Source of the DNA: an uncultured Chloroflexia bacterium
Lineage (GTDB): Bacteria; Chloroflexota; Anaerolineae; Anaerolineales; UBA4823
Length of the DNA stretch: 64,000 bases
Assembly (NCBI GenBank): GCA_963822175.1
Contig: CAWGGJ010000009.1
Coordinates: forward strand, 80,795-144,794
Reading direction: 5' to 3'
The position numbers and the translations under genes are program-made. Position 1 is the stretch's first letter, and each line of letters begins with the position of its first letter. Positions 1 through 64,000 of the stretch are shown in pieces. A model generated the notes under the pieces. The model made no database searches. It was not told the origin of the DNA and was given only the letters and a program-made list of their open reading frames with translations.

Positions 1-292
1 AGAAGGTGGATTATTTAGAATATTCATATAAAACCCTGGTCTAAGTCTATTTCAAACAAGCGAACTGCGTAACAAGAGTTCAAAATTCTAAAAATGGTTT
101 ATCTCGATACCAAGACCCATTTGGTGAAAAATTTCCACAAATTCGATTGTTGCTCTCATCCTTCGGTTTCGGGAGAAGAACCTGATGTAACCGCAGGCTA
201 GCTCCTCCTTGACATAAGTGTAACTTAGCCTCGAATTGGGCGTCAAAATGTACACAATATATACAGTCGATCTTTCCTCTACCGTTTGGCAT
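1..292 (-). pseudogene. Degraded hypothetical protein gene (Cys-containing N-terminus), probably running off the window edge
   Basis: ORF 80..292 with SD-like GAGGAG upstream and a CxxC motif. Coding-like sequence continues past the TGA in shifting frames. Confidence 0.35.
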
Positions 293-424
293 TTACATTA
301 CTCCTCTCAATAGGTAACTATCGTTGTTTACCATTCAATTGATGAGACATACTCCTTATTTTCGTGCCAAGAATAAAGTAGATATCTTGTAGATACACTT
401 GTTTCAAGAAAGATCTATAGGTAA

Positions 425-736
425 TTAGACTTCCGCAGCATCCAGTTTGTTAGGCACTTCTCCATGTAACTTCCGCCAAATGCCTTCGCTGACGAAAACT
501 TGGCTGCCGATAGGTACTGTTTCTTTTGTGCCTTCGGAAAATATGAGACCTAGAGAATAGGAGATACCACTAATCCCATGACCCCACCCCCATGCAAAAC
601 TTACTAAAAAGCTTTCTTCAGTTCCGTCGGGTCGTCTGATAACCACTTCGTCTGAAAACGGATTGAATCGCCAATCATCAGGATTGTCAAGCCAATGGCA
701 ACCATGAGCCTCTACCTTTATCAAGATGGTATTCAA
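425..736 (-). CDS. Hypothetical protein
   Basis: 103-aa ORF with protein-like composition; no family recognised. Confidence 0.45.
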   Translation of the reverse strand: MNTILIKVEAHGCHWLDNPDDWRFNPFSDEVVIRRPDGTEESFLVSFAWGWGHGISGISYSLGLIFSEGTKETVPIGSQVFVSEGIWRKLHGEVPNKLDAAEV

Positions 737-835
737 CGGTAAGTAGTAGTTCCATAGTCAATCTATTATACACTTATACGTGTAGTAGCTCAGGCGCAGG
801 GGAAAATCGGCTTTTGTGGCTTTATAGTCTTTTAG

Positions 836-1255
836 CCTAAACTTGAGCCTGTTAGCCACCATCCCATAGTTTCAATCTTGCGATAACGTAACGATTTTAC
901 TGGAAGCGATTCCTTTGCCATTATTGACAGTTCTTGTAGAGACGCCTCTTTGCCATACACCCTGGCTAAATGATATGGTAATTGTGGAACTGAAACATTC
1001 CAACGTCAATCATTGACCGTAAGACTTCACCAAGATCGAGCAAATAATAGGGTCGTATTTTGGTTAATTAATCGAGCAGATAGCCTGAAACCACTGATAG
1101 TTTATATTGCCTCTTTGAAATACAAACATACACCCCCAAAATATCTCTTCAGGTCTACATTGAGCTAACATTGAACCCCAACGGTGATCTTCTTGAGGGT
1201 CTATAGTATGTCCATAAGAATTGATTATTTCCTGATATATTTGCTCTCGATCCAT
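836..1255 (-). pseudogene. Fragmented hypothetical protein gene
   Basis: The MDREQIYQEII... ORF stops at 1064. A coding-like frame resumes downstream (WNVSVPQLPYHLARVYGKEA...KIETMGWWL) and ends near 836. Confidence 0.4.
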
Positions 1256-1281
1256 ATACCCTGACGATTTATTTGAAAATA

Positions 1282-1901
1282 TCAAAATCGAAATTGCTGA
1301 AGGAAGTCACGCAACAAGATACGCTTGCGGAATAACCTGACGGTCATGTAGGTGAGAATAAATGACCCAACGAAAAGTACTCCCATCAGAGTATGGAAGG
1401 CATCAGACAGCCCTGGCGAAATCCAGATACTCAGACGGCCTAATATGTAGAAATAAACTCCCATGGGTATCAGGTAAAGAAATACCACTAAAAGATCTCT
1501 AATCAAATGATAGATGAGTTCACCACCAAAGAGCATAATACTGTGCACCCAATCGTTTTGAGTATCTGCTACTCCGTAGTAGCCCGACTGCTTTTGACCT
1601 GCAGACGAGCCTGTTCGAGGGTTTGACGAATAAGCCGTGCTGGACGATCTTGGTTCAGAACGAGTCGGATGGAAAGAGGTAGGCTGGTCCATTATTAGGA
1701 TCGCAAGAAATCGTATCGGCACGAATGAGCGGAGCTACCCAGAATTGCATAGTCTTTGTTGATTAACTGCATTTGGGCAATATCCACAGAAACCGTGGAT
1801 ACATCAGGATGGTAACGAAACGCCAAGCGGCGATAGGCGCTTCGAATCTGGTGATAAGAAGCGGAGGGGCTTAGTTCGAGAACTGCATAATAATCAATCA
1901 T
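1282..1901 (-). pseudogene. J-domain (DnaJ-like) membrane protein, split into two frames
   Basis: 1695..1901 has DYYAVLEL...AYRRLA.RYHPD...RYD. The overlapping ORF 1282..1722 supplies a Ser-rich linker and two hydrophobic helices. Confidence 0.7.
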
Positions 1902-2006
1902 ATCGGAAATAAAATAATCTTACTACGTAAAAGTACCGAACGAATTGTCGCCCAACAATATATCCTACGCACTCTTGCTATACTTCAATCTCACACTATT
2001 TTATAT

Positions 2007-3063
2007 ATTAGATTCAACTCACAAGTGCAACTTTGATGGTTGAAAGAGGTAAGCTGCGGTAGGATAAGCCTCTAGAGACCGCCAAGTCAAAGGAGTGCTT
2101 ATGAGCTACACGCAGCTTACCCAAGAACAAAGATACCAGATATATGCCTTGTTGAAAATGGGTCACAATCGAACGGAGATCGCCGAAGTGATTGAAATGC
2201 ATAAAGCCAACATAAGTCGGGAGCTGGGCCGCAATAGCGGTCTTCGAGGCTACCGACCCAAGCAGGCTCATCACAAGGCACTTAGTCGCCGAAATCATAG
2301 CCAAGCTCGGATCATGCCAGAAATTTGGGAGATGATCGAGGCGAAACTTCGTCTGGAGTGGAGCCCGGAGCAAGTCTCGGGATGGTTGCACAGGCATCAC
2401 GCGATCCAAGTCAGTCACGAGTGGATTTACCAGCACATTCTGGTGGACAAACAGGCGGGAGGTGATCTGTATCGTCATCTACGCTGCCAAAAGAAACGAC
2501 GCAAACGCTATGGCAGCTATGACCGTCGTGGTAAGCTGCCAAACCGAGTGAGCATTGAAGAACGACCGGTGATTGTCGAACAACGCCAGCGGATCGGCGA
2601 TTGGGAAGTAGACACGATCATTGGCAAAGGACATCATCAGGGGATTGTCACCCTGATTGAACGCAAATCTCGCTTCGCTTTGCTGTCCAAAGTTGAACAG
2701 CGTACTGCCGACCAGGTGAGCAAAGCCATGATTGCCCTGCTCCTGCCAGTATCGGACCGATTTCATACGATCACTGCTGATAATGGCAAGGAGTTTGCTG
2801 AACATGAAAGGATAGCCCATGAACTGCAAGTCTATTTCTTTTTTGCTCATCCTAATGCCGCCTGGGAAAGAGGTCCAAACGAAAACATGAATGGCTTAGT
2901 TCGACAATACATTCCCAAAAAGCGTAATTTTGCATCTGTCACTACGTAGAATTGATCCAGATCATGAAACGTTTGAATTATCGTCCAAGAAAATGTCTTG
3001 ACTTTATGTCACCTTTTGAAGTATTCTTTAATCAGTCTGTTGCACTAACAAGTTGAATCCACA
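2007..3063 (+). mobile_element. IS30-family insertion sequence
   Basis: Imperfect terminal inverted repeats (left AGATTCAACTCACAAGTGCAAC at about 2010-2031; right GTTGCACTAACAAGTTGAATCCACA at 3039-3063) flank the transposase. Confidence 0.9.
2101..3057 (+). pseudogene. IS30 transposase, frameshifted near the C-terminus
   Basis: HTH plus DDE motifs (GDWEVDT, TADNGKEF, WERGPNENMNGLVRQY). TAG at 2947; the expected tail ELIQIMKRLNYRPRKCLDFMSPFEVF lies in another frame, ending at TGA near 3057. Confidence 0.85.
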
Positions 3064-3139
3064 TACTAAAACATAAATATATCTTTTGTTTTGTCTACAC
3101 ATCCAATAGGACTTCAATTATTAGCTGCATATCCCTCCC

Positions 3140-3904
3140 TCAGTTCTTCCCCCTCAGTTTGTCGACGATCTTCTCGGCCCAGGATTTGTTCCGCTTCAAC
3201 TCCTCGAAATCCGATAAACACTGGTCAAGCCAGGCGTAGTACCATTCCAGGAAGGTAGGCAAACCCGAAAGAGAAGGCCAATTGGTTTCCTCTTGGTATC
3301 TTTGCTGCCACCCAATACCTAGATGTTTAGGTGGCCGAAACCAATAATTTAGCTCATCTATATTAGGAACCGAATCTGCACAAAGTTCTACCAGTCTTCC
3401 AGCCAATTCTCCAGAAGTCACTAAATAATGCCAAAAATCGTACTCTGAACAGATTGGAATACAGCCGTTTGTCGGCCAATATATTTTAACAGCAGCTTGA
3501 CGCCCTTCACTCATTACCCACTCGCCCTGTGCCTGTGCCTGTTCCAGACTCATTGGGAACGGTTGATCCGGCTTTGGAGGCCCGGTGGGGTCTTTTGCAC
3601 TTAACCACTCATCGAACAAATTACGAAGAATCTCACCAGGGCTAAGCAGACCGTAAGATGGCCCTGCGCCATAGCCTATTTCCAGGAGAAACTGGCGGTA
3701 ATCTTCGGGCAAGCGAACACCCAACTTGCTCTCCAAACTTTCTATTTCGCCATTCGATAGAGGATAGCTCTTGTATTGGTGTGTTTCAGAACCGAAGACC
3801 TGTAGTTGTTTGTCGAGATCTTTTAGGAGCTTTAGCATGTACCTTATTTCTTCCAAATGTGGGGTTTCTCTCTCATCCATATCTCTGAACTTTGTCTGGA
3901 TCAC
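3140..3904 (-). CDS. SMI1/KNR4 (SUKH) family protein
   Basis: Signature LSNGEIESLESKLGVRLPEDYRQFLLEIGYG.GP.YGL and C-terminal TFLEWYYAWLD. Confidence 0.85.
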   Translation of the reverse strand: MIQTKFRDMDERETPHLEEIRYMLKLLKDLDKQLQVFGSETHQYKSYPLSNGEIESLESKLGVRLPEDYRQFLLEIGYGAGPSYGLLSPGEILRNLFDEWLSAKDPTGPPKPDQPFPMSLEQAQAQGEWVMSEGRQAAVKIYWPTNGCIPICSEYDFWHYLVTSGELAGRLVELCADSVPNIDELNYWFRPPKHLGIGWQQRYQEETNWPSLSGLPTFLEWYYAWLDQCLSDFEELKRNKSWAEKIVDKLRGKN

Positions 3905-4300
3905 ACCTACTCATCTGTATCGTAAAAGAAAATGTCATGTATTTTTAATCCCGCCAATTCTTGAGCACATTATACAGGTATACAATTTTCAATACAAATG
4001 CTCCAGATATGAATACATCATAAAACTACCCCTGTATGTTGTAAACATGGTTATATAAGGGGGTATCACTCACCTAAAGTGAACACGGCTGTGCATACAA
4101 TTAAATATTCTTTCCTCTTGGTGTCAGTGACCCCAGAGGGCATCGCCTGGACACCTGGGGGTGGAGATAGGTACCATGCTGCCTATTAACCCACGTCTTA
4201 TCACATGGATTCACCAGTCCCCTCGATTGAAACAGGCTTTTTTGAATCTGCAACGAAAGGATAATAGAATTTAACGCACACTATCTTTATAAAAAGAAAA

Positions 4301-4355
4301 ATGGTAATCTTCGTATTTTCCCCTCAATGGGGGTATTTATCGAGAAGATTACCAT
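4301..4355 (-). terminator. Inverted repeat downstream of tRNA-Leu
   Basis: ATGGTAATCTTC (4301-4312) pairs with GAAGATTACCAT (4344-4355), followed by a T-rich tract on the minus strand. Confidence 0.55.
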
Positions 4356-4367
4356 CATAGAAGCTAT

Positions 4368-4452
4368 TGGTGCCGAAGGAGGGAATCGAACCCTCATTCC
4401 TTACGGAACACGATTTTGAGTCGTGCGCGTCTGCCTATTCCGCCACTTCGGC
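4368..4452 (-). tRNA. tRNA-Leu(CAA)
   Basis: Minus strand reads GCCGAAGTGGCGGAATAGGCAGACGCGCACGACTCAAAATCGTG...GGTTCGATTCCCTCCTTCGGCACCA: cloverleaf, long variable arm, encoded CCA. Confidence 0.95.
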
Positions 4453-4575
4453 AAGTTGGTTTGCAAATTATACCCGAAACTGGTATGAAAGTTTAGGGCT
4501 TCGCCCAACCGCAGTATAATCTCCCAAGAAGAATATTGACGGGTATAATACCTCGTCTAAAATGGGAGATAGAGC

Positions 4576-5640
4576 ATGAGACTTGGAATCATTGGCCTGC
4601 CTCAATCTGGAAAAACCACCGTTTTTAATGCGCTAACACGTGGTCATCAGCCATTGACCACCAGCGGAGGTCGTTTCGACGTCCATACTGGCGTGGTGGA
4701 CGTTCCGGATGGGCGCGTGGATCGATTATCAGAGCTATTTAAGCCCAAGAAAACCATCTATGCCAAGGTCACTTATGCTGACATTGCCGGGTTGGAGGGT
4801 AGTAAAAGTGCCATTTCCGGTCAACTACTCAATTTAATCACCCAAATGGATGGCTTATTGCATGTGGTGCGCTGTTTCGAGGACGTCGATGTACCCCACC
4901 CATCCGGCACTGTGAATCCCTTGCGCGATATTGCCACCATGGACTCAGAGCTGCTGCTTAATGACATGATCGCGGTGGAACGCAAGCTGGAACGCCTGGC
5001 AGAAGAGCGTAAAAAAGGGGGCGGGCGCGAGCGAGCCGTCATTGAGCGTGAATTCGTGCTTTTCGAGCGATTTAAAGAAACCCTCTCAGGCGAGGTTCCG
5101 TTGCGGGAGATCACACTGACAACCGAAGAAGAGAAAACGCTTTCAGGCTTTGGTTTCCTGACCCGTAAGCCCATGATGGTGCTGCTCAATCTTCATGAAG
5201 GGCAGGAAATGCCCCCCGTGGAGTATCCACATGCACACAGCAATCTTGCCGCGCTGCAGGGCAAGCTGGAGATGGAAATTGCGCAGTTATCCAGTGAAGA
5301 TGCAGAGCTCTTTATGACAGAGTTTGGCATTACCGAGCTTGGGCTGGCACGGGTCATTCGCCTGTCATACGACTTGCTAGGATTGATCTCGTTTTTTACC
5401 GTCGGCCCGGATGAAGTACGCGCATGGACCATAAATCGGGGGTCGTCCGCGTATGAAGCTGCGGGAGAGATCCATTCAGATCTGCAAAAAGGCTTCATCC
5501 GCGCTGAAGTGATCCCTTATGACGAGCTGCTTTCACTGGGTGGCTTGAGTGAGGCCAAAGCGAAAGGCCGGTTAAGGCTGGAAGGGAAAGAATACATCGT
5601 ACGTGATGGAGAGATCGTGCACATTCGATTTAATGTTTGA
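4576..5640 (+). CDS. ychF: Redox-regulated ATPase YchF (Obg family)
   Basis: GIIGLPQSGKTT, DIAGL, IHSDLQKGFIRAEV, RLEGKEYIVRDG, ending RFNV. Confidence 0.95.
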   Translation: MRLGIIGLPQSGKTTVFNALTRGHQPLTTSGGRFDVHTGVVDVPDGRVDRLSELFKPKKTIYAKVTYADIAGLEGSKSAISGQLLNLITQMDGLLHVVRCFEDVDVPHPSGTVNPLRDIATMDSELLLNDMIAVERKLERLAEERKKGGGRERAVIEREFVLFERFKETLSGEVPLREITLTTEEEKTLSGFGFLTRKPMMVLLNLHEGQEMPPVEYPHAHSNLAALQGKLEMEIAQLSSEDAELFMTEFGITELGLARVIRLSYDLLGLISFFTVGPDEVRAWTINRGSSAYEAAGEIHSDLQKGFIRAEVIPYDELLSLGGLSEAKAKGRLRLEGKEYIVRDGEIVHIRFNV

Positions 5641-5709
5641 TTTTATCCTTGCCATGAATGGTGAGTTATCCATAAATAGAAAATATTTCCAATTTATTAG
5701 GAGACGACA

Positions 5710-7483
5710 ATGACTTTTACACAATCCCCCTGGAGTTTAGCTGATCTGTTTTCATCTCATGACAGTCCTGAAATGAAAGCCGCGTTCGATGAAATCGATG
5801 ACATGGTGGTTGAGTTCGAAGCCCTACGGCCGAGCCTTTCCCCGGGTATGCCGCAGGAAGCATTCCTGGATGCCATTCGCATGCTTGAAGCCATTTCACG
5901 CCTGGCTAACCGCATTGTCACCTTTGCGGGGCTTGGTTTTGCTGCTGACACACAGGACCAGGTGATCCAGGCCTTTCAATCCGATGTTGAAAGCCGCATG
6001 GCGATCATTGCCAACCGCACATTGTTTTTCAGCCTGTGGTGGAAGAGCCTGGAGGACATAGAAGCTGAAAGGTTGATGACTGGCTCCGGAGATTATCGCT
6101 ATTGGCTGGAAGAAATCCGCCATTTTAAACCCCATACCCTGACGGAACCCGAAGAAAAGATTATCAACATCAAGGACGTCACCGGTAGTGCGGCGATCAA
6201 TAACCTGTACGCCATGATCACCAATCGTTATACATTCCATATAGAAGTGGATGGAGAAAGCAAGGAGCTTACGCGGGGAGAATTAATGGTTTATGCTCGA
6301 CACTACGACCCTGCTCTGCGAGCAGCTGCCTACCAGGAGCTGTACCGCGTTTATGGCCAGGATGCTCCCATCCTGGGTCAAATGTACCAGACCCTGGTAA
6401 GGGATTGGCATAATGAAAACCTGGATATGCGCCACTTTTAACAGCCCTTTGGCAGTGCGGAACCTGTCAAATGATATTCCTGATGATGTGGTCGATACCT
6501 TGTTGGGAGTATGCCAGGATAACATTTCCGTTTTTCAACGTTTCTTCCGCCTCAAAGCCCGTTGGTTACAGCTTGAACAGCTAAGGCGCTATGATATTTA
6601 TGCCCCGGTGATCAAGACAGAGAAGAAATACGAATTTGCCGCTGCTGCCGATATGGTTTTTGAAGCATTCCACCGTTTTGACCCAAGGATCGCAAATTTG
6701 GCACAACGGGTGCTTGATCAAAACCACCTTGACAGTGAGGTACGGCGAGGAAAGATGAGTGGAGCCTTTTGTGCTACGGTTGCGCCAGAAATCACTCCGT
6801 GGGTTCTGGTTAATTACCAGGAGAAGCCTGATGATGTGGCAACCCTGGCGCACGAGCTGGGCCATGCAATACACTCCCAACTCGCGGCTGATCATAGCCT
6901 GTTCACTTTCCATTCATCGCTGCCCCTGGCAGAGACGGCCTCCACATTCGGTGAAATGTTACTGGTGGACGACTTGCTGAGGACAGAAAGTGATGCTTCC
7001 GTGCGCCAAACCATGCTTTTCAGGCAGGTTGATGATGCCTATGCCACCGTGATGCGCCAGGCGTACTTTGCCGTGTTCGAACGCCAGGCGCATGAACTGG
7101 TTCAGCATGGTGCAACGGTTGACGAATTATCAAACGTTTACCTTGAGAATTTGCATAATCAATTTGGGGATGCTGTTGAGGTGAGTGATGAATTCCGATG
7201 GGAGTGGGTATCCATCCCCCATATTTACCAAACGCCATTCTATGTTTATGCCTATACTTTTGGCCAGCTGTTGGTTCTATCCTTGTACAAGCAGTTTAAA
7301 ATCGAAGGCGAGGCATTCAAGCCACGATATCTTAGCTTGCTGTCAGCAGGTGGGTCAAAATCACCAGAAAAGATATTATCCGACGCAGGGATCGACATGC
7401 ATAACGCAGGTTTCTGGCAGGGAGGAATGGATGTCATCCGCGGGCTTGTTGAGCAGCTAGAAACCATCCCGTTAGCGAAGTAA
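5710..7483 (+). CDS. pepF: M3B oligoendopeptidase F, split by a +1 frameshift at 6436-6439
   Basis: ORFs 5710..6441 and 6413..7483 join (MRHF/NSPL) if one T is removed. Motifs AHELGH, LAETAS, HIYQTPFYVYAY. Confidence 0.85.
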
Positions 7484-7486
7484 CCC

Positions 7487-7525
7487 CAGGGATTTGGAGA
7501 ACAAATACCCTCCTCCAAATCCCTG
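7487..7525. terminator. Hairpin between convergent pepF and ssb
   Basis: CAGGGATTTGGAG ... CTCCAAATCCCTG followed by TTCTTTT. Confidence 0.7.
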
Positions 7526-7540
7526 TTCTTTTAACCAACA

Positions 7541-7933
7541 CTATTCGTGGCCAAGTTCCTCATCGTCTGTTGGCTCTTCACCTTCAACCGAGGGTAGATC
7601 TTCAGCTTTTCGGTCAAGCATTTGCATCTGAGAGGCTACCACCTTGGTGAAGTAGCGGGTTTCTCCATCATGCTCATAGCGATCTGTGCGCAGCTGCCCT
7701 TCAAGAAAAACCAGCCTGCCTTTGTGTAAATATTGCTTGCAAATTTCTCCCAGATGGCCCCACGCTTCAATATTGAACCAGTCAGCGGTTTCCTTTTCTT
7801 CACCGGTGCTACTCTTCCAGCGGCGGCTAACTGCAACGCTAAATGTACACACCTTCTTGCCTTTAGGCGTGAAGCGTATTTCAGGGTCCTTCCCCAGGTG
7901 TCCAATCAATTGGATGCGGTTTAGAGATGGCAT
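7541..7933 (-). CDS. ssb: Single-stranded DNA-binding protein
   Basis: MPSLNRIQLIGHLGKDPEIRFT...WFNIEAW...KGRLVFLEGQL with acidic tail. Start set at ATG 7933 after GGAGG. Confidence 0.93.
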   Translation of the reverse strand: MPSLNRIQLIGHLGKDPEIRFTPKGKKVCTFSVAVSRRWKSSTGEEKETADWFNIEAWGHLGEICKQYLHKGRLVFLEGQLRTDRYEHDGETRYFTKVVASQMQMLDRKAEDLPSVEGEEPTDDEELGHE

Positions 7934-7992
7934 GAGAACCTCCGAATAATCATCCCGGTTTCTCTTTATGAAATGAAGAGGTTTTTCCAGGC

Positions 7993-8396
7993 TTAGTAGG
8001 TAATGACTCTTGGCAGCTTCTTTGCCTGTTCGATCCAATCGGTGACCTGAGACTCAACAGGAAGCTTGCGAACAAGTTTCTTTTCCAGGTTTACTGCAAC
8101 CATCTTTTGAGCAAGGTTGGCAGGCTTCCGCTGAGCCAGTTCTACAACTGTATCTACCCCGGCAGCTTCCAACAGGTCGGAGTACTCCGATCCCACGCCT
8201 TTAATGCGATACAGGTCCACATGGTTGACCCATTCGAGGATCAACGCATCGCCGATACCAGTCTTCTCAGCAAGCTCCTTGCGACCTTTGGGTGTTGCAC
8301 CGGCCTTCAATAATGCGTCAGTTGTACTGATGCCTACCTTTTTAATTTATCAGTATATTTCGTTCCAATTCCTTCAACATCAATGATCTTTGCCAT
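7993..8396 (-). CDS. DUF4332-like helix-hairpin-helix protein, frameshifted in an A run (8339-8343)
   Basis: MAKIIDVEGIGTKY.. from 8396 (AAGGAG SD) joins VGISTTDALLKAGATPKGR...DLYRIKGVGSEYSDLLEAAGVDTV if one A is added. Confidence 0.8.
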
Positions 8397-8565
8397 ATTT
8401 ATCTCCTTTTTTAAGTAATTACTTCTTCGGATATAGATAACCTTCAATGAACCTGTCATTGCATTATGTTCACTACAGTCAGGTTGACTGGAACAAAATA
8501 TGAAGGCTATCCCAGGCTGATTAATTATAATCTTGAATGAAATTAAAGAAAATCATACAGGTAAT

Positions 8566-8608
8566 TAAAAGCAGTAACGCAAGAGACCATCTTGCATCAC
8601 TGCTTTTA
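8566..8608 (-). terminator. Inverted repeat, likely terminator
   Basis: TAAAAGCAGT..GCAAGA...TCTTGC..ACTGCTTTTA. Confidence 0.55.
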
Positions 8609-8641
8609 TGACCTTTAGTGTTCTGATAAGACTCAAATACC

Positions 8642-9598
8642 CTAAGTTAGGGGTGGCTCAATGCCTTCTGGCAGGTCAGGCACTTCGCTCATTTCCAGTG
8701 CAGGCATGGTGGTCAGGCGGATATAGGTAAGCGTCCATGCGGAGGTGGTGTATGCCCTTAGAACACCACTCAGCAGGAGCAATATCGGCAAATAGATGAA
8801 AAAGAGCACGCCAGAAACAAGCATCCCGTTGCGGATCGCCTCTGCGGTGCCTGAAACGAATCCCGCAAATGCCGGGGCACCTACGATGAGTAGCGGCAAA
8901 CCAATCACTGCCCCGCCAATTAAGCCGACACCCAGCATCAGGATCAGCGACATCACGATCATAGTACCGATGTTATGCCTGACAACTTCCCAGCCACGGC
9001 TTATTGCCTTCATAACACTCAAATTTTCAACCACCAGGGCGATGTTTGCCTGCTCGATCACCACGTAAACAGCCCACATCACAGGGATGAGCAGACAGGT
9101 CATGGGGATTAAACATAGAGCAAACAGGCCAAAGGTGAGTCCCGTCAGGACGATACCGGGAATAAAGAGAGCCAGGATCACCAGGAAGATGAAGACCCCG
9201 ATCAGCAGATTTAATCCAAAGACTCGCCAGAAATATACCAGTCCATCGCGCCATAACTCGCCAAATGTAAGGCGCTCCGCGCCTTGCTCGGCTTTCATTG
9301 TGCCGCGGATCAGGCCAACCCGCCCAATGGTTCCCAGCAAAATAGCCAGGATAATCACTGCAAGGATAGCCAGGATTCCTAGCGCAATGAGAAACGCAAT
9401 TGCGGCAGGATCCAGCTGATTGAAGAAGTTTTCAATCTGAGGAAATACATTAGCATCCTCGCTTGAGAAAGTGTATTGGATATTACTGCCCCCCGATCCG
9501 GATGATTGTCCGCAGCTGGCAAGAATTCCGAAAATCCATAGCACCTTAAATTTCCAAATAATCTTCAAGGCTCTTTTAAGTACATATCCGAAGTCCAT
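8642..9598 (-). CDS. Multi-pass membrane protein of unknown function
   Basis: 318 aa with several hydrophobic segments and AAGGAG SD; resembles 51183..52343. Confidence 0.8.
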   Translation of the reverse strand: MDFGYVLKRALKIIWKFKVLWIFGILASCGQSSGSGGSNIQYTFSSEDANVFPQIENFFNQLDPAAIAFLIALGILAILAVIILAILLGTIGRVGLIRGTMKAEQGAERLTFGELWRDGLVYFWRVFGLNLLIGVFIFLVILALFIPGIVLTGLTFGLFALCLIPMTCLLIPVMWAVYVVIEQANIALVVENLSVMKAISRGWEVVRHNIGTMIVMSLILMLGVGLIGGAVIGLPLLIVGAPAFAGFVSGTAEAIRNGMLVSGVLFFIYLPILLLLSGVLRAYTTSAWTLTYIRLTTMPALEMSEVPDLPEGIEPPLT

Positions 9599-9696
9599 AG
9601 CGTTCTCCTTTCTAAAACCTCACTACTCTATACGAAGAAATGATAGATATGTTGCTTAGACGATCTGGTTTGATGGGAATCAATTGTGTATTAATT

Positions 9697-11241
9697 TTAT
9701 TCCCATTCAATCGTTGCAGGGGGTTTACTGGTAATATCATAGACCACCCGATTAACCCCAGCAACTTCATTCACAATCCGGTTGGCGATGCGAGCCAGCA
9801 GGTCATACGGCAGTCGTGCCCAATCTGCGGTCATGAAATCATCCGTGGTCACCGCCCGTAAGGCGATCGTTTCCTGGTAGGTGCGGCTGTCACCCATCAC
9901 ACCCACAGAACGCACAGGCAGTAGAACAGCAAAAGCCTGAGCAGTGCCTTCGTTTTCATCCATATGCAACAAGCCCGCCCGTGATAGCTCGCCGGTAAAG
10001 ATCGCATCAGCTTGCCGCAGGCGCTCCAGGCGTTCGGGGGTGATCTCTCCCAGGCAGCGCACTGCCAGCCCGGGGCCGGGGAAAGGTTGCCGCCAGATAA
10101 GCTCAGACGGGAGCCCAAGCGCCTCACCCACCTGGCGGACCTCGTCTTTGAAAAGATAGCGTAAAGGTTCGACCAGCTCGAACTGCATATTCTCCGGCAG
10201 CCCACCAACATTGTGGTGGCTCTTGATCCTTGCAGCCTGGGACCGGTCGGGGGCGCTGGATTCGACCACATCAGGATAGATGGTCCCCTGGACCAGGAAG
10301 CGTGGTCTGCCAAGCTGGTTTGCCTGCGCTTCGAAGATGCGAATGAATTTCTCACCAATGATGCGCCTTTTTTGTTCCGGCTCGAGTATGTTGTGCAGCG
10401 CACGCATAAATTCATTGACCGCGTCCACCGCAACCAATTCAGCACCCAGCGTATCCTGGAAAGCCTGCACTACTTGTAATGCTTCTCCCTGGCGTAGCAG
10501 GCCATTATCTACGAACACAGCCACAAGCTGATCACCTACGGCGCGGTGAACCAGGGTTGTAGCCACACTCGAATCAACCCCTCCACTGACCGCTGATATG
10601 ACTCGCTCCGCGCCCACCTGGAGCTGTATGCGCTTAATCGTGTCTGTAATGATGGATGCGGGTGTCCATTCAGGGAGGGCAGCACAAATATCGATTGCAA
10701 ATCGACGCAGGATGTGGCTGCCATCCTGGGTGTGACGGACTTCGGGATGGAACTGCACACCAAAATAGCGCCTTTTTTCATCTCCTATGGCTGCATAAGG
10801 CGAATTGGGCGAAGTCGCCAGGGTGATAAAGCCATCCGGAGGCTGCTCGATGCGGTCGCCGTGTGACATCCATACCAGCCGCTTGCCTTCGCTCAGGAGT
10901 GGATTGATACGCTCTGTCTCTACCTCAGCAGGACCATACTCGCGTTTTGTTGAGGCTGCCACCCGGCCACCCAACGCAAAAGTAAGCGCCTGCATCCCAT
11001 AGCAAATACCCAGTACAGGCAGGCGGCTTTCCAAGATATACGGGGGAATCATTGGCGCGTGGGGGTCGTACACCGACGCATGGCTCCCGGAGAGGATAAA
11101 ACCGCGTGGTTTTAAAGATAATACTTTTTCCGGGGTTTCATTCCACGGAAACAGCTCACAATAGACATGTGCCTCACGCACCCGCCTGGTAATCAGCTGG
11201 GCATACTGGGAGCCAAAGTCGATGACGGCGATTGAATCCAT
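9697..11241 (-). CDS. guaA: GMP synthase (glutamine-hydrolysing)
   Basis: [31 protein letters not shown], ending KPPATIEWE. Confidence 0.97.
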
Positions 11242-11819
11242 TAATACTCTGCAGCAAACTTGATCTGGTTGCCTTCCATGGAGGTGATCTGAACCAGGGC
11301 TACGACTGGCACTTGCAGGACAGATAATGCCTCCCGACCACCCTCAAAGGTTTTTTCAATCAGCGCACCAATGCCCACCACCGTGGAGCCTGCAGTTTGA
11401 GCCAGGCGCACCAATCCCAGGATGGTGGCACCGGTTGCCAGAAAATCATCAATAATGAGGACACGCTCACCATGCCCGAGATATTCCGGCGAGACGATCA
11501 ATTCAACCATGCGTCCTTTGGTATGAGATGGGCTGAGGGTCAGGAAAACCTGGTCTGGCATGGTTATTGGCTTGGTTTTTCGGGCATAGACCACGGGCAG
11601 ATTAAGATGATAAGCGGTGGTCACCGCCGGGGCGATACCAGAGATTTCTGCCGTCAGGACCTTTGTTGCGCCAATATCTCTGAATCGTTGGGCCAGCTCT
11701 CTTCCGCATGCGTCCATTAATACGGGATCAACCTGATGATTGATAAACCCATCCACTTTGAGGATACCATTGCCAAGATTTTTGCCTTCACGGCTAATTC
11801 TTTCCTGTAATTCTCGCAT
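11241..11819 (-). CDS. xpt: Xanthine phosphoribosyltransferase
   Basis: [25 protein letters not shown]; stop overlaps the guaA start. Confidence 0.92.
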
Positions 11820-11899
11820 TAGGGGACTCCTCTTCTAAATCTATAACTCACCTGCCCATCATTTTACAACTCCTTCATCGAAAGAACCAGAGTGAGAGT

Positions 11900-12610
11900 A
11901 TGTTAGAATCGCCGAATATGGTCACAAAGACAGGTGATGGTGTTCGACTATATCTAGCCTCGAATTCAGCTCGGCGGAAGGAGCTGTTATCGCTTTGTGG
12001 CTGGGAATTTGACCTCCTGGCTGCACAGGTGGATGAAACTCCCCTGCCCGGTGAAGATGGTCTGGATTATGTACAGCGCCTGGCGAAAAGCAAGGTGATG
12101 GCATCAGCCAGGCGGGTGGGCGTGGATGGAGTGCTCATTGCCGCCGATACAACCGTGATTGAACGGCAGGGTGATGGTAAAACCCGGATATTGGGTAAGC
12201 CCACTGGTCATGATGAAGCTGTGGAGATGTTGCGCTCCTTGCGCAGCCGCACCCATCAGGTCCACACTGCGCTGGCAATCCTATCCACCCAAGACGGCAC
12301 CTTCTGGTCCGATTTATGCACTACGAATGTGACCATGCGAAACTATCGCGAGGATGAGCTTGAGGATTATGTCGCCAGTGGTGACCCGATGGATAAAGCG
12401 GGTGCGTATGCCATTCAACACGCCGGATTCCACCCGGTCGAAAGGCTGGATGGTTGTTATACCAACGTAATGGGACTGCCATTATGTCACCTGACCCGAA
12501 GCATATTGCGCCTGGGAATTACTGCGAAAGTAGATGTTCCCCAGGCCTGCCATTCCGCAACTGGCTATGAATGTCCAGTCTATCATCAGATATTAATTGA
12601 AAAACCCTAG
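11900..12610 (+). CDS. maf: Maf-family nucleoside triphosphate pyrophosphatase
   Basis: LASNSARRKELL, AADT, ILGKP, DKAGAYAIQ, NVMGLP. Confidence 0.92.
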   Translation: MLESPNMVTKTGDGVRLYLASNSARRKELLSLCGWEFDLLAAQVDETPLPGEDGLDYVQRLAKSKVMASARRVGVDGVLIAADTTVIERQGDGKTRILGKPTGHDEAVEMLRSLRSRTHQVHTALAILSTQDGTFWSDLCTTNVTMRNYREDELEDYVASGDPMDKAGAYAIQHAGFHPVERLDGCYTNVMGLPLCHLTRSILRLGITAKVDVPQACHSATGYECPVYHQILIEKP

Positions 12611-12671
12611 GGTTATGCGTGTAGGTAGTAGTATAATCTCCCTCCCTGAAAGACCAGTGATAAAGATTGTT

Positions 12672-14942
12672 ATGAAAACTCGAATTTTGTTCCTCGTTGC
12701 AGCCGCCATCATCCTGATTGGCTGCACTTCATTAACGCCCCCGACTCCAACTACTACGGTTACCTCGGTCCCCACCTCCACACTACCCGAACCGCAAGTG
12801 GTATCCACTTCTGTTCCCGACCCGGAGGGGATCGCAAAAACCTATCTTGATCATTGGAAGGCTGAAGAATACCCGCAGATGTATGCCTTGTTGACCAAAG
12901 TCAGCCAGGATGCCATCAGCGAGGCCGATTTTACCGCCCGTTACCAGAGCGTGGCAAATGAGGCTGCCCTGAGTGGTTGGGACTATGAAATCCTCTCTTC
13001 GTTGAAAAACCCGGAAAGTGGCCAGGTGGGTTATAGCGTACTTTTGCACAGCGTCCTGGTTGGTGATATTGAACGTGCGACCGTGATGAACCTGGGCCTG
13101 GAAGATGGTGAGTGGAGGATCAAGTGGGATGATTCTCTGATCCTTCCCGAGCTGCTGGGTGGGAACAACCTGATGATGAATTACGACATCCCATCCCGGG
13201 GGAACATCTATGCCAGCGATGGGCGTGCGCTGGTCGCGCAGGCAGATGCGGTGGCAATTGGCCTGGATACCGCTGCCGTCGATCCCGAGCAGGAAGATGC
13301 ACTCCTTGGTGAAATCTACCGCCTGACCGGTGTTCAACCCGAGAAATTATCTGGAATGATCGAAGCCTGGCGCCCATTTGGATATTACCTGCCGGTGGCA
13401 GATATATCCGTGGATGCCCTGGCACCACGCGAGGCAGTCCTGGCAGGCTACTCAGGGGTCATCCTGCAGCCGTTCCGAACCCGCTATTATTTTGATGATG
13501 GGATTTCACCCCATGTTTTGGGATATATGAGCCTGATCCAACCCGAAGAAGTGGATTACTACAAGCGCCTGGGCTACCGTGTCGATGAACGCGTGGGGCG
13601 CGATGGGCTGGAATACTATGCTGAAAAATCGCTGGCAGGCGAGCGGGGTGGGACGCTTTACGTCGTTGATCCCAACAAGAATATCGTCACCCAGCTGGCT
13701 GCCAAAAGTCCGCAACCTGCTGAGGCTATCTATACCACCATCGACTATGACTTGCAGCAGGGGCTGCAGCGGAGCAATGCCCTCAGCGATGGAATGCGCG
13801 GTGCTATTGTTGTCCTGGAACGGGACACTGGCAGGGTGCTGGCAATGCTCTCTTCCCCTGGTTTTAACCCCAATTTATTTGAGCCGCAAAATTACAATTA
13901 CAGCTACCAGATCGATGACCTGTACACCGAAAGCACGCCTTTGCTCAATCGTGCCACCCAGGGGCAATACCCTCTCGGATCGGTTTTTAAGATCATCACC
14001 ATGTCGGCTGCATTGGAAAGCGGGTTGTATACCAAGGATAGCGAATATGAATGCGGTTACTTTTTCACCGAGGTTCCAGGCATAGAGCCGAATGATTGGA
14101 CCTATGAGCATTACCTGGAGGATGGCAAAACCCAACCCAGCGGCTTGTTGACTCTGCCGGAAGGCTTGATGCGCTCTTGCAACCCCTGGTTCATGCATAT
14201 CGGGGTGGATTTATATAATCGCGGCATGTTCACAGCCATCTCAGATATGGCGCGCGGTTTCGGCCTGGGTAGCCCAACCGGGATCGAGATTGGCGATGTG
14301 GCTGGCCAGATCCCTGACCCGACCAGCCAGGTGGATGCGTTTAACCTGGCCATAGCCCAGGGAAATACCATGATCACCCCTCTGCAGGTGGCAGACTTCA
14401 TCGCCGCAGTGGGTAACGGTGGTACCCTTTATACGCCTCAGGTCATCGATCAAATTGTCCCGGTGGATGGTGAACCTACATACGTATTCTCCCCAACCAT
14501 ACGCGGGACTTTACCAATCTCTCCGGAAAATCTTTCCATTGTCCAGGATGCCATGGTCAGTGTGGTCATGGACCCGCGCGGTACAGCTTATCGAACCAAT
14601 GCCTATGGGATCAACAGCTTTGTCAGCAACACGGGCTTCCCGGTGGCAGGAAAGACCGGTACAGCAGAATCGGGTTATGCAGATCCACACGCCTGGTTTG
14701 CTGGATATACCTTTGCCGAGCTGGAAAATCGCCCCGATATCGCCGTGGCCGTCCTGGTTGAAAATGGGGGTGAAGGCTCGGTTGTGGCAGCCCCCATCTT
14801 TCGGCGAGTTCTAGAAATCTATTTCCTGGGCAACCCGCAAATGCGTTATCCATGGGAAGCTCAAATCGGTGTGGTCGCCACCCCAACTCCTGAGGTGACT
14901 GAAACTGCCACACCCGAAGTGACGGAGACTCCAACACCGTAG
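12672..14942 (+). CDS. Class B penicillin-binding protein (lipoprotein, NTF2-like N-domain)
   Basis: Lipobox ILIGC; SxxK (SVFK), SxN (SCN) and KTG (KTGT) motifs; P/T-rich ends. Confidence 0.9.
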   Translation: MKTRILFLVAAAIILIGCTSLTPPTPTTTVTSVPTSTLPEPQVVSTSVPDPEGIAKTYLDHWKAEEYPQMYALLTKVSQDAISEADFTARYQSVANEAALSGWDYEILSSLKNPESGQVGYSVLLHSVLVGDIERATVMNLGLEDGEWRIKWDDSLILPELLGGNNLMMNYDIPSRGNIYASDGRALVAQADAVAIGLDTAAVDPEQEDALLGEIYRLTGVQPEKLSGMIEAWRPFGYYLPVADISVDALAPREAVLAGYSGVILQPFRTRYYFDDGISPHVLGYMSLIQPEEVDYYKRLGYRVDERVGRDGLEYYAEKSLAGERGGTLYVVDPNKNIVTQLAAKSPQPAEAIYTTIDYDLQQGLQRSNALSDGMRGAIVVLERDTGRVLAMLSSPGFNPNLFEPQNYNYSYQIDDLYTESTPLLNRATQGQYPLGSVFKIITMSAALESGLYTKDSEYECGYFFTEVPGIEPNDWTYEHYLEDGKTQPSGLLTLPEGLMRSCNPWFMHIGVDLYNRGMFTAISDMARGFGLGSPTGIEIGDVAGQIPDPTSQVDAFNLAIAQGNTMITPLQVADFIAAVGNGGTLYTPQVIDQIVPVDGEPTYVFSPTIRGTLPISPENLSIVQDAMVSVVMDPRGTAYRTNAYGINSFVSNTGFPVAGKTGTAESGYADPHAWFAGYTFAELENRPDIAVAVLVENGGEGSVVAAPIFRRVLEIYFLGNPQMRYPWEAQIGVVATPTPEVTETATPEVTETPTP

Positions 14943-14945
14943 AGG

Positions 14946-15863
14946 TTGGAAACAAACTTGCGTGGTTTGATCATTTGCTCCCAGTCAGGTTTTTATAGCG
15001 TTGAAACTCAACAAGGCAGCTTCAGCTGCCACCTGCGTGGGCGATTGAAACAGGGTAAGCGCCTGGGGGATATTGTTGCCGTGGGGGATTGGGTAGAGTT
15101 TTCGCCGCAGGATGGCGGAACAGGCATGATCGATGCAGTTGAGCCGCGCCAGCGGTTGCTTTCCCGAATAGCGCCCACACCACGGGGCGAGTACCAGCAG
15201 ATCATCATCGCCAACCCCGACCAGGCGGTATTTATCTTTGCCTGTGCCAAACCAGAGCCCAGGCTGGGTATGCTGGATCGGTTCTTGGTGGTGGCTGAAA
15301 AGCAGGGCATCCCCGTTCTGATCGTTGCAAACAAAGTAGATCTGGTGGGCATTGAGCAAGCGGAAGCGCTGTTTTCACATTATGCCCTTTTGGGATATCC
15401 ACTGCTGTACACGTCAACAAAAAGCAAGCTCGGAATCCAGGAGCTGGAAGAGAAGTTGAGAGGCAAACTCTCGGTATTTGCCGGACCATCCGGGGCAGGA
15501 AAGTCCAGCCTGATGAATTCGATCCAACCCGGGCTTGGTTTAGCGGTCCGGACAGTCAGCCAGGCGACTGCAAAAGGTCGGCACACAACGGTGGTGCGTC
15601 AATTATTTCCCTTGGCTGGTGGGGGCTATGTAGCCGATACGCCAGGACTTAAGGCGCTGGCGTTGTGGGATATACGACCGGAAGAGCTGGACGGTTATTT
15701 CCCTGAGCTGCGTGAATTGGTGGTGGATTGTCAGTTCAACGATTGCACCCATGTACATGAGCCCGGATGCGCCGTGCAGGCTGCCCTGGAACGGGGAGCG
15801 GTACACCCTGAACGTTATGCGTCGTATGTGAGAATGCGCCTGGGCCAGGAGGAACAGGATTAA
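14946..15863 (+). CDS. rsgA: Ribosome small subunit-dependent GTPase A
   Basis: NKVDL, GPSGAGKSS, GRHTT, DTPG and zinc site CQFNDCTHVHEPGC. Confidence 0.95.
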   Translation: METNLRGLIICSQSGFYSVETQQGSFSCHLRGRLKQGKRLGDIVAVGDWVEFSPQDGGTGMIDAVEPRQRLLSRIAPTPRGEYQQIIIANPDQAVFIFACAKPEPRLGMLDRFLVVAEKQGIPVLIVANKVDLVGIEQAEALFSHYALLGYPLLYTSTKSKLGIQELEEKLRGKLSVFAGPSGAGKSSLMNSIQPGLGLAVRTVSQATAKGRHTTVVRQLFPLAGGGYVADTPGLKALALWDIRPEELDGYFPELRELVVDCQFNDCTHVHEPGCAVQAALERGAVHPERYASYVRMRLGQEEQD

Positions 15864-16089
15864 TGTATAATCCATCGGGTTACATATCTCCAGGCAAATT
15901 ATTAAAAGAGATGTATAATCTAGTTGGTAGTATGATTTGCCTAAAGAATAGCTGAGTGGTCCTTTATTGCCCACAGGTTACGGATCCTGCCTGTGAGGTT
16001 TTTCGTCTTAATCATGAACAATCTTTGAACCATTTCAGGAGCAACGGAGTAAGTAATTCAAGGAAGCCTGTATATTTACGGGTGATGAG

Positions 16090-16677
16090 ATGATGGAAGC
16101 GATTTCTGATTCTGAGTTAGTCTGCAGTCTGCAAGGAGGTAGTCTTGAAGCATTGGGCGTGCTTTACGATCGCCACCGTGGACTGGTTTTCCGCACGGCA
16201 CTGGCCATCACCGGAGATGCAGAAGCAGCCGCTGACCTGTTGCAAGATGTCTTTCTGCGTTTGCACCGCTTCGCCGCCCATATCGACCCGCAAAGGCCCC
16301 TGGAGCCATGGCTGTATCGCATGACCACCAACCTTTCATACACCTGGGTCAAGCGGAGGCAACGCTGGCTGCGTCCGCTGGAGGATGTGGCTGAGTGGCT
16401 GGCGGGCACGCGCAAGGAGACCCCCGCATACCAGGCAGAGATGGATGACTCCTGGCGGCAGGTGCAGCAAGCTGTTTCATTGCTTCCCCTATCTCATCGA
16501 GGTGTGGTTGTGCTTTATTATGTCAACGATCTCTCCTTGCAAGAGATATCAGAAATCCTTGATATCCCTGTGGGAACGGTTAAATCACGCTTGCATTATG
16601 GTCGCCAGGCAATGAAACAAAGCCTCGGATTGCTGGCAGGTGAGATATTACCGGATCTGCAGTACGAATTTACTTAA
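16090..16677 (+). CDS. ECF RNA polymerase sigma factor
   Basis: AADLLQDVF, WLYRMTTN, SLQEISEILDIPVGTVKSRLH. Confidence 0.92.
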   Translation: MMEAISDSELVCSLQGGSLEALGVLYDRHRGLVFRTALAITGDAEAAADLLQDVFLRLHRFAAHIDPQRPLEPWLYRMTTNLSYTWVKRRQRWLRPLEDVAEWLAGTRKETPAYQAEMDDSWRQVQQAVSLLPLSHRGVVVLYYVNDLSLQEISEILDIPVGTVKSRLHYGRQAMKQSLGLLAGEILPDLQYEFT

Positions 16678-16752
16678 TCCGCTGATCAATCGCGATTGGT
16701 GGCAATGCCTTGTTCAAGGCCGGCCCTTCTAAGGGTTCAAAGGTGGTGAGGT

Positions 16753-17013
16753 ATGAATAAAAAATCTGACGTACTCTTGCGCAACATGTTGAAAAACTGG
16801 GCGAATCGACAACGTCCTCCAGAGAATGGGAGGGCACGTTTACTATGGGAAGCAGCGCAAGTCTCACGTAACAAAATTGATCTGACCACGCTTTTATTTC
16901 GACCCCGAATAAAACACTACCCCTCTTCACATTCGAACGATTGGCCACAGACACTGTTTACCTGGATTAACGAAAATTCACTCCAGCTCGGTCTCCAGGC
17001 ACGCATCAGTTAA
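16753..17013 (+). CDS. Small hypothetical protein, possible anti-sigma partner
   Basis: 86 aa with GAGG SD, directly after the ECF sigma gene. Confidence 0.6.
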   Translation: MNKKSDVLLRNMLKNWANRQRPPENGRARLLWEAAQVSRNKIDLTTLLFRPRIKHYPSSHSNDWPQTLFTWINENSLQLGLQARIS

Positions 17014-17014
17014 T

Positions 17015-18970
17015 ATGCACCTTAAAAACCTGGCTGTTGCGGTCCTGCTGCTTGGATTAACTGCGTGTAGCTCGGGTGGAGTGGATGGTGGAAGCTCAGT
17101 AATCATACAAGCTTCCCAGGCAGCCGTAGTTTCTCCGCCAGTAACATCCAGTCCTTCCCAGGCAACGGCGACAGCTGTCCCCACCCTGGAGCCAGACCGC
17201 CTGTTAACCATTTGCCTGGTCAATGAACCCCGCTCGCTATTCCTTTATGATGCAGTATCCACATCAGAGCAGAGCGTCCTGGCGGCGATCTATGATGGGC
17301 CGATCGATATAAAGGACTTCACCCCGTCCCCCGTTATCCTTGAAGAACTGCCCTCACTGGCAAATGGAAACGCCCAGCTCCAGCCTGTGCAGGTGGGAGT
17401 GGGAGACTTGATCATCGATGCTCAGGGGAACCTGGTGAACCTGGATGATGGGGTGCTCTACCGTCCTAGTGGCTGCACCCAGCTCACCTGCGCCGAGGCT
17501 TATTCAGGAACCGACCCGGTGCAGATGGATCAGCTTGCGGTGCGTTTCAGGTTGCTACCGGATTTACAATGGTCTGATGGTACCCCATTGACCGCGGCTG
17601 ATTCGGTCTATTCATATGAGGTTGCACGTAGCCTGTTTCCGTCTGCGCTTCCAGACCGGGTGAGCCGAACAGCTTCTTATCAGGCCCTGGATGACCGGAC
17701 GGTGGAATGGGTGGGCGTTCCAGGGTTCATGGATGGGCTGTACCAGGCCAAGTTCTTTTCGCCCCTCCCCCAGCATGCCTGGGCAAACATCCCCGCCGAT
17801 GATCTGGCAAGCAATGGAGCATCCTCCCATATGCCGATCGGATGGGGGGCGTATGTGATCGATGAATGGGTTGCGGGAGACCACATTTCTTTACATGCCA
17901 ACCCGCTTTATTTCCGGGCGGACGAAGGATTACCGTACTTTGACAATTTAGTCTACCGTTTCGTGGCTGACAGCAGCGAAGCCCAATCCGCAGTGCTGGC
18001 AGGCGAATGCGACCTGGTGGACCAGGCTGCCGGCCTCGAATCACAGACAGCCGATTTATTGAAGCTGCAGGATGAAGAGCGCCTGTCGCTGGTCTTCCAG
18101 ACTGCCTTTGCCTGGGATGGACTGGCGTTTGACCTCGGCCCATTGGAGGCAGATCGCCCGGCATTCTTTGCTTCACGCGAAGTGCGCCAGGCGGTGGCGA
18201 TGTGCATCGACCGGCAGGCATTGGTGGACCAGCTTTCGGGAGGCCACATGCAGGTGGCGGATCTATATGCCCCGCCCGAACACCCTCTGTATAACCCGGA
18301 GGCGCCCCAGTATGACTTTGACCCGCAGGCGGCTTCAGAGCTGCTGACATCTATGGGCTGGCTGGATGCGGATAATGATCCCTCCACACCGCGCATTGCC
18401 CAGGGCATTCAGGGAGTAGCTGATGGAACAGGCTTTATCGTGGGGTACCTCACCTCGAACGATACGGAGCACAAGACTGCGGCACAGCTGGTCCAGGCAG
18501 ACCTGCAACAATGCGGTATCCAGCTTGAGATCCTTGCGCAGCCCGCCGAGCAATACCTGGCTGCTGGTCCGGATGGACCTGTGTTCGGGCGTCAGTTTGA
18601 CCTGGCCCAGTTCGCCTGGATGACCGCGGTAGAACCGCCTTGTTCCCTGTACCTTACCAGTGAAATCCCAGGCCCTTATCCCGACTACCCGAAAGGGTGG
18701 GGAGGGGTCAACGCCAGCGGTTATAGCAACGCAGAGTATGACCAGGCCTGCCTGGATGCGCTTTACTCACTGGCAGATATGCCTCAGCACAAAGATGGCC
18801 ATGCAAAAGCACAGGCGATCTTTGCGGAAGACCTGCCTGCCCTCCCACTTTACTGGCACTACCGGGTGGTGATGGGTCGACCGGACCTGTGTGGCATCCC
18901 TCAACAGGCAGTCAGCGAGAGCATTTTTATTGACCTGGAATGGTTCAATTATGGAGACGGCTGCCCGTGA
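17015..18970 (+). CDS. Peptide ABC transporter substrate-binding lipoprotein (family 5), copy 1
   Basis: Lipobox LTAC; WSDGTPLTAADSVY, GWGAYVIDEW, VRQAVAMCIDR. Confidence 0.9.
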   Translation: MHLKNLAVAVLLLGLTACSSGGVDGGSSVIIQASQAAVVSPPVTSSPSQATATAVPTLEPDRLLTICLVNEPRSLFLYDAVSTSEQSVLAAIYDGPIDIKDFTPSPVILEELPSLANGNAQLQPVQVGVGDLIIDAQGNLVNLDDGVLYRPSGCTQLTCAEAYSGTDPVQMDQLAVRFRLLPDLQWSDGTPLTAADSVYSYEVARSLFPSALPDRVSRTASYQALDDRTVEWVGVPGFMDGLYQAKFFSPLPQHAWANIPADDLASNGASSHMPIGWGAYVIDEWVAGDHISLHANPLYFRADEGLPYFDNLVYRFVADSSEAQSAVLAGECDLVDQAAGLESQTADLLKLQDEERLSLVFQTAFAWDGLAFDLGPLEADRPAFFASREVRQAVAMCIDRQALVDQLSGGHMQVADLYAPPEHPLYNPEAPQYDFDPQAASELLTSMGWLDADNDPSTPRIAQGIQGVADGTGFIVGYLTSNDTEHKTAAQLVQADLQQCGIQLEILAQPAEQYLAAGPDGPVFGRQFDLAQFAWMTAVEPPCSLYLTSEIPGPYPDYPKGWGGVNASGYSNAEYDQACLDALYSLADMPQHKDGHAKAQAIFAEDLPALPLYWHYRVVMGRPDLCGIPQQAVSESIFIDLEWFNYGDGCP

Positions 18971-19320
18971 GCTTTATCGAGCAAGGAGTAGCCAGTGTAT
19001 CGCACGTCATTGCGTGGAGGTGAAAGGGTTAAGAAGCGGGAGCACCATGCTATGCCAGGATGGTGGTAGTCCCGTGGAAATACCTCATCTCAATGACCAC
19101 AATGGTCACCTTCATGACCATTGACCAATTGGAGGATTTTGAGTATAGTTCAGACGTTAACAAAAGGTTAGGAATTCGTTATAATTATCCTCCATCCATT
19201 AACCTGAACACCTTGAAAGGAGGTGGTTTTTTCGGCAATAACGGTATGTGATAAATGTAAGAGCATTCTTGATTAAGAAAAAATACAAACCAAACAAAAT
19301 TCTCTTTGGAGGAGAAAATA

Positions 19321-21342
19321 ATGTCCCGTAAATCAATATTTTTAGCCCTGAGCTTTTTGGCACTTTTAGCCTTAGCGCTCGCGGCCTGCACCCCGACGGA
19401 AGTTGTCAAGACCGTCGTCGTCACCCAGGAAGTTGTTACCGAGGGTGAAACGGTAATCCAGGAAGTGGTTGTAACTGCCACCCCCGCGCCCGAAGTACCC
19501 ACCGAAGCAGCCCCCCGCACCCTGGTGGTCTGCATGGGCCAGGAACCCGACACACTGTACCTCTGGGGCGGCAATATGCTGGCTGCCAGCCAGGTGCAGC
19601 AAGCCATCTACGACGGCCCGATCGATACCAATACCTTCGACTACCAGCCCGTCATTCTTGAGAAGCTCCCCAGCCTGGCGGATGGCGATGCGCTGATCCA
19701 GACCGTGGCGGTTGCGGAAGGTGATTCAGTGGTTGATAACGATGGCAACCCGGCGACCCTGACAGCCAAGACCACGGATGCCCCGGGCACCATGGTGCGC
19801 CCCGCTGGATGCCGTGCCACAGACTGTGCCGTGGAATATGATGGCACCAATGTTACCGAGATGGACCAGATGGTGGTCACCTTTAAGATGCTGCCCAACC
19901 TGCTCTGGTCGGATGGCACCCCGATGACCGCTGCTGACTCAGTTTATAATTTCGGGTTGTACATGTCCCCGGATAGCCCAGCAGCAACCCGCTATGCTGG
20001 TGAGCGCACTACTTCTTATGAAGCTGCGGACGATGTGACCAATGTCTGGACCGGTATGCCCGGCTATATGGACTCGGTTTACTACACCAATTTCTGGCAA
20101 CCTATGCCCGAGCATATCATGGGGCAGTACACTCCAGCTGACATCGTGACCAATTTTGATGCCCAGGGTATGTGGCTGGGTTGGGGTCCGTATGTCATTG
20201 ACGAGTGGGTCAAGGGCGAGCAGATCACCCTGCACAAGAACCCGAACTACTGGCGCGCCAGCGAAGGCCTGCCTGTGTTTGATAACCTGGTCTATCGCTT
20301 CACCGGTGGTGATGCCAATGCCGCCATCGCAGCAATCCTGGCTGGCGAGTGCGACATTGTTGACCAGACCACTGCCCTGGATGGACAATCTCAGCTGCTG
20401 CTTGAGCTGCAGGCTGCTAATCAGCTGGATGCCACCTTCGTCACCGGCACCACTTGGGAGCACACTGACTTCAACATCAAACCCATCGATACCATCATCA
20501 ACACCGGCGCCTTCGCTGGCTGGGATGAAGATGGTGATGGATTTGGCCCCTTTGGAGATGTCCGCCTGCGCCAGGCGATTGCCATGTGCATGGATCGCCA
20601 GGCTGTAGTGGATACTGCCCTGTACGGTCAGTCGATCGTGCTCGACACCTATATCCCCCCCAACCACCCTCTCTACAACCCCGATGTCAAGAGCTGGCCG
20701 TATGACCCCGCTGCTGCCGCAGCCCTGCTGGACGAGATCGGCTGGGTGGACGATGACGGTGACCCGGCTACCCCGCGCATTGCCAAGGGCGTGACCGGCG
20801 TACCCGATAATACCCCCTTAGCCATGAACTATGGCACCACCACCGCTGTCCTGCGCCAGCAGGTGACCCAGATCCTGCAGCAACCCCTGGCAGATTGTGG
20901 TATCGGGATCAACCTGGAATACTACCCCGCCAGCGAGTGGTTTGCTGATGGTCCGGATGGCGTGCTGATGGGCCGCCGCACTGACCTGGGTGAGTTCGCC
21001 TGGCTGACCGGTGTACAACCTGCCTGCGACCTGTACCTGAGCACCCAAATCATGGGACCCGAGAACGGCTGGTCTGGCCAGAACCAGACTGGTTTCACCA
21101 ACGCAGAGTACGATGCCGCCTGCAACCAGGCGTTACAATCCCTGCCTGGTGAGGATGCTTACACCGAAGGTCACCTGGAAGCCCAGCGCATCTTTGGTGA
21201 GGAGCTGCCGGTGGTACCCCTGTTCCTGCGCCTCAAACTGGCGGCAACCCGTCCTGACATGTGCAACTTCATCATGGACCCGACCGCCAACAGCGAGATG
21301 TGGAACGTCGAGAACTTTGACTACGGTTCCTGCGCTCAGTAA
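19321..21342 (+). CDS. Peptide ABC transporter substrate-binding lipoprotein (family 5), copy 2
   Basis: Lipobox LAAC; WSDGTPMTAADSVY, GPYVIDEW; codon usage suggests high expression. Confidence 0.92.
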   Translation: MSRKSIFLALSFLALLALALAACTPTEVVKTVVVTQEVVTEGETVIQEVVVTATPAPEVPTEAAPRTLVVCMGQEPDTLYLWGGNMLAASQVQQAIYDGPIDTNTFDYQPVILEKLPSLADGDALIQTVAVAEGDSVVDNDGNPATLTAKTTDAPGTMVRPAGCRATDCAVEYDGTNVTEMDQMVVTFKMLPNLLWSDGTPMTAADSVYNFGLYMSPDSPAATRYAGERTTSYEAADDVTNVWTGMPGYMDSVYYTNFWQPMPEHIMGQYTPADIVTNFDAQGMWLGWGPYVIDEWVKGEQITLHKNPNYWRASEGLPVFDNLVYRFTGGDANAAIAAILAGECDIVDQTTALDGQSQLLLELQAANQLDATFVTGTTWEHTDFNIKPIDTIINTGAFAGWDEDGDGFGPFGDVRLRQAIAMCMDRQAVVDTALYGQSIVLDTYIPPNHPLYNPDVKSWPYDPAAAAALLDEIGWVDDDGDPATPRIAKGVTGVPDNTPLAMNYGTTTAVLRQQVTQILQQPLADCGIGINLEYYPASEWFADGPDGVLMGRRTDLGEFAWLTGVQPACDLYLSTQIMGPENGWSGQNQTGFTNAEYDAACNQALQSLPGEDAYTEGHLEAQRIFGEELPVVPLFLRLKLAATRPDMCNFIMDPTANSEMWNVENFDYGSCAQ

Positions 21343-21389
21343 CTCTTGCAGTGCATGTACCTAGCTGAAACATATAGTTAAGTAAGATC

Positions 21390-21423
21390 ATGATGGTGGC
21401 AGCCCTGAGGCTGCCACCATCAT
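21390..21423 (+). terminator. Perfect 15-bp hairpin after the binding-protein gene
   Basis: ATGATGGTGGCAGCC-CTGA-GGCTGCCACCATCAT. Confidence 0.75.
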
Positions 21424-21457
21424 TCCTGAATCAAATGTGATGAATAGTATAAGCAGT

Positions 21458-21562
21458 GTCATTGCGAGGAGCGGTTTGTGCGACGAAGCAATCTTCACCA
21501 TTTGTGTTGAAGATAACTTTGACAAAGAACGCCTCGTATACCCTTACGGGCTCTAGATGACA
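21458..21562. repeat. Degenerate palindromic repeat element of the GTCATTGCGAG...CGAAGCAATC type
   Basis: GTCATTGCGAGGAGCG...CGACGAAGCAATC at 21458-21493; the second half is decayed. Confidence 0.55.
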
Positions 21563-21679
21563 CCTTTATGTGGCAATATCAATCTCCGGTCCATAATTAT
21601 TAAAAATTGAATATAATTGTTGAACCAAAATCATGATGAATAGTAATACTAGTGACTTTGAAAACAATTTAATTCATCC

Positions 21680-21734
21680 GTAGGGCAACTTTCCACAGCC
21701 TCTGCATCCTGGAGGCTATGGAAAGTTGCCGTAC
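21680..21734. repeat. GTAG-initiated long hairpin (REP-like)
   Basis: GTAG followed by GGCAACTTTCCACAGCCTC / GAGGCTATGGAAAGTTGCC, 18 of 19 positions paired. Confidence 0.6.
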
Positions 21735-21765
21735 CTGAATAGCATCTATTGTTGTGGAGGTGAGT

Positions 21766-23295
21766 ATGACCAATTATCTGATCCGCCGCTTCTTCCAGAT
21801 GATCATCGTGGTGCTGCTCTCCACCGTGGCGATCTATGTCCTGCTCAACATCGCCCCGGGTGGGCCATTGGCAGGCCTGAAGATCACCGGTGACCGGAGA
21901 AACCGCCCATCCGAGGCAGATATCGCCCGCCTGGAGTCTTATTTGGGGCTAGACAAACCAGTCTTCCTGCGCTACCTGACCTGGCTGATCGGGGACGACT
22001 GGTTGGGATCCGATTGGTTGTACCTCGGATTAGGGAATTACCGTTACCCGAAGCTGGCTGCCAATGGTGAGCAGCTGGTCATCAGCGACCCGGTCACGGG
22101 TGAGAAGGTACCCCAGTGGAACGCCGCCCGTTTCTGGACCGACCCGGGACCGGCACTTTTAAACTCAGGCTACACTATATGGGTATGGGGTGAGAAGGCC
22201 GGCACGCACCAGTTCCTGGCTGACCGTATCCAGGTCAATCCACCCACCGGGGCTGCCAGGCCGGAGGATCTGACTGCCTTTGGCAGGGTGGTTAGAGTAA
22301 ACGCGGAGGATATCATCATTGAGGATGCAGGCGGGATCCAATCCACGGTGACGGTTGACCAGGATACCAGCTACACTTTTCCAAAGGGTGAGGGTTTACC
22401 CCGCCCGGAGGACGGAATGTGGCTTAAACTTGCCTGGCTGACCGGTTCCGATGGACTGCTACAACAATACTCAGGTTTCCATGGCAGTGGTCGGGGCATC
22501 TTGCGCGGGGATTTTGGCTGGTCGTGGAAGCTTGCCTCCGGTCAACCGGTAACGGCCTTGTTAAAAAGCCGCCTGGCGAACACCCTGATCCTGATGATCA
22601 CCGCCACTGTAGTATCCTTGGTGATCGCCATCCCCATCGGCATCTATTCCGGCGTGCACCAGTACAGCGCGGTGGATTACGCCATGACTACCTTTGCCTT
22701 CTTCGGCTCAGCCATGCCGGTCTTCTGGTTTGGCTTGATGCTCATCCTGGTCTTCTCATATTTCTTCAAACAATGGGGGCTGCCCTATATGCCCTCAGGA
22801 GGCACAATCCTGGTGAGGGAGGCACAGCCCGGCAGTTTGGCATTGCTGTTGAATGTGAGCAAGGGCAGCATGGTGGACCGCTTCATGCACATCATCCTGC
22901 CTGCAGCCATGCTCAGCCTGGCTTACCTGGCGGGCTGGTCGCGCTACATGCGCTCTTCCATGCTGGAAGTGCTGCGCCAGGATTACGTGCGCACGGCGCG
23001 GGCAAAAGGCCTGGTTGAAAAAGTGGTGATCGCCAAACATGCCCTGCGCAACGCGCTCATCCCCATCATCACCATCGTGGTCTTCCAGATCCCGGGGATT
23101 TTTGGGGGGGCGATCATGACCGAGACCATCTTTGCCTACCCGGGCATCGGGCGCCTGTACTTCGACGCCTTGAATGCGAGCGATTGGCCGGTGGTGATGT
23201 CCATCTTGTTCATCGAAGCGATATTGGTGGTGGTGGCCACCCTATTGGGTGATGTGCTGTACACCGTGGTCGACCCACGTATCCGGTTCAAGTAG
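21766..23295 (+). CDS. Peptide ABC permease (OppB/DppB-like) with a large extracytoplasmic insertion
   Basis: YLIRRFFQ, GLDKP, RGDFGWS, EAA-region RSSMLEVLRQDYVRTARAKG, ending DPRI. Confidence 0.92.
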   Translation: MTNYLIRRFFQMIIVVLLSTVAIYVLLNIAPGGPLAGLKITGDRRNRPSEADIARLESYLGLDKPVFLRYLTWLIGDDWLGSDWLYLGLGNYRYPKLAANGEQLVISDPVTGEKVPQWNAARFWTDPGPALLNSGYTIWVWGEKAGTHQFLADRIQVNPPTGAARPEDLTAFGRVVRVNAEDIIIEDAGGIQSTVTVDQDTSYTFPKGEGLPRPEDGMWLKLAWLTGSDGLLQQYSGFHGSGRGILRGDFGWSWKLASGQPVTALLKSRLANTLILMITATVVSLVIAIPIGIYSGVHQYSAVDYAMTTFAFFGSAMPVFWFGLMLILVFSYFFKQWGLPYMPSGGTILVREAQPGSLALLLNVSKGSMVDRFMHIILPAAMLSLAYLAGWSRYMRSSMLEVLRQDYVRTARAKGLVEKVVIAKHALRNALIPIITIVVFQIPGIFGGAIMTETIFAYPGIGRLYFDALNASDWPVVMSILFIEAILVVVATLLGDVLYTVVDPRIRFK

Positions 23296-23307
23296 GAGAG
23301 ATAAGCG

Positions 23308-24243
23308 ATGGCTGTTGCAGAGCTAGATCGAGAATCCCTTGCCAAAGTTAAAGAGGAAAGTTACCTGCGCATTGTCTGGACCCGCTTCAAACGGCATAAG
23401 CTGGCAGTGGGCAGTGGCATCATCCTGATCATCATCATCCTGGCGTGTGCCTTTGCCCCGCTGGTTGCACCTTACGACCCAACGGAGAGCCAGAAGGACG
23501 AAAATGGCGCTATCGTCAAGAATTCGCCCCCCACCTCTGAATATCTCATGGGGACGGATGCCATCGGGCGGGATGTGTTCAGCCGCCTGCTGTATGCCGG
23601 GCGCATCTCGCTGATGCTGGCTTTTGTGGTCACGATCTGTGCCGAGACATTAGGTTCATTAATTGGGGCAACTTCCGGTTTTTTTGGGGGTAGGTTGGAT
23701 GATATCATCCAGCGTACCGTTGAATTTTTGTTGACCCTCCCGCTGTTGCCGTTATTGCTGGCCATGTCGGCGTTGTTGCGCGGCATTGAGATCGCCTTCC
23801 TGCCGCCGGAGTGGAGCAGCGCCTTCATTATTGGCTTTATCCTGATCATCTTTGGCTGGATGGGCTCGTCGCGCCTGATGCGTGGCATGGTGTTGTCACT
23901 GCGCAACCAGGAATTCACCGAAGCTGCCCGGGCGATGGGATTGGGCAGCTTTGGCATCATCACCCGCCACATGATCCCCAACGCCATGGCGCCCATCATC
24001 GTCTCCGCCACGCTCAGCCTGGGTGGGGTCATCATTTACGAATCAGCCCTCTCATTCCTGGGCTTTGGCATCCAGCCGCCCGTCCCCACCTGGGGCAACA
24101 TGCTGGCGGAATATCAGACGGACATGTGGACCCAGCCCGCCAAGGTATTCTACCCCGGCCTATCTATCTTTGTGGTCAACCTGGCCTTCAACTATATGGG
24201 CGATGCCCTGCGCGATGCACTTGATCCACGCCTGAAGAGATAG
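23308..24243 (+). CDS. Peptide ABC permease (OppC/DppC-like)
   Basis: GTDAIGRDVFSR, EFTEAARAMG, ESALSFLG, GDALRDALDPR. Confidence 0.93.
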   Translation: MAVAELDRESLAKVKEESYLRIVWTRFKRHKLAVGSGIILIIIILACAFAPLVAPYDPTESQKDENGAIVKNSPPTSEYLMGTDAIGRDVFSRLLYAGRISLMLAFVVTICAETLGSLIGATSGFFGGRLDDIIQRTVEFLLTLPLLPLLLAMSALLRGIEIAFLPPEWSSAFIIGFILIIFGWMGSSRLMRGMVLSLRNQEFTEAARAMGLGSFGIITRHMIPNAMAPIIVSATLSLGGVIIYESALSFLGFGIQPPVPTWGNMLAEYQTDMWTQPAKVFYPGLSIFVVNLAFNYMGDALRDALDPRLKR

Positions 24244-24246
24244 GCT

Positions 24247-24786
24247 ATGCCTGAAGCCAAACCAAATTCATCGTCGTGCTTAAAAGCTGTTTTGATCGGA
24301 GCCCTGATCTTCGGAGGGTTGCTTTTCATGGTCACAGCGATGAACACCGGTGACCTGACGTGGTTTTGGCCTGTCTTCAAGGAAGTGCCTGTGGATATAA
24401 CCGTCCATTGTTACGGGAAGGATGTGCAGGTAAAACCCGGCCAACCTGCCTTTGAGGCGGTGAATGCAGCGGTCAACTCCAGCCTGACGGGGGTAAAACG
24501 GTGGGATGACCTCAGCATGTCGGATGCGACCTACCAGGAATACCAGACCAGCCCGACGATGATGGTGATCGAGCTGAGTTATGACCCACCGGTGCGTATC
24601 CACTCCCAGTATGCCTTCTTTAAGAATGTCAACAAGCTGATCATTCCATTGGATGGCCGGCATGCCCTGGCAAACCCGATATTTGGGCGCACGGGCGAGT
24701 TCACCAATTCAGGATCCTATCACGTTAAAAGCACTGCACCCATTGTAACCGCCTTGCAGGAGCAGGGGATCTGCACGAAACCCTAG
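24247..24786 (+). CDS. Hypothetical membrane-anchored protein inside the ABC operon
   Basis: 179 aa with one N-terminal hydrophobic helix, 3 nt after the oppC-like stop. Confidence 0.7.
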   Translation: MPEAKPNSSSCLKAVLIGALIFGGLLFMVTAMNTGDLTWFWPVFKEVPVDITVHCYGKDVQVKPGQPAFEAVNAAVNSSLTGVKRWDDLSMSDATYQEYQTSPTMMVIELSYDPPVRIHSQYAFFKNVNKLIIPLDGRHALANPIFGRTGEFTNSGSYHVKSTAPIVTALQEQGICTKP

Positions 24787-24846
24787 GACAACCATGGGTG
24801 ATACGGTTTTGGAGTAGAATTTATATTATTATAGAAGAGGACGCTC

Positions 24847-25869
24847 ATGATTGATAAAAAGGAAACATTGCTTGAGGTACGCAATCTGAAGACCTATTTT
24901 TACACCGAGGACGGGGTGGTCAAGGCCGTCGACGGGGTGGATTTTTCCGTCGGGCGGGGTGAGGTGCTGGGGCTGGTGGGAGAATCCGGTTGCGGGAAGA
25001 GCGTGACCTCACTCTCCATCATGCGCCTGATCGGTGTCCCGGGCAAGGTGGTAGAGGGCACGATCATGTTTGAAGGCCGTAACCTGCTGGAGCTTTCAGA
25101 ATCAGAGATGGTGCATATGCGCGGCAACCGCATGTCCATGATCTTCCAGCAGCCGCAGTCCAGCCTTAACCCGGTGTTCAAGGTCGGTGATCAGGTGGCG
25201 GAAGTTTTGCAGATCCACCAGAACATGGGAAAGGAAGAATCCTGGAACAAGGCGGTGGAGCTGTTACGCCTGGTGGGCATCCCAGACCCTGAGAGCAAAG
25301 CCCATTCATTCCCGCATGAGGTGTCGGGTGGGCAGGCACAGCGCGTGATGATCGCCATGGCGCTGGCATTGAACCCACAACTGCTCATTGCTGATGAACC
25401 CACCACCGCCCTGGATGTGACCATTCAAGCACAGATCCTTGATTTGATGCGCGACCTGCGTACACGCATGGATACCGCGGTCATCCTGATCACCCACGAC
25501 CTGGGCGTGATCTCCGAGATGGCTGACCGGGTGGCAGTCATGTATGCCGGGCGCATCGTGGAACAAACGGATATCAGAACCCTGTTTACCCACCCAATGC
25601 ATCCATACACCCAGGGTTTGATGGCCTCCATCCCTGTCCTGGGTACGGTTAAAGAGACGCTGGAGGTCATCCCCGGCTCAGTGCCCAACCTGGTCAACCT
25701 GCCCCCAGGCTGCCAGTTCGCACCCCGCTGCCGGAAGCGCATAGAGTACCAATTAGCCATCTGCACCCAGGTAGAACCCCAGCTGCTCCCGGTTGAGCCT
25801 GAGCACCTTTGCCGCTGCTGGCTCTACCAGGATTATGAGGGGCACCAAGCTCCACTAAAACCTTCCTGA
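24847..25869 (+). CDS. Peptide ABC ATP-binding protein (OppD-like)
   Basis: [28 protein letters not shown]-terminal Cys cluster. Confidence 0.94.
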
Positions 25870-25894
25870 CCCCACTTATTTGGAGATATATACC

Positions 25895-26890
25895 ATGACT
25901 GATCAAGCTGTTCAAACCAATGGCAAGAAAAACCTACTTGAGATCAAGGAGCTGGTCAAATATTTCCCGGTACGCGGTGGTCTTTTACAAAAAGTCGTTG
26001 CCTGGGTGCAGGCGGTGGATAATATCAGTTTCAATATTCGCCAGGGTGAGACGCTTGGCCTGGTGGGTGAATCCGGTTGTGGCAAGACCACCGTTGGGCG
26101 CACCCTGCTGAGATTGATCGAGCTCACCAGCGGCTCGGTGCTCTTTGATGGCGTGGATGTTGCCCAATTAAAGGGTAAAGAGCTTAAAGCCATGCGGCGG
26201 AATATGCAGATCATCTTCCAGGACCCATATGCTTCCCTGGATCCCCGCATGCCAATCGGCGAATCTATCGCCGAAGGACTGAAAATTCACAACGTCGGCA
26301 CTCCGCGCCAGCGTTTTGAGACCACGATCGAAATGTTACGCAAGGTGGGAATGGAAGACTACCACGCCCGCCGTTATCCACATGAATTCTCGGGTGGTCA
26401 GCGCCAGCGCATCGGTATCGCCCGTGCCCTGGCATTACGCCCCAAGTTCATCGTTGCTGACGAGCCCGTTTCGGCATTGGATGTTTCCATCCAGTCACAG
26501 GTGCTCAACATCCTCAAAGAGCTTCAGCGTGAATTTGGCCTCACCTACCTGTTCATCGCCCACAACCTGAGCGTGGTTGAGCACATTTCCGACCGGGTGG
26601 CGGTGATGTACCTGGGCAAGATGGTCGAGATGACCACGCGTGAAGAGCTGTTCCGCAACCCATTGCATCCCTATACCCAGGCGCTGATGTCTGCCATCCC
26701 CATCCCCGACCCCACCCTGATCCGTGAGCGCATCATCCTGCAGGGGGATGTGCCCAGCCCGTTGAACCCACCCGGAGGCTGTCGCTTCCACCCACGCTGC
26801 CCGGTGGCATTGGATGTATGCGGTATCGAGGAACCACCGTTCCGCGAGGTCAGCAATGATCATCTGGTAGCCTGCTGGCGGGTGGAATAA
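25895..26890 (+). CDS. Peptide ABC ATP-binding protein (OppF-like)
   Basis: [33 protein letters not shown]. Confidence 0.94.
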
Positions 26891-26938
26891 GATAACATTA
26901 CTATCGAAATAATTCCATATCATGTGATTATTCCCATT

Positions 26939-26964
26939 GTAGGGGCACGAGATGTCGTGCCCCT
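26939..26964 (+). repeat. GTAG-type REP-like hairpin
   Basis: GT-AGGGGCACGA-GATG-TCGTGCCCCT. Confidence 0.65.
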
Positions 26965-27023
26965 TATTTGTCCGGGATCCCCGGGCTGCTTCCGAAATAA
27001 AAATCATGATAGAATGATTCGAC

Positions 27024-28181
27024 ATGGCTGCCTATCGGGTTTTGGTTGTGGATGATAACCACGAAATCAGGCGTATGGTGACCGCAAGCATCAAGTCGCT
27101 CAGTGCTGAGATCGACGTGCTGGATGTGCCATCTGCAGAAGAAGCGCTGTTCATCAGTGCATCGCTCCCACTTGACCTGGTGGTGTTGGATTTTCGTTTA
27201 CCCGGCATGACGGGATTGGAAATGGTGCCCCGCCTCCGCAGGCGAATACCGGGCACAAAAATAATCCTGGTCACCGGGGTCGAGGAGGCGAACGTTCGCC
27301 AGCAAGTTACCCAGGCTGGAGTTGACGCCTACTTCTTTAAGCCCATTGAAATTGGTATTTTTCTGGATGCAGTCAAGCGTTGCTTATGGTCTGAGCAGGG
27401 CGGAGTAGCCCCTGTCGGCGGGGAAAGCATGTATCCCAGCACAACCAGGGCAACAACCGCTCAACCAACTGCCGTTAAAACCAAACGGTTGCCCCAGGGT
27501 GAAAGCGAGGCAAAGTCAGAGATCAAAAAGGGCTTCCAGCCCACGCTGGACGAGCGCCTGACCAGCCTGAAACAGCAGGTGAGAGCTTCATCGGTCCTTT
27601 TATTGAATGATATTGGCCAGGTCGTGGAAATAGCCGGCAATCCATCACAGATCACGTCCGGCTCGGCATTGCTTCCTGCCTTGATGGAAGCCTTCCGTGC
27701 CAGCCAGAAAGTATCCGATGCCTTGGGCACAGGGCAAAATGAAAGCCTGCTTTATTTTACCAAGGGCAAAGAGCGCATCTACCTTGCACCCGTTGGCCAG
27801 TCCAACGTCCTGCTGATGGTCACGATTGGATATATCGAGCCGGAAAAACTCGGGTTGCTTGACCGGGCGATCCACCTGGCGGTACAGGACCTCGACGCAA
27901 TCCTTGAACATATGGTGGAGGAAGAAAACCGCAGGGCAGACGAGGCTGAAGCGAGCGAGGGTGAGCTGCCATCGGAGATCAGCATTGATGAGAAAACCCT
28001 CACCGATGTTGAGCGTATATTCTCTAAAGGTCCAAAGAAAAGCAGTGCGGATCAGGTAGATGGATTCTGGGAGACTCTGGCAGAAAATAGCGAAGAGGAT
28101 GGCACAATTAGTAAGGATGTCATTTCGTATGAGCAGGCGCGAGATATGGGACTGGCTCCAGAAAATGAAGAGAAAGACTGA
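27024..28181 (+). CDS. Response regulator with receiver domain and C-terminal roadblock/LC7-like region
   Basis: VLVVDD...VVLDFRLPGMTG...KP receiver motifs; second domain SVLLLNDIGQVV...IYLAPVG..VLLMV; acidic tail. Confidence 0.8.
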   Translation: MAAYRVLVVDDNHEIRRMVTASIKSLSAEIDVLDVPSAEEALFISASLPLDLVVLDFRLPGMTGLEMVPRLRRRIPGTKIILVTGVEEANVRQQVTQAGVDAYFFKPIEIGIFLDAVKRCLWSEQGGVAPVGGESMYPSTTRATTAQPTAVKTKRLPQGESEAKSEIKKGFQPTLDERLTSLKQQVRASSVLLLNDIGQVVEIAGNPSQITSGSALLPALMEAFRASQKVSDALGTGQNESLLYFTKGKERIYLAPVGQSNVLLMVTIGYIEPEKLGLLDRAIHLAVQDLDAILEHMVEEENRRADEAEASEGELPSEISIDEKTLTDVERIFSKGPKKSSADQVDGFWETLAENSEEDGTISKDVISYEQARDMGLAPENEEKD

Positions 28182-28268
28182 GCGTATCAGTGCAGATCAA
28201 CTCCCACCACGTGGGATAACGATAAAAATATGATAAAATACCAGACGCCCTGAAAACAGGGTGCAAAT

Positions 28269-28339
28269 TGGGGCATGGTGCAATGGCAGCACAGCAGACT
28301 TTGGATCTGTTTATTCTGGTTCGAGCCCGGATGCCCCAG
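28269..28339 (+). tRNA. tRNA-Gln(TTG)
   Basis: Acceptor stem TGGGGCA/TGCCCCA, anticodon arm GCAGA-CTTTGGA-TCTGT, T-loop GGTTCGAG; CCA not encoded. Confidence 0.9.
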
Positions 28340-28452
28340 CTAGTTACCTGATATGACATCTGGTATGATTAACGCAAGGTCTCCCGGGTGCGATGCTTTG
28401 GAAATGCTGAAGCCCCACCCCGACTTTGCGTTTTTGCTTTGATGGAGGGACG

Positions 28453-29799
28453 ATGAAAATTTCCTCGGTTATTCTTGCTGCCGGGCAGGGCACCCGGATG
28501 AAATCCAACCTGCCGAAGGTGCTCCACCGGCTGCTTGGGAAACCCATGGCGTGGTACGCCCTGGAAGCAGCCCGGCAGGTGACAGCAACCCAGCCAGTGA
28601 TGGTGGTCGGCCATGGAGCAGAACAGGTGCGCCTGGAGTTGGGTGATGTGGCTGATTATGTGTTACAGGAACCCCAATTAGGCACCGGGCACGCCGTGAT
28701 GCAGGCAGAACCATTGCTGGCGGGAAAAACCGACCTGGTTTTGGTGACTTACGCCGACATGCCGCTGCTCAGGGCTGATACGCTGAGCCGCCTGGTTGAA
28801 ATAGCGCAGTCACATACCGGTCCGGTCACCATGCTGACGGTGACCACCGGTGAGACACGGGGTTTTGGGCGGATCGTACGCGATGCAAATGGGCAGGTGA
28901 GTGGAATTATTGAAGAAGCCCAGGCAACCGCAGAGCAGCTGATGATCCATGAACTTAATCCAGGGGTATACTGCTTCCAGGCTGACTGGCTTTGGAAGGC
29001 ATTGAAGCGCATCCAACTCTCTCCCAAGGGAGAGTATTACCTTACCGACCTGGCGGGCATGGCAGTGACGGAGGGTCATACCATCCAAACCCTGGGTATG
29101 GAAGACCTGGACGAGGTGATCGGCATCAACACTCGCCAGCACCTTGCTCAGGCAGAAGGCCTGTTGCGGCAGCGCATTAACCAGGGATGGATGCTGGCTG
29201 GGGTGACCATGATCGAGCCGGCCAACGTTTACATTGAGCCAGGGGTGACCCTTGGCCAGGATACGATCCTGTGGCCGGGTACCTACCTGCATGGCAGCAC
29301 CCAGATCGGTGAAGGCTGTGTCATCGGCCCAAACACGATCGTCAGGGACACAAAAATCGGTGATAACTGCACCTTGCTGGCTTCAGTGGTGGAAGGGGCG
29401 GTGCTCGAGGACCATGTGGAGATGGGGCCGTACTGCCACTTGCGCAAGGGAGCTCATCTATGCAATGGGGTACACATGGGCAATTTTGGTGAGGTCAAGA
29501 ATTCCACCCTTGGGCCAGGTGCCAAAATGGGGCACTTTTCATACCTGGGGGATACAACCGTGGGTGCGAAGGCGAACATTGGTGCCGGTACCATCACCTG
29601 CAACTATGATGGCGAGCACAAGTATCCCACCGAGATCGGTGAGGATGCCTTCATCGGGTCCGACACCATGTTGGTGGCACCGGTGAAGGTGGGAGCAGGT
29701 GCCAAGACCGGGGCAGGTGCGGTGGTTACCAAGGATATTCCGCCCTATACGCTGGCAGTGGGTATGCCCGCCAGGGCAATCCGAAAGCTGGAAAAATGA
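28453..29799 (+). CDS. glmU: Bifunctional UDP-GlcNAc pyrophosphorylase/glucosamine-1-P acetyltransferase
   Basis: ILAAGQGTRMKS..PKVLH, QLGTGHAV, EYYLTD, hexapeptide repeats, NIGAGTITCNYDG. Confidence 0.96.
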   Translation: MKISSVILAAGQGTRMKSNLPKVLHRLLGKPMAWYALEAARQVTATQPVMVVGHGAEQVRLELGDVADYVLQEPQLGTGHAVMQAEPLLAGKTDLVLVTYADMPLLRADTLSRLVEIAQSHTGPVTMLTVTTGETRGFGRIVRDANGQVSGIIEEAQATAEQLMIHELNPGVYCFQADWLWKALKRIQLSPKGEYYLTDLAGMAVTEGHTIQTLGMEDLDEVIGINTRQHLAQAEGLLRQRINQGWMLAGVTMIEPANVYIEPGVTLGQDTILWPGTYLHGSTQIGEGCVIGPNTIVRDTKIGDNCTLLASVVEGAVLEDHVEMGPYCHLRKGAHLCNGVHMGNFGEVKNSTLGPGAKMGHFSYLGDTTVGAKANIGAGTITCNYDGEHKYPTEIGEDAFIGSDTMLVAPVKVGAGAKTGAGAVVTKDIPPYTLAVGMPARAIRKLEK

Positions 29800-31082
29800 A
29801 ACCCTTTCTGATCCTGGGCATCCTGATCCTGCTAGGCTTGGACATGTTCACCATCGCTTACCGGGCGGCTTTCCTCAATGCCAGCCTGGCACGGTTGCTG
29901 GCTCTCAAAGAAGAGATGGAAACGAAGGTCAACCGGACGGTTGCCCTGCTGCATGCTCCGCAGGATTGGCTGGCTGCCAGTAACTTTATGCAGCTGCTGG
30001 CAAGGTTTTTAGGTGCCAGCCTGCTCCTGGCTTTCTTTGTCCCTGAAGCCTGGACTATCTCAAGCGTGCTGATAGAGCTGGGTATCCTGCTCCTGGCAGC
30101 AGTGGTTGTTTTTTGGCTGGAATGGGGGTTGGAGGTGATCGTTACACAGCACCCGGAAGCCTGGTCGATGCGCCTGGCACCTTCTGTGCGTACCATGACC
30201 ATGATCCTTTCACCGTTTCTAATCCTGCCGCTGGCATTTGGGCGGCGCAAGGGTGAAACCCAGGAACCTGTAAGCACCGTCACCGAAGAGGAGCTGAAAA
30301 GCATGGTTGATGCCGGGCACGAAGGGGGTGTGCTTGAGGGGGACGAGCGCCAGATGATCTACTCGATCTTCGAGCTGGGTGATACCCTGGTGCGTGAGAT
30401 CATGTTGCCGCGTATCTATATCACTGCCCTGGAGGTTTCCACCCCACTGCAAGAGGCGGTAAATGAGCTGATCAAATCGGGTCACTCGCGGGTACCTGTA
30501 TATGAGGAATCGGTGGATAATATCCTGGGCTTGCTATATGCCAAGGACCTGTTGAAGATATGGCGCCAGGGGGACCAGATCGTTTCATTACACAGCCTGC
30601 TACGCCCGGCGACCTTTGTGCCTGAAGCCAAGAAGGTGGATGAGCTGCTCGAGGAGATGCAGGCCGGGCACGTGCATATGGCCATGGTGGTAGATGAGTA
30701 TGGTGGCATTGCCGGGTTAGTCACCCTGGAGGATATCTTCGAGGAAATTGTGGGCGAGATCCAGGATGAATATGACCAGAGCGAGGAGGCACCTTACGTG
30801 CAGGTGGCGGAGGGTGAGTACATTTTCCAGGGACGTGTGGACCTAAAAGAATTTAATGAAGTAATGGGCAGCCAATTGCCAACCGAAGAGACCGAGACTT
30901 TGGGTGGCTTTATCTACGAGCAGGTGGGACGTGTACCCACCAGTGGGGAGAGCCTGCAGGTGAGCGACCTGGTGTTGACCATTGAGCAGGTCATCGGAAG
31001 GCGCATCCGCAAAGTGAGGGCAAAGAAGTTACCCGAGACTGTTCAGGAAACGAGGCAAGATGGAAACACATCTGACGAATGA
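29796..31082 (+). CDS. CNNM/CBS/CorC domain (hemolysin-family) membrane protein
   Basis: N-terminal helices; GHSRVPVY, VVDEYGGIAGLVTLEDIFEEIVGEI, ETLGGF. Confidence 0.9.
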   Translation: MKPFLILGILILLGLDMFTIAYRAAFLNASLARLLALKEEMETKVNRTVALLHAPQDWLAASNFMQLLARFLGASLLLAFFVPEAWTISSVLIELGILLLAAVVVFWLEWGLEVIVTQHPEAWSMRLAPSVRTMTMILSPFLILPLAFGRRKGETQEPVSTVTEEELKSMVDAGHEGGVLEGDERQMIYSIFELGDTLVREIMLPRIYITALEVSTPLQEAVNELIKSGHSRVPVYEESVDNILGLLYAKDLLKIWRQGDQIVSLHSLLRPATFVPEAKKVDELLEEMQAGHVHMAMVVDEYGGIAGLVTLEDIFEEIVGEIQDEYDQSEEAPYVQVAEGEYIFQGRVDLKEFNEVMGSQLPTEETETLGGFIYEQVGRVPTSGESLQVSDLVLTIEQVIGRRIRKVRAKKLPETVQETRQDGNTSDE

Positions 31083-31470
31083 AATGCGTGCCAGGCTGGT
31101 GCAGCTGGGAACAGAAGCGCGTGAGCGGGCATATGCCCCCTATTCAAAATACCGGGTGGGGGCAGCGCTGGTGACCCCGGCGGGTAAGTATTACACAGGT
31201 GCCAATGTGGAAAATGCTGCCTATCCCAACGGTTTGTGTGCCGAACGAGTGGCTCTCTTTCATGCAGTGTCACAAGGGGAGCGGGAGTTCCTCGCCATTG
31301 CCGTGGTCACGGGTAACGGGGGCACTCCCTGTGGGGCCTGCCGCCAGGCAATGGCAGAATTTGGGCTGGATACCCTGGTGCTCATCGCAGACGCCCAAGG
31401 GAAAGTGTTGCTGGAAGTAAAGCTATCGGAGCTGTTGCCGGGGGCATTTGGACCGGGGGATTTGGGGTAG
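31060..31470 (+). CDS. cdd: Cytidine deaminase
   Basis: AYAPYSKYRVGAA, NVENAAY, CAER, PCGACRQ. Confidence 0.95.
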   Translation: METHLTNEMRARLVQLGTEARERAYAPYSKYRVGAALVTPAGKYYTGANVENAAYPNGLCAERVALFHAVSQGEREFLAIAVVTGNGGTPCGACRQAMAEFGLDTLVLIADAQGKVLLEVKLSELLPGAFGPGDLG

Positions 31471-31742
31471 GCGAGCAGGTAAGACATCGAAATGTCTTGA
31501 CTTGCGCTGATTAAGCGTAATAAATGGCTAAAATAGCCATATTTTAAGGCTTTAAAACGTAAAAGGGGGTGAAATATTAATGTTTAACAGACTATTTAGA
31601 GGACATGTGTATGTTAATATAGTGAAAGTAAGCTATTCACCCGAGCAAGAAGTGGTGATAGCCAGCCTCACCCAATTCCTTCACGTACGTTAGCGTAGCC
31701 AAAGTCGTCTAATGGGGACGTGGGAATGAGAGTACATTGCCA

Positions 31743-31770
31743 TAGAGACGCCCCATTGGGGCGTCTCTAC
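31743..31770 (-). repeat. GTAG-type REP-like palindrome
   Basis: Minus strand GTAGAGACGCCCCAATGGGGCGTCTCTA. Confidence 0.65.
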
Positions 31771-31807
31771 ATTAAACTTAATAATCCACGAGAGGTATGA
31801 AGATAAA

Positions 31808-31835
31808 AGACCCTTCGGGTTGTTCCGAAGGGTCT
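31808..31835 (-). terminator. Hairpin after the nucleoside ABC ATPase gene
   Basis: AGACCCTTCGG-GTTGTT-CCGAAGGGTCT, with TTTT following on the minus strand. Confidence 0.65.
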
Positions 31836-31842
31836 CGAGTTT

Positions 31843-33381
31843 TTAGGGTGTGGGAAGGCTTGAGCCTGCCATCAGCAAGCCCAGCTCGGCACGGGTGACC
31901 TTGTCGGGATCCACGGTAGCCACAATCTGACCATGGTACATGACGGCAATGCGGTCGGAGAGGGAGGTGATCTCGTCCAGCTCGGCTGAGACGAGCAATA
32001 CAGCTATCCCACGGTCGCGCATCTCCACGATCTGGCGGTGGATGTATTCGATGGAGCCCACATCCAGGCCACGCGTGGGCTGGTTGGCGATCAGCAGCTT
32101 GATCGGGCGGCTTAGCTCACGGGCAACGATCACCTTCTGCTGATTACCACCAGAAAGTTTGCTGGCAGGAAGATTTGGGCTGGGGGTGCGAACATCGAAA
32201 CGCTCGATCAGATCGATGGCATTTTCCATCACAGCTTTCTGGTTACGCTGGATGCCGCGGGCAAAGGGTGGTTGATAGTAAGTGCATAGCACCTCGTTAT
32301 CAGCGATGCTATACGCCAGAACCAACCCGTGCTTGTGACGGTCTTCAGGGATATGTGCCTGACCGGCTTCCACATTGAGGCGTGGACTCAGTTCCGGGAT
32401 CTCCTTGCCACCTAAAATGATTTTGCCGGACTTACGCTGACGCAGTCCACTCATGGATTCTACCAGCTCAGTCTGGCCATTGCCCTGTACGCCGGCAATA
32501 CCCAGGATCTCCCCAGCACGAACCTCGAAATCTACCCCGCGCACACATTCCACGCCGCGCTCATCCACGATGCTCAGGTTTTTTACTTCCATAACGATAT
32601 CTTTTGGCTTGGCGGGTGCTTTGTCAACTGTCAGGATGACTTCGCGCCCGACCATCAAGGCAGCCAGCTTGTGTTCGTCCGACTCGGCTGGAGTAGTCGT
32701 GCCCACCACCTGCCCACGGCGCATGGCAGTAATGCGGTCTGCGATGGCAAGTACCTCTTTAAGCTTGTGGGTGATGAAAATAATGGAAACGCCGCGCTCG
32801 GTGAGCTGGCGCATGATGCGGAACAGGCTTTCCACTTCCTGGGGGGTGAGCACTGCGGTTGGTTCATCCAGCACCAGGATCCTGGCATGGCGATAGAGGG
32901 CTTTAACGATCTCCACGCGCTGCTGAACGCCTACCGGGATGTCTTCAACAACAGCATCCGGGTCAATCTCCAGGCCATATTCCTCAGAGAGCTGGATGAT
33001 CTTCTCCCGGGCGGTGCGCATGTCCAGGGATGGACCTTTGGTGATCTCCTGCCCCAGGATAATATTCTCCGCCACGGTGAAGACCGGAACCAGCATGAAA
33101 TGCTGGTGCACCATACCGATACCAGCCTGGATGGCGTCATGTGGGGTGCGGATCTCAGCTTTTTGTAGTCCATCGTCACCAGCGATGAAGAACTCGCCTT
33201 CATTGGGGGTGTAGAGGCCGTAGATGATGTTCATCAGGGTGGTCTTGCCGGCACCGTTCTCGCCCAGCAGGGCATGGATCTCGCCTTTGCGTAAGTCAAA
33301 ATTCACCCGGTCATTGGCCAAGACACCCGGGAAGCGCTTGGTGATGTTGCGTACTTCGAGTGCAATTGCATCGTTGGTCAT
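31843..33381 (-). CDS. Nucleoside/sugar ABC transporter ATP-binding protein (two-domain)
   Basis: GENGAGKTT, GMVHQHFML, LSGGNQQK, QPTRGLDVG. Confidence 0.93.
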   Translation of the reverse strand: MTNDAIALEVRNITKRFPGVLANDRVNFDLRKGEIHALLGENGAGKTTLMNIIYGLYTPNEGEFFIAGDDGLQKAEIRTPHDAIQAGIGMVHQHFMLVPVFTVAENIILGQEITKGPSLDMRTAREKIIQLSEEYGLEIDPDAVVEDIPVGVQQRVEIVKALYRHARILVLDEPTAVLTPQEVESLFRIMRQLTERGVSIIFITHKLKEVLAIADRITAMRRGQVVGTTTPAESDEHKLAALMVGREVILTVDKAPAKPKDIVMEVKNLSIVDERGVECVRGVDFEVRAGEILGIAGVQGNGQTELVESMSGLRQRKSGKIILGGKEIPELSPRLNVEAGQAHIPEDRHKHGLVLAYSIADNEVLCTYYQPPFARGIQRNQKAVMENAIDLIERFDVRTPSPNLPASKLSGGNQQKVIVARELSRPIKLLIANQPTRGLDVGSIEYIHRQIVEMRDRGIAVLLVSAELDEITSLSDRIAVMYHGQIVATVDPDKVTRAELGLLMAGSSLPTP

Positions 33382-33384
33382 GGG

Positions 33385-34401
33385 TTATTCCTTTGTATAT
33401 GGGACGCCATCGGCAGCTGGGGAGCGGACACGACCGCCTACACCTGCCAACACGACGATGGTTACGATATAGGGCAACATGCCAATGAACTGGTGGGGGA
33501 TATTTAGCCCACCGAATTGAAGTTGAGTTTGGATAGCATAGGTTAAGCCAAACAGCAAGGCAGCCCCCCAAGACCCAAATGGGGTCCACCTGCCAAAGAC
33601 TAAGCAAGCCAGGGCAAGGAAACCGCGCCCGTTGGTCATGACGCGTTCGAATGATCCCACCGATTCGAGGGTAAGGAAGGCACCCGCCAACCCGGCCAGG
33701 CAGCCGCCCAGGATCACGTTGACATAGCGCATCTTATAGACATTGATCCCCACCGTATCAGCAGCACGCGGGTGCTCGCCGACGGAGCGCGTACGCAAGC
33801 CCCAGCGGGTATAGAACAACACATAATGGACCACGAAAACCAGGATGATGGCAGCATAGGTGATGGGCGGGTTTTCGAAAAGCACCTTGCCAACAAGCGG
33901 AATCTTGGATAGGATCGGGATAATAATGGGGCGCAGTTTGCCTTCCGTTGTAAGACCCGTCGCATAAAAGTAGCCTGTGAGACCGACCGCCAGGATGTTG
34001 ATCACCGTCCCACCAATGATCTGGTCGATCTTAAGCGTGACTGCCATCCAGGCCAGCAGGAGTCCCAGGAGGCCACCGGTGAGCACACCAGCCAGGATCG
34101 AGAGCGGCAGGTTGCCCGTCCATACATTGAACAGGTAGGCGATGAATGCAGACATCAGCATCTGACCTTCGATGCCAATATTGACCACCCCAGCGCGTTC
34201 GCCCATCAACCCACACAGCGCACCCAACACCAGGGGCGTGGAGTGGCGCACCGTGGCATTCAGCACGGCAACGGTCTCAATGGGTATCCAGATGTAAGCA
34301 ACCGCGACCAAGGCCAGGATGACCGCCCCGCCAATCAGCATACGCTTGTTACGAGTCAAAAAATGATTCCAGGTAGAATATTGTGGCATTGTACTTTGCA
34401 T
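33385..34401 (-). CDS. Nucleoside ABC permease
   Basis: ERAGVVNIGIEGQM, RSVGEHPRAADTVGI, MLPY. Confidence 0.9.
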   Translation of the reverse strand: MQSTMPQYSTWNHFLTRNKRMLIGGAVILALVAVAYIWIPIETVAVLNATVRHSTPLVLGALCGLMGERAGVVNIGIEGQMLMSAFIAYLFNVWTGNLPLSILAGVLTGGLLGLLLAWMAVTLKIDQIIGGTVINILAVGLTGYFYATGLTTEGKLRPIIIPILSKIPLVGKVLFENPPITYAAIILVFVVHYVLFYTRWGLRTRSVGEHPRAADTVGINVYKMRYVNVILGGCLAGLAGAFLTLESVGSFERVMTNGRGFLALACLVFGRWTPFGSWGAALLFGLTYAIQTQLQFGGLNIPHQFIGMLPYIVTIVVLAGVGGRVRSPAADGVPYTKE

Positions 34402-34411
34402 AGTTTGCTCC

Positions 34412-35545
34412 TTACTGCTTACCCCAACCGGTGCTTAGCTTGATTTCTTCGCCCTCTTCCTTACGCATGTGGAGTAGCGAGAGAACAATTACATCGGCAG
34501 CGACAAAAAAGAGTATGAGCGCCTGGAGTACATCGGTGATCTCCTTGGCGACCCCGGAGGCGAACTGCATCTCACTGGAACCTGCTTTCATGGCCCCCAC
34601 CAGGATAGCGGCCGGGATGACACCGAATGGGTTGGTCTTGCCGAGCATGGCAACCGTAATACCATCGAAACCCAGTCCGACGTTGAAACCGGGCTGGTAA
34701 CGCCCGACCACCCCCAGGGTTTCAACAGCCCCGCCCATGCCAGCCAGAATACCACTGATCACCATGGTGAGGATCAGGGTTTTTGCAACCTTTATACCTG
34801 CATATCTAGCCGCGCTAGGATTGAGCCCCACCATGCGGATCTCAAAGCCGACCGTGGTCTTCTGCAGCAGCCACCAGGCGACAATAGCAGCCAGGATGGC
34901 GATGATGAACCCGATGGGGACAGGGCCGAGCCTTCCGATAGCAGCTGAGGCGTCTACAACCGGGGTGCGGGCTACAACATTTCCTCCGGAAGTGTCCTTC
35001 CAGGGGCCATTGGCGAGATAATCAGTGATATTAATGGCAATATAGTTGAGCATGATGGTGGTGATGACCTCATGCACCCCGCGGTAGGCTTTCAGGGCGC
35101 CAGGGATGAAGGCGTAAGCGCCACCCGCCAGCGCACCGCCGATCAAAGCCAGGGGCATGTGTATAAAAGGCGGTAAGCCATGCAGGGCAAAACCGAGAAA
35201 AGCGGCAGTGATGGCACCGAAAAGAAGCTGGCCCTGGGCGCCAATATTGAACATACCGGCTTTAAAGGCGAAAGCCACCGCCAGACCGCTGAAAATGAGC
35301 GGAGTGGCTTTTTCTAGCGTTCTTCCTACGGCGATGGGAGTACCAAAAGCGCCTCTGAAGAGGGCCGCGTATGCCTCAAGTGGATTGGCTCCCGATAAAA
35401 GCAAGAGGACCGCCCCGATGAGCAAAGCCAGCAACACCGCCACCACTTGCACGAGGATGGTGCGCCAGACATTCTCGTTAAGTATGACATCCAAAATCGA
35501 ACGAAGAAACTTGGGTTGGGTTGGGACTTTTTGATCAGAGTCCAT
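34412..35545 (-). CDS. Nucleoside ABC permease
   Basis: AGMFNIGAQGQ, HEVITTIMLNY, GFDGITVAMLG. Confidence 0.9.
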   Translation of the reverse strand: MDSDQKVPTQPKFLRSILDVILNENVWRTILVQVVAVLLALLIGAVLLLLSGANPLEAYAALFRGAFGTPIAVGRTLEKATPLIFSGLAVAFAFKAGMFNIGAQGQLLFGAITAAFLGFALHGLPPFIHMPLALIGGALAGGAYAFIPGALKAYRGVHEVITTIMLNYIAINITDYLANGPWKDTSGGNVVARTPVVDASAAIGRLGPVPIGFIIAILAAIVAWWLLQKTTVGFEIRMVGLNPSAARYAGIKVAKTLILTMVISGILAGMGGAVETLGVVGRYQPGFNVGLGFDGITVAMLGKTNPFGVIPAAILVGAMKAGSSEMQFASGVAKEITDVLQALILFFVAADVIVLSLLHMRKEEGEEIKLSTGWGKQ

Positions 35546-35697
35546 AGGTTGTGCACTCTTCCCGAAGGCTGATTTGCTTCCCGTAAGCTATCCGCTTATA
35601 GGAAGATGAATAGAAGGTTAATGGGATGATTTTACCCATAATTCCGTTTTGCGTAAAGTGCAATCCATAACAATTTATTGCGTACAGTATAACGCTT

Positions 35698-35736
35698 AAA
35701 AAAATACAGCGCACTCGAAAGTGCGCTGTATTTTTA
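35698..35736 (-). terminator. Intrinsic terminator after the BMP gene
   Basis: AAAAAATACAGCGCACT-CGAA-AGTGCGCTGTATTTTTT. Confidence 0.85.
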
Positions 35737-35751
35737 TTGATCAGTTACTGA

Positions 35752-36780
35752 TTACCCACCGTAGCCAGTGGTGATGGAGCCATCCTTCAGGCCGGCATCG
35801 ATTTCATTAATCTTGGTCTTGACTTCAGCCGGGATCTTGCTGTCAAAATCGTGGTAGGGAGCCAAACCAGCGCCGCCATAGAAGTTACCAGCGGGGAATT
35901 GACCCTCTTTTGCAAGCTTGGAAAGAGCAACCACACCCGGGGTGATGAGCTTCATAGCGCTGGAGATCAGGCAGGGGTGTGCCTCGGGGACGGTTTCCCA
36001 CTGGTCTGAGTCGACACCAATGCAGAACAGTCCAGAGTGGCCCGCTGTTTCGATCAGAGCGCCGTTACCAGTCTTGCCACCGGCACCGAAGACCACATCC
36101 GCACCGTTCTGGATCGCCTGGGCAGCCGTGGTGGCACCCCACTCGGGATCGGTGAAGGCTACATCCATACCGCCTGGATGGTAAGTGGAGATGACGTTGA
36201 TGTCGGGGTTGATATACTTGGCACCAGCTTCATACCCTTCCTTGAAGGCAACCACGGGTGGGATAATGTCGGTGCCGAGCACAGCAGCGATGGTGCCGGT
36301 CTTGGTCATCTGGGCAGCCAGAGCGCCAGCCAGGAAGCCAGACTGATCCTCATGGAAGATCAAACCAGCCACATTGGGGACAACTTCAGCCCACTGGCCC
36401 TGGTCCACACCGATGAATTTTACACCCGGATTCGCTTTTGCAGCTTCAACAGTGGCGGTACCCATGGCAAAACCGACGGTCACGATGAGATCATAACCCT
36501 TATCGATGAAGAGCTGCATGTTGGTGGCATAGTCCTTAGCATCCTTGGTTTCAATGTAGTTGGTGATGCCACCCAGCTCGGTTGCGGCCTGCTGAGCACC
36601 TTCCCAGGCTGACTGGTTGAAGGACTTGTCGTCAACCTCACCTACGTCGGTGACCAAACCAATGCAAAATACCTCAGGCTTGGCGCAGTCGGCTTCGGAT
36701 GCGGGTTTAGCTGCGCACGCGGCCAGTGCCATGCTGGCAATCATGATGACAGCCATTATTACAGAAAATTTCTTATACAT
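35752..36780 (-). CDS. BMP-family ABC substrate-binding lipoprotein (nucleoside)
   Basis: Lipobox LAAC; DDKSFNQSAWEG, GADVVFGAGG, IGVDSDQ. Confidence 0.92.
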   Translation of the reverse strand: MYKKFSVIMAVIMIASMALAACAAKPASEADCAKPEVFCIGLVTDVGEVDDKSFNQSAWEGAQQAATELGGITNYIETKDAKDYATNMQLFIDKGYDLIVTVGFAMGTATVEAAKANPGVKFIGVDQGQWAEVVPNVAGLIFHEDQSGFLAGALAAQMTKTGTIAAVLGTDIIPPVVAFKEGYEAGAKYINPDINVISTYHPGGMDVAFTDPEWGATTAAQAIQNGADVVFGAGGKTGNGALIETAGHSGLFCIGVDSDQWETVPEAHPCLISSAMKLITPGVVALSKLAKEGQFPAGNFYGGAGLAPYHDFDSKIPAEVKTKINEIDAGLKDGSITTGYGG

Positions 36781-36945
36781 AAAGATTCTCCTCCTAGAGA
36801 GTTTGGGTAAAAAAGTTTTGTATTTTCCCGAATGGGACATCACTAGTATAGCTTTAAGCGGTCACTTTTGCAATGGTGTTATTAATAACTATTATTTTCG
36901 ATTTTTTACCTCCTTTTGCTGTATTTATTAATCATATTCAGATAA

Positions 36946-38022
36946 TTATGGACGATATTCGCCAGTTGTCAAATCCACGCTGGTATCAATATAGCCGGCC
37001 TGCAGGTCGGATAATATCTGTTCGGCCAGGCGTTGTTTCCCTGGGGTAAAGAGTGCCGGGTTGATGTTGGTAAACTCTATAGGCACCGCCAACGACTGCC
37101 CATCAGAAATCGTGCCATTTAATAGACCTTCCACCAGGCTTTGGATGAGTGGGAGCGGATCGGTGGTTATTGAAACGACCCAGTTATCCTTAACCGACTC
37201 TGGAGGTTCTCCGCTGCTGATGATATTCACCCCGGAAGCTGCCAGGGTGGATAGCATGGTTTCATCCCCCGCACCAGGATAGACATATACTGTTTGGGCA
37301 TAATGGTCGACCATGTAATTCGCCGCTTCCTGCCACTCGGCACTGCTGGCGGTTGATGGCAGCTCGAAATATAGTGGATAGTCATAGACTGGTGGGTGGG
37401 CGGGCATGCACAAGCCACAGAAGTATACAGCCCCATTCAAGAAACCCGTGCGCGCAGACTGCCCTCCTATATTGTCTGCCAGACTGATCGCCCCGACACG
37501 CCACTCAGGGGCAACCATGGCAGCGATCACACCAGCAGTGAAGCCTTGCTGGTCAGGGTGGTCACCAGCTGCGCCAATCACAGTCAGGTTGGGGGCAGCA
37601 TCCAATCCCGGGATGCCCAGTGCCAGGAAATGCGTATCAGGAGCAGATGCAGCCAGCTGTGCCAGCCCGGGGTCAGGCGGAACAGCCACCACCAGGTGTA
37701 GTTCATCCACCAGGTCTTCTGGTAAAAGCTGTTGCCTGACCTGCCAGCGGTAGCCTTGCCCAGTGACAATATCATTTAAAGTGGTTTGCAGGTAACTCAC
37801 GTAAGCCTCATCGGCTCCTGTGGGAGCCAGGAGAACGGCAATGGGAGGCTGGGAAGTTGGTGTTGGAGTCAGCGTTGGAACAGGGGTGACTGTGGCAGTC
37901 AAACTGGGTGAGGGCGTAAGGGTTGGTTTACTCTGTGGAGCGATTACTCCACAGGCGGATAGCAATACACCCAGGCAGGCGAGCAATATGACATAGATTG
38001 TATAACGCAGGTAACCCTTCAA
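36946..38022 (-). CDS. Divergent BMP-like lipoprotein
   Basis: Lipobox LSAC, P/T linker, QQGFTAGVIAAM..GFLNGA.Y similar to the BMP core. TTG start inferred from a GGAG SD. Confidence 0.65.
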   Translation of the reverse strand: MKGYLRYTIYVILLACLGVLLSACGVIAPQSKPTLTPSPSLTATVTPVPTLTPTPTSQPPIAVLLAPTGADEAYVSYLQTTLNDIVTGQGYRWQVRQQLLPEDLVDELHLVVAVPPDPGLAQLAASAPDTHFLALGIPGLDAAPNLTVIGAAGDHPDQQGFTAGVIAAMVAPEWRVGAISLADNIGGQSARTGFLNGAVYFCGLCMPAHPPVYDYPLYFELPSTASSAEWQEAANYMVDHYAQTVYVYPGAGDETMLSTLAASGVNIISSGEPPESVKDNWVVSITTDPLPLIQSLVEGLLNGTISDGQSLAVPIEFTNINPALFTPGKQRLAEQILSDLQAGYIDTSVDLTTGEYRP

Positions 38023-38108
38023 GGGAGTTTCTCCAGCAGTGTGGTCGCGGCGTATTGTACTACAAGGTGAAGTAATTGAGTTGATAGGAAAAACCATGCT
38101 TAAATCTC

Positions 38109-38597
38109 ATGGGGTATAATAAATTCATGATCGAGCTGAACATCCCCGGGCGAGGCCTGGTCCAGTTGTACCATCTGGTGTGTGATGTCAACGGGACACT
38201 GGCAGTAGATGGACAACTCCCGGAAGGTGTGAAAGTGGGGTTATCTGCCCTGCGCGACCGCCTGACGCTGCATTTACTGACCGCTGACACGCATGGGAAG
38301 CAAGAAACCATCGACCGACAGCTAAACATAAAGGCTGTGCGTATCCAGCCAGGCGATGAAGCAACCCAGAAGACAAAATACGTGGAGCATTTGGGGGCAG
38401 ATACCGTGGTGGCAATTGGGCAAGGTGCAAATGATGCCGGCATGATCAGGGCTGCGGGTTTGGGAATCTGTGTGCTCTCTGCTGAAGGGACGGCAGTGGA
38501 GACCCTGCTGGGTGCCGACCTGATCGCACCGAATATATCTGCTGCATTAGAAATGCTTGAAAAACCCCTTAGAATTGTCGCTACTTTACGAAAATGA
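38109..38597 (+). CDS. HAD-family soluble P-type-ATPase-like phosphatase
   Basis: CDVNGTLA, LTADT, IGQGAND. Confidence 0.85.
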   Translation: MGYNKFMIELNIPGRGLVQLYHLVCDVNGTLAVDGQLPEGVKVGLSALRDRLTLHLLTADTHGKQETIDRQLNIKAVRIQPGDEATQKTKYVEHLGADTVVAIGQGANDAGMIRAAGLGICVLSAEGTAVETLLGADLIAPNISAALEMLEKPLRIVATLRK

Positions 38598-39793
38598 GCT
38601 TGCCCAAGACCGAAAATATCCCCGACGACCCAGATTTGATGCCACCGGCGCGGCGAAGGCGAGCGCGTCGCTTGTTGGCGCCCCTCGAGGCAGATGAACG
38701 CGCCGTTGTTCTAGACCAGATAAGGCGACGCACATCGCCCAGTTTTGATTTCTACCTATTTTCTATTGTATCCGGGGTGATCATCTGTTTGGGTTTGCTA
38801 CTGGATGCGCCTGCTTTGGTGGTCCTGGGGGCTGTCTTTGCGCCATTGCTAGCCCCGGTGGTCGGCCTTGCGCTTGGGACGGTCGTGGGTTCCTATAAAT
38901 TCTTTGCCAGCAGCCTGGTGGGCATGGTGATCGGCAGCCTGTTGGTCTTTATCGTGGGGCTCGTAGCTGGCTGGGTGGGGCAAGTATGGCTGCCATCTTC
39001 CCTGATCCTGGGTTATATGAATGCGGAGCTTTCCTGGATCAACTTCATTGTGCTGGCGGTGGGTGCTGTCTTTACCTCTGCAACCATGGCACACCACGAG
39101 CGCAGCCCCTCAGCACCAAGCGTTGCGATGGCATACACACTCTATCCACCGCTGGCAGTGGCTGGCATTGGATTGACCAGTGGTGCACCGCATCTCTTCC
39201 CAGATGGATTGGTGGTGTTTGCCATTTACCTTACCCTGGCGGTGCTGATCGGCGCAGTAACCCTGGCATTCCTGGGCTTTCGCCCGATGACGATCCTGGG
39301 TTATACCTTGGGAGGAGTGATCACATTGATCGCCCTGGCATTGCTGGTTGGCTTCAGCGCATTCAGCACAACCCTGGGCTGGTTTGGTACCCCGCTAGCA
39401 GTACCGACTTATACTCCCACTGCCACATTCACCCATACACCTGTTCCACCCACTTCGACCTCCACTTATACACCAGTGCCTCCAACGCTTACCCCGACGG
39501 TCACATTGACCCAAACGCGCACACCCACTCCCACCGAAACTTTTACGCCCACCCCGGTGCCGATCTATGCCCGAATTCAGCCACCTGAAGGTGCATATAT
39601 CCGGTCCGCACCTGGGTTCGATGCACCGATCCTGTACCCAGGTATCATGCAGGAAATATTGGTGGAGCTGCTGGGGAACCCACAGGAAGTGGATGGATAC
39701 GCCTGGGTTCAGATACGGGAGGTTAGGGGTGGCAGGGTAGGATGGATCCTTCAATCCCTATTACAGGTCGCCACACCCGAGCCCAACTGGTAA
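38594..39793 (+). CDS. DUF389-like membrane protein with P/T linker and SH3-like C-terminus
   Basis: GLLLDAPALVVLGAVFAPLLAP; multiple helices; tail AYIRSAPG...WVQI...GWI. Confidence 0.7.
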   Translation: MSLPKTENIPDDPDLMPPARRRRARRLLAPLEADERAVVLDQIRRRTSPSFDFYLFSIVSGVIICLGLLLDAPALVVLGAVFAPLLAPVVGLALGTVVGSYKFFASSLVGMVIGSLLVFIVGLVAGWVGQVWLPSSLILGYMNAELSWINFIVLAVGAVFTSATMAHHERSPSAPSVAMAYTLYPPLAVAGIGLTSGAPHLFPDGLVVFAIYLTLAVLIGAVTLAFLGFRPMTILGYTLGGVITLIALALLVGFSAFSTTLGWFGTPLAVPTYTPTATFTHTPVPPTSTSTYTPVPPTLTPTVTLTQTRTPTPTETFTPTPVPIYARIQPPEGAYIRSAPGFDAPILYPGIMQEILVELLGNPQEVDGYAWVQIREVRGGRVGWILQSLLQVATPEPNW

Positions 39794-39799
39794 GCAAGC

Positions 39800-40435
39800 T
39801 CAAATCCAGTGTAATATACCAGCAAACAGGATCAGGCAGATCAGGTCGAAACCGAGGATGGCGCCAACGGTGATGACTTTTTGCTTGACCGTGGGCATAT
39901 CAAACACCCAGAATGAGACCAGGAAGAAAGGCAGGTAACCGATCAGGAAGATCAACCAGGGGGCACCAATATTCCACCAGGTATAGTCCCAGGTCAGCGC
40001 CCCAGCTGCATTTAAGAGCAGCTCGACAATCACACAGAAGATCGAGCCAAGAATCGCAAACACCAGGCGATTAGGCAGGCCAAGGATTTTAAGGCTTTTA
40101 TCGGCTGGCAGCATCTTGCAAAAAGCTACCCCGGCGATGGCAAACATAAAACAGATCTCGATGTTCAAACCGATCAGTAGAAGATAGGCTGTCTGACCCG
40201 GCGCACCCCAGACAGGGGCGTAATTGGTGAAGTGAAAGACCAGCCCATTCCAAATCTCGTTGAACCAATCCATACCCCAAAAGGCTAAACCAGCAAAAAC
40301 CAGGCTCCAATTACGCCGCTCCACTTCAGCAGCATAAACATACACGGTAAGAGCAAACAATGTGATCACATACCACTGAAAAGTGGCTGGGTTACGCAAG
40401 ATCGCCATTGCTTGGGATGCAGATTCAGTTGGCAT
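39800..40435 (-). CDS. Hypothetical membrane protein
   Basis: 211 aa, Trp-rich, several helices; AGGAGG SD. Confidence 0.75.
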   Translation of the reverse strand: MPTESASQAMAILRNPATFQWYVITLFALTVYVYAAEVERRNWSLVFAGLAFWGMDWFNEIWNGLVFHFTNYAPVWGAPGQTAYLLLIGLNIEICFMFAIAGVAFCKMLPADKSLKILGLPNRLVFAILGSIFCVIVELLLNAAGALTWDYTWWNIGAPWLIFLIGYLPFFLVSFWVFDMPTVKQKVITVGAILGFDLICLILFAGILHWI

Positions 40436-40761
40436 ATGTATCCTCCTAAGCTCAATAGTTTTGTGGTCCTATCCATTGTTGATAAGCAGGCGCTTAAGGG
40501 ACCATTTTTGGACAAAAAGATATCATGCCAGCAAAGTCCCCGTTTTTGAATCGATTTGATAGCTTCACCTGGCAGCAACTAAAAACCCTCAGATGTGATG
40601 CTGAAATTATAGTATGAATGGAACTTATGGATGCACAGCATTACCGTCCACTTTTTATGATATAGTTTGCCAGTTAATGTCTCAGGTGCAAAGCACCGGT
40701 TTGATTCAAGGAATATATAATATCCTGCAGGGACAATATCTCAAGAGGAGTATATAGCATA

Positions 40762-41088
40762 GTGGATGTTCAACCTTATTTGCAAAGAATTGTTGACCAA
40801 TTCGAAAATCCTGATACTCAATCCAGCATGAAAGGATTCACCCGCAACGTTTTGTTTCGCTTTACAGATACCAACGAAGACTGGTTGATCAAGATCGTCG
40901 ATGGTAAAGAGGCCACGATTTTTCGGGGTCGTGCGAGCGAACCGGACGTCACCATTACCACCACCACAGCAATATTTACCGGGGTGATGGATCGAAAGGT
41001 TAATGCCATGACAGCCTATATGCTGCGCAAGATCAAGGTCAAAGCAGCTGCGGAAGACCTGGTGAGGATGCAGAAATTGTTGTTTTAG
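40762..41088 (+). CDS. SCP2 sterol-binding domain protein
   Basis: EPDVTIT...NAMTAYMLRKIKVK pattern; GAGGAG SD. Confidence 0.75.
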   Translation: MDVQPYLQRIVDQFENPDTQSSMKGFTRNVLFRFTDTNEDWLIKIVDGKEATIFRGRASEPDVTITTTTAIFTGVMDRKVNAMTAYMLRKIKVKAAAEDLVRMQKLLF

Positions 41089-41127
41089 ACCGGTTGTGTT
41101 GCATGCAGCAGAAGGGAGAGGAATGGC

Positions 41128-41874
41128 ATGAAAGAATGGATTTTTTTAGCAGCGCACTTCGACGATGTTGTGCTTTCAGCCGGTGGCCTGGTCTGGGAGC
41201 TTGTGAACCGGGGTGAAAAAGTCGAAATCTGGACGATATGCGCAGGTGACTTGCCTTCAGGCAGATCACTCCCCGATTATGCCAGGATGCTGCACATTTT
41301 CTTTAAGTTGGGGGAAGAGGATGTACCTTATAGGCGCAGCCAGGAAGACGCAGCGTCCTGCAAGGTGCTAGGTGCGAGATATCGACGTTATACCGTGCCG
41401 GACTGCATCTATCGTCACCTCCCCGGCACAGACGACCCGGTGATCAAAGTCCCCGATGATATCAAGGGAGAGCTGGAGCCAGACGAGCTTTATCTCATCC
41501 CACCGGTAACGGACTTTTTACGTAAAAATCTTCCTGAGGAGCATGAGCTGGTGATCCCACTCACCATTGGTCATCACCGCGACCATGTGTTGGTACGCAA
41601 AGCAGCCGAGGGGCTGGGTATTCCTCTCTGGCATTATACAGATTACCCCTATATCACCCAGGAAAAGAATGACCTAAAGGAGTGGATTCCCCCTGATGCA
41701 GGGCAATTCTCGCTGGCGGTCACACCACAAGGGTTAAAAGCCTGGCAGGATGGGATTGCCTGTCACCGATCGCAGCTTGTTTTCTTTTGGTCCGATGAGA
41801 GCGAGATGCGCAGTGCAATCGAGGCATATGCCCGGATGGGAGGGGGAAATACTTTGTGGAAATTCCAGGATTGA
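41128..41874 (+). CDS. PIG-L/LmbE-family deacetylase
   Basis: AAHFDDVVLSAGG, GHHRDH, YTDYPY, HRSQ. Confidence 0.85.
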   Translation: MKEWIFLAAHFDDVVLSAGGLVWELVNRGEKVEIWTICAGDLPSGRSLPDYARMLHIFFKLGEEDVPYRRSQEDAASCKVLGARYRRYTVPDCIYRHLPGTDDPVIKVPDDIKGELEPDELYLIPPVTDFLRKNLPEEHELVIPLTIGHHRDHVLVRKAAEGLGIPLWHYTDYPYITQEKNDLKEWIPPDAGQFSLAVTPQGLKAWQDGIACHRSQLVFFWSDESEMRSAIEAYARMGGGNTLWKFQD

Positions 41875-41892
41875 AAAATATGGTCGTACCGT

Positions 41893-43107
41893 TTATAGAT
41901 TCCGAGGTGGAGGATCCTTCATCTGGGTGATCACCACTGCCAGCACCAGCAACAGCCCGATGGATAGTAGCAGTGATGGAGTAAATGCGCCGTCGGGGCT
42001 CTTCATTGCCTCCATAATATAGACATAAATCACAGATACTTGCCCGGCAAACTGGATCAACCCGTTCGAGGTGCCCTCGGGGGCAGGGTAAGTGACCTCG
42101 GCGACATATTGCATCCCAATGGGTGCAACACTGATCAGGAAAAACCCCATCCAAAAGGCCGACGCAAGCAGCAACCAGAGTGAATTGGCAAAAGCTACCC
42201 CAACTAACCCCGGGATTGACATTAGCACACCCAACATCATATACCTCTGTCGTTTATGGTGTTTGTCTGACAGGGCTGGGATAATCACCGCTCCCAGGAT
42301 ACCACCAACGATCATCAAGGTACCCAGGAGGCTTAAATCAGTGGGAGTAAAACCAGTCGGGCGTAGGACCCCCACCCAGGTGCTGATGCCGTTGAATATC
42401 CCCAGACCAACAAAATAGACGATCACAAACAACCAGAATGGCACGGATTTTACGATCTGTTTGAGACCATCGAGCATCAAAGAGCGGACTTCCATCCCCG
42501 GTGGGCAGGGTGGGGTGGTGGGATGCTCGCGGGAGAGAATAATGAAAAGTATTGCCGCAAGCCCAGCTACCCCACCGTAGATTAATTGCACCATTGGTAT
42601 AGACAATTTAAGTTGTTCAGTGAAGATGGTTGTGAGTGCGAATCCAATGGCAGTACCCAGCAGGTTAGCCAGGGTGACCAGACCAACAGCGGTAGCCCTT
42701 TCATTGATTGCAAACCAGTTGCCAGGCACTTTAGTCCAGGCATTCATTAAAAACGGCTGACCAATTGCAATCCCGATACTGCCCAACAGCACAATTGTGT
42801 AATTATCCCCTGCCAACCCACGCAGGATGGCGAATATAGCCATCAACAAAGAACCAATACTGACCGCAATTCGAAAACCATACCGGTCTATCACCCACGA
42901 GGCAGGGAAGGAGAGGAAAAGGTAGGTGACCATGAAGGACATCGCCAACCAGCCAATCTGCGTGGTCGAAACCCCATAATAACTGGCTGCAAACTCATTA
43001 ATAGGGGAATAGGTGATCCACAGCATCTGCATGGCGAGGTTGACGAACATGAACACGCCCAACACCACCCAACGATATCCATACACCCGGTAGGTTTGAT
43101 CCTTCAT
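41893..43107 (-). CDS. MFS transporter
   Basis: About 12 helices; WVIDRYGFR motif A, WF...ERATA. Confidence 0.9.
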   Translation of the reverse strand: MKDQTYRVYGYRWVVLGVFMFVNLAMQMLWITYSPINEFAASYYGVSTTQIGWLAMSFMVTYLFLSFPASWVIDRYGFRIAVSIGSLLMAIFAILRGLAGDNYTIVLLGSIGIAIGQPFLMNAWTKVPGNWFAINERATAVGLVTLANLLGTAIGFALTTIFTEQLKLSIPMVQLIYGGVAGLAAILFIILSREHPTTPPCPPGMEVRSLMLDGLKQIVKSVPFWLFVIVYFVGLGIFNGISTWVGVLRPTGFTPTDLSLLGTLMIVGGILGAVIIPALSDKHHKRQRYMMLGVLMSIPGLVGVAFANSLWLLLASAFWMGFFLISVAPIGMQYVAEVTYPAPEGTSNGLIQFAGQVSVIYVYIMEAMKSPDGAFTPSLLLSIGLLLVLAVVITQMKDPPPRNL

Positions 43108-43210
43108 GAGATCATCTCCACATTTGCGCCTGCATTGATTTTAATTCGTCTCGGTTAATTTACCATGAATGAGATATTGTATCCCAAAGACGTTGGATTT
43201 CCAATTTTAT

Positions 43211-44191
43211 CTACAGGTAATCTTTTCCCGCCTGCCTCAACCGATCTACGTGATCGTCAAAATACTTGTCATTGAGGAAATCGATGCCCCAATCCGGGGA
43301 ATTCTGGGTATGCACCCCCATATGCCAGAGATAACGTGCGCAGACGAACAAGGGCACTGCCTGTACATCCCGCACATGGACAAAGCGGGTTTCCCGGTAG
43401 CTTTTCAGGAATGGTCCCCAGCGTACAGCAATCGCATCTTCCAGGCGGCAACACCAAAGAAAAACAGCCAGGTCATATGCCCGGTAACCGAAACCTCCAC
43501 AGTCGAAGTCGAAAAAGGTCAGCCTGCCATCCGGGGCAACGTTGGCATGGTAGCCCTGTGTATCGCCATGACAGACTCCCTGCTCAAGCATGTCGGCAGG
43601 CATTGCCAGGAGCCGTTGGCGCAAGGTTTCAGCAAATCGCTGCAGGTAATTCCAATCATCCGGTCGATGGGCCAGGAACGGTTGAATATTGTGCAGCGGC
43701 TGATCAATAAAGTGGTCAAGATCCAGGTGGAAGCGCGGATGCGGGCTGTTGAAATCGTCCAGGGCGTTGTGCATTTGGGCCACAGCCTGCCCGTAACGCC
43801 TGGCAATTTCCTCGGGTTCATGCTCATAGGATACCTCTGGTCCAGGTGCTTCGGTGAAAAGAGCCAGGCAGCGTGTCCCCTCCGGGGCAGACACAGTACA
43901 GAAAGATCGACCATCTTTGTAGGGGACCGGCCTGGCAGCAGGGAACCCCTTGCGATTAAGATGATCGAGCACATCCAGCTCATACTGGATATCAGCCAGA
44001 GTACGCCACCGGATGCGGTAAGCGCGCAGGTAGTAGGTGCTGCCATCGACGGTCTTAACACGATAGGTATGGTTAAAACCACCGGAGTAAAACTTACATT
44101 CGACTGGTGAGCCTATTCCAAAACCAGGCAGGATTTCACGAATGAGCGCCTCAGGTGATAAGGTGGAAGCGATTACGGGGAAGGTGGTCAT
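43211..44191 (-). CDS. APH/homoserine kinase type II-like phosphotransferase
   Basis: CHGD...N and FFDFD motifs. Confidence 0.85.
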   Translation of the reverse strand: MTTFPVIASTLSPEALIREILPGFGIGSPVECKFYSGGFNHTYRVKTVDGSTYYLRAYRIRWRTLADIQYELDVLDHLNRKGFPAARPVPYKDGRSFCTVSAPEGTRCLALFTEAPGPEVSYEHEPEEIARRYGQAVAQMHNALDDFNSPHPRFHLDLDHFIDQPLHNIQPFLAHRPDDWNYLQRFAETLRQRLLAMPADMLEQGVCHGDTQGYHANVAPDGRLTFFDFDCGGFGYRAYDLAVFLWCCRLEDAIAVRWGPFLKSYRETRFVHVRDVQAVPLFVCARYLWHMGVHTQNSPDWGIDFLNDKYFDDHVDRLRQAGKDYL

Positions 44192-44211
44192 TATCTCAAC
44201 TCCTGGGTGAG

Positions 44212-44544
44212 CTAGCGGCAAACATGGATGGATTCCAGTACCCAACCTCTTGATATCTTTACAAGATTGATATGAAGATAGTGCGTACCTGGGCTGTGGC
44301 CTCCCAGGTGCAAGACTGTCTCTTGCTCAGGGAAGGAAATGATCCTCCCGTTTTCAAGGAACACGTGCTCCAATGTTTCAGCAGCCTCGATCTCGCACAA
44401 GGTCTGAACCAGTCGCTGTTTCCAGAACTCACTGATATCCTGGGTAAAGGCAGTATACAGCACGGCTGGATCTTCCTGCTGAAGGCAGACACGAATGAAC
44501 TCAATTGCCTCGACCGGGGTGTTGAAGGATGGTTGGGTGGACAT
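44212..44544 (-). CDS. Hypothetical protein
   Basis: About 110-aa ORF starting MSTQPSFN. Confidence 0.55.
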   Translation of the reverse strand: MSTQPSFNTPVEAIEFIRVCLQQEDPAVLYTAFTQDISEFWKQRLVQTLCEIEAAETLEHVFLENGRIISFPEQETVLHLGGHSPGTHYLHINLVKISRGWVLESIHVCR

Positions 44545-45393
44545 GATAAATAAATCGAGCTCATCACGCAGGTTTAATGAATACAAGGTAAAACATGCGG
44601 GCAGTCCTCTCGGTGGACAGAGATTGGAAACCGGCCTTCCTAGTATTATCGCATAAGTTTGCTTCGGGCAATTTGGAAAGATAGAATCACTGTGACTTAT
44701 TATTGAAATGACTAATTGAATCCACCAGTTTTTGTCTTGAAACAAGTTTTGCTGACATTGCCTCGGTCAATGAGTTTCTTGACGGACCTTAAAGGGTAGT
44801 CCAGCCGCCATGCTTTTTCCAATACCCACCTACTTCATATCATTTCATTACTTAAAAATTACTCATCTATAAACGTGTTAAGAGACGATATAATTTATAT
44901 ACACTCCAGGGGGCAGTCATGCCCCAACCGGTTCCCATCGCCAGGTGGAGTGCATCGACGATGAAGGCGGCAGGAATTAGCCCTTGTAAGATCTCAGGAA
45001 GTTGTCGTGACGGTGCTGATGCCGCTATCCCATGTTAAGTGGTATCGATATGTTAACCCACACAACTACTCCACTGGACCCCGTGGTACCCGGCAGTACG
45101 ACAAGGATGACCACGACAAGCCAGACATCAAGAAGATGCAGGCGCCGATCAAACTGGCTCCGGGTTATCGGGTACTAAGGTCACGGATAAGGTTAGCAGA
45201 TCCAACCTGGACAACTATACCTGTGTTTTTACCTAATGCGCAAGAATAATGGTTACACCTATCGATAAAAGTGGTGTTTCGATCGGCCCAGTTGGCCGAG
45301 AAGGAGGTGAAAGACGAAATTCTTTCAATGCCTGTGCTGTCGTACAGCCAGGCTGTAGTACTCACCCAATTTCACAAAGGAGAATTAATACCG

Positions 45394-48300
45394 ATGAAGG
45401 TTAAAATCTTTAGTATGTTGTCTGTATTTGTACTGGTATTCAGTTTGTTCTTACCCGTGAGCTCGATAGCACTCGCCGACAAAGGGGTCACATCGGGTCT
45501 GGAAGACGGAACCACCGCTCGTCCAGAACCTATGGTTTCTACTGCTGACCCTGCTATATATATCATTGTCCTCGAAGGCGACTCACTGAGCTCCTACCGG
45601 GGAAGCCTGCCCGGCCTCACGGCGACAAACCCGGAAGCTCTTGGGGAGAGCAAGCTCGATGCAAAAAGCCCCGCCAGCCTTGCCTACCTCGACTACCTGG
45701 CCGGGCAGCAGGCTAACTTCATCACGTCAATGGAACAGACCCTCGGTCACTCCGTGGAGGTGGTCTATCAATATATGGCTGCCCTGAACGGCCTGGCTGT
45801 GCGCATGACGACCCAGGATGCCAAGCGGGTATCCATGATGGATGGGGTCGTATTCGTGCAGAAAGAAACGATCGAACAGCCCGATACCGATGCAGGCCCG
45901 GCCTGGATCGGCGCTCCCAGCATTTGGGATGGCAGCGCAGTTCCCTCTGGCCTGGGCACGATGGGTGAGGGTGTGATCGTCGGTGTTCTCGATACCGGCA
46001 TCAACTCCGATCATCCTTCGTTCGCCGATATCGGCGGTGATGGGTATGATCATACAAATCCTTATGGGCCCGGCGTCTATGTCGGTTATTGTGTGGCGAA
46101 TCCCACCTTTTGCAATGACAAGCTGATCGGTGCTTACTCATATACTACGAGTGATCCTGGAAGCCCCGAAGATAACGAGGGGCACGGCAGCCACACCTCC
46201 AGTACGGCAGCTGGCAATAAGCTCAATGCCACCCGGGAAACCCCGACTGGTTTCCTTATCGAGAAACCTATCTCGGGTGTTGCGCCACATGCCAACCTTA
46301 TTATGTACGATGTGTGCAACGCGGGTGGTTGCGGCGGCGCTGGCTCGGTGGCAGCAATCAACCAGGCTGTGCTCGACGGGGTTGATGTGATCAACTTCTC
46401 GATCTCCGGTGGCAACAATCCGTATGCCGACTCGGTGGAGCTGGCCTTCCTGGGTGCTTCGAGTGCTGGAATTTTTGTTTCAACTTCAGCCGGCAACAAC
46501 GGTCCAGGACCCAACACGGTCGCTCACCGCTCACCCTGGCTGGCCACTGTTGCATCCAGCACCCACAACCGGCTCTTTTCGAGCAGCCTGATTGACATGA
46601 GCGGCGGCAACAACCCGCCGGCGAATATCGTCGGTCAAAGCATCAGCACAGGCTATGGTCCAGCTCCGATTGTTTATGCGGGTGACTATGGTGATCCGCT
46701 GTGCCAGACGCCGTTCCCGGCTGGAACGTGGACGAATGGCGAAATCGTGGTCTGCGACCGGGGCATCGCCGGTCGTGTAGCCAAGGGGCAGAACGTGATG
46801 GCAGGTGGTGCGATGGGGTATGTGCTCGCCAACGATGCAGCCAACGGAAACTCGTTGACGGCTGATGCACATTACCTGCCTGCGGTCCATATCACCTATG
46901 ATGATGGTGTAGTTCTCAAGGCCTGGCTTGCCGATGGCAGCGGTCACATGGCCACCATCACTGAGACAACCACCGATCTGTCTCCTGAGAATGGAGATAT
47001 CATGGCCAGCACTAGCTCGCGCGGCCCGAACACTACCTTCGACGTGACCAAACCCGATGTAACCGCCCCTGGTGTGGCTATCTTCGCAGCCTATTTGGAC
47101 GATGTCATGTTCGAGTTCGTCGGCGGCACTTCGATGTCGAGCCCGCACAATGCTGGCGCAGGTGCTTTGCTATCAGCCCTCTACCCCGACTGGTCGCCGG
47201 CAGAGATGCGGTCAGCCATTATGACCACCGCCTCCACCGCCAACCTGGTTAAGGAGGATGGCGTGACACCGGCCGACCCGTTTGACGTCGGTGCCGGGCG
47301 TGATGACCTGACCCGCGCTGCCCTGGCCGGACTGGTGCTCGATGAAAGCACCGCCAACTACCAGGCAGCCAACCCGTCTCAAGGCGGTGATCCCCAGACC
47401 TTGAACCAGGCCAGCCTGATGGACAGCAACTGCCAGGGTTTCTGTTCGTGGACTCGTACAGTCAAGAGCACTCTCGACGCTGCGGAAACCTGGACGCTTT
47501 CTGCGGATGCTCCAGCTGGGATGGTCGTGACCTTTAATCCGGTCTCGTTTGAGCTGGCCGCAGGAGCTACCCAGGAAGTCGTCATCTCGGTTGATGTGAC
47601 CGGCCTGCCTCTTGGCAGCTGGGTTTTTGCCCAGGTGAACCTGACCCCGGCTGATCCCGCTGTTCCCGTAGCTCACTTGCCGGTGTCTGTTCTCCCATTT
47701 GAAGCTCCTCCAGATATCTCAGTCGATCCTGCAGTTTTGGATGAGATACAGCGAGCGGATCTGGTAAAAACCTATCCACTCAACATTAGCAACAACGGTC
47801 AACTTCCGCTTGATTGGGAAATCCTCGAAGATGGCAGTGACTTCGGCCTTAACCTGGCTAATTGGTCTGACAACTTCGACTCGTACGCTACCAATAGCTC
47901 ATTGCATGGGCAGGGTGGTTGGAAGGGCTGGGCAAACGATCCTGCCGCAACCGCCTATACCCGTGACACCTATGCTCTGAGTGCCCCGAACTCTGTTGAA
48001 ATCATGACTACCAGCGACCTGGTGCATGAATATACAGGTGTTACGAGCGGCATCTGGCATTACACCGCCATGCAATACATCCCGTCCATCTTGAGCGGTG
48101 AGACCTACTTCCTCTTGCTCAACCAGTATGATGATGCTGGCGTAACCAACAACTGGTCAACACAAGTCGCATTCAACGGCACCACAGACCAGCTGGCCAA
48201 TGAAGGCGCAGCGGGTGGTGCTTTGCCCATCATCTATGATCAGTGGGTTGAGATCCGCGTCGAAATCGACCTCGACAATGACACGCAGGCATTCTACTAC

Positions 48301-49596
48301 GGCGGAGCCCTGCTCTTCCAAGACTCATGGACCGAAGGAATGAGTGGGGGCGGCATCCTGAACATCGGAGCCGTTGACCTGTACGCCAATAGTGCCAGCG
48401 CAGTGTACTACGATGACATCTCCCTGAAGTACCAGGTGCAGCCATGGTTCGACAATTTCGACTCGTACGCTACCGATAGCTCGTTGCATGGGCAGGGTGG
48501 CTGGAAGGGCTGGGCAAACGATCCTGCCGCAACCGCCTATACCCGTGACACCTATGCTCTGAGTGCCCCGAACTCTGTTGAAATCATGACAACCAGCGAC
48601 TTGGTTCATGAATACACAGGTTATGACACTGGTGTCTGGTATTACACCGCGATGCAATACATCCCGTCCATCTTGAGCGGTGAGACCTACTTCCTCTTGC
48701 TCAACCAGTATGATGATGCTGGCGTAACCAACAACTGGTCAACGCAAGTCGCATTCAACGGCACCACAGACCAGCTGGCCAATGAAGGCCCAGCGGGTGG
48801 TACATTGCCTATCATCTATGACCAGTGGGTTGAGATCCGTGTCGAAATCGATCTCGACAATGACACGCAGGCATTCTACTACGGCGGAGCCCTGCTCTTC
48901 CAAGACTCATGGACCGAAGGAATGAGCGGGGGCGGCATCCTGAACATCGGAGCTGTTGACCTGTACGCCAATAGTGCCAGCGCACTGTACTACGATGACA
49001 TGTCACTGGCGAATGCCCTGCCTCAAATCTGTGATCAGACTGTAGATATGCCCTGGGTGAGCGTCGAGCCTATCAGTGGTACAACCCCTGGAGGCGCATC
49101 TTCAGAAATCGGGGTTACCTTTGACAGCACTGGCTTCAATCCCGGCGATGTTGCCACTGGAAACCTGTGCGTCATCAGCAACGATCCGGATACCTCGCTG
49201 GTCGTTGTTCCTTTGACGATGACGGTGGTGTCTCAGGACGTCGTTATCTCGCCCCTGGCGCAGACACTGACGGGTCAACCCGGCGATGTCATCACGCATA
49301 CCTTCACCGTGACCAACACCGGCCTCGAGGCTGACAGCTTCTCGCTCTCGCTCGCAGGCAACTTGTGGCCCACAACGGTGGCAGCCTCAACCGGTGAGCT
49401 GAACCCGGGCGAAGCGACGACCGTCGATGTTGTGGTGACGATTCCCGCAGCACCCGTGGACCTCAGCGACACCTTTACCCTGACGGTGACCTCGGTTGCC
49501 GAGCCTGCGGTGTCAGTCCAGGCCCAGGGAACAACCGTCGTGGAGATCGTCGTGGAGACGTATGTCGTCTACTTACCCTTGGTGTTCAAGAACTAA
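45394..49596 (+). CDS. Secreted S8 subtilase with I9 propeptide, PA domain, duplicated beta-sandwich module and C-terminal YLPLV motif
   Basis: Signal peptide; catalytic triad DTG / HGSH / GTSMSSPH; VVCDRG PA domain; ends VVYLPLVFKN. Confidence 0.93.
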   Translation: MKVKIFSMLSVFVLVFSLFLPVSSIALADKGVTSGLEDGTTARPEPMVSTADPAIYIIVLEGDSLSSYRGSLPGLTATNPEALGESKLDAKSPASLAYLDYLAGQQANFITSMEQTLGHSVEVVYQYMAALNGLAVRMTTQDAKRVSMMDGVVFVQKETIEQPDTDAGPAWIGAPSIWDGSAVPSGLGTMGEGVIVGVLDTGINSDHPSFADIGGDGYDHTNPYGPGVYVGYCVANPTFCNDKLIGAYSYTTSDPGSPEDNEGHGSHTSSTAAGNKLNATRETPTGFLIEKPISGVAPHANLIMYDVCNAGGCGGAGSVAAINQAVLDGVDVINFSISGGNNPYADSVELAFLGASSAGIFVSTSAGNNGPGPNTVAHRSPWLATVASSTHNRLFSSSLIDMSGGNNPPANIVGQSISTGYGPAPIVYAGDYGDPLCQTPFPAGTWTNGEIVVCDRGIAGRVAKGQNVMAGGAMGYVLANDAANGNSLTADAHYLPAVHITYDDGVVLKAWLADGSGHMATITETTTDLSPENGDIMASTSSRGPNTTFDVTKPDVTAPGVAIFAAYLDDVMFEFVGGTSMSSPHNAGAGALLSALYPDWSPAEMRSAIMTTASTANLVKEDGVTPADPFDVGAGRDDLTRAALAGLVLDESTANYQAANPSQGGDPQTLNQASLMDSNCQGFCSWTRTVKSTLDAAETWTLSADAPAGMVVTFNPVSFELAAGATQEVVISVDVTGLPLGSWVFAQVNLTPADPAVPVAHLPVSVLPFEAPPDISVDPAVLDEIQRADLVKTYPLNISNNGQLPLDWEILEDGSDFGLNLANWSDNFDSYATNSSLHGQGGWKGWANDPAATAYTRDTYALSAPNSVEIMTTSDLVHEYTGVTSGIWHYTAMQYIPSILSGETYFLLLNQYDDAGVTNNWSTQVAFNGTTDQLANEGAAGGALPIIYDQWVEIRVEIDLDNDTQAFYYGGALLFQDSWTEGMSGGGILNIGAVDLYANSASAVYYDDISLKYQVQPWFDNFDSYATDSSLHGQGGWKGWANDPAATAYTRDTYALSAPNSVEIMTTSDLVHEYTGYDTGVWYYTAMQYIPSILSGETYFLLLNQYDDAGVTNNWSTQVAFNGTTDQLANEGPAGGTLPIIYDQWVEIRVEIDLDNDTQAFYYGGALLFQDSWTEGMSGGGILNIGAVDLYANSASALYYDDMSLANALPQICDQTVDMPWVSVEPISGTTPGGASSEIGVTFDSTGFNPGDVATGNLCVISNDPDTSLVVVPLTMTVVSQDVVISPLAQTLTGQPGDVITHTFTVTNTGLEADSFSLSLAGNLWPTTVAASTGELNPGEATTVDVVVTIPAAPVDLSDTFTLTVTSVAEPAVSVQAQGTTVVEIVVETYVVYLPLVFKN
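47863..49002 (+). repeat. Tandem intragenic duplication, period 582 bp (194 aa)
   Basis: 47863-48420 and 48445-49002 are nearly identical at DNA level (W.DNFDSY...YYDD). Confidence 0.95.
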
Positions 49597-49628
49597 ACCG
49601 TTCCTTGATCGATAAACAATAAATAGCA

Positions 49629-49662
49629 AATCAGGCCATCCAGAACAGCGGATGGCCTGATT
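49629..49662. terminator. Hairpin between convergent S8 and S41 genes
   Basis: AATCAGGCCATCC ... GGATGGCCTGATT. Confidence 0.75.
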
Positions 49663-49693
49663 GCTTATAAACCGTAAATTAGTATTTTCAATT

Positions 49694-51088
49694 TTATTCT
49701 TCCGGGTTGGTTATCGCCTCTTGAAGGTAGCTGAGAGCCGCTTCAAGCTGGGTATCCCTGCCCTGAAGCAGCTGTTGGCGATCCAGGGTAACCTCGATAT
49801 CCGGAACGACGCCGTTGTTCTCCAACACTCGCCCATATGCAACCTGTGACTGGGCAATGGGATATGCCAGAATGGTGCCGTAAGGCAGTATCTTGATGTT
49901 CATCACGAGACAGACACCAGGCGTCTGCGAACCCACGATCGTGGCTCTACCGAATACTTGCAGGCTGCCGGAGAACTCCTCGCTGGATGAGGTGCTGTGT
50001 TCATCCACCAGGATCACTACTTTGCCTGGATAGGGATTGGTGACTGGGTCGAGATAAGCCTCTTCATGGTGGTCGCGGTATTGATAACGGATGAACAGGT
50101 CTGGTCTGCCCACGAGCTGGCTGGCAATCGCTTTACGCACGAAGAACTGGCCACCCGGATTACCGCGCAGGTCAATAATTAGAGCTGGAGCATCGTGGAA
50201 TTCTTCGATGGCTTGCAGTACACCATCCTGCACTGACGATAGGAATCCGGAGAAGCGAATGTAGCCAATATCATTCGCCAGGTGTCTTACCTCGATTTCT
50301 CCGCAGGCTGGCGGCGTAGCTGGATCAAGCTGGTCGCAGCTGCTGCCAATGCGAGCGGCGAACTGCAGGGTGGCGCTCTGTGGGTGATCCTGTTCGTCCA
50401 GGTATTCGACGAGGACTGCCTTACCCGTTTCACCGTATAACATGCCGCGCATTCCCTGGATGGCGATACCCTGCTTGTGGCGCTCATTATATGGCGGTGT
50501 CTGCAGAGATTCAGCGGTAAGAACATCTAATGTCCAGCCGTCCAACGAGGTGATAACAAATCCAGATCGCAGTCCAGCCTGGTCAGCAGGAGAACCCTCT
50601 ACAACCTGGGTAACCACCGCTAATCCATCCAGCAGGCGGACGTCCAGGCCCAGCGATCCGGTGGCAAAGGTCATACGATCGAGCTCGTTAGCCATACCAG
50701 GTGGTAAAGCTACAAGGTGTGACACGCCCAGCTCGAACAGCATTGGGTTCAGCAGTCCGAGCCAGAAGGTGGTGTCATCCTCAATCTTCTCCAGTTTCTG
50801 ACGATATACATCGCCGATAGCCTGCCAATCTTTTCCTCCGAAGCTGGGATCGTAGTACTCGTCATTGATCGTCTGCCAGACTGCATCGAATATGGTGAGG
50901 CGCTCAGCAGGGGTCAGCCGATTCTCGATCATGGCTGTCGGATGGGGGGTGCGGGTTGGTGTGGGTATAAGGGTCGGAACAACGGTTGGTGCTGCTGCCG
51001 GTAGGACCTTACACGCAGTCATCGTTATGGTGCCTGCGAGGATAACCGAGGCCAGGATAAAGAAAAGGGTTCGAGATTGTTGGTTCAT
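49694..51088 (-). CDS. S41 family peptidase with PDZ domain, probable lipoprotein
   Basis: GSPADQAGL (PDZ), LIIDLRGNPGG, STSSSE, IVGSQT.G, GVVPDI. Confidence 0.9.
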   Translation of the reverse strand: MNQQSRTLFFILASVILAGTITMTACKVLPAAAPTVVPTLIPTPTRTPHPTAMIENRLTPAERLTIFDAVWQTINDEYYDPSFGGKDWQAIGDVYRQKLEKIEDDTTFWLGLLNPMLFELGVSHLVALPPGMANELDRMTFATGSLGLDVRLLDGLAVVTQVVEGSPADQAGLRSGFVITSLDGWTLDVLTAESLQTPPYNERHKQGIAIQGMRGMLYGETGKAVLVEYLDEQDHPQSATLQFAARIGSSCDQLDPATPPACGEIEVRHLANDIGYIRFSGFLSSVQDGVLQAIEEFHDAPALIIDLRGNPGGQFFVRKAIASQLVGRPDLFIRYQYRDHHEEAYLDPVTNPYPGKVVILVDEHSTSSSEEFSGSLQVFGRATIVGSQTPGVCLVMNIKILPYGTILAYPIAQSQVAYGRVLENNGVVPDIEVTLDRQQLLQGRDTQLEAALSYLQEAITNPEE

Positions 51089-51182
51089 GTTTTTCTCCTT
51101 ACACCAACCAAAAATCACTTTTATTGGCTTTTGCAGAATCTGTTGAGATTCTACACCTAAAATAGAAGCGGCATTCCCATGC

Positions 51183-52343
51183 TTACCCTGGTGTAACCAT
51201 TACCTGTGCGTGCGAGGTGATCGCCTGAACTGGGATCTCCATGGCTTTCAGGTCGCGATAAGCCAGGGTCCAGATCGATGAAAGGTAAATCTCCACCAGT
51301 CCGCTGACGAACAGGATGGGCGAAATCATCACCACGATAAAGATCGGCAGACCTGCCATCATGCCCATGATCCACGGGGTAGCCCCATCCATAAACAGGG
51401 CAGTGAAGCCTGCCACCAGGGCAGCTGGGAATCCGCCCAGGGCAACGCCGAGAGGGATCGTTAGCAGAAGAAATGGCATAAACAGGAGCATGACTGGGAC
51501 GATGAGAGGCACCCAGATCAAGCGGATGCTCACCCAGACCAACCAGAGCGGGAGGAGCTCTTCCAGGTGGTGCTTTGTCAGCACCGCCCCCTGGCGGATT
51601 GAGGCTGCCAGGCTCTGCTCTTCCAAGGCGCAGGCGCGCCGAATGGGCTGCAATACCACGGACAACACAGCACTGGCAGCAAGCCACGCCAAGAAGGCCA
51701 GGATGAGCAGTCCCATTGTGCCCATCCCAGCAGTGATGAGGATGGCATCGTGCATTCTGATTGCCAGCATGATAGGCGCAACAGCCAACCCAAACACAAT
51801 AATAGTGACAACAGCAGCCACCAGGCCGATCATAAGATCGAGCAGGAACAGCCGGCCGGCGCGGCGGGAAAAGCCTCTATGCAAGCCTCCCCACACATTC
51901 AAGTGTTTTTCGCTCGCTTCGGCTTCATCCACCATACGAATCAAGGCAGTCTCTGTGATATAGCGCGCCAATATTCCGAGCAGGAGCAAGATACCCAGGA
52001 TGATGGCAAACTCGATCAGGATTGGCCAGAGATCGATCGAAACCTCACGGTCCAGCAGATCCACTAAATCATTAAACTCATGCCAGGTAATGCCATTTTC
52101 ATTGATGATGCGGAATCCTCCAGGGGCAGTGAGGTCGATGGTCATGTCGGCTCCAGGCACATGGATGGTGGTAGTATTGGAGAGCTTGATCCTGGTCCAC
52201 TGGTCATTGTTCTCCCTGTCAGGCCAGGGGTTGAGAAAGATCATGTGTGGACCAACCAGTGCCAGGATAGCGCCGAACAACCATAATGCCTGGTAGTTCC
52301 ACAATATTTGCCAGGCTTTCTTTAGAATTGTATTGAGGTTCAT
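51183..52343 (-). CDS. Multi-pass membrane protein, homologous to 8642..9598
   Basis: ILKKAWQILWNYQALWLFG N-terminus; SSIWTLAY near the C-terminus. Confidence 0.8.
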   Translation of the reverse strand: MNLNTILKKAWQILWNYQALWLFGAILALVGPHMIFLNPWPDRENNDQWTRIKLSNTTTIHVPGADMTIDLTAPGGFRIINENGITWHEFNDLVDLLDREVSIDLWPILIEFAIILGILLLLGILARYITETALIRMVDEAEASEKHLNVWGGLHRGFSRRAGRLFLLDLMIGLVAAVVTIIVFGLAVAPIMLAIRMHDAILITAGMGTMGLLILAFLAWLAASAVLSVVLQPIRRACALEEQSLAASIRQGAVLTKHHLEELLPLWLVWVSIRLIWVPLIVPVMLLFMPFLLLTIPLGVALGGFPAALVAGFTALFMDGATPWIMGMMAGLPIFIVVMISPILFVSGLVEIYLSSIWTLAYRDLKAMEIPVQAITSHAQVMVTPG

Positions 52344-52386
52344 ATCTAACACTCCTTTTGTTACTTTAGTTATGAAGACCAACTTG

Positions 52387-52644
52387 TCACTTCAAAAGCA
52401 AGACTACGCCAATAATAATGGCAAGCATGACGAGTAACACGGTAATGCCTACCAGCACCCAGCGTGCGGTTTTAGGATTGTATGCTGTCCATGTTTGTCC
52501 GCGGCCAGTTGAGAGACCGAGGTAAGTGATGCCCAATATGGTGAGAAACCATCCCGCCCCGCTGTCGCTCATGACAAGGATGAAACCCACAACAAATAAA
52601 ACAGCAGCCGATGACCATAACCAGACTTTTTGACGATTTTTCAT
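52387..52644 (-). CDS. Small three-helix membrane protein
   Basis: GGAGGTG SD; hydrophobic, about 85 aa. Confidence 0.65.
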   Translation of the reverse strand: MKNRQKVWLWSSAAVLFVVGFILVMSDSGAGWFLTILGITYLGLSTGRGQTWTAYNPKTARWVLVGITVLLVMLAIIIGVVLLLK

Positions 52645-52679
52645 TTTCACCTCCGATTTTGGAAAGAATTATTTGTTTA

Positions 52680-52910
52680 CTAAAACCTGCCGATATTTGC
52701 CGATCGGACGATGGATGGGAGCTTGATGGTGGTTGTTTTTCCAGCTTCTTTGGAGCCGGGGAAGCTGTAGATCGAATTTTGACAAACCTTCAAGACCAAT
52801 GCATGAAGTGCCTGGACGTTTTTATACTTCTTGCTCTGAACATTAGTCTGGGTGAGAAAAGGAGTGGTCAGATTTATTTTGCTAGCCCCTGTGTGTAGAT
52901 TGAAAACCGT
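52680..52910 (-). pseudogene. Remnant of an ABC transporter ATP-binding gene
   Basis: IYTQGLAK / YKNVQAL..L.LKV.QNSIYSF.G...AGKTTTIKL is a decayed N-terminus and Walker A. Confidence 0.6.
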
Positions 52911-53772
52911 ATTTCCTTTTTTGACTGGTCTCTCACCAGGTTTTTCGGACCGAAGATGATCACGATGAGGACGCCAGCAAGCAGATAGACCCCATAGAAG
53001 TGCCAGGGAGAAGAGCCGCAACACCACACAATATCGGATGAACTATTCGCCATGGCATGAAACAATACTACAGCAAGGACACTACCATTCGTATTATTGA
53101 ACACCCAGGTGAAGAAAATAGAAACCAAAGTCTGCCACAATATGAGTTCGGCAACAGAATTTTGGCTGCTCATACCCGCTTTGAGAAGTGGGATATGCCA
53201 TGCCCCCCAGATTGCTCCCAAAACAAGGCTGGAGACAAGAGCATTCCATTTCACCTGAAAACGGGGAAGTACATAACCACGCCAACCAAATTCCTCGCTC
53301 AAGCCGCCATGGATCAAACCATTTGCGATGAGAGGAGGGATGAACATCCAGGGTTGATCCGGCCAGGTGAGAAAAGGGTAGGCTTGACCATCAAGCGTGC
53401 GAGCGACAAGGTTGGCGAGCAGCAACAATACGGGGAAGAACAGCAGGATCACGAAAAGCCATTTGATGCTCAAGTTGCGGTTCCAGAAGCGCTTCCAGAG
53501 GGCTTTCACACCGATCCTCCCCTCGGTCATTGCCGTCACTACAAATGCGCCAATTGTAGGTCCATATGGGGTTATCACACTAAGAATCATGATTGGCCAG
53601 GCAGATCCGAGATCAATTTAGATGTACCAATCCCTGTAGGCATTGTAACGATGCCAGAGATGAACAAGAGCCACCACCAGAACCAGCTCCACCCAAAGGC
53701 AATCAGGAAGAAGAATGCCAGATTGCGAGGTTCGAACGCTTTCGCTTTATATCCAACAGTTTGTGTATTCAT
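52874..53772 (-). CDS. CPBP (CAAX/Abi) intramembrane metalloprotease, frameshifted at about 53617
   Basis: EEFGWRG, WGAWH, FHAMAN. ORF 53587..53772 joins 52874..53590 if one A is added. Confidence 0.85.
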
Positions 53773-53781
53773 GTGATCTCC

Positions 53782-54639
53782 TTAAATACTTGCATATGCA
53801 CCGAATATCACCAGGCAATCCGCCGCAGCATGGAACAGAACCGCGCCCCACAAGCTGTCTGATTTTTGGATCAAGAATCCCCAGACTAGCGACAAGATCA
53901 AAACGATCACCAGAAATTGGATCATCTGCGCTGCATAAGTGACCTGGGTGTGCATAAGGGCAAAAACAATGGCTGTCAAAATGACCGATAGGTCTTTACC
54001 AAGTAAAGGCTCATATTGTTTGAGAAATATCCCTCGATAAAGTAACTCCTCCATGAACCCATTGGAAAGCACGAAGAGCAATATCCAGGGCCACAGCGGC
54101 AGCAGTTTGTCCAATACGCCGACCTGGTTACTGCTCAGGGAAAAATAAGCAAAAGCAGGGAAAACCACCCAGGCAGTTATGGCGATGGGGAGCCAAATGC
54201 GTACTCTGCCGGTATTGAGATACATGGAACGCCAGCTGAAGCCCATGAGAGGCATCAATACCAAAATCGGGATCACGCGCAAGATGCTTTCAGAGAACTT
54301 TGCCATGGCAATTCCCTGCGGGGTGGTGACCGACTGATTAAGCCATCTCAGCAGGTCGTCGCTGAAGAGAGTGCTGATGAGAACCGCTGCTCCAGCTACG
54401 AAGAAAACGTAAAATACAGGCCAGTAGGCTTTGCCATTTTCACTGCTTCTCAATAACATTGCCACAACCAGAAGTGCAGCCGTAAGGATCATGTGAAAAG
54501 TAAGCAAGGTGTTTCCAGATAAATATGGCGAGAAGGTGATGATGGCAAACACCATCGTCTCCAAGATGAAAAACAGCAGGAACGAGGCGCCTTTTTTGGG
54601 CAAGTGAGTCGCATGCAAGTTGGTGGTTGTCATATTCAT
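53782..54639 (-). CDS. CPBP (CAAX/Abi) intramembrane metalloprotease
   Basis: EELLYRG, FALMH, FHAAAD. Confidence 0.88.
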   Translation of the reverse strand: MNMTTTNLHATHLPKKGASFLLFFILETMVFAIITFSPYLSGNTLLTFHMILTAALLVVAMLLRSSENGKAYWPVFYVFFVAGAAVLISTLFSDDLLRWLNQSVTTPQGIAMAKFSESILRVIPILVLMPLMGFSWRSMYLNTGRVRIWLPIAITAWVVFPAFAYFSLSSNQVGVLDKLLPLWPWILLFVLSNGFMEELLYRGIFLKQYEPLLGKDLSVILTAIVFALMHTQVTYAAQMIQFLVIVLILSLVWGFLIQKSDSLWGAVLFHAAADCLVIFGAYASI

Positions 54640-54644
54640 TCCAT

Positions 54645-54878
54645 TTACTCACCCTGAGTCAGTTTTGTCACAGAAACGATTGATAAGCCGAGATCGTTGA
54701 TCTTTGCCAGGATGCCGTGTAAAGCTGATTGATCGGGTACGATACCAGACAGGAGAGTCTCATCACCCTGCACGGTGATGGTGAAACCATCGAACCAGTC
54801 CGACCAGCATGTATCGAGGGCACCTATCAGGCGGATCTGGTACGGAGTTGATTGATCAAATTCATGTACGTTGGTCAT
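54645..54878 (-). CDS. Small ACT-like protein (77 aa)
   Basis: AGGAGGAG SD; YQIRLIG.LD..WSDWFDG...PDQSALHGILAKINDLGLSIVSV. Confidence 0.75.
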   Translation of the reverse strand: MTNVHEFDQSTPYQIRLIGALDTCWSDWFDGFTITVQGDETLLSGIVPDQSALHGILAKINDLGLSIVSVTKLTQGE

Positions 54879-54908
54879 ATTAAGTCTCCTCCTAATGGAG
54901 TTTCCCAT

Positions 54909-54966
54909 ACTATATTCGCTCAGTGGATGAGCAGTCATCACCCATTTAGGTAATTGCATAGGGTAT
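54909..54966 (-). promoter_or_regulatory. Promoter/operator repeat, copy 1
   Basis: 42-bp block 54925-54966, 38/42 identical to 57463-57504; TATAGT -10 at 54909-54914 on the minus strand. Confidence 0.75.
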
Positions 54967-55001
54967 CTAAAAAATCACAGCGTTCGAACCATACCTTTCG
55001 C

Positions 55002-56501
55002 CTACTTCGTAGATCCTGAAATCTCGATTAATTCAGACAGATGTTCAGCTGAAAACCACCGACCGGCTGCCATCACCCCCAGGGGTTCACGGATGACACT
55101 GATATCCTCCAGTGGATTTCCTCGAACCAGGATCAGATCGGCGCGGTTTCCAACTTCGATCGTACCGAAATTACCCACCCCGGTCATCTTTTCAACCACA
55201 CGGGCAGCATTAACGGTACCGGTGAGCAAGGCTTCATACGGCGTAAAGCCATTCTCGACCAGGATACGCAGCTCGTCATGGACTGAGAAACCAGGAACGA
55301 TGCCGATGCCGCCAAGCGCATCGGTGCCCAGCAGAAGCTGAACTCCTGCCGAATGAAGACCGCTTAATATCCAGCGATCGAAATCATATTTTATGGCACA
55401 AATATCTTCAATACCTCGGCATTCTAATTGTTGATATTCTTTACCTCGCCGGACGGTTTCCAAATATTTGGGGTCCAAGAACTTATTCTCGGGACGAGCC
55501 AGGAAGGCATCAGGATGGAATTGCTTCAACCACATAATTTCAGCGATATTGACCGTCGTACAGACTGATACACCCGTGGTGCTCAGCTGATTGGCAATCT
55601 TTTCCAGTGTTGATTGATTTTCCGATTCAAAATCTGCGAAATAATTGCTCGATGACAGATCGAGCTCTTGGAGAACTGCCTGAATGAGAATTGGAAACCA
55701 CTCATCTGGCTGCAGCTGTCTGCTCCGGTCAAATTCAAAGAATTCCCAATCCAATTCCTCAACGTGAGCAATCTCATCCATCCCCGCCGACAGTACACCC
55801 TCCAAACCCACTGAAAAGGGGATGTGTCCGGCGGTGTATATCCCTAATCTTTTCGCTTCTTTCATTGTTGCCTGAAAATCAGCCACAGATAGGTAAGCAT
55901 ATATCTTAATCAAGTCGTATCCCTTTTCTTTATTCTGGCGTACAAGCCCTGCGGGATCTCCCAATGGACTGACTTCCAATTTTTCTCCTGAGGTATAAAT
56001 CATTGGACCAACCCGCGTGCCCTCCTGAATTTCATCCCGCAATTGCTGGGGATAAGTACCTAATTCATCCATTGCGTTTAGGTCTCGAATTGTGGTGACC
56101 CCATTGGCGAGGTATAGAATCAAAGGATGAACCGGCCATATCTTCGGATCCTCCCAGGGCTGAGCCCACTGTCCAGTGGATATACGGGTGTGTGCGTGCA
56201 TATCCGCCAGGCCTGGCATCAGGTAGGCACCCTGGCCATCGATCACCTGGGATCCACGGGGAATCTTAAGCTCATCAGCAGGACCGATATCAATGATATC
56301 CGAGCCGCTCACCAGCACGGTTTGGTCTTCAATCACTATTTCACTGGTCATGGGGATTAAGTTCACATTGGTGAAGGCGATCACTTGCTCTGTATTGATA
56401 TCACTAGCGGATGCGCATGCGGTTATCAGGATGGCAGATAAGATAACCAGGCTTACAACGCTATATACCCTTTGCCGGGTGGTTGGTTTATTTGTTTTCA
56501 T
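55002..56501 (-). CDS. Amidohydrolase family lipoprotein
   Basis: Lipobox ITAC; MPGLADMHAH, GVTTIRD, GH, AH, LGTD, G.RADL. Confidence 0.88.
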   Translation of the reverse strand: MKTNKPTTRQRVYSVVSLVILSAILITACASASDINTEQVIAFTNVNLIPMTSEIVIEDQTVLVSGSDIIDIGPADELKIPRGSQVIDGQGAYLMPGLADMHAHTRISTGQWAQPWEDPKIWPVHPLILYLANGVTTIRDLNAMDELGTYPQQLRDEIQEGTRVGPMIYTSGEKLEVSPLGDPAGLVRQNKEKGYDLIKIYAYLSVADFQATMKEAKRLGIYTAGHIPFSVGLEGVLSAGMDEIAHVEELDWEFFEFDRSRQLQPDEWFPILIQAVLQELDLSSSNYFADFESENQSTLEKIANQLSTTGVSVCTTVNIAEIMWLKQFHPDAFLARPENKFLDPKYLETVRRGKEYQQLECRGIEDICAIKYDFDRWILSGLHSAGVQLLLGTDALGGIGIVPGFSVHDELRILVENGFTPYEALLTGTVNAARVVEKMTGVGNFGTIEVGNRADLILVRGNPLEDISVIREPLGVMAAGRWFSAEHLSELIEISGSTK

Positions 56502-56545
56502 CGTTACGATTTCCTTATCTCATTTCAGGCATATTTAATGACCTT

Positions 56546-56591
56546 GTTGTGGTGTTTTGGTGACGTGGAGTGTTTACCAAAACACCACAAC
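56546..56591. other. Long intergenic hairpin (about 18 bp)
   Basis: GTTGTGGTGTTTTGGTGA ... TTACCAAAACACCACAAC. Confidence 0.7.
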
Positions 56592-56610
56592 GAAAACTAC
56601 ATGCGTCCTT

Positions 56611-57303
56611 TTATGGATAACCCAACGGCGGATAACCCCACGGCCAATGTTGGCCGTAAGAGCCAAACAGGCCACCTGATTTGATCAATACCGCTCCCTC
56701 GCCATCCACAGAGCGTATAACGGCTTTTAGGGCTTCATCTACAATCATGCCGCTCACATCCATGGTGACCTTGCGATCACCTTCATCTTTCCAGGCTTTG
56801 ATGGTGAGACCGCAAGCCTTTGAGATCTCCTTCAATACGGCGCTCAACGGAACATTTTCGAAGACCATACCCTCGGGCAAACGGCTCCGAAGGATTGTTC
56901 TACGCTGCTCAAGCTCCACCCATTGATTGTCTTGCCATTTGTCAATGAACGTGTAGGGTCTGATCGTAAGATGGTGCTCATTTAAAATCCACTTGCATCT
57001 AATTTGCGGGCAGATGATGCCAATGACTTCAGAGACTGTTGCGTTCTCTACATTTACTGTGACATGCTTACCGACAAATGGGTAAAGCGTAATGGCACAA
57101 TCAGGATTAGTGGCTAGCTGGTCGATGACTACCTGCGGCTTGACATCGGTGACATTTATCGTCACTCGCATGCCCATATCAATATCGCACGAAGAATCCT
57201 CTGTCTGGGCTTTGGAGGAACACGAAGACAGGGTTATAACGGCAAGCATGACGAGCATGACTCCGAGTAGTATTTTTATAGATTTATAAAGGCGAGTATT
57301 CAT
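56611..57303 (-). CDS. Lipoprotein with two STN-like modules
   Basis: Lipobox LSSC; FENVPLSAVLKEISKACGLTI...RKVTMDVSGMIVDEAL and a similar earlier segment. Confidence 0.6.
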   Translation of the reverse strand: MNTRLYKSIKILLGVMLVMLAVITLSSCSSKAQTEDSSCDIDMGMRVTINVTDVKPQVVIDQLATNPDCAITLYPFVGKHVTVNVENATVSEVIGIICPQIRCKWILNEHHLTIRPYTFIDKWQDNQWVELEQRRTILRSRLPEGMVFENVPLSAVLKEISKACGLTIKAWKDEGDRKVTMDVSGMIVDEALKAVIRSVDGEGAVLIKSGGLFGSYGQHWPWGYPPLGYP

Positions 57304-57446
57304 AGTATTTCCTTATTCTGAAGTATCTAGGTTTATTTAAGAACAGAATATTCGGGTTTGGTTGATTTTTAGATTCAATTATCTCCTCCTTACATATGTC
57401 GCATATCACCACCACTTAAAATTCCATTTTATTGAACATCTTCTTT

Positions 57447-57504
57447 ACTATAGGTGCTGGATGGATGAGCAGTCATCACCCATATGGGTGATTGCGTAGG
57501 GTAT
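57447..57504 (-). promoter_or_regulatory. Promoter/operator repeat, copy 2
   Basis: Perfect 18-bp palindrome ATCACCCATATGGGTGAT at 57475-57492; TATAGT at 57447-57452 with the same spacing as copy 1. Confidence 0.75.
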
Positions 57505-57561
57505 TAAATAAAAAATCCCCCACCATTTGGTGAGAGATTTGTGGTTTAAACTACCCCTCTC

Positions 57562-60261
57562 CTAAATTAAGTTGAGATCTTTGGCCTTTTTAACCGCCTC
57601 GAAGCGCCCATTAACCCCTAATTTGCTGTAGATATTACGGATATGGGTGCGGATGGTATTTACCGAGAGATATAATTCGCGGCCAATTTCAGTACTGGTC
57701 AATGAGCTATCCAGCAGGTGCAGCACCTGGAGCTCGCGCTCGCTGAGTGGTTCAATGAGGGTGGCAGCTGGAGTTTTGGATCGGGTTTTGTGAGAGACCG
57801 GCAATTTAAAGACGATTGCTGAAGCAGGGGCATTGAATGCCAATAAAAGCTGGTTGATAAAATCAACCTCGATACCCCGTTTTGCAGCGACCTGTAACAG
57901 TCCGCGGATCAGGTCTCCCTTGCTGGTAAACACTCTGATAAACCCTTCGGGTTTGGCTAATTCCAGGGTGTGCTGAAGCATTGAAAAAGCCTGTTCCTCC
58001 TCTTTCATCATATATGAAACGATGATTTGCCGGGTACGAATTTCCAGTAGCAGGGATACTGCCCCAACCTGTTCGAGTACGTTTGCCAGATTTTCCAAAA
58101 CATTCTGAGCTTCCAGAAACTTTCCCTGAGCCTGGAGGATGGTCGAATAATGTGTATATATATATCGATGAAAATAGTCAACACTGTCATTTGGTTTTAA
58201 ACCACAATGCTCTACCCAGGTTGAAGCCCTTTGAATATTCCCCTTGGCTACGTAGATCATGGCTTCCTGCCCGCGCACTCGCGAAGTAATCGGATTATTA
58301 CTAAAAACCATTTTTGTTTCCTGGATAGTCCTCAGAGCACCATCCAAGTCACCAATAGCCAGAAGAACATCGGCATATTTTATCAATCCATTATAAAGAA
58401 AATCTTGATATCCCCACCACCTGCAGATCTCGATCCCTTCACTGGCTAAACGCAATGCCTCTGACCTATTATCCCATTCGAGGTAAAGTGAACTTAGTTT
58501 TAGATAAGCATAACCTACCGACAATGACCTGTTCTTCTTGTCTGGATAGTTTGAATCAACCATTTTAAACGTATCATCATAGAACCTTAAACTTTCCTTC
58601 AGCCTCCCCAAGGTGTGTAAAAGGCTGGCTTTTTCAAAATTGGCGGTCATTGCCATCTCGGAATCGCCTGCGGCTTGGCTCCATGAGAGGGTGATATCAA
58701 GAGCGTTTATTGCTGGCAAGATACTGCCCATCCAAGCCAGGATGTTACTCATGTGATAGCCAACAAAGGCACGTGGGCGATAATCATCCAGTGGAAGCAA
58801 TTCAAAAGCTTTTCCTGCATACTGAAGACCGTCTACCCGGTCGGAGCGTAACTCGCCTATTAATGTCCACATGGCAGCGATATATCCCATTAAACGGTGA
58901 TCGCTTCGGTCGGCATGTTTTTCTGCCTCAAGTACAGCTGACTTTATCTCTTCCAACCGGCCAAGATAAGCTAACAGCCAGGCGCGGGCAATATGCAGCC
59001 ACGGATTAGAACCCATCACCGCCTCGGGCAGGGTGTTCAGCCAGCTCAGGAAGGTGGAGGCTTGATGATGATCAAAGATTGTAAACGCATACTTTTCAAT
59101 TAATAAAACCAGATGGTCGATGTCATTGGCTGCGATAGCGTGAGTCAGGGCGTTGGATATGTATCCGTTTTCTGAAAACCAGGTGCAAGCTTTGCCATGC
59201 AGCAGTGGGATAATTTCTGGGTGTGCCTGCTTCAAGCGCGAACGCAATAGCTCGGAGAACAAGTGATGAAATCGATACCAGTGACGCTCATCGTCCATGG
59301 GAACCAGAAACATATTGGATTTTTCCAATTGAATGAGCATAGCCTGGCTATCTTTGCTGCCGGTAATTGCGTCACATAAAGGTCCAGACAGGTATTCCAG
59401 GATGGATGTATATAATAAAAAATCCAGAAACTCGGGTTTTTGTTGGCCCAGCACTTCCTCAAGCAGGTAATCCAACACATAGTGATGGGTGCCTGAAAAA
59501 CCCTCCAAAAAACCATTGACATCTGATCGACTTTGCATCGATAGAGCGGCCAGTTGCAATCCGGCAATCCAGCCTTCTGTACGCTGCTCCAATAATTCGA
59601 TATCGCGGTGGGTGAGATTTAATCCCATAACTTCACCCAGAAAAGTGGTAGATTCCGGCAGTGAGAAACGCAAGTCTTTTACACGCACCTCGACCAAGTT
59701 ATCACGCACGCGCCAGCGAGCCAGTGGCCAGGGAGGATCCATCCGGCTGGCAACCACAAGATGGAAGCCATGGCGGGATTGTGGCAGGTGGTCAATCAGG
59801 TAAATGAGATCCTTATGGATTTGACCTTCTGAGATGGTATGCAGGTCATCCAGCACAAGCAGCGCCGTTGTGTTTAAGCTGAAGAACTGATTGAGCAGGT
59901 CGGTAAGCAGAGTATCCATCGCAGGTGGCTGAGTAGATTGCAATGCCTGAAATAATGATTCGTCAATATCCAACTGATGGAGACCAGGAATCATTGATAA
60001 GGCTTTGTAAAAATAATTCCAGAAACGAGCTGGAGAATTCTCCCCCTTTTCAAGCGAAAGCCAGGCAACCGGGAAATCAAGCTGCGAAACCCACTCACAT
60101 AAGAGAGTGCTTTTACCATAACCTGCAGGTGCAGAAACGAGCGTCAGGCAATGATTTTGTGTAATGCCATCATTTAACCGCTGGACCAGGTGCGACCGGT
60201 TGACCAGGTTGCTTCGGAGAGGCGGGATGCGAGTTTTGGTTGCCAGTAAGGTGTCTGACAC
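57562..60261 (-). CDS. MalT-like STAND ATPase/TPR/LuxR-HTH transcriptional regulator
   Basis: LLATK, Walker A APAGYGKST, Walker B LVLDDLH, TEGWIAGL, YRFHHLF, C-terminal LSERELQVL...NTIRTHIRNIYSKLGV. GTG start after GGAGG. Confidence 0.92.
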   Translation of the reverse strand: MSDTLLATKTRIPPLRSNLVNRSHLVQRLNDGITQNHCLTLVSAPAGYGKSTLLCEWVSQLDFPVAWLSLEKGENSPARFWNYFYKALSMIPGLHQLDIDESLFQALQSTQPPAMDTLLTDLLNQFFSLNTTALLVLDDLHTISEGQIHKDLIYLIDHLPQSRHGFHLVVASRMDPPWPLARWRVRDNLVEVRVKDLRFSLPESTTFLGEVMGLNLTHRDIELLEQRTEGWIAGLQLAALSMQSRSDVNGFLEGFSGTHHYVLDYLLEEVLGQQKPEFLDFLLYTSILEYLSGPLCDAITGSKDSQAMLIQLEKSNMFLVPMDDERHWYRFHHLFSELLRSRLKQAHPEIIPLLHGKACTWFSENGYISNALTHAIAANDIDHLVLLIEKYAFTIFDHHQASTFLSWLNTLPEAVMGSNPWLHIARAWLLAYLGRLEEIKSAVLEAEKHADRSDHRLMGYIAAMWTLIGELRSDRVDGLQYAGKAFELLPLDDYRPRAFVGYHMSNILAWMGSILPAINALDITLSWSQAAGDSEMAMTANFEKASLLHTLGRLKESLRFYDDTFKMVDSNYPDKKNRSLSVGYAYLKLSSLYLEWDNRSEALRLASEGIEICRWWGYQDFLYNGLIKYADVLLAIGDLDGALRTIQETKMVFSNNPITSRVRGQEAMIYVAKGNIQRASTWVEHCGLKPNDSVDYFHRYIYTHYSTILQAQGKFLEAQNVLENLANVLEQVGAVSLLLEIRTRQIIVSYMMKEEEQAFSMLQHTLELAKPEGFIRVFTSKGDLIRGLLQVAAKRGIEVDFINQLLLAFNAPASAIVFKLPVSHKTRSKTPAATLIEPLSERELQVLHLLDSSLTSTEIGRELYLSVNTIRTHIRNIYSKLGVNGRFEAVKKAKDLNLI

Positions 60262-60383
60262 CTTTTTTATCCTCCATAAAGGCACTCTTCATTATATAGA
60301 ATATTCAGGTGCGATTCAATAGGGAGTTTTTGTCCGTGATGCATTAAAAGGACGGAGTCAGCCATTCATCCCTTTAAAAAAAA

Positions 60384-60405
60384 CCTGGCAGTATTCACTG
60401 CCAGG
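60384..60405 (-). terminator. lysS terminator
   Basis: CCTGGCAGT-ATTC-ACTGCCAGG followed by a T run on the minus strand. Confidence 0.8.
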
Positions 60406-60422
60406 CTAGACTATCAAACAAA

Positions 60423-61952
60423 TCACTCTTCCCGCGAGCGCAGATGCGGGAACAGGATGACCTCGCGAATGTTGGGGTGGTCGGTGAGGAGCATGATCAG
60501 ACGATCGATGCCCATGCCGAAGCCGCCATTGGGGGGCATGCCATAGCGCATAGCCCGCAGATAGTCCTCATCCATGGGGTGGTGTTCTTCGTCATCAGCC
60601 TCGTAATCGCGGCCCATTTCCAGGAAGCGTTTCTCCTGGTCGAGCGGGTCATTTAGCTCGGTAAATGCATTGCACAGTTCCATTCCCGCCACGTAGCCCT
60701 CGAAACGCTCCACGGTTAATGGATCACCCGGTTTGCTCTTGGCCAGAGGTGATAAATCGCGCGGATAATCATACAGGAAGGTTGGCTGAATGAGGGTAGG
60801 CTCGAGGTATTCAGACAACAGTTGATCGATCAGCTTGCCGCGCGTTTCACCGGGTTTGGTTTCGATCCCGTGTTCCCTCATTACCGCTTCAAGGGTATCG
60901 GCAGTCGGATAAGCAGCGATATCGATCCCCGACGTATTGAGTATGCCCTGGCGGAGCTCCAAGCGCGGCCACGGGATTTCGAAGCTGAGCTCATGGCCAT
61001 TGTAGGTTACCTTCCGCTGACCCAAGACACGATCGCAAACAAAGGCAAGCATCTGCTCAGTCATCTCCATGACCTGGAGATAATCAGCATAGGCACAGTA
61101 GAACTCCAACTGGGTAAACTCAGGGTTGTGTTTGAAGGAGACACCCTCATTGCGAAAATCACGTCCAAGCTCATACACACGCTCGATGCCACCCACCAAC
61201 AGGCGTTTGAGATACAGCTCAAAGGAGATACGCAGGTAGAGGTCCTGGTGCAGCTGGTTGTGATGGGTGATAAATGGTTTGGCAGCCGCCCCGCCATAGA
61301 TGGGCTGAAGGATGGGGGTTTCCACTTCCAAAAAGCCCTGTCCATCCAGGAAACTGCGCAGGGCTGTCACGATGGCTGACCGGCTCTGGAAGATCTGGCG
61401 GATTTCCGGGTTTACCGCTAGGTCGGCATAACGCTGGCGGTAGCGAGTTTCTGGGTCTGCCAGCAGGGCATAGCGGACGATCTCTCCATCCACAACTACA
61501 TCCTTGGCGGCAGGCAACGGGGTGATGGCTTTGGCAAGCATTTGGAAGGATTCCACTTGCAGCGATATCTCACCTGAACGCGTGCGGAACACCCCACCAC
61601 TGGCCTGGATGAAGTCACCCAGGTCAAACTCGCGGTTGAAAAGGTCGAGCTGCTCCTGGCCAATGTCATTGGCCCGCAAGAAGAGTTGGATGCGCCCTTC
61701 GCCATCCTCTATGTGAGCGAAGGTGATCTTGCCCATTGGGCGGATGGAACGCAGCCTGCCTGCCAGGGCTGCCTTCACAGGCTGTGGCTGCTCGCCTTGA
61801 GCAGCAGCTTCTGCAGCCTCGAAGAGGCGGCTGGCTGACTGGCTGGTGTGAGTGCGGACGGTGCGTGTGGGGAAAGGCTCGATCCCATTGGCGCGCAAGC
61901 GCTCCAATTTTTCCAAACGGTTCATTTCAAGGCTGGTAAGCTCATTCATCAT
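60423..61952 (-). CDS. lysS: Lysine--tRNA ligase (class II)
   Basis: RYRQRY.DL, FLEVETP, FRNEG, HNPEF, GMPPNGGFGMGIDR. Confidence 0.97.
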   Translation of the reverse strand: MMNELTSLEMNRLEKLERLRANGIEPFPTRTVRTHTSQSASRLFEAAEAAAQGEQPQPVKAALAGRLRSIRPMGKITFAHIEDGEGRIQLFLRANDIGQEQLDLFNREFDLGDFIQASGGVFRTRSGEISLQVESFQMLAKAITPLPAAKDVVVDGEIVRYALLADPETRYRQRYADLAVNPEIRQIFQSRSAIVTALRSFLDGQGFLEVETPILQPIYGGAAAKPFITHHNQLHQDLYLRISFELYLKRLLVGGIERVYELGRDFRNEGVSFKHNPEFTQLEFYCAYADYLQVMEMTEQMLAFVCDRVLGQRKVTYNGHELSFEIPWPRLELRQGILNTSGIDIAAYPTADTLEAVMREHGIETKPGETRGKLIDQLLSEYLEPTLIQPTFLYDYPRDLSPLAKSKPGDPLTVERFEGYVAGMELCNAFTELNDPLDQEKRFLEMGRDYEADDEEHHPMDEDYLRAMRYGMPPNGGFGMGIDRLIMLLTDHPNIREVILFPHLRSREE

Positions 61953-62050
61953 GTTATCGCTCCACATACTGTTGACGATTGTTTAAGAGGCAATTAAGCA
62001 AAAACCCCGCGCAAGGGATCCATGCGCGGGGCTGGAAATTAGCCCCTTTA

Positions 62051-62512
62051 TTACTCCACCTTCAAGAGACTGACGGTGAAGGAACCACCCGGAGCATCAA
62101 CGCGTACTACATCACCGGGGTGATGCTCCATCAATGCACGCCCCAGGGGTGATTCGTTTGAGATACGCCCATCGCGGGGGGAAGCCTCAGCAGGTCCCAC
62201 GATGGTATAGACTTCTTCAGGGTTGTTCCCTTCCCGAATGGTAACAGTTGAACCGACCTGGACATGGTCTTCCTTGGCAGTCTCTTCGATGACGCGCGCA
62301 TTCGCCAGAAGTATTTCAAGCTCCTGGATGCGCCCTTCGACGAAAGCCTGTTCGTTCTTGGCTGCTTCGTATTCAGCGTCTTCAATTAGCTCTCCGCCTT
62401 CCATTGCCTCATGCAAACGTTCGGCAACTTCATGGCGTTTTACTGTTCGCAAGTATTCCAGTTCTTCCTGCAGCTTCTGAAATCCTTGCTTGGTCAAGAA
62501 TGAGGGAGGCAT
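62051..62512 (-). CDS. greA: Transcription elongation factor GreA
   Basis: LQEELEYL, EDAEYEAAKNEQ, ISNESPLGRAL. Confidence 0.95.
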   Translation of the reverse strand: MPPSFLTKQGFQKLQEELEYLRTVKRHEVAERLHEAMEGGELIEDAEYEAAKNEQAFVEGRIQELEILLANARVIEETAKEDHVQVGSTVTIREGNNPEEVYTIVGPAEASPRDGRISNESPLGRALMEHHPGDVVRVDAPGGSFTVSLLKVE

Positions 62513-62661
62513 CTTCCTATCCTGTCTATAAAGATGAAAGAACCACTCCTCAAGAGCGATTCTTTACATTAATTTGGGAAGCTGGTGCTAAACCGGGGCT
62601 ACCCCTTATGAAAAGTGTGCGGTATGTGGGGAAAAAGCTTTCCCTACTACCGCGCGGCGTG

Positions 62662-62690
62662 ATTTTAGCACATAACCCATGGAAACGCAA
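62662..62690 (-). promoter_or_regulatory. Probable sigma70-type promoter of greA-lysS
   Basis: TTGCGT-17 nt-TAAAAT with extended TG on the minus strand. Confidence 0.6.
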
Positions 62691-62799
62691 GACAAAACCA
62701 ACGAGTTTTAATTTGTATCGGAGCCCATCGCTTGCAAGATACCTTGATTGCTATTTTATTCACTTAATGTTATCATCAACCCTCGTTAGGTTTTCAAAC

Positions 62800-63333
62800 A
62801 TGAATTCTGACCCATTTGCCAGATCTCGGTTGCGCAAGGTATTAATTATTGTGATTCTCGCCACCATCCCTTGTTACTGCGCCGGTATTGTTGCTGTTCT
62901 TCTGGCGCCAGGAAAAACCGGGCAAACCTCCACTACACCTACGCTTACTTCTTCCTTCACGCCGGTTGTATTTGCCACTCAAACACCCACAGTCACCTTT
63001 ACATACCTGCCACCTACAGGTTCCACTACCCCGAGTCAAACACCAACGATTACTCCAACGGTAACGATAACTGGTACCCCCACCATTTCTCAAACTCCCA
63101 CAATCAGCACAACCCCATCACCCTCGAATACACCTTTCATTCCACCCACATTTACCAGAACATCTCCTCCTACTTCTACCCGGACAGCTCCCCCTACATC
63201 TACCCAGACTCCTCCCCCCACTTCTACCTCAACGCCTCTACCAACAACCACGGACACTCCAACACACACCCCCACACCAACAGATACCGAGACTTCCACC
63301 CCATCTCCCGCAGCACCCATAAATCACCCCTGA
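62800..63333 (+). CDS. Membrane-anchored Thr/Pro-rich low-complexity protein
   Basis: One helix (IPCYCAG) followed by about 135 aa of T/P/S repeats. Confidence 0.7.
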   Translation: MNSDPFARSRLRKVLIIVILATIPCYCAGIVAVLLAPGKTGQTSTTPTLTSSFTPVVFATQTPTVTFTYLPPTGSTTPSQTPTITPTVTITGTPTISQTPTISTTPSPSNTPFIPPTFTRTSPPTSTRTAPPTSTQTPPPTSTSTPLPTTTDTPTHTPTPTDTETSTPSPAAPINHP

Positions 63334-63373
63334 TTTTTATATTAAACCTACCTAAACCACCCCTAATTAAAAT

Positions 63374-64000
63374 ATGAAAGAACTTCTTCCTTTATTAAAA
63401 GAAATGATCTCTGCGCCAGGTATATCTGGCGATGAATCCAGGATTCGCCCCATCATTGAGCAAGCATGGGAACCGATCACCGATACGATGAGCGTCAGTC
63501 GGTTGGGTAGTCTGCATGGTTATCAGCAGGGAACTGGGCCTGAGCCGCGCCCAAGCATCCTGGTGGCTGCGCATATGGATGCCATCGGCCTGATGGTGAA
63601 TGCTATTGTCGATGGATTCCTGACAGTTACCTCTATAGGAGGAATTGATACACGTGTCCTTCCAGGGCAAATGGTGACAGTACATGGTCGTCGTGATCTG
63701 CCCGGTATGATTGTTCCGACCCCCGTGCGCCTGTTACCTGCCAGTGCGCAAAACGGGGTTGTGCCTCAGGAATACCTCCTCGTGGATCTCGGTTTGTTAC
63801 CGGAAGAGGTGACAAGGCTGGTGCGTGTGGGCGACCCAATTTCTTTTGCCCAACCTCCCATTGAGACGGGTGGAGAAACCCTGGTTGGTCACACTCTGGA
63901 CAACCGGGCATCCGTTGCTGCACTGACCCACTGCCTGGAGATATTGCACTCACGTCCGCATGTTTGGGATGTGTGGGCAGTGGCTACCGTGCAGGAGGAA
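63374..64000 (+). CDS. M42 family metallopeptidase (partial, runs off the window)
   Basis: Read from the DNA: APGISGDE, AAHMDAIGLMV, IGGID, LDNRAS, ATVQEE. Confidence 0.9.
   Translation, partial: MKELLPLLKEMISAPGISGDESRIRPIIEQAWEPITDTMSVSRLGSLHGYQQGTGPEPRPSILVAAHMDAIGLMVNAIVDGFLTVTSIGGIDTRVLPGQMVTVHGRRDLPGMIVPTPVRLLPASAQNGVVPQEYLLVDLGLLPEEVTRLVRVGDPISFAQPPIETGGETLVGHTLDNRASVAALTHCLEILHSRPHVWDVWAVATVQEE

What the first reader, a model, noticed from the sequence alone, without database searches (positions are those of the whole stretch)
49694..60261. STAND (MalT-like) regulator cassette with duplicated operator driving peptide/envelope-processing genes
Seen: a 10.6-kb co-oriented block beside lysS. 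In order: STAND-TPR-LuxR regulator; promoter copy 2; STN-like lipoprotein; amidohydrolase lipoprotein; promoter copy 1; ACT-like 77-aa protein; two CPBP proteases; ABC remnant; two membrane proteins; S41 protease. It contains no maltose or other sugar genes. Established: MalT-type STAND activators oligomerise on ligand binding and activate nearby promoters; some CPBP/Abi proteins confer bacteriocin immunity. Inference: an uncharacterised sense-and-degrade regulon, possibly responding to peptides or antimicrobials, with exchangeable cargo. This is the best candidate for an undescribed system in the window.
Basis: partly seen in the sequence, partly recalled or inferred. Interest (0 to 1): 0.72.

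Follow-up and report, generated by a model that had tools for sequence, protein, structure and literature searches.

The report
MalT-type gene switch with small partner
This block encodes a large MalT-type regulator, two copies of a four-box DNA site that it likely binds to switch on neighbouring membrane and enzyme genes, and a small unnamed protein that travels with such regulators in many bacteria and may tune them; the switch type is known, while the partner's role and the signal are untested.

Summary
The anatomy is confirmed, with corrections. The repeat is not a lone palindrome but a four-box promoter (two direct boxes, one inverted box, one box at the -35 position, then a -10 hexamer), present twice in this genome. 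The same layout follows 94 of 235 MalT-like genes, against 3 of 200 control flanks. Its box sequence tracks the regulator's recognition helix (72 of 72 loci tested), but on only 4 well-supported independent branches (p=0.125). The 77-aa gene is a large family without a Pfam model (14,565 clusters), with a ferredoxin/ACT/RAM-like fold. It lies near 41 of 45 MalT-like genes in congeners. Cargo varies widely. The block is an insertion at a variable site after lysS. Sensing of peptides or antimicrobials is not shown, and homologous cargo is often not peptidases. A non-maltose MalT regulon is published for Actinoplanes (PMC7567727). This scan noted the same module before on other DNA. Verdict: new variant of a known kind; the partner protein and the helix-box code are the open, testable parts.

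The parts
60291..60319 (-). sigma-70-like promoter of the regulator gene (TTGAAT-17-TATAAT), just after the lysS terminator (60382-60407)
   Evidence: best consensus match in the region (10 of 12); function inferred
57562..60261 (-). MalT-like STAND regulator, 899 aa from the GTG behind a ribosome site: NBD, winged helix, arm, TPR sensor, LuxR HTH
   Evidence: TPR_MalT E 2e-37, GerE; PRK04841 426 bits, cut-off 537; E. coli MalT 8BOB, E 4e-49, residues 10-426
57513..57540 (-). terminator-like hairpin closing the regulator gene
57447..57504 (-). four-box promoter, upstream copy: box1 57497-57504, box2 57485-57492, inverted box3 57475-57482, box4 57462-57469, -10 hexamer 57447-57452
56611..57303 (-). 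230-aa predicted lipoprotein, STN-like
   Evidence: lipobox-like Cys28; no Pfam hit itself; PF07660 on many homologues and on the top Atlas cluster, 43% of members
55002..56501 (-). amidohydrolase, predicted lipoprotein
   Evidence: PF01979; Xaa-Pro dipeptidase model far under cut-off, 112 of 500 bits; DxHxH motif, Cys29
54909..54966 (-). four-box promoter, downstream copy: box1 54959-54966, box2 54947-54954, inverted box3 54937-54944, box4 54924-54931, -10 hexamer 54909-54914
54645..54878 (-). 77-aa companion protein, ferredoxin/ACT/RAM-like fold, no family model
53782..54639 (-). CPBP (Rce1-like) intramembrane protease 1, catalytic motifs present
52874..53772 (-). CPBP protease 2, split by a one-base frameshift near 53614-53620 in this assembly
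52680..52898 (-). N-terminal remnant of a DrrA-like ABC ATPase
   Evidence: TIGR01188 E 8e-7, 42 of 302 positions
52387..52650 (-). 87-aa hydrophobic membrane protein
   Evidence: no family; homologues in L021, L030
51183..52382 (-). 399-aa membrane protein, weak DUF7544 match
   Evidence: 21.5 bits, cut-off 27
49694..51118 (-). S41 C-terminal processing protease with PDZ, predicted lipoprotein
49629..49662 (-). terminator-like hairpin at the end of the block

Best explanation
The block encodes a MalT-type STAND regulator that likely oligomerises on binding an unknown small ligand, likely docks on the two four-box promoters beside it and so would switch on two short operons of envelope hydrolases and membrane proteins, the second led by a small ACT/RAM-like protein that may act back on the regulator. 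Steps: (1) shown: domain layout, two promoter copies, conserved promoter geometry, linkage of the small gene, variable cargo; (2) from established MalT biochemistry (PMC10427625): ADP-bound monomer, ligand-triggered ATP exchange and oligomerisation; (3) inferred, about 85%: the HTH reads these boxes, with box4 in place of a -35 hexamer; (4) inferred, about 40%: the small protein binds the regulator as a feedback inhibitor or ligand-sensing subunit, as MalY does for MalT or stand-alone RAM proteins do for Lrp; (5) inferred, about 45%: the signal is an envelope-active or foreign compound or an envelope breakdown product, not a maltodextrin.
For: Boxes and -10 conserved while the spacer diverges between the two copies. 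Same geometry after 77 of 193 MalT-like genes above the highest of 193 shuffles, 94 of 235 in the larger set, versus 3 of 200 flanks of other long ORFs. Helix Asn goes with TCAC boxes in 45 of 45 loci and Ser/Thr with TCCC or TCAT in 27 of 27; each trait changes 7 times on the tree. Paralogues in this genome carry different boxes with different helices. Small gene within 500 nt of 28, and within 6 kb of 41, of 45 near-full-length regulators in 19 congener genomes; a MalT body lies beside 54 of 59, 15 of 18, 14 of 19 and 16 of 20 small genes in four locus sets. It is the first gene after the promoter in 58 of 77 loci. NBD, winged helix and HTH are conserved (median 47, 56, 52%) while the sensor is not (23%), as expected for many ligands. 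Actinoplanes precedent: deletion lowers 42 of 51 neighbouring genes; box overlaps -35 (PMC7567727).
Against: No binding or expression data. The tree-aware test is not significant: 4 independent pairs on starred branches, all concordant, p=0.125 (3 pairs, p=0.25; 4 pairs, p=0.125), and HTH and promoter are adjacent, so they are inherited together. A second helix-box rule (Lys versus non-TC box) is weaker, 82 of 91. 141 of 235 regulators do not pass the promoter score, which was shaped on this window's copy. 11 of 34 other LuxR-HTH flanks in the same loci also passed (not examined). The small domain is fused to cargo far more often than to the regulator: of 120 longer proteins listed, 78 carry DUF6326, 12 DUF4386, 16 a zinc dehydrogenase, and 1 a MalT with a cut-off HTH. 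Some small genes have no MalT nearby (5 of 59; also L356). Cargo is too mixed to name a ligand.
Confidence: 0.65

Rival explanations
1. Same activator and promoters, but the small protein serves the cargo, not the regulator: a cytoplasmic ligand-binding or scaffold subunit for the membrane proteins and enzymes it is often fused to.
For: In-frame fusions to DUF6326, DUF4386, zinc dehydrogenases and an ABC ATPase dominate the longer homologues. In 19 of 77 loci it sits inside the operon rather than first.
Against: The fusion partners are unrelated folds, and several fusions keep a Met after a short K-E linker that looks like a former ribosome site, as if only a stop codon was lost (by inspection). 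Linkage to the regulator holds whatever the cargo.
Confidence: 0.3
2. One reading: a dedicated peptide or antimicrobial sense-and-degrade regulon, with all ten genes acting as one pathway.
For: This copy carries two CPBP proteases, an S41 protease, an amidohydrolase and an exporter remnant. CPBP proteases, serine hydrolases and ABC exporters recur near homologues. A congener has S41, the 399-aa protein and a CPBP gene at the same site behind what looks like a NarL-type two-component pair (L104, by inspection).
Against: No ligand evidence. Zinc dehydrogenases (16 loci) and DUF2938 (12 loci) are the most frequent single cargo clusters among 84 loci. The block is a mosaic with an ABC remnant and a frameshifted gene, and its tail genes occur without this regulator (L104, L021). 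The Actinoplanes regulon responded to carbon source (PMC7567727).
Confidence: 0.25
3. The repeats are relics of duplication or recombination at an insertion hot spot, or sites for another factor (an alternative sigma factor), and the regulator is only a neighbour.
For: The site after lysS is variable among congeners. Copies of this promoter type occur with no regulator within 1.5 kb in three congener loci and in L021.
Against: Selective conservation of boxes over spacer, helix-box concordance, fixed position after the regulator's terminator, similarity to the published MalT box core (PMC7567727).
Confidence: 0.08

Closest known systems
E. coli MalT and its MalT boxes, with inhibitors MalY, Aes, MalK (PMC10427625, passages read)
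   Same: Domain order; NOD aligns with 8BOB at E 4e-49; TPR_MalT sensor family; box4 here is the reverse complement of a GGATGA core, the MalT-box core quoted in PMC7567727; repeated boxes with one at the -35 position.
   Different: Under the MalT equivalog cut-off; no maltose genes; no hit to a solved MalT sensor chain at E 1e-6; a dedicated small companion gene instead of moonlighting enzyme inhibitors; up to eight paralogues per genome with different boxes.
Actinoplanes sp. SE50/110 MalT-like ACSP50_3915 and its maltose-regulated large genomic region (PMC7567727; abstract, introduction, passages, Discussion and supplement rows read)
   Same: MalT-like activator of adjacent non-sugar genes, many for membrane proteins, peptidases and hypothetical proteins; box with TCATCC core over the -35 region; gene content differs among relatives.
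   Different: There a single TCATCC-N5-GGATGA palindrome before 17 start sites in a 51-gene region; here four boxes and two promoters. That exact palindrome is absent from this block (one site elsewhere in the genome). The parts read mention no small companion or helix-box code; whether that region encodes the small protein was not tested.
ACT domains and stand-alone RAM proteins (PMC2995911, passages read)
   Same: Predicted beta-alpha-beta-beta-alpha-beta fold; top structural matches are a homoserine dehydrogenase chain (C-terminal region, Z 7.5, rmsd 2.8, 76 aligned) and small Lrp/RAM-type chains (2djw Z 7.2, rmsd 2.2, 67 aligned; 2zbc Z 6.5). Stand-alone RAM DM1 forms mixed oligomers with an Lrp regulator in vitro.
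   Different: No sequence homology (hhalign probability 1.3%; no Pfam hit over cut-off); Z under 8 may mean only a common fold; the partner here would be a STAND protein.

Membership tests
MalT-like / LAL STAND transcription regulators | N-terminal STAND NTPase with Walker A and B | tested here: met
   GYGKS and LVLDD motifs align with E. coli MalT 8BOB; invariant or near-invariant in 55 homologues
MalT-like / LAL STAND transcription regulators | TPR-type (SUPR) sensor domain | tested here: met
   PF17874 129.6 bits, cut-off 45
MalT-like / LAL STAND transcription regulators | C-terminal LuxR HTH | tested here: met
   PF00196 53.1 bits, cut-off 23.5
MalT-like / LAL STAND transcription regulators | Ligand- and ATP-dependent oligomerisation and promoter activation | not testable with these tools
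   Inferred from PMC10427625 and PMC7567727
MalT sensu stricto (maltose regulon activator) | Equivalog score over cut-off | tested here: not met
   PRK04841 426.2 bits versus 537
MalT sensu stricto (maltose regulon activator) | Controls maltodextrin uptake and catabolism genes | tested here: not met
   None in the block or among 47 cargo representatives scanned; the promoter core has only these two copies in the genome
MalT sensu stricto (maltose regulon activator) | Maltotriose as inducer | not testable with these tools
   Sensor diverged (median 23% identity to homologues)
Actinoplanes MRLGR-type regulon | TCATCC-N5-GGATGA palindrome over -35 | tested here: not met
   No exact site in the block; one elsewhere in the genome; here a four-box array
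Actinoplanes MRLGR-type regulon | MalT-like gene amid co-regulated non-sugar membrane and enzyme genes | tested here: inconclusive
   Gene content fits; co-regulation not testable
ACT / RAM domain (77-aa protein) | Ferredoxin-like beta-alpha-beta-beta-alpha-beta fold | tested here: met
   AlphaFold pLDDT 83.9, E11-18 H23-29 E33-37 E40-47 H50-63 E66-72
ACT / RAM domain (77-aa protein) | Structural match standing above other ferredoxin folds | tested here: inconclusive
   Best Z 7.5, none at 8 or more, many unrelated folds within 1 to 1.5; Foldseek best E 4e-3
ACT / RAM domain (77-aa protein) | Sequence profile homology to ACT | tested here: not met
   No ACT Pfam hit over cut-off in 69 members; hhalign 1.3% against 20 ACT domains
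ACT / RAM domain (77-aa protein) | Small-molecule binding at an oligomer interface | not testable with these tools
   No assay possible
CPBP/Abi bacteriocin immunity locus | CPBP catalytic motifs | tested here: met
   EExxxR, FxxxH or WxxxH, and HxxxN/D in both genes; gene 2 frameshifted
CPBP/Abi bacteriocin immunity locus | Adjacent bacteriocin precursor or biosynthesis genes | tested here: inconclusive
   None among ORFs of 60 aa or more in or beside the block; shorter ORFs were not screened

The most novel reading that the evidence does not exclude
A widespread two-part class of STAND transcription switch: each MalT-like activator induces its own small ACT/RAM-like partner, a family of over 14,000 clusters with no name, which binds it as a built-in feedback inhibitor or second sensor; paralogues stay insulated by a simple helix-to-box code, and promoter-plus-cargo units are swapped in and out behind them.
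Probability: 0.35. Interest if true: 0.72.

Novelty: new variant of a known kind. Interest (0 to 1): 0.5.

Why it matters
MalT is the model bacterial NLR-like transcription factor, yet most MalT-like proteins have no known site, ligand or regulator. This module supplies predicted sites for hundreds of them, a one-residue specificity rule that a single gel-shift can test, and a candidate role for a very large unannotated protein family. It would also tie orphan membrane families (DUF4386, DUF6326, DUF2938, DUF2306) and CPBP proteases to one kind of inducible response. The mechanism class is already known, the ligand is unknown, and this window's cargo is one mosaic example, which limits the surprise.

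Tried and rejected
Complex prediction of the full regulator with the small protein: score 0.00 in two runs, verdict 'no answer', partner fold uncertain; it says nothing either way. Genome scan for the exact palindrome as a wider regulon: only two sites, one inside a gene; other spacings give as many; the 33-nt core with up to 9 mismatches finds only the two copies. A third promoter copy before the tail genes: none found. First operator search with one shared weight matrix collapsed onto one subfamily and was replaced by a self-similarity score. 'Other LuxR-HTH flanks' as control (11 of 34 passed) was judged unclean because the loci were chosen around the small gene; replaced by 200 random long-ORF flanks. 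Idea that the small protein is a permuted ACT domain: only a 26-column, 1.3% match of its second half to the first half of ACT; not supported. PDB sequence searches with the small protein and its profile: no hit. Viral contigs: no relative. No RNA holder listed. One MalT-small fusion (P0270) has a cut-off HTH and one member; not taken as evidence. A contig joint linking the regulator end straight to the downstream promoter copy (54965 to 57704, 2 of 8 runs, 41-nt side, 85% likeness) may come from related organisms; a hint only. Literature: searches (MalT-like, LuxR, Chloroflexi; DUF4386, LuxR; four of LuxR, MalT, STAND, ACT domain, small protein) gave 0 papers; one search was swamped by 'malt'; listings gave nothing on this module; PMC13683440 (abstract and passages) concerns other LuxR regulators. 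(Actinoplanes palindrome in 6 genomes) was uninformative. Subscription papers and older MalT promoter papers were not searchable.
Full report
Observation. The block 49694-60261 is ten co-oriented minus-strand genes after lysS. Family scans give a MalT-like regulator (TPR_MalT, LuxR HTH, PRK04841 426 bits under its 537 cut-off), an amidohydrolase, two CPBP proteases, a 72-aa ABC ATPase remnant, a weak DUF7544 protein and an S41 protease; the 230-, 77- and 87-aa proteins have no model. Many homologues of the 230-aa protein carry an STN domain. The second CPBP gene is frameshifted near 53614-53620, and contigs from 4 of 8 environmental runs have one more base there, so it is either an assembly error or a recent break. 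Homologue titles place the genome among Chloroflexota, Anaerolineae-like (inference).

The repeat. Two 67-nt copies, 81% identical, lie before the lipoprotein gene and before the 77-aa gene. Each reads box1, box2 twelve bases on, an inverted box3, GACTG, box4, nine bases, TATAGT. Boxes match at 30 of 32 positions, the spacer at 3 of 9. It has three matches with up to one mismatch in the window against 0.20 expected, but one is inside the small gene and is not conserved (0 of 50 homologues), and genome-wide the exact form occurs twice, like other spacings. The core has only these two copies in the 4.58-Mb genome, so the regulon is local.

History of the site. No congener has a close copy of this regulator (best 40% over full length among 21 other genomes of the genus). 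Of 16 congener stretches downstream of lysS, 15 show no DNA similarity to the block; one (L104) has the S41 and 399-aa genes (blastn part; the middle of the tblastn listing was cut from view). L104 holds them behind what looks by inspection like a NarL-type two-component pair. L021 has promoter, small gene and tail genes after lysS but no regulator between. So the block is an insertion at a variable site and its tail is a mosaic. G+C is 47-51% against 56% for lysS.

The small protein. Its profile finds 14,565 clusters at 50% identity (7,379 at E 1e-10), with no Pfam hit over cut-off in 69 members and only 'hypothetical' Atlas clusters. It was found in 42 of 201 genomes of the own phylum, in 60 of 201 genomes of the class holding the Mycetocola locus (this tally includes one unpublished genome, G062, on which nothing else rests), on six plasmids including a cyanobacterial one beside a MalT-sized LuxR gene, and not in viral contigs. 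AlphaFold gives a ferredoxin-like fold (pLDDT 84); the best matches are ACT- and RAM-type domains at Z 7.5 and 7.2, none at 8 (Foldseek E above 0.001); there is no profile homology to ACT. 'ACT-like' holds for the fold only.

Linkage. I took the 48 near-full-length regulator rows that lie in the 19 genomes also covered, dropped 3 at contig edges, and left out split or partial rows. A small gene lies within 500 nt downstream of 28 of 45, and within 6 kb or divergently adjacent for 41 of 45. From the other side a MalT body lies in 54 of 59, 15 of 18, 14 of 19 and 16 of 20 loci with at least 3-4 kb upstream, and 18 of 28 with only 1.5 kb. These genomes are related, so the counts are not independent. 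Among 120 longer homologues listed, the domain is fused to DUF6326 (78), zinc dehydrogenase (16), DUF4386 (12), others or none (13), and once to MalT.

Promoter and helix. A self-similarity score built on this window's geometry exceeded the highest of 193 shuffles in 77 of 193 regulator flanks and 94 of 235 after adding loci, against 3 of 200 flanks of other long ORFs; 11 of 34 other LuxR-HTH flanks in the same loci passed too (not examined). All 77 had TAnnnT or GAnnnT at the -10 position, partly by construction. The box varies with the helix: among TC-type boxes, Asn at the third helix position goes with TCAC in 45 of 45 and Ser or Thr with TCCC or TCAT in 27 of 27; 22 passing loci with other residues or non-TC boxes were outside this test, two of them with Asn. 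Both traits change 7 times on a tree built without the helix, but only 4 independent pairs rest on starred branches (all concordant, p=0.125; 7 on all branches). This is strong pattern, short of proof. A second promoter copy within 9 kb occurs in 5 of 41 loci, so duplication is recurrent but not the rule. A pattern for this window's promoter type matched 4 of 22 genus genomes, control 0; three matches head predicted lipoprotein hydrolase-like genes with no regulator or small gene within 1.5 kb, which suggests promoter-plus-cargo units move or outlast their regulator.

Cargo. In 84 loci (two overlap) the most frequent clusters, counted anywhere in the locus, were zinc dehydrogenase (16), DUF2938 (12), CPBP proteases (11, 8 and 4 in separate clusters), ABC ATPase (9), amidohydrolase (6), DUF2306 (6), MFS, methyltransferase, DUF4386 and beta-lactamase-like hydrolases (47 of 82 recurrent cluster representatives were scanned). 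The theme is membrane proteins, hydrolases, export and detoxification-type enzymes; it is wider than peptides. The sensor is the least conserved domain (median 23% against 47-56% for NBD, winged helix and HTH).

Mechanism. The regulator likely has its own sigma-70-type promoter and terminator. By analogy to MalT (PMC10427625, passages) it would rest as an ADP-bound monomer, oligomerise on ligand binding, and occupy the four boxes, box4 standing at the -35 position as in the Actinoplanes and E. coli cases described in PMC7567727. Two operons would be induced. The small protein, first gene of the promoter in 58 of 77 loci (loci largely found through it), is best read as a feedback modulator, by analogy to MalY and to stand-alone RAM proteins that join Lrp oligomers (PMC2995911, passages); this step is about 40% likely and the fusions argue for the cargo-subunit rival.

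Comparison and novelty. The regulator is a MalT-like STAND member but not MalT proper. PMC7567727 (abstract, introduction, passages, Discussion, a few supplement rows) already shows a MalT-like activator of neighbouring non-sugar genes with a related box. I found no paper on the companion family, the four-box layout or the helix-box rule; that library lacks most subscription papers. Earlier notes of this scan describe the same module on other genomes; they agree but are not independent support. Verdict: new variant of a known kind, interest 0.5.

Noticed in passing
window 45271-49596: 1441-aa secreted S8 subtilase with PA and Ig-like domains and an internal 582-nt-spaced repeat (93% over 300 nt), ending in a VYLPLVFKN tail; convergent with the block and also absent between lysS and the kinase-like gene in congeners such as L101-L103.
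   Followed up: no
window 60423-61967 and congener loci L101-L116: The site just downstream of lysS is an insertion hot spot: different congeners hold nothing, a two-component pair with small cargo (L104, L105, L112, L115, by inspection) or this block.
   Followed up: partly
G000 C9, C3, C5, C8, C13 (outside the window): The genome has about eight MalT-like paralogues and nine small genes; paralogues carry different box sequences and helices.
   Followed up: partly
P0128, P0163, P0217, P0283, P0352: Recurrent in-frame fusions of the small domain to the first cargo gene, several with a Met after a K-E linker, as if two products could be made from one frame.
   Followed up: partly
P0121, P0192: Proteins with two copies of the small domain, one with membrane helices between them; hints that the domain works as a dimer.
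   Followed up: no
window 56546-56591: Perfect 16-bp inverted repeat with a 14-nt loop between the lipoprotein and amidohydrolase genes; possible RNA hairpin or protein site.
   Followed up: no
tree: Similar helix-and-box types occur on distant sensor branches and different ones on sister branches, suggesting HTH-plus-promoter units are exchanged between sensors.
   Followed up: no
L356 5986-6195: A distant small-gene homologue on a Microbacterium plasmid sits after DUF2382 genes with no MalT in 12 kb; a possible independent subfamily.
   Followed up: no
window 56611-57303: Stand-alone STN-like lipoprotein family (206 homologues); STN domains are recalled mainly from secretins and TonB receptors, so its role here is unexplained.
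   Followed up: partly
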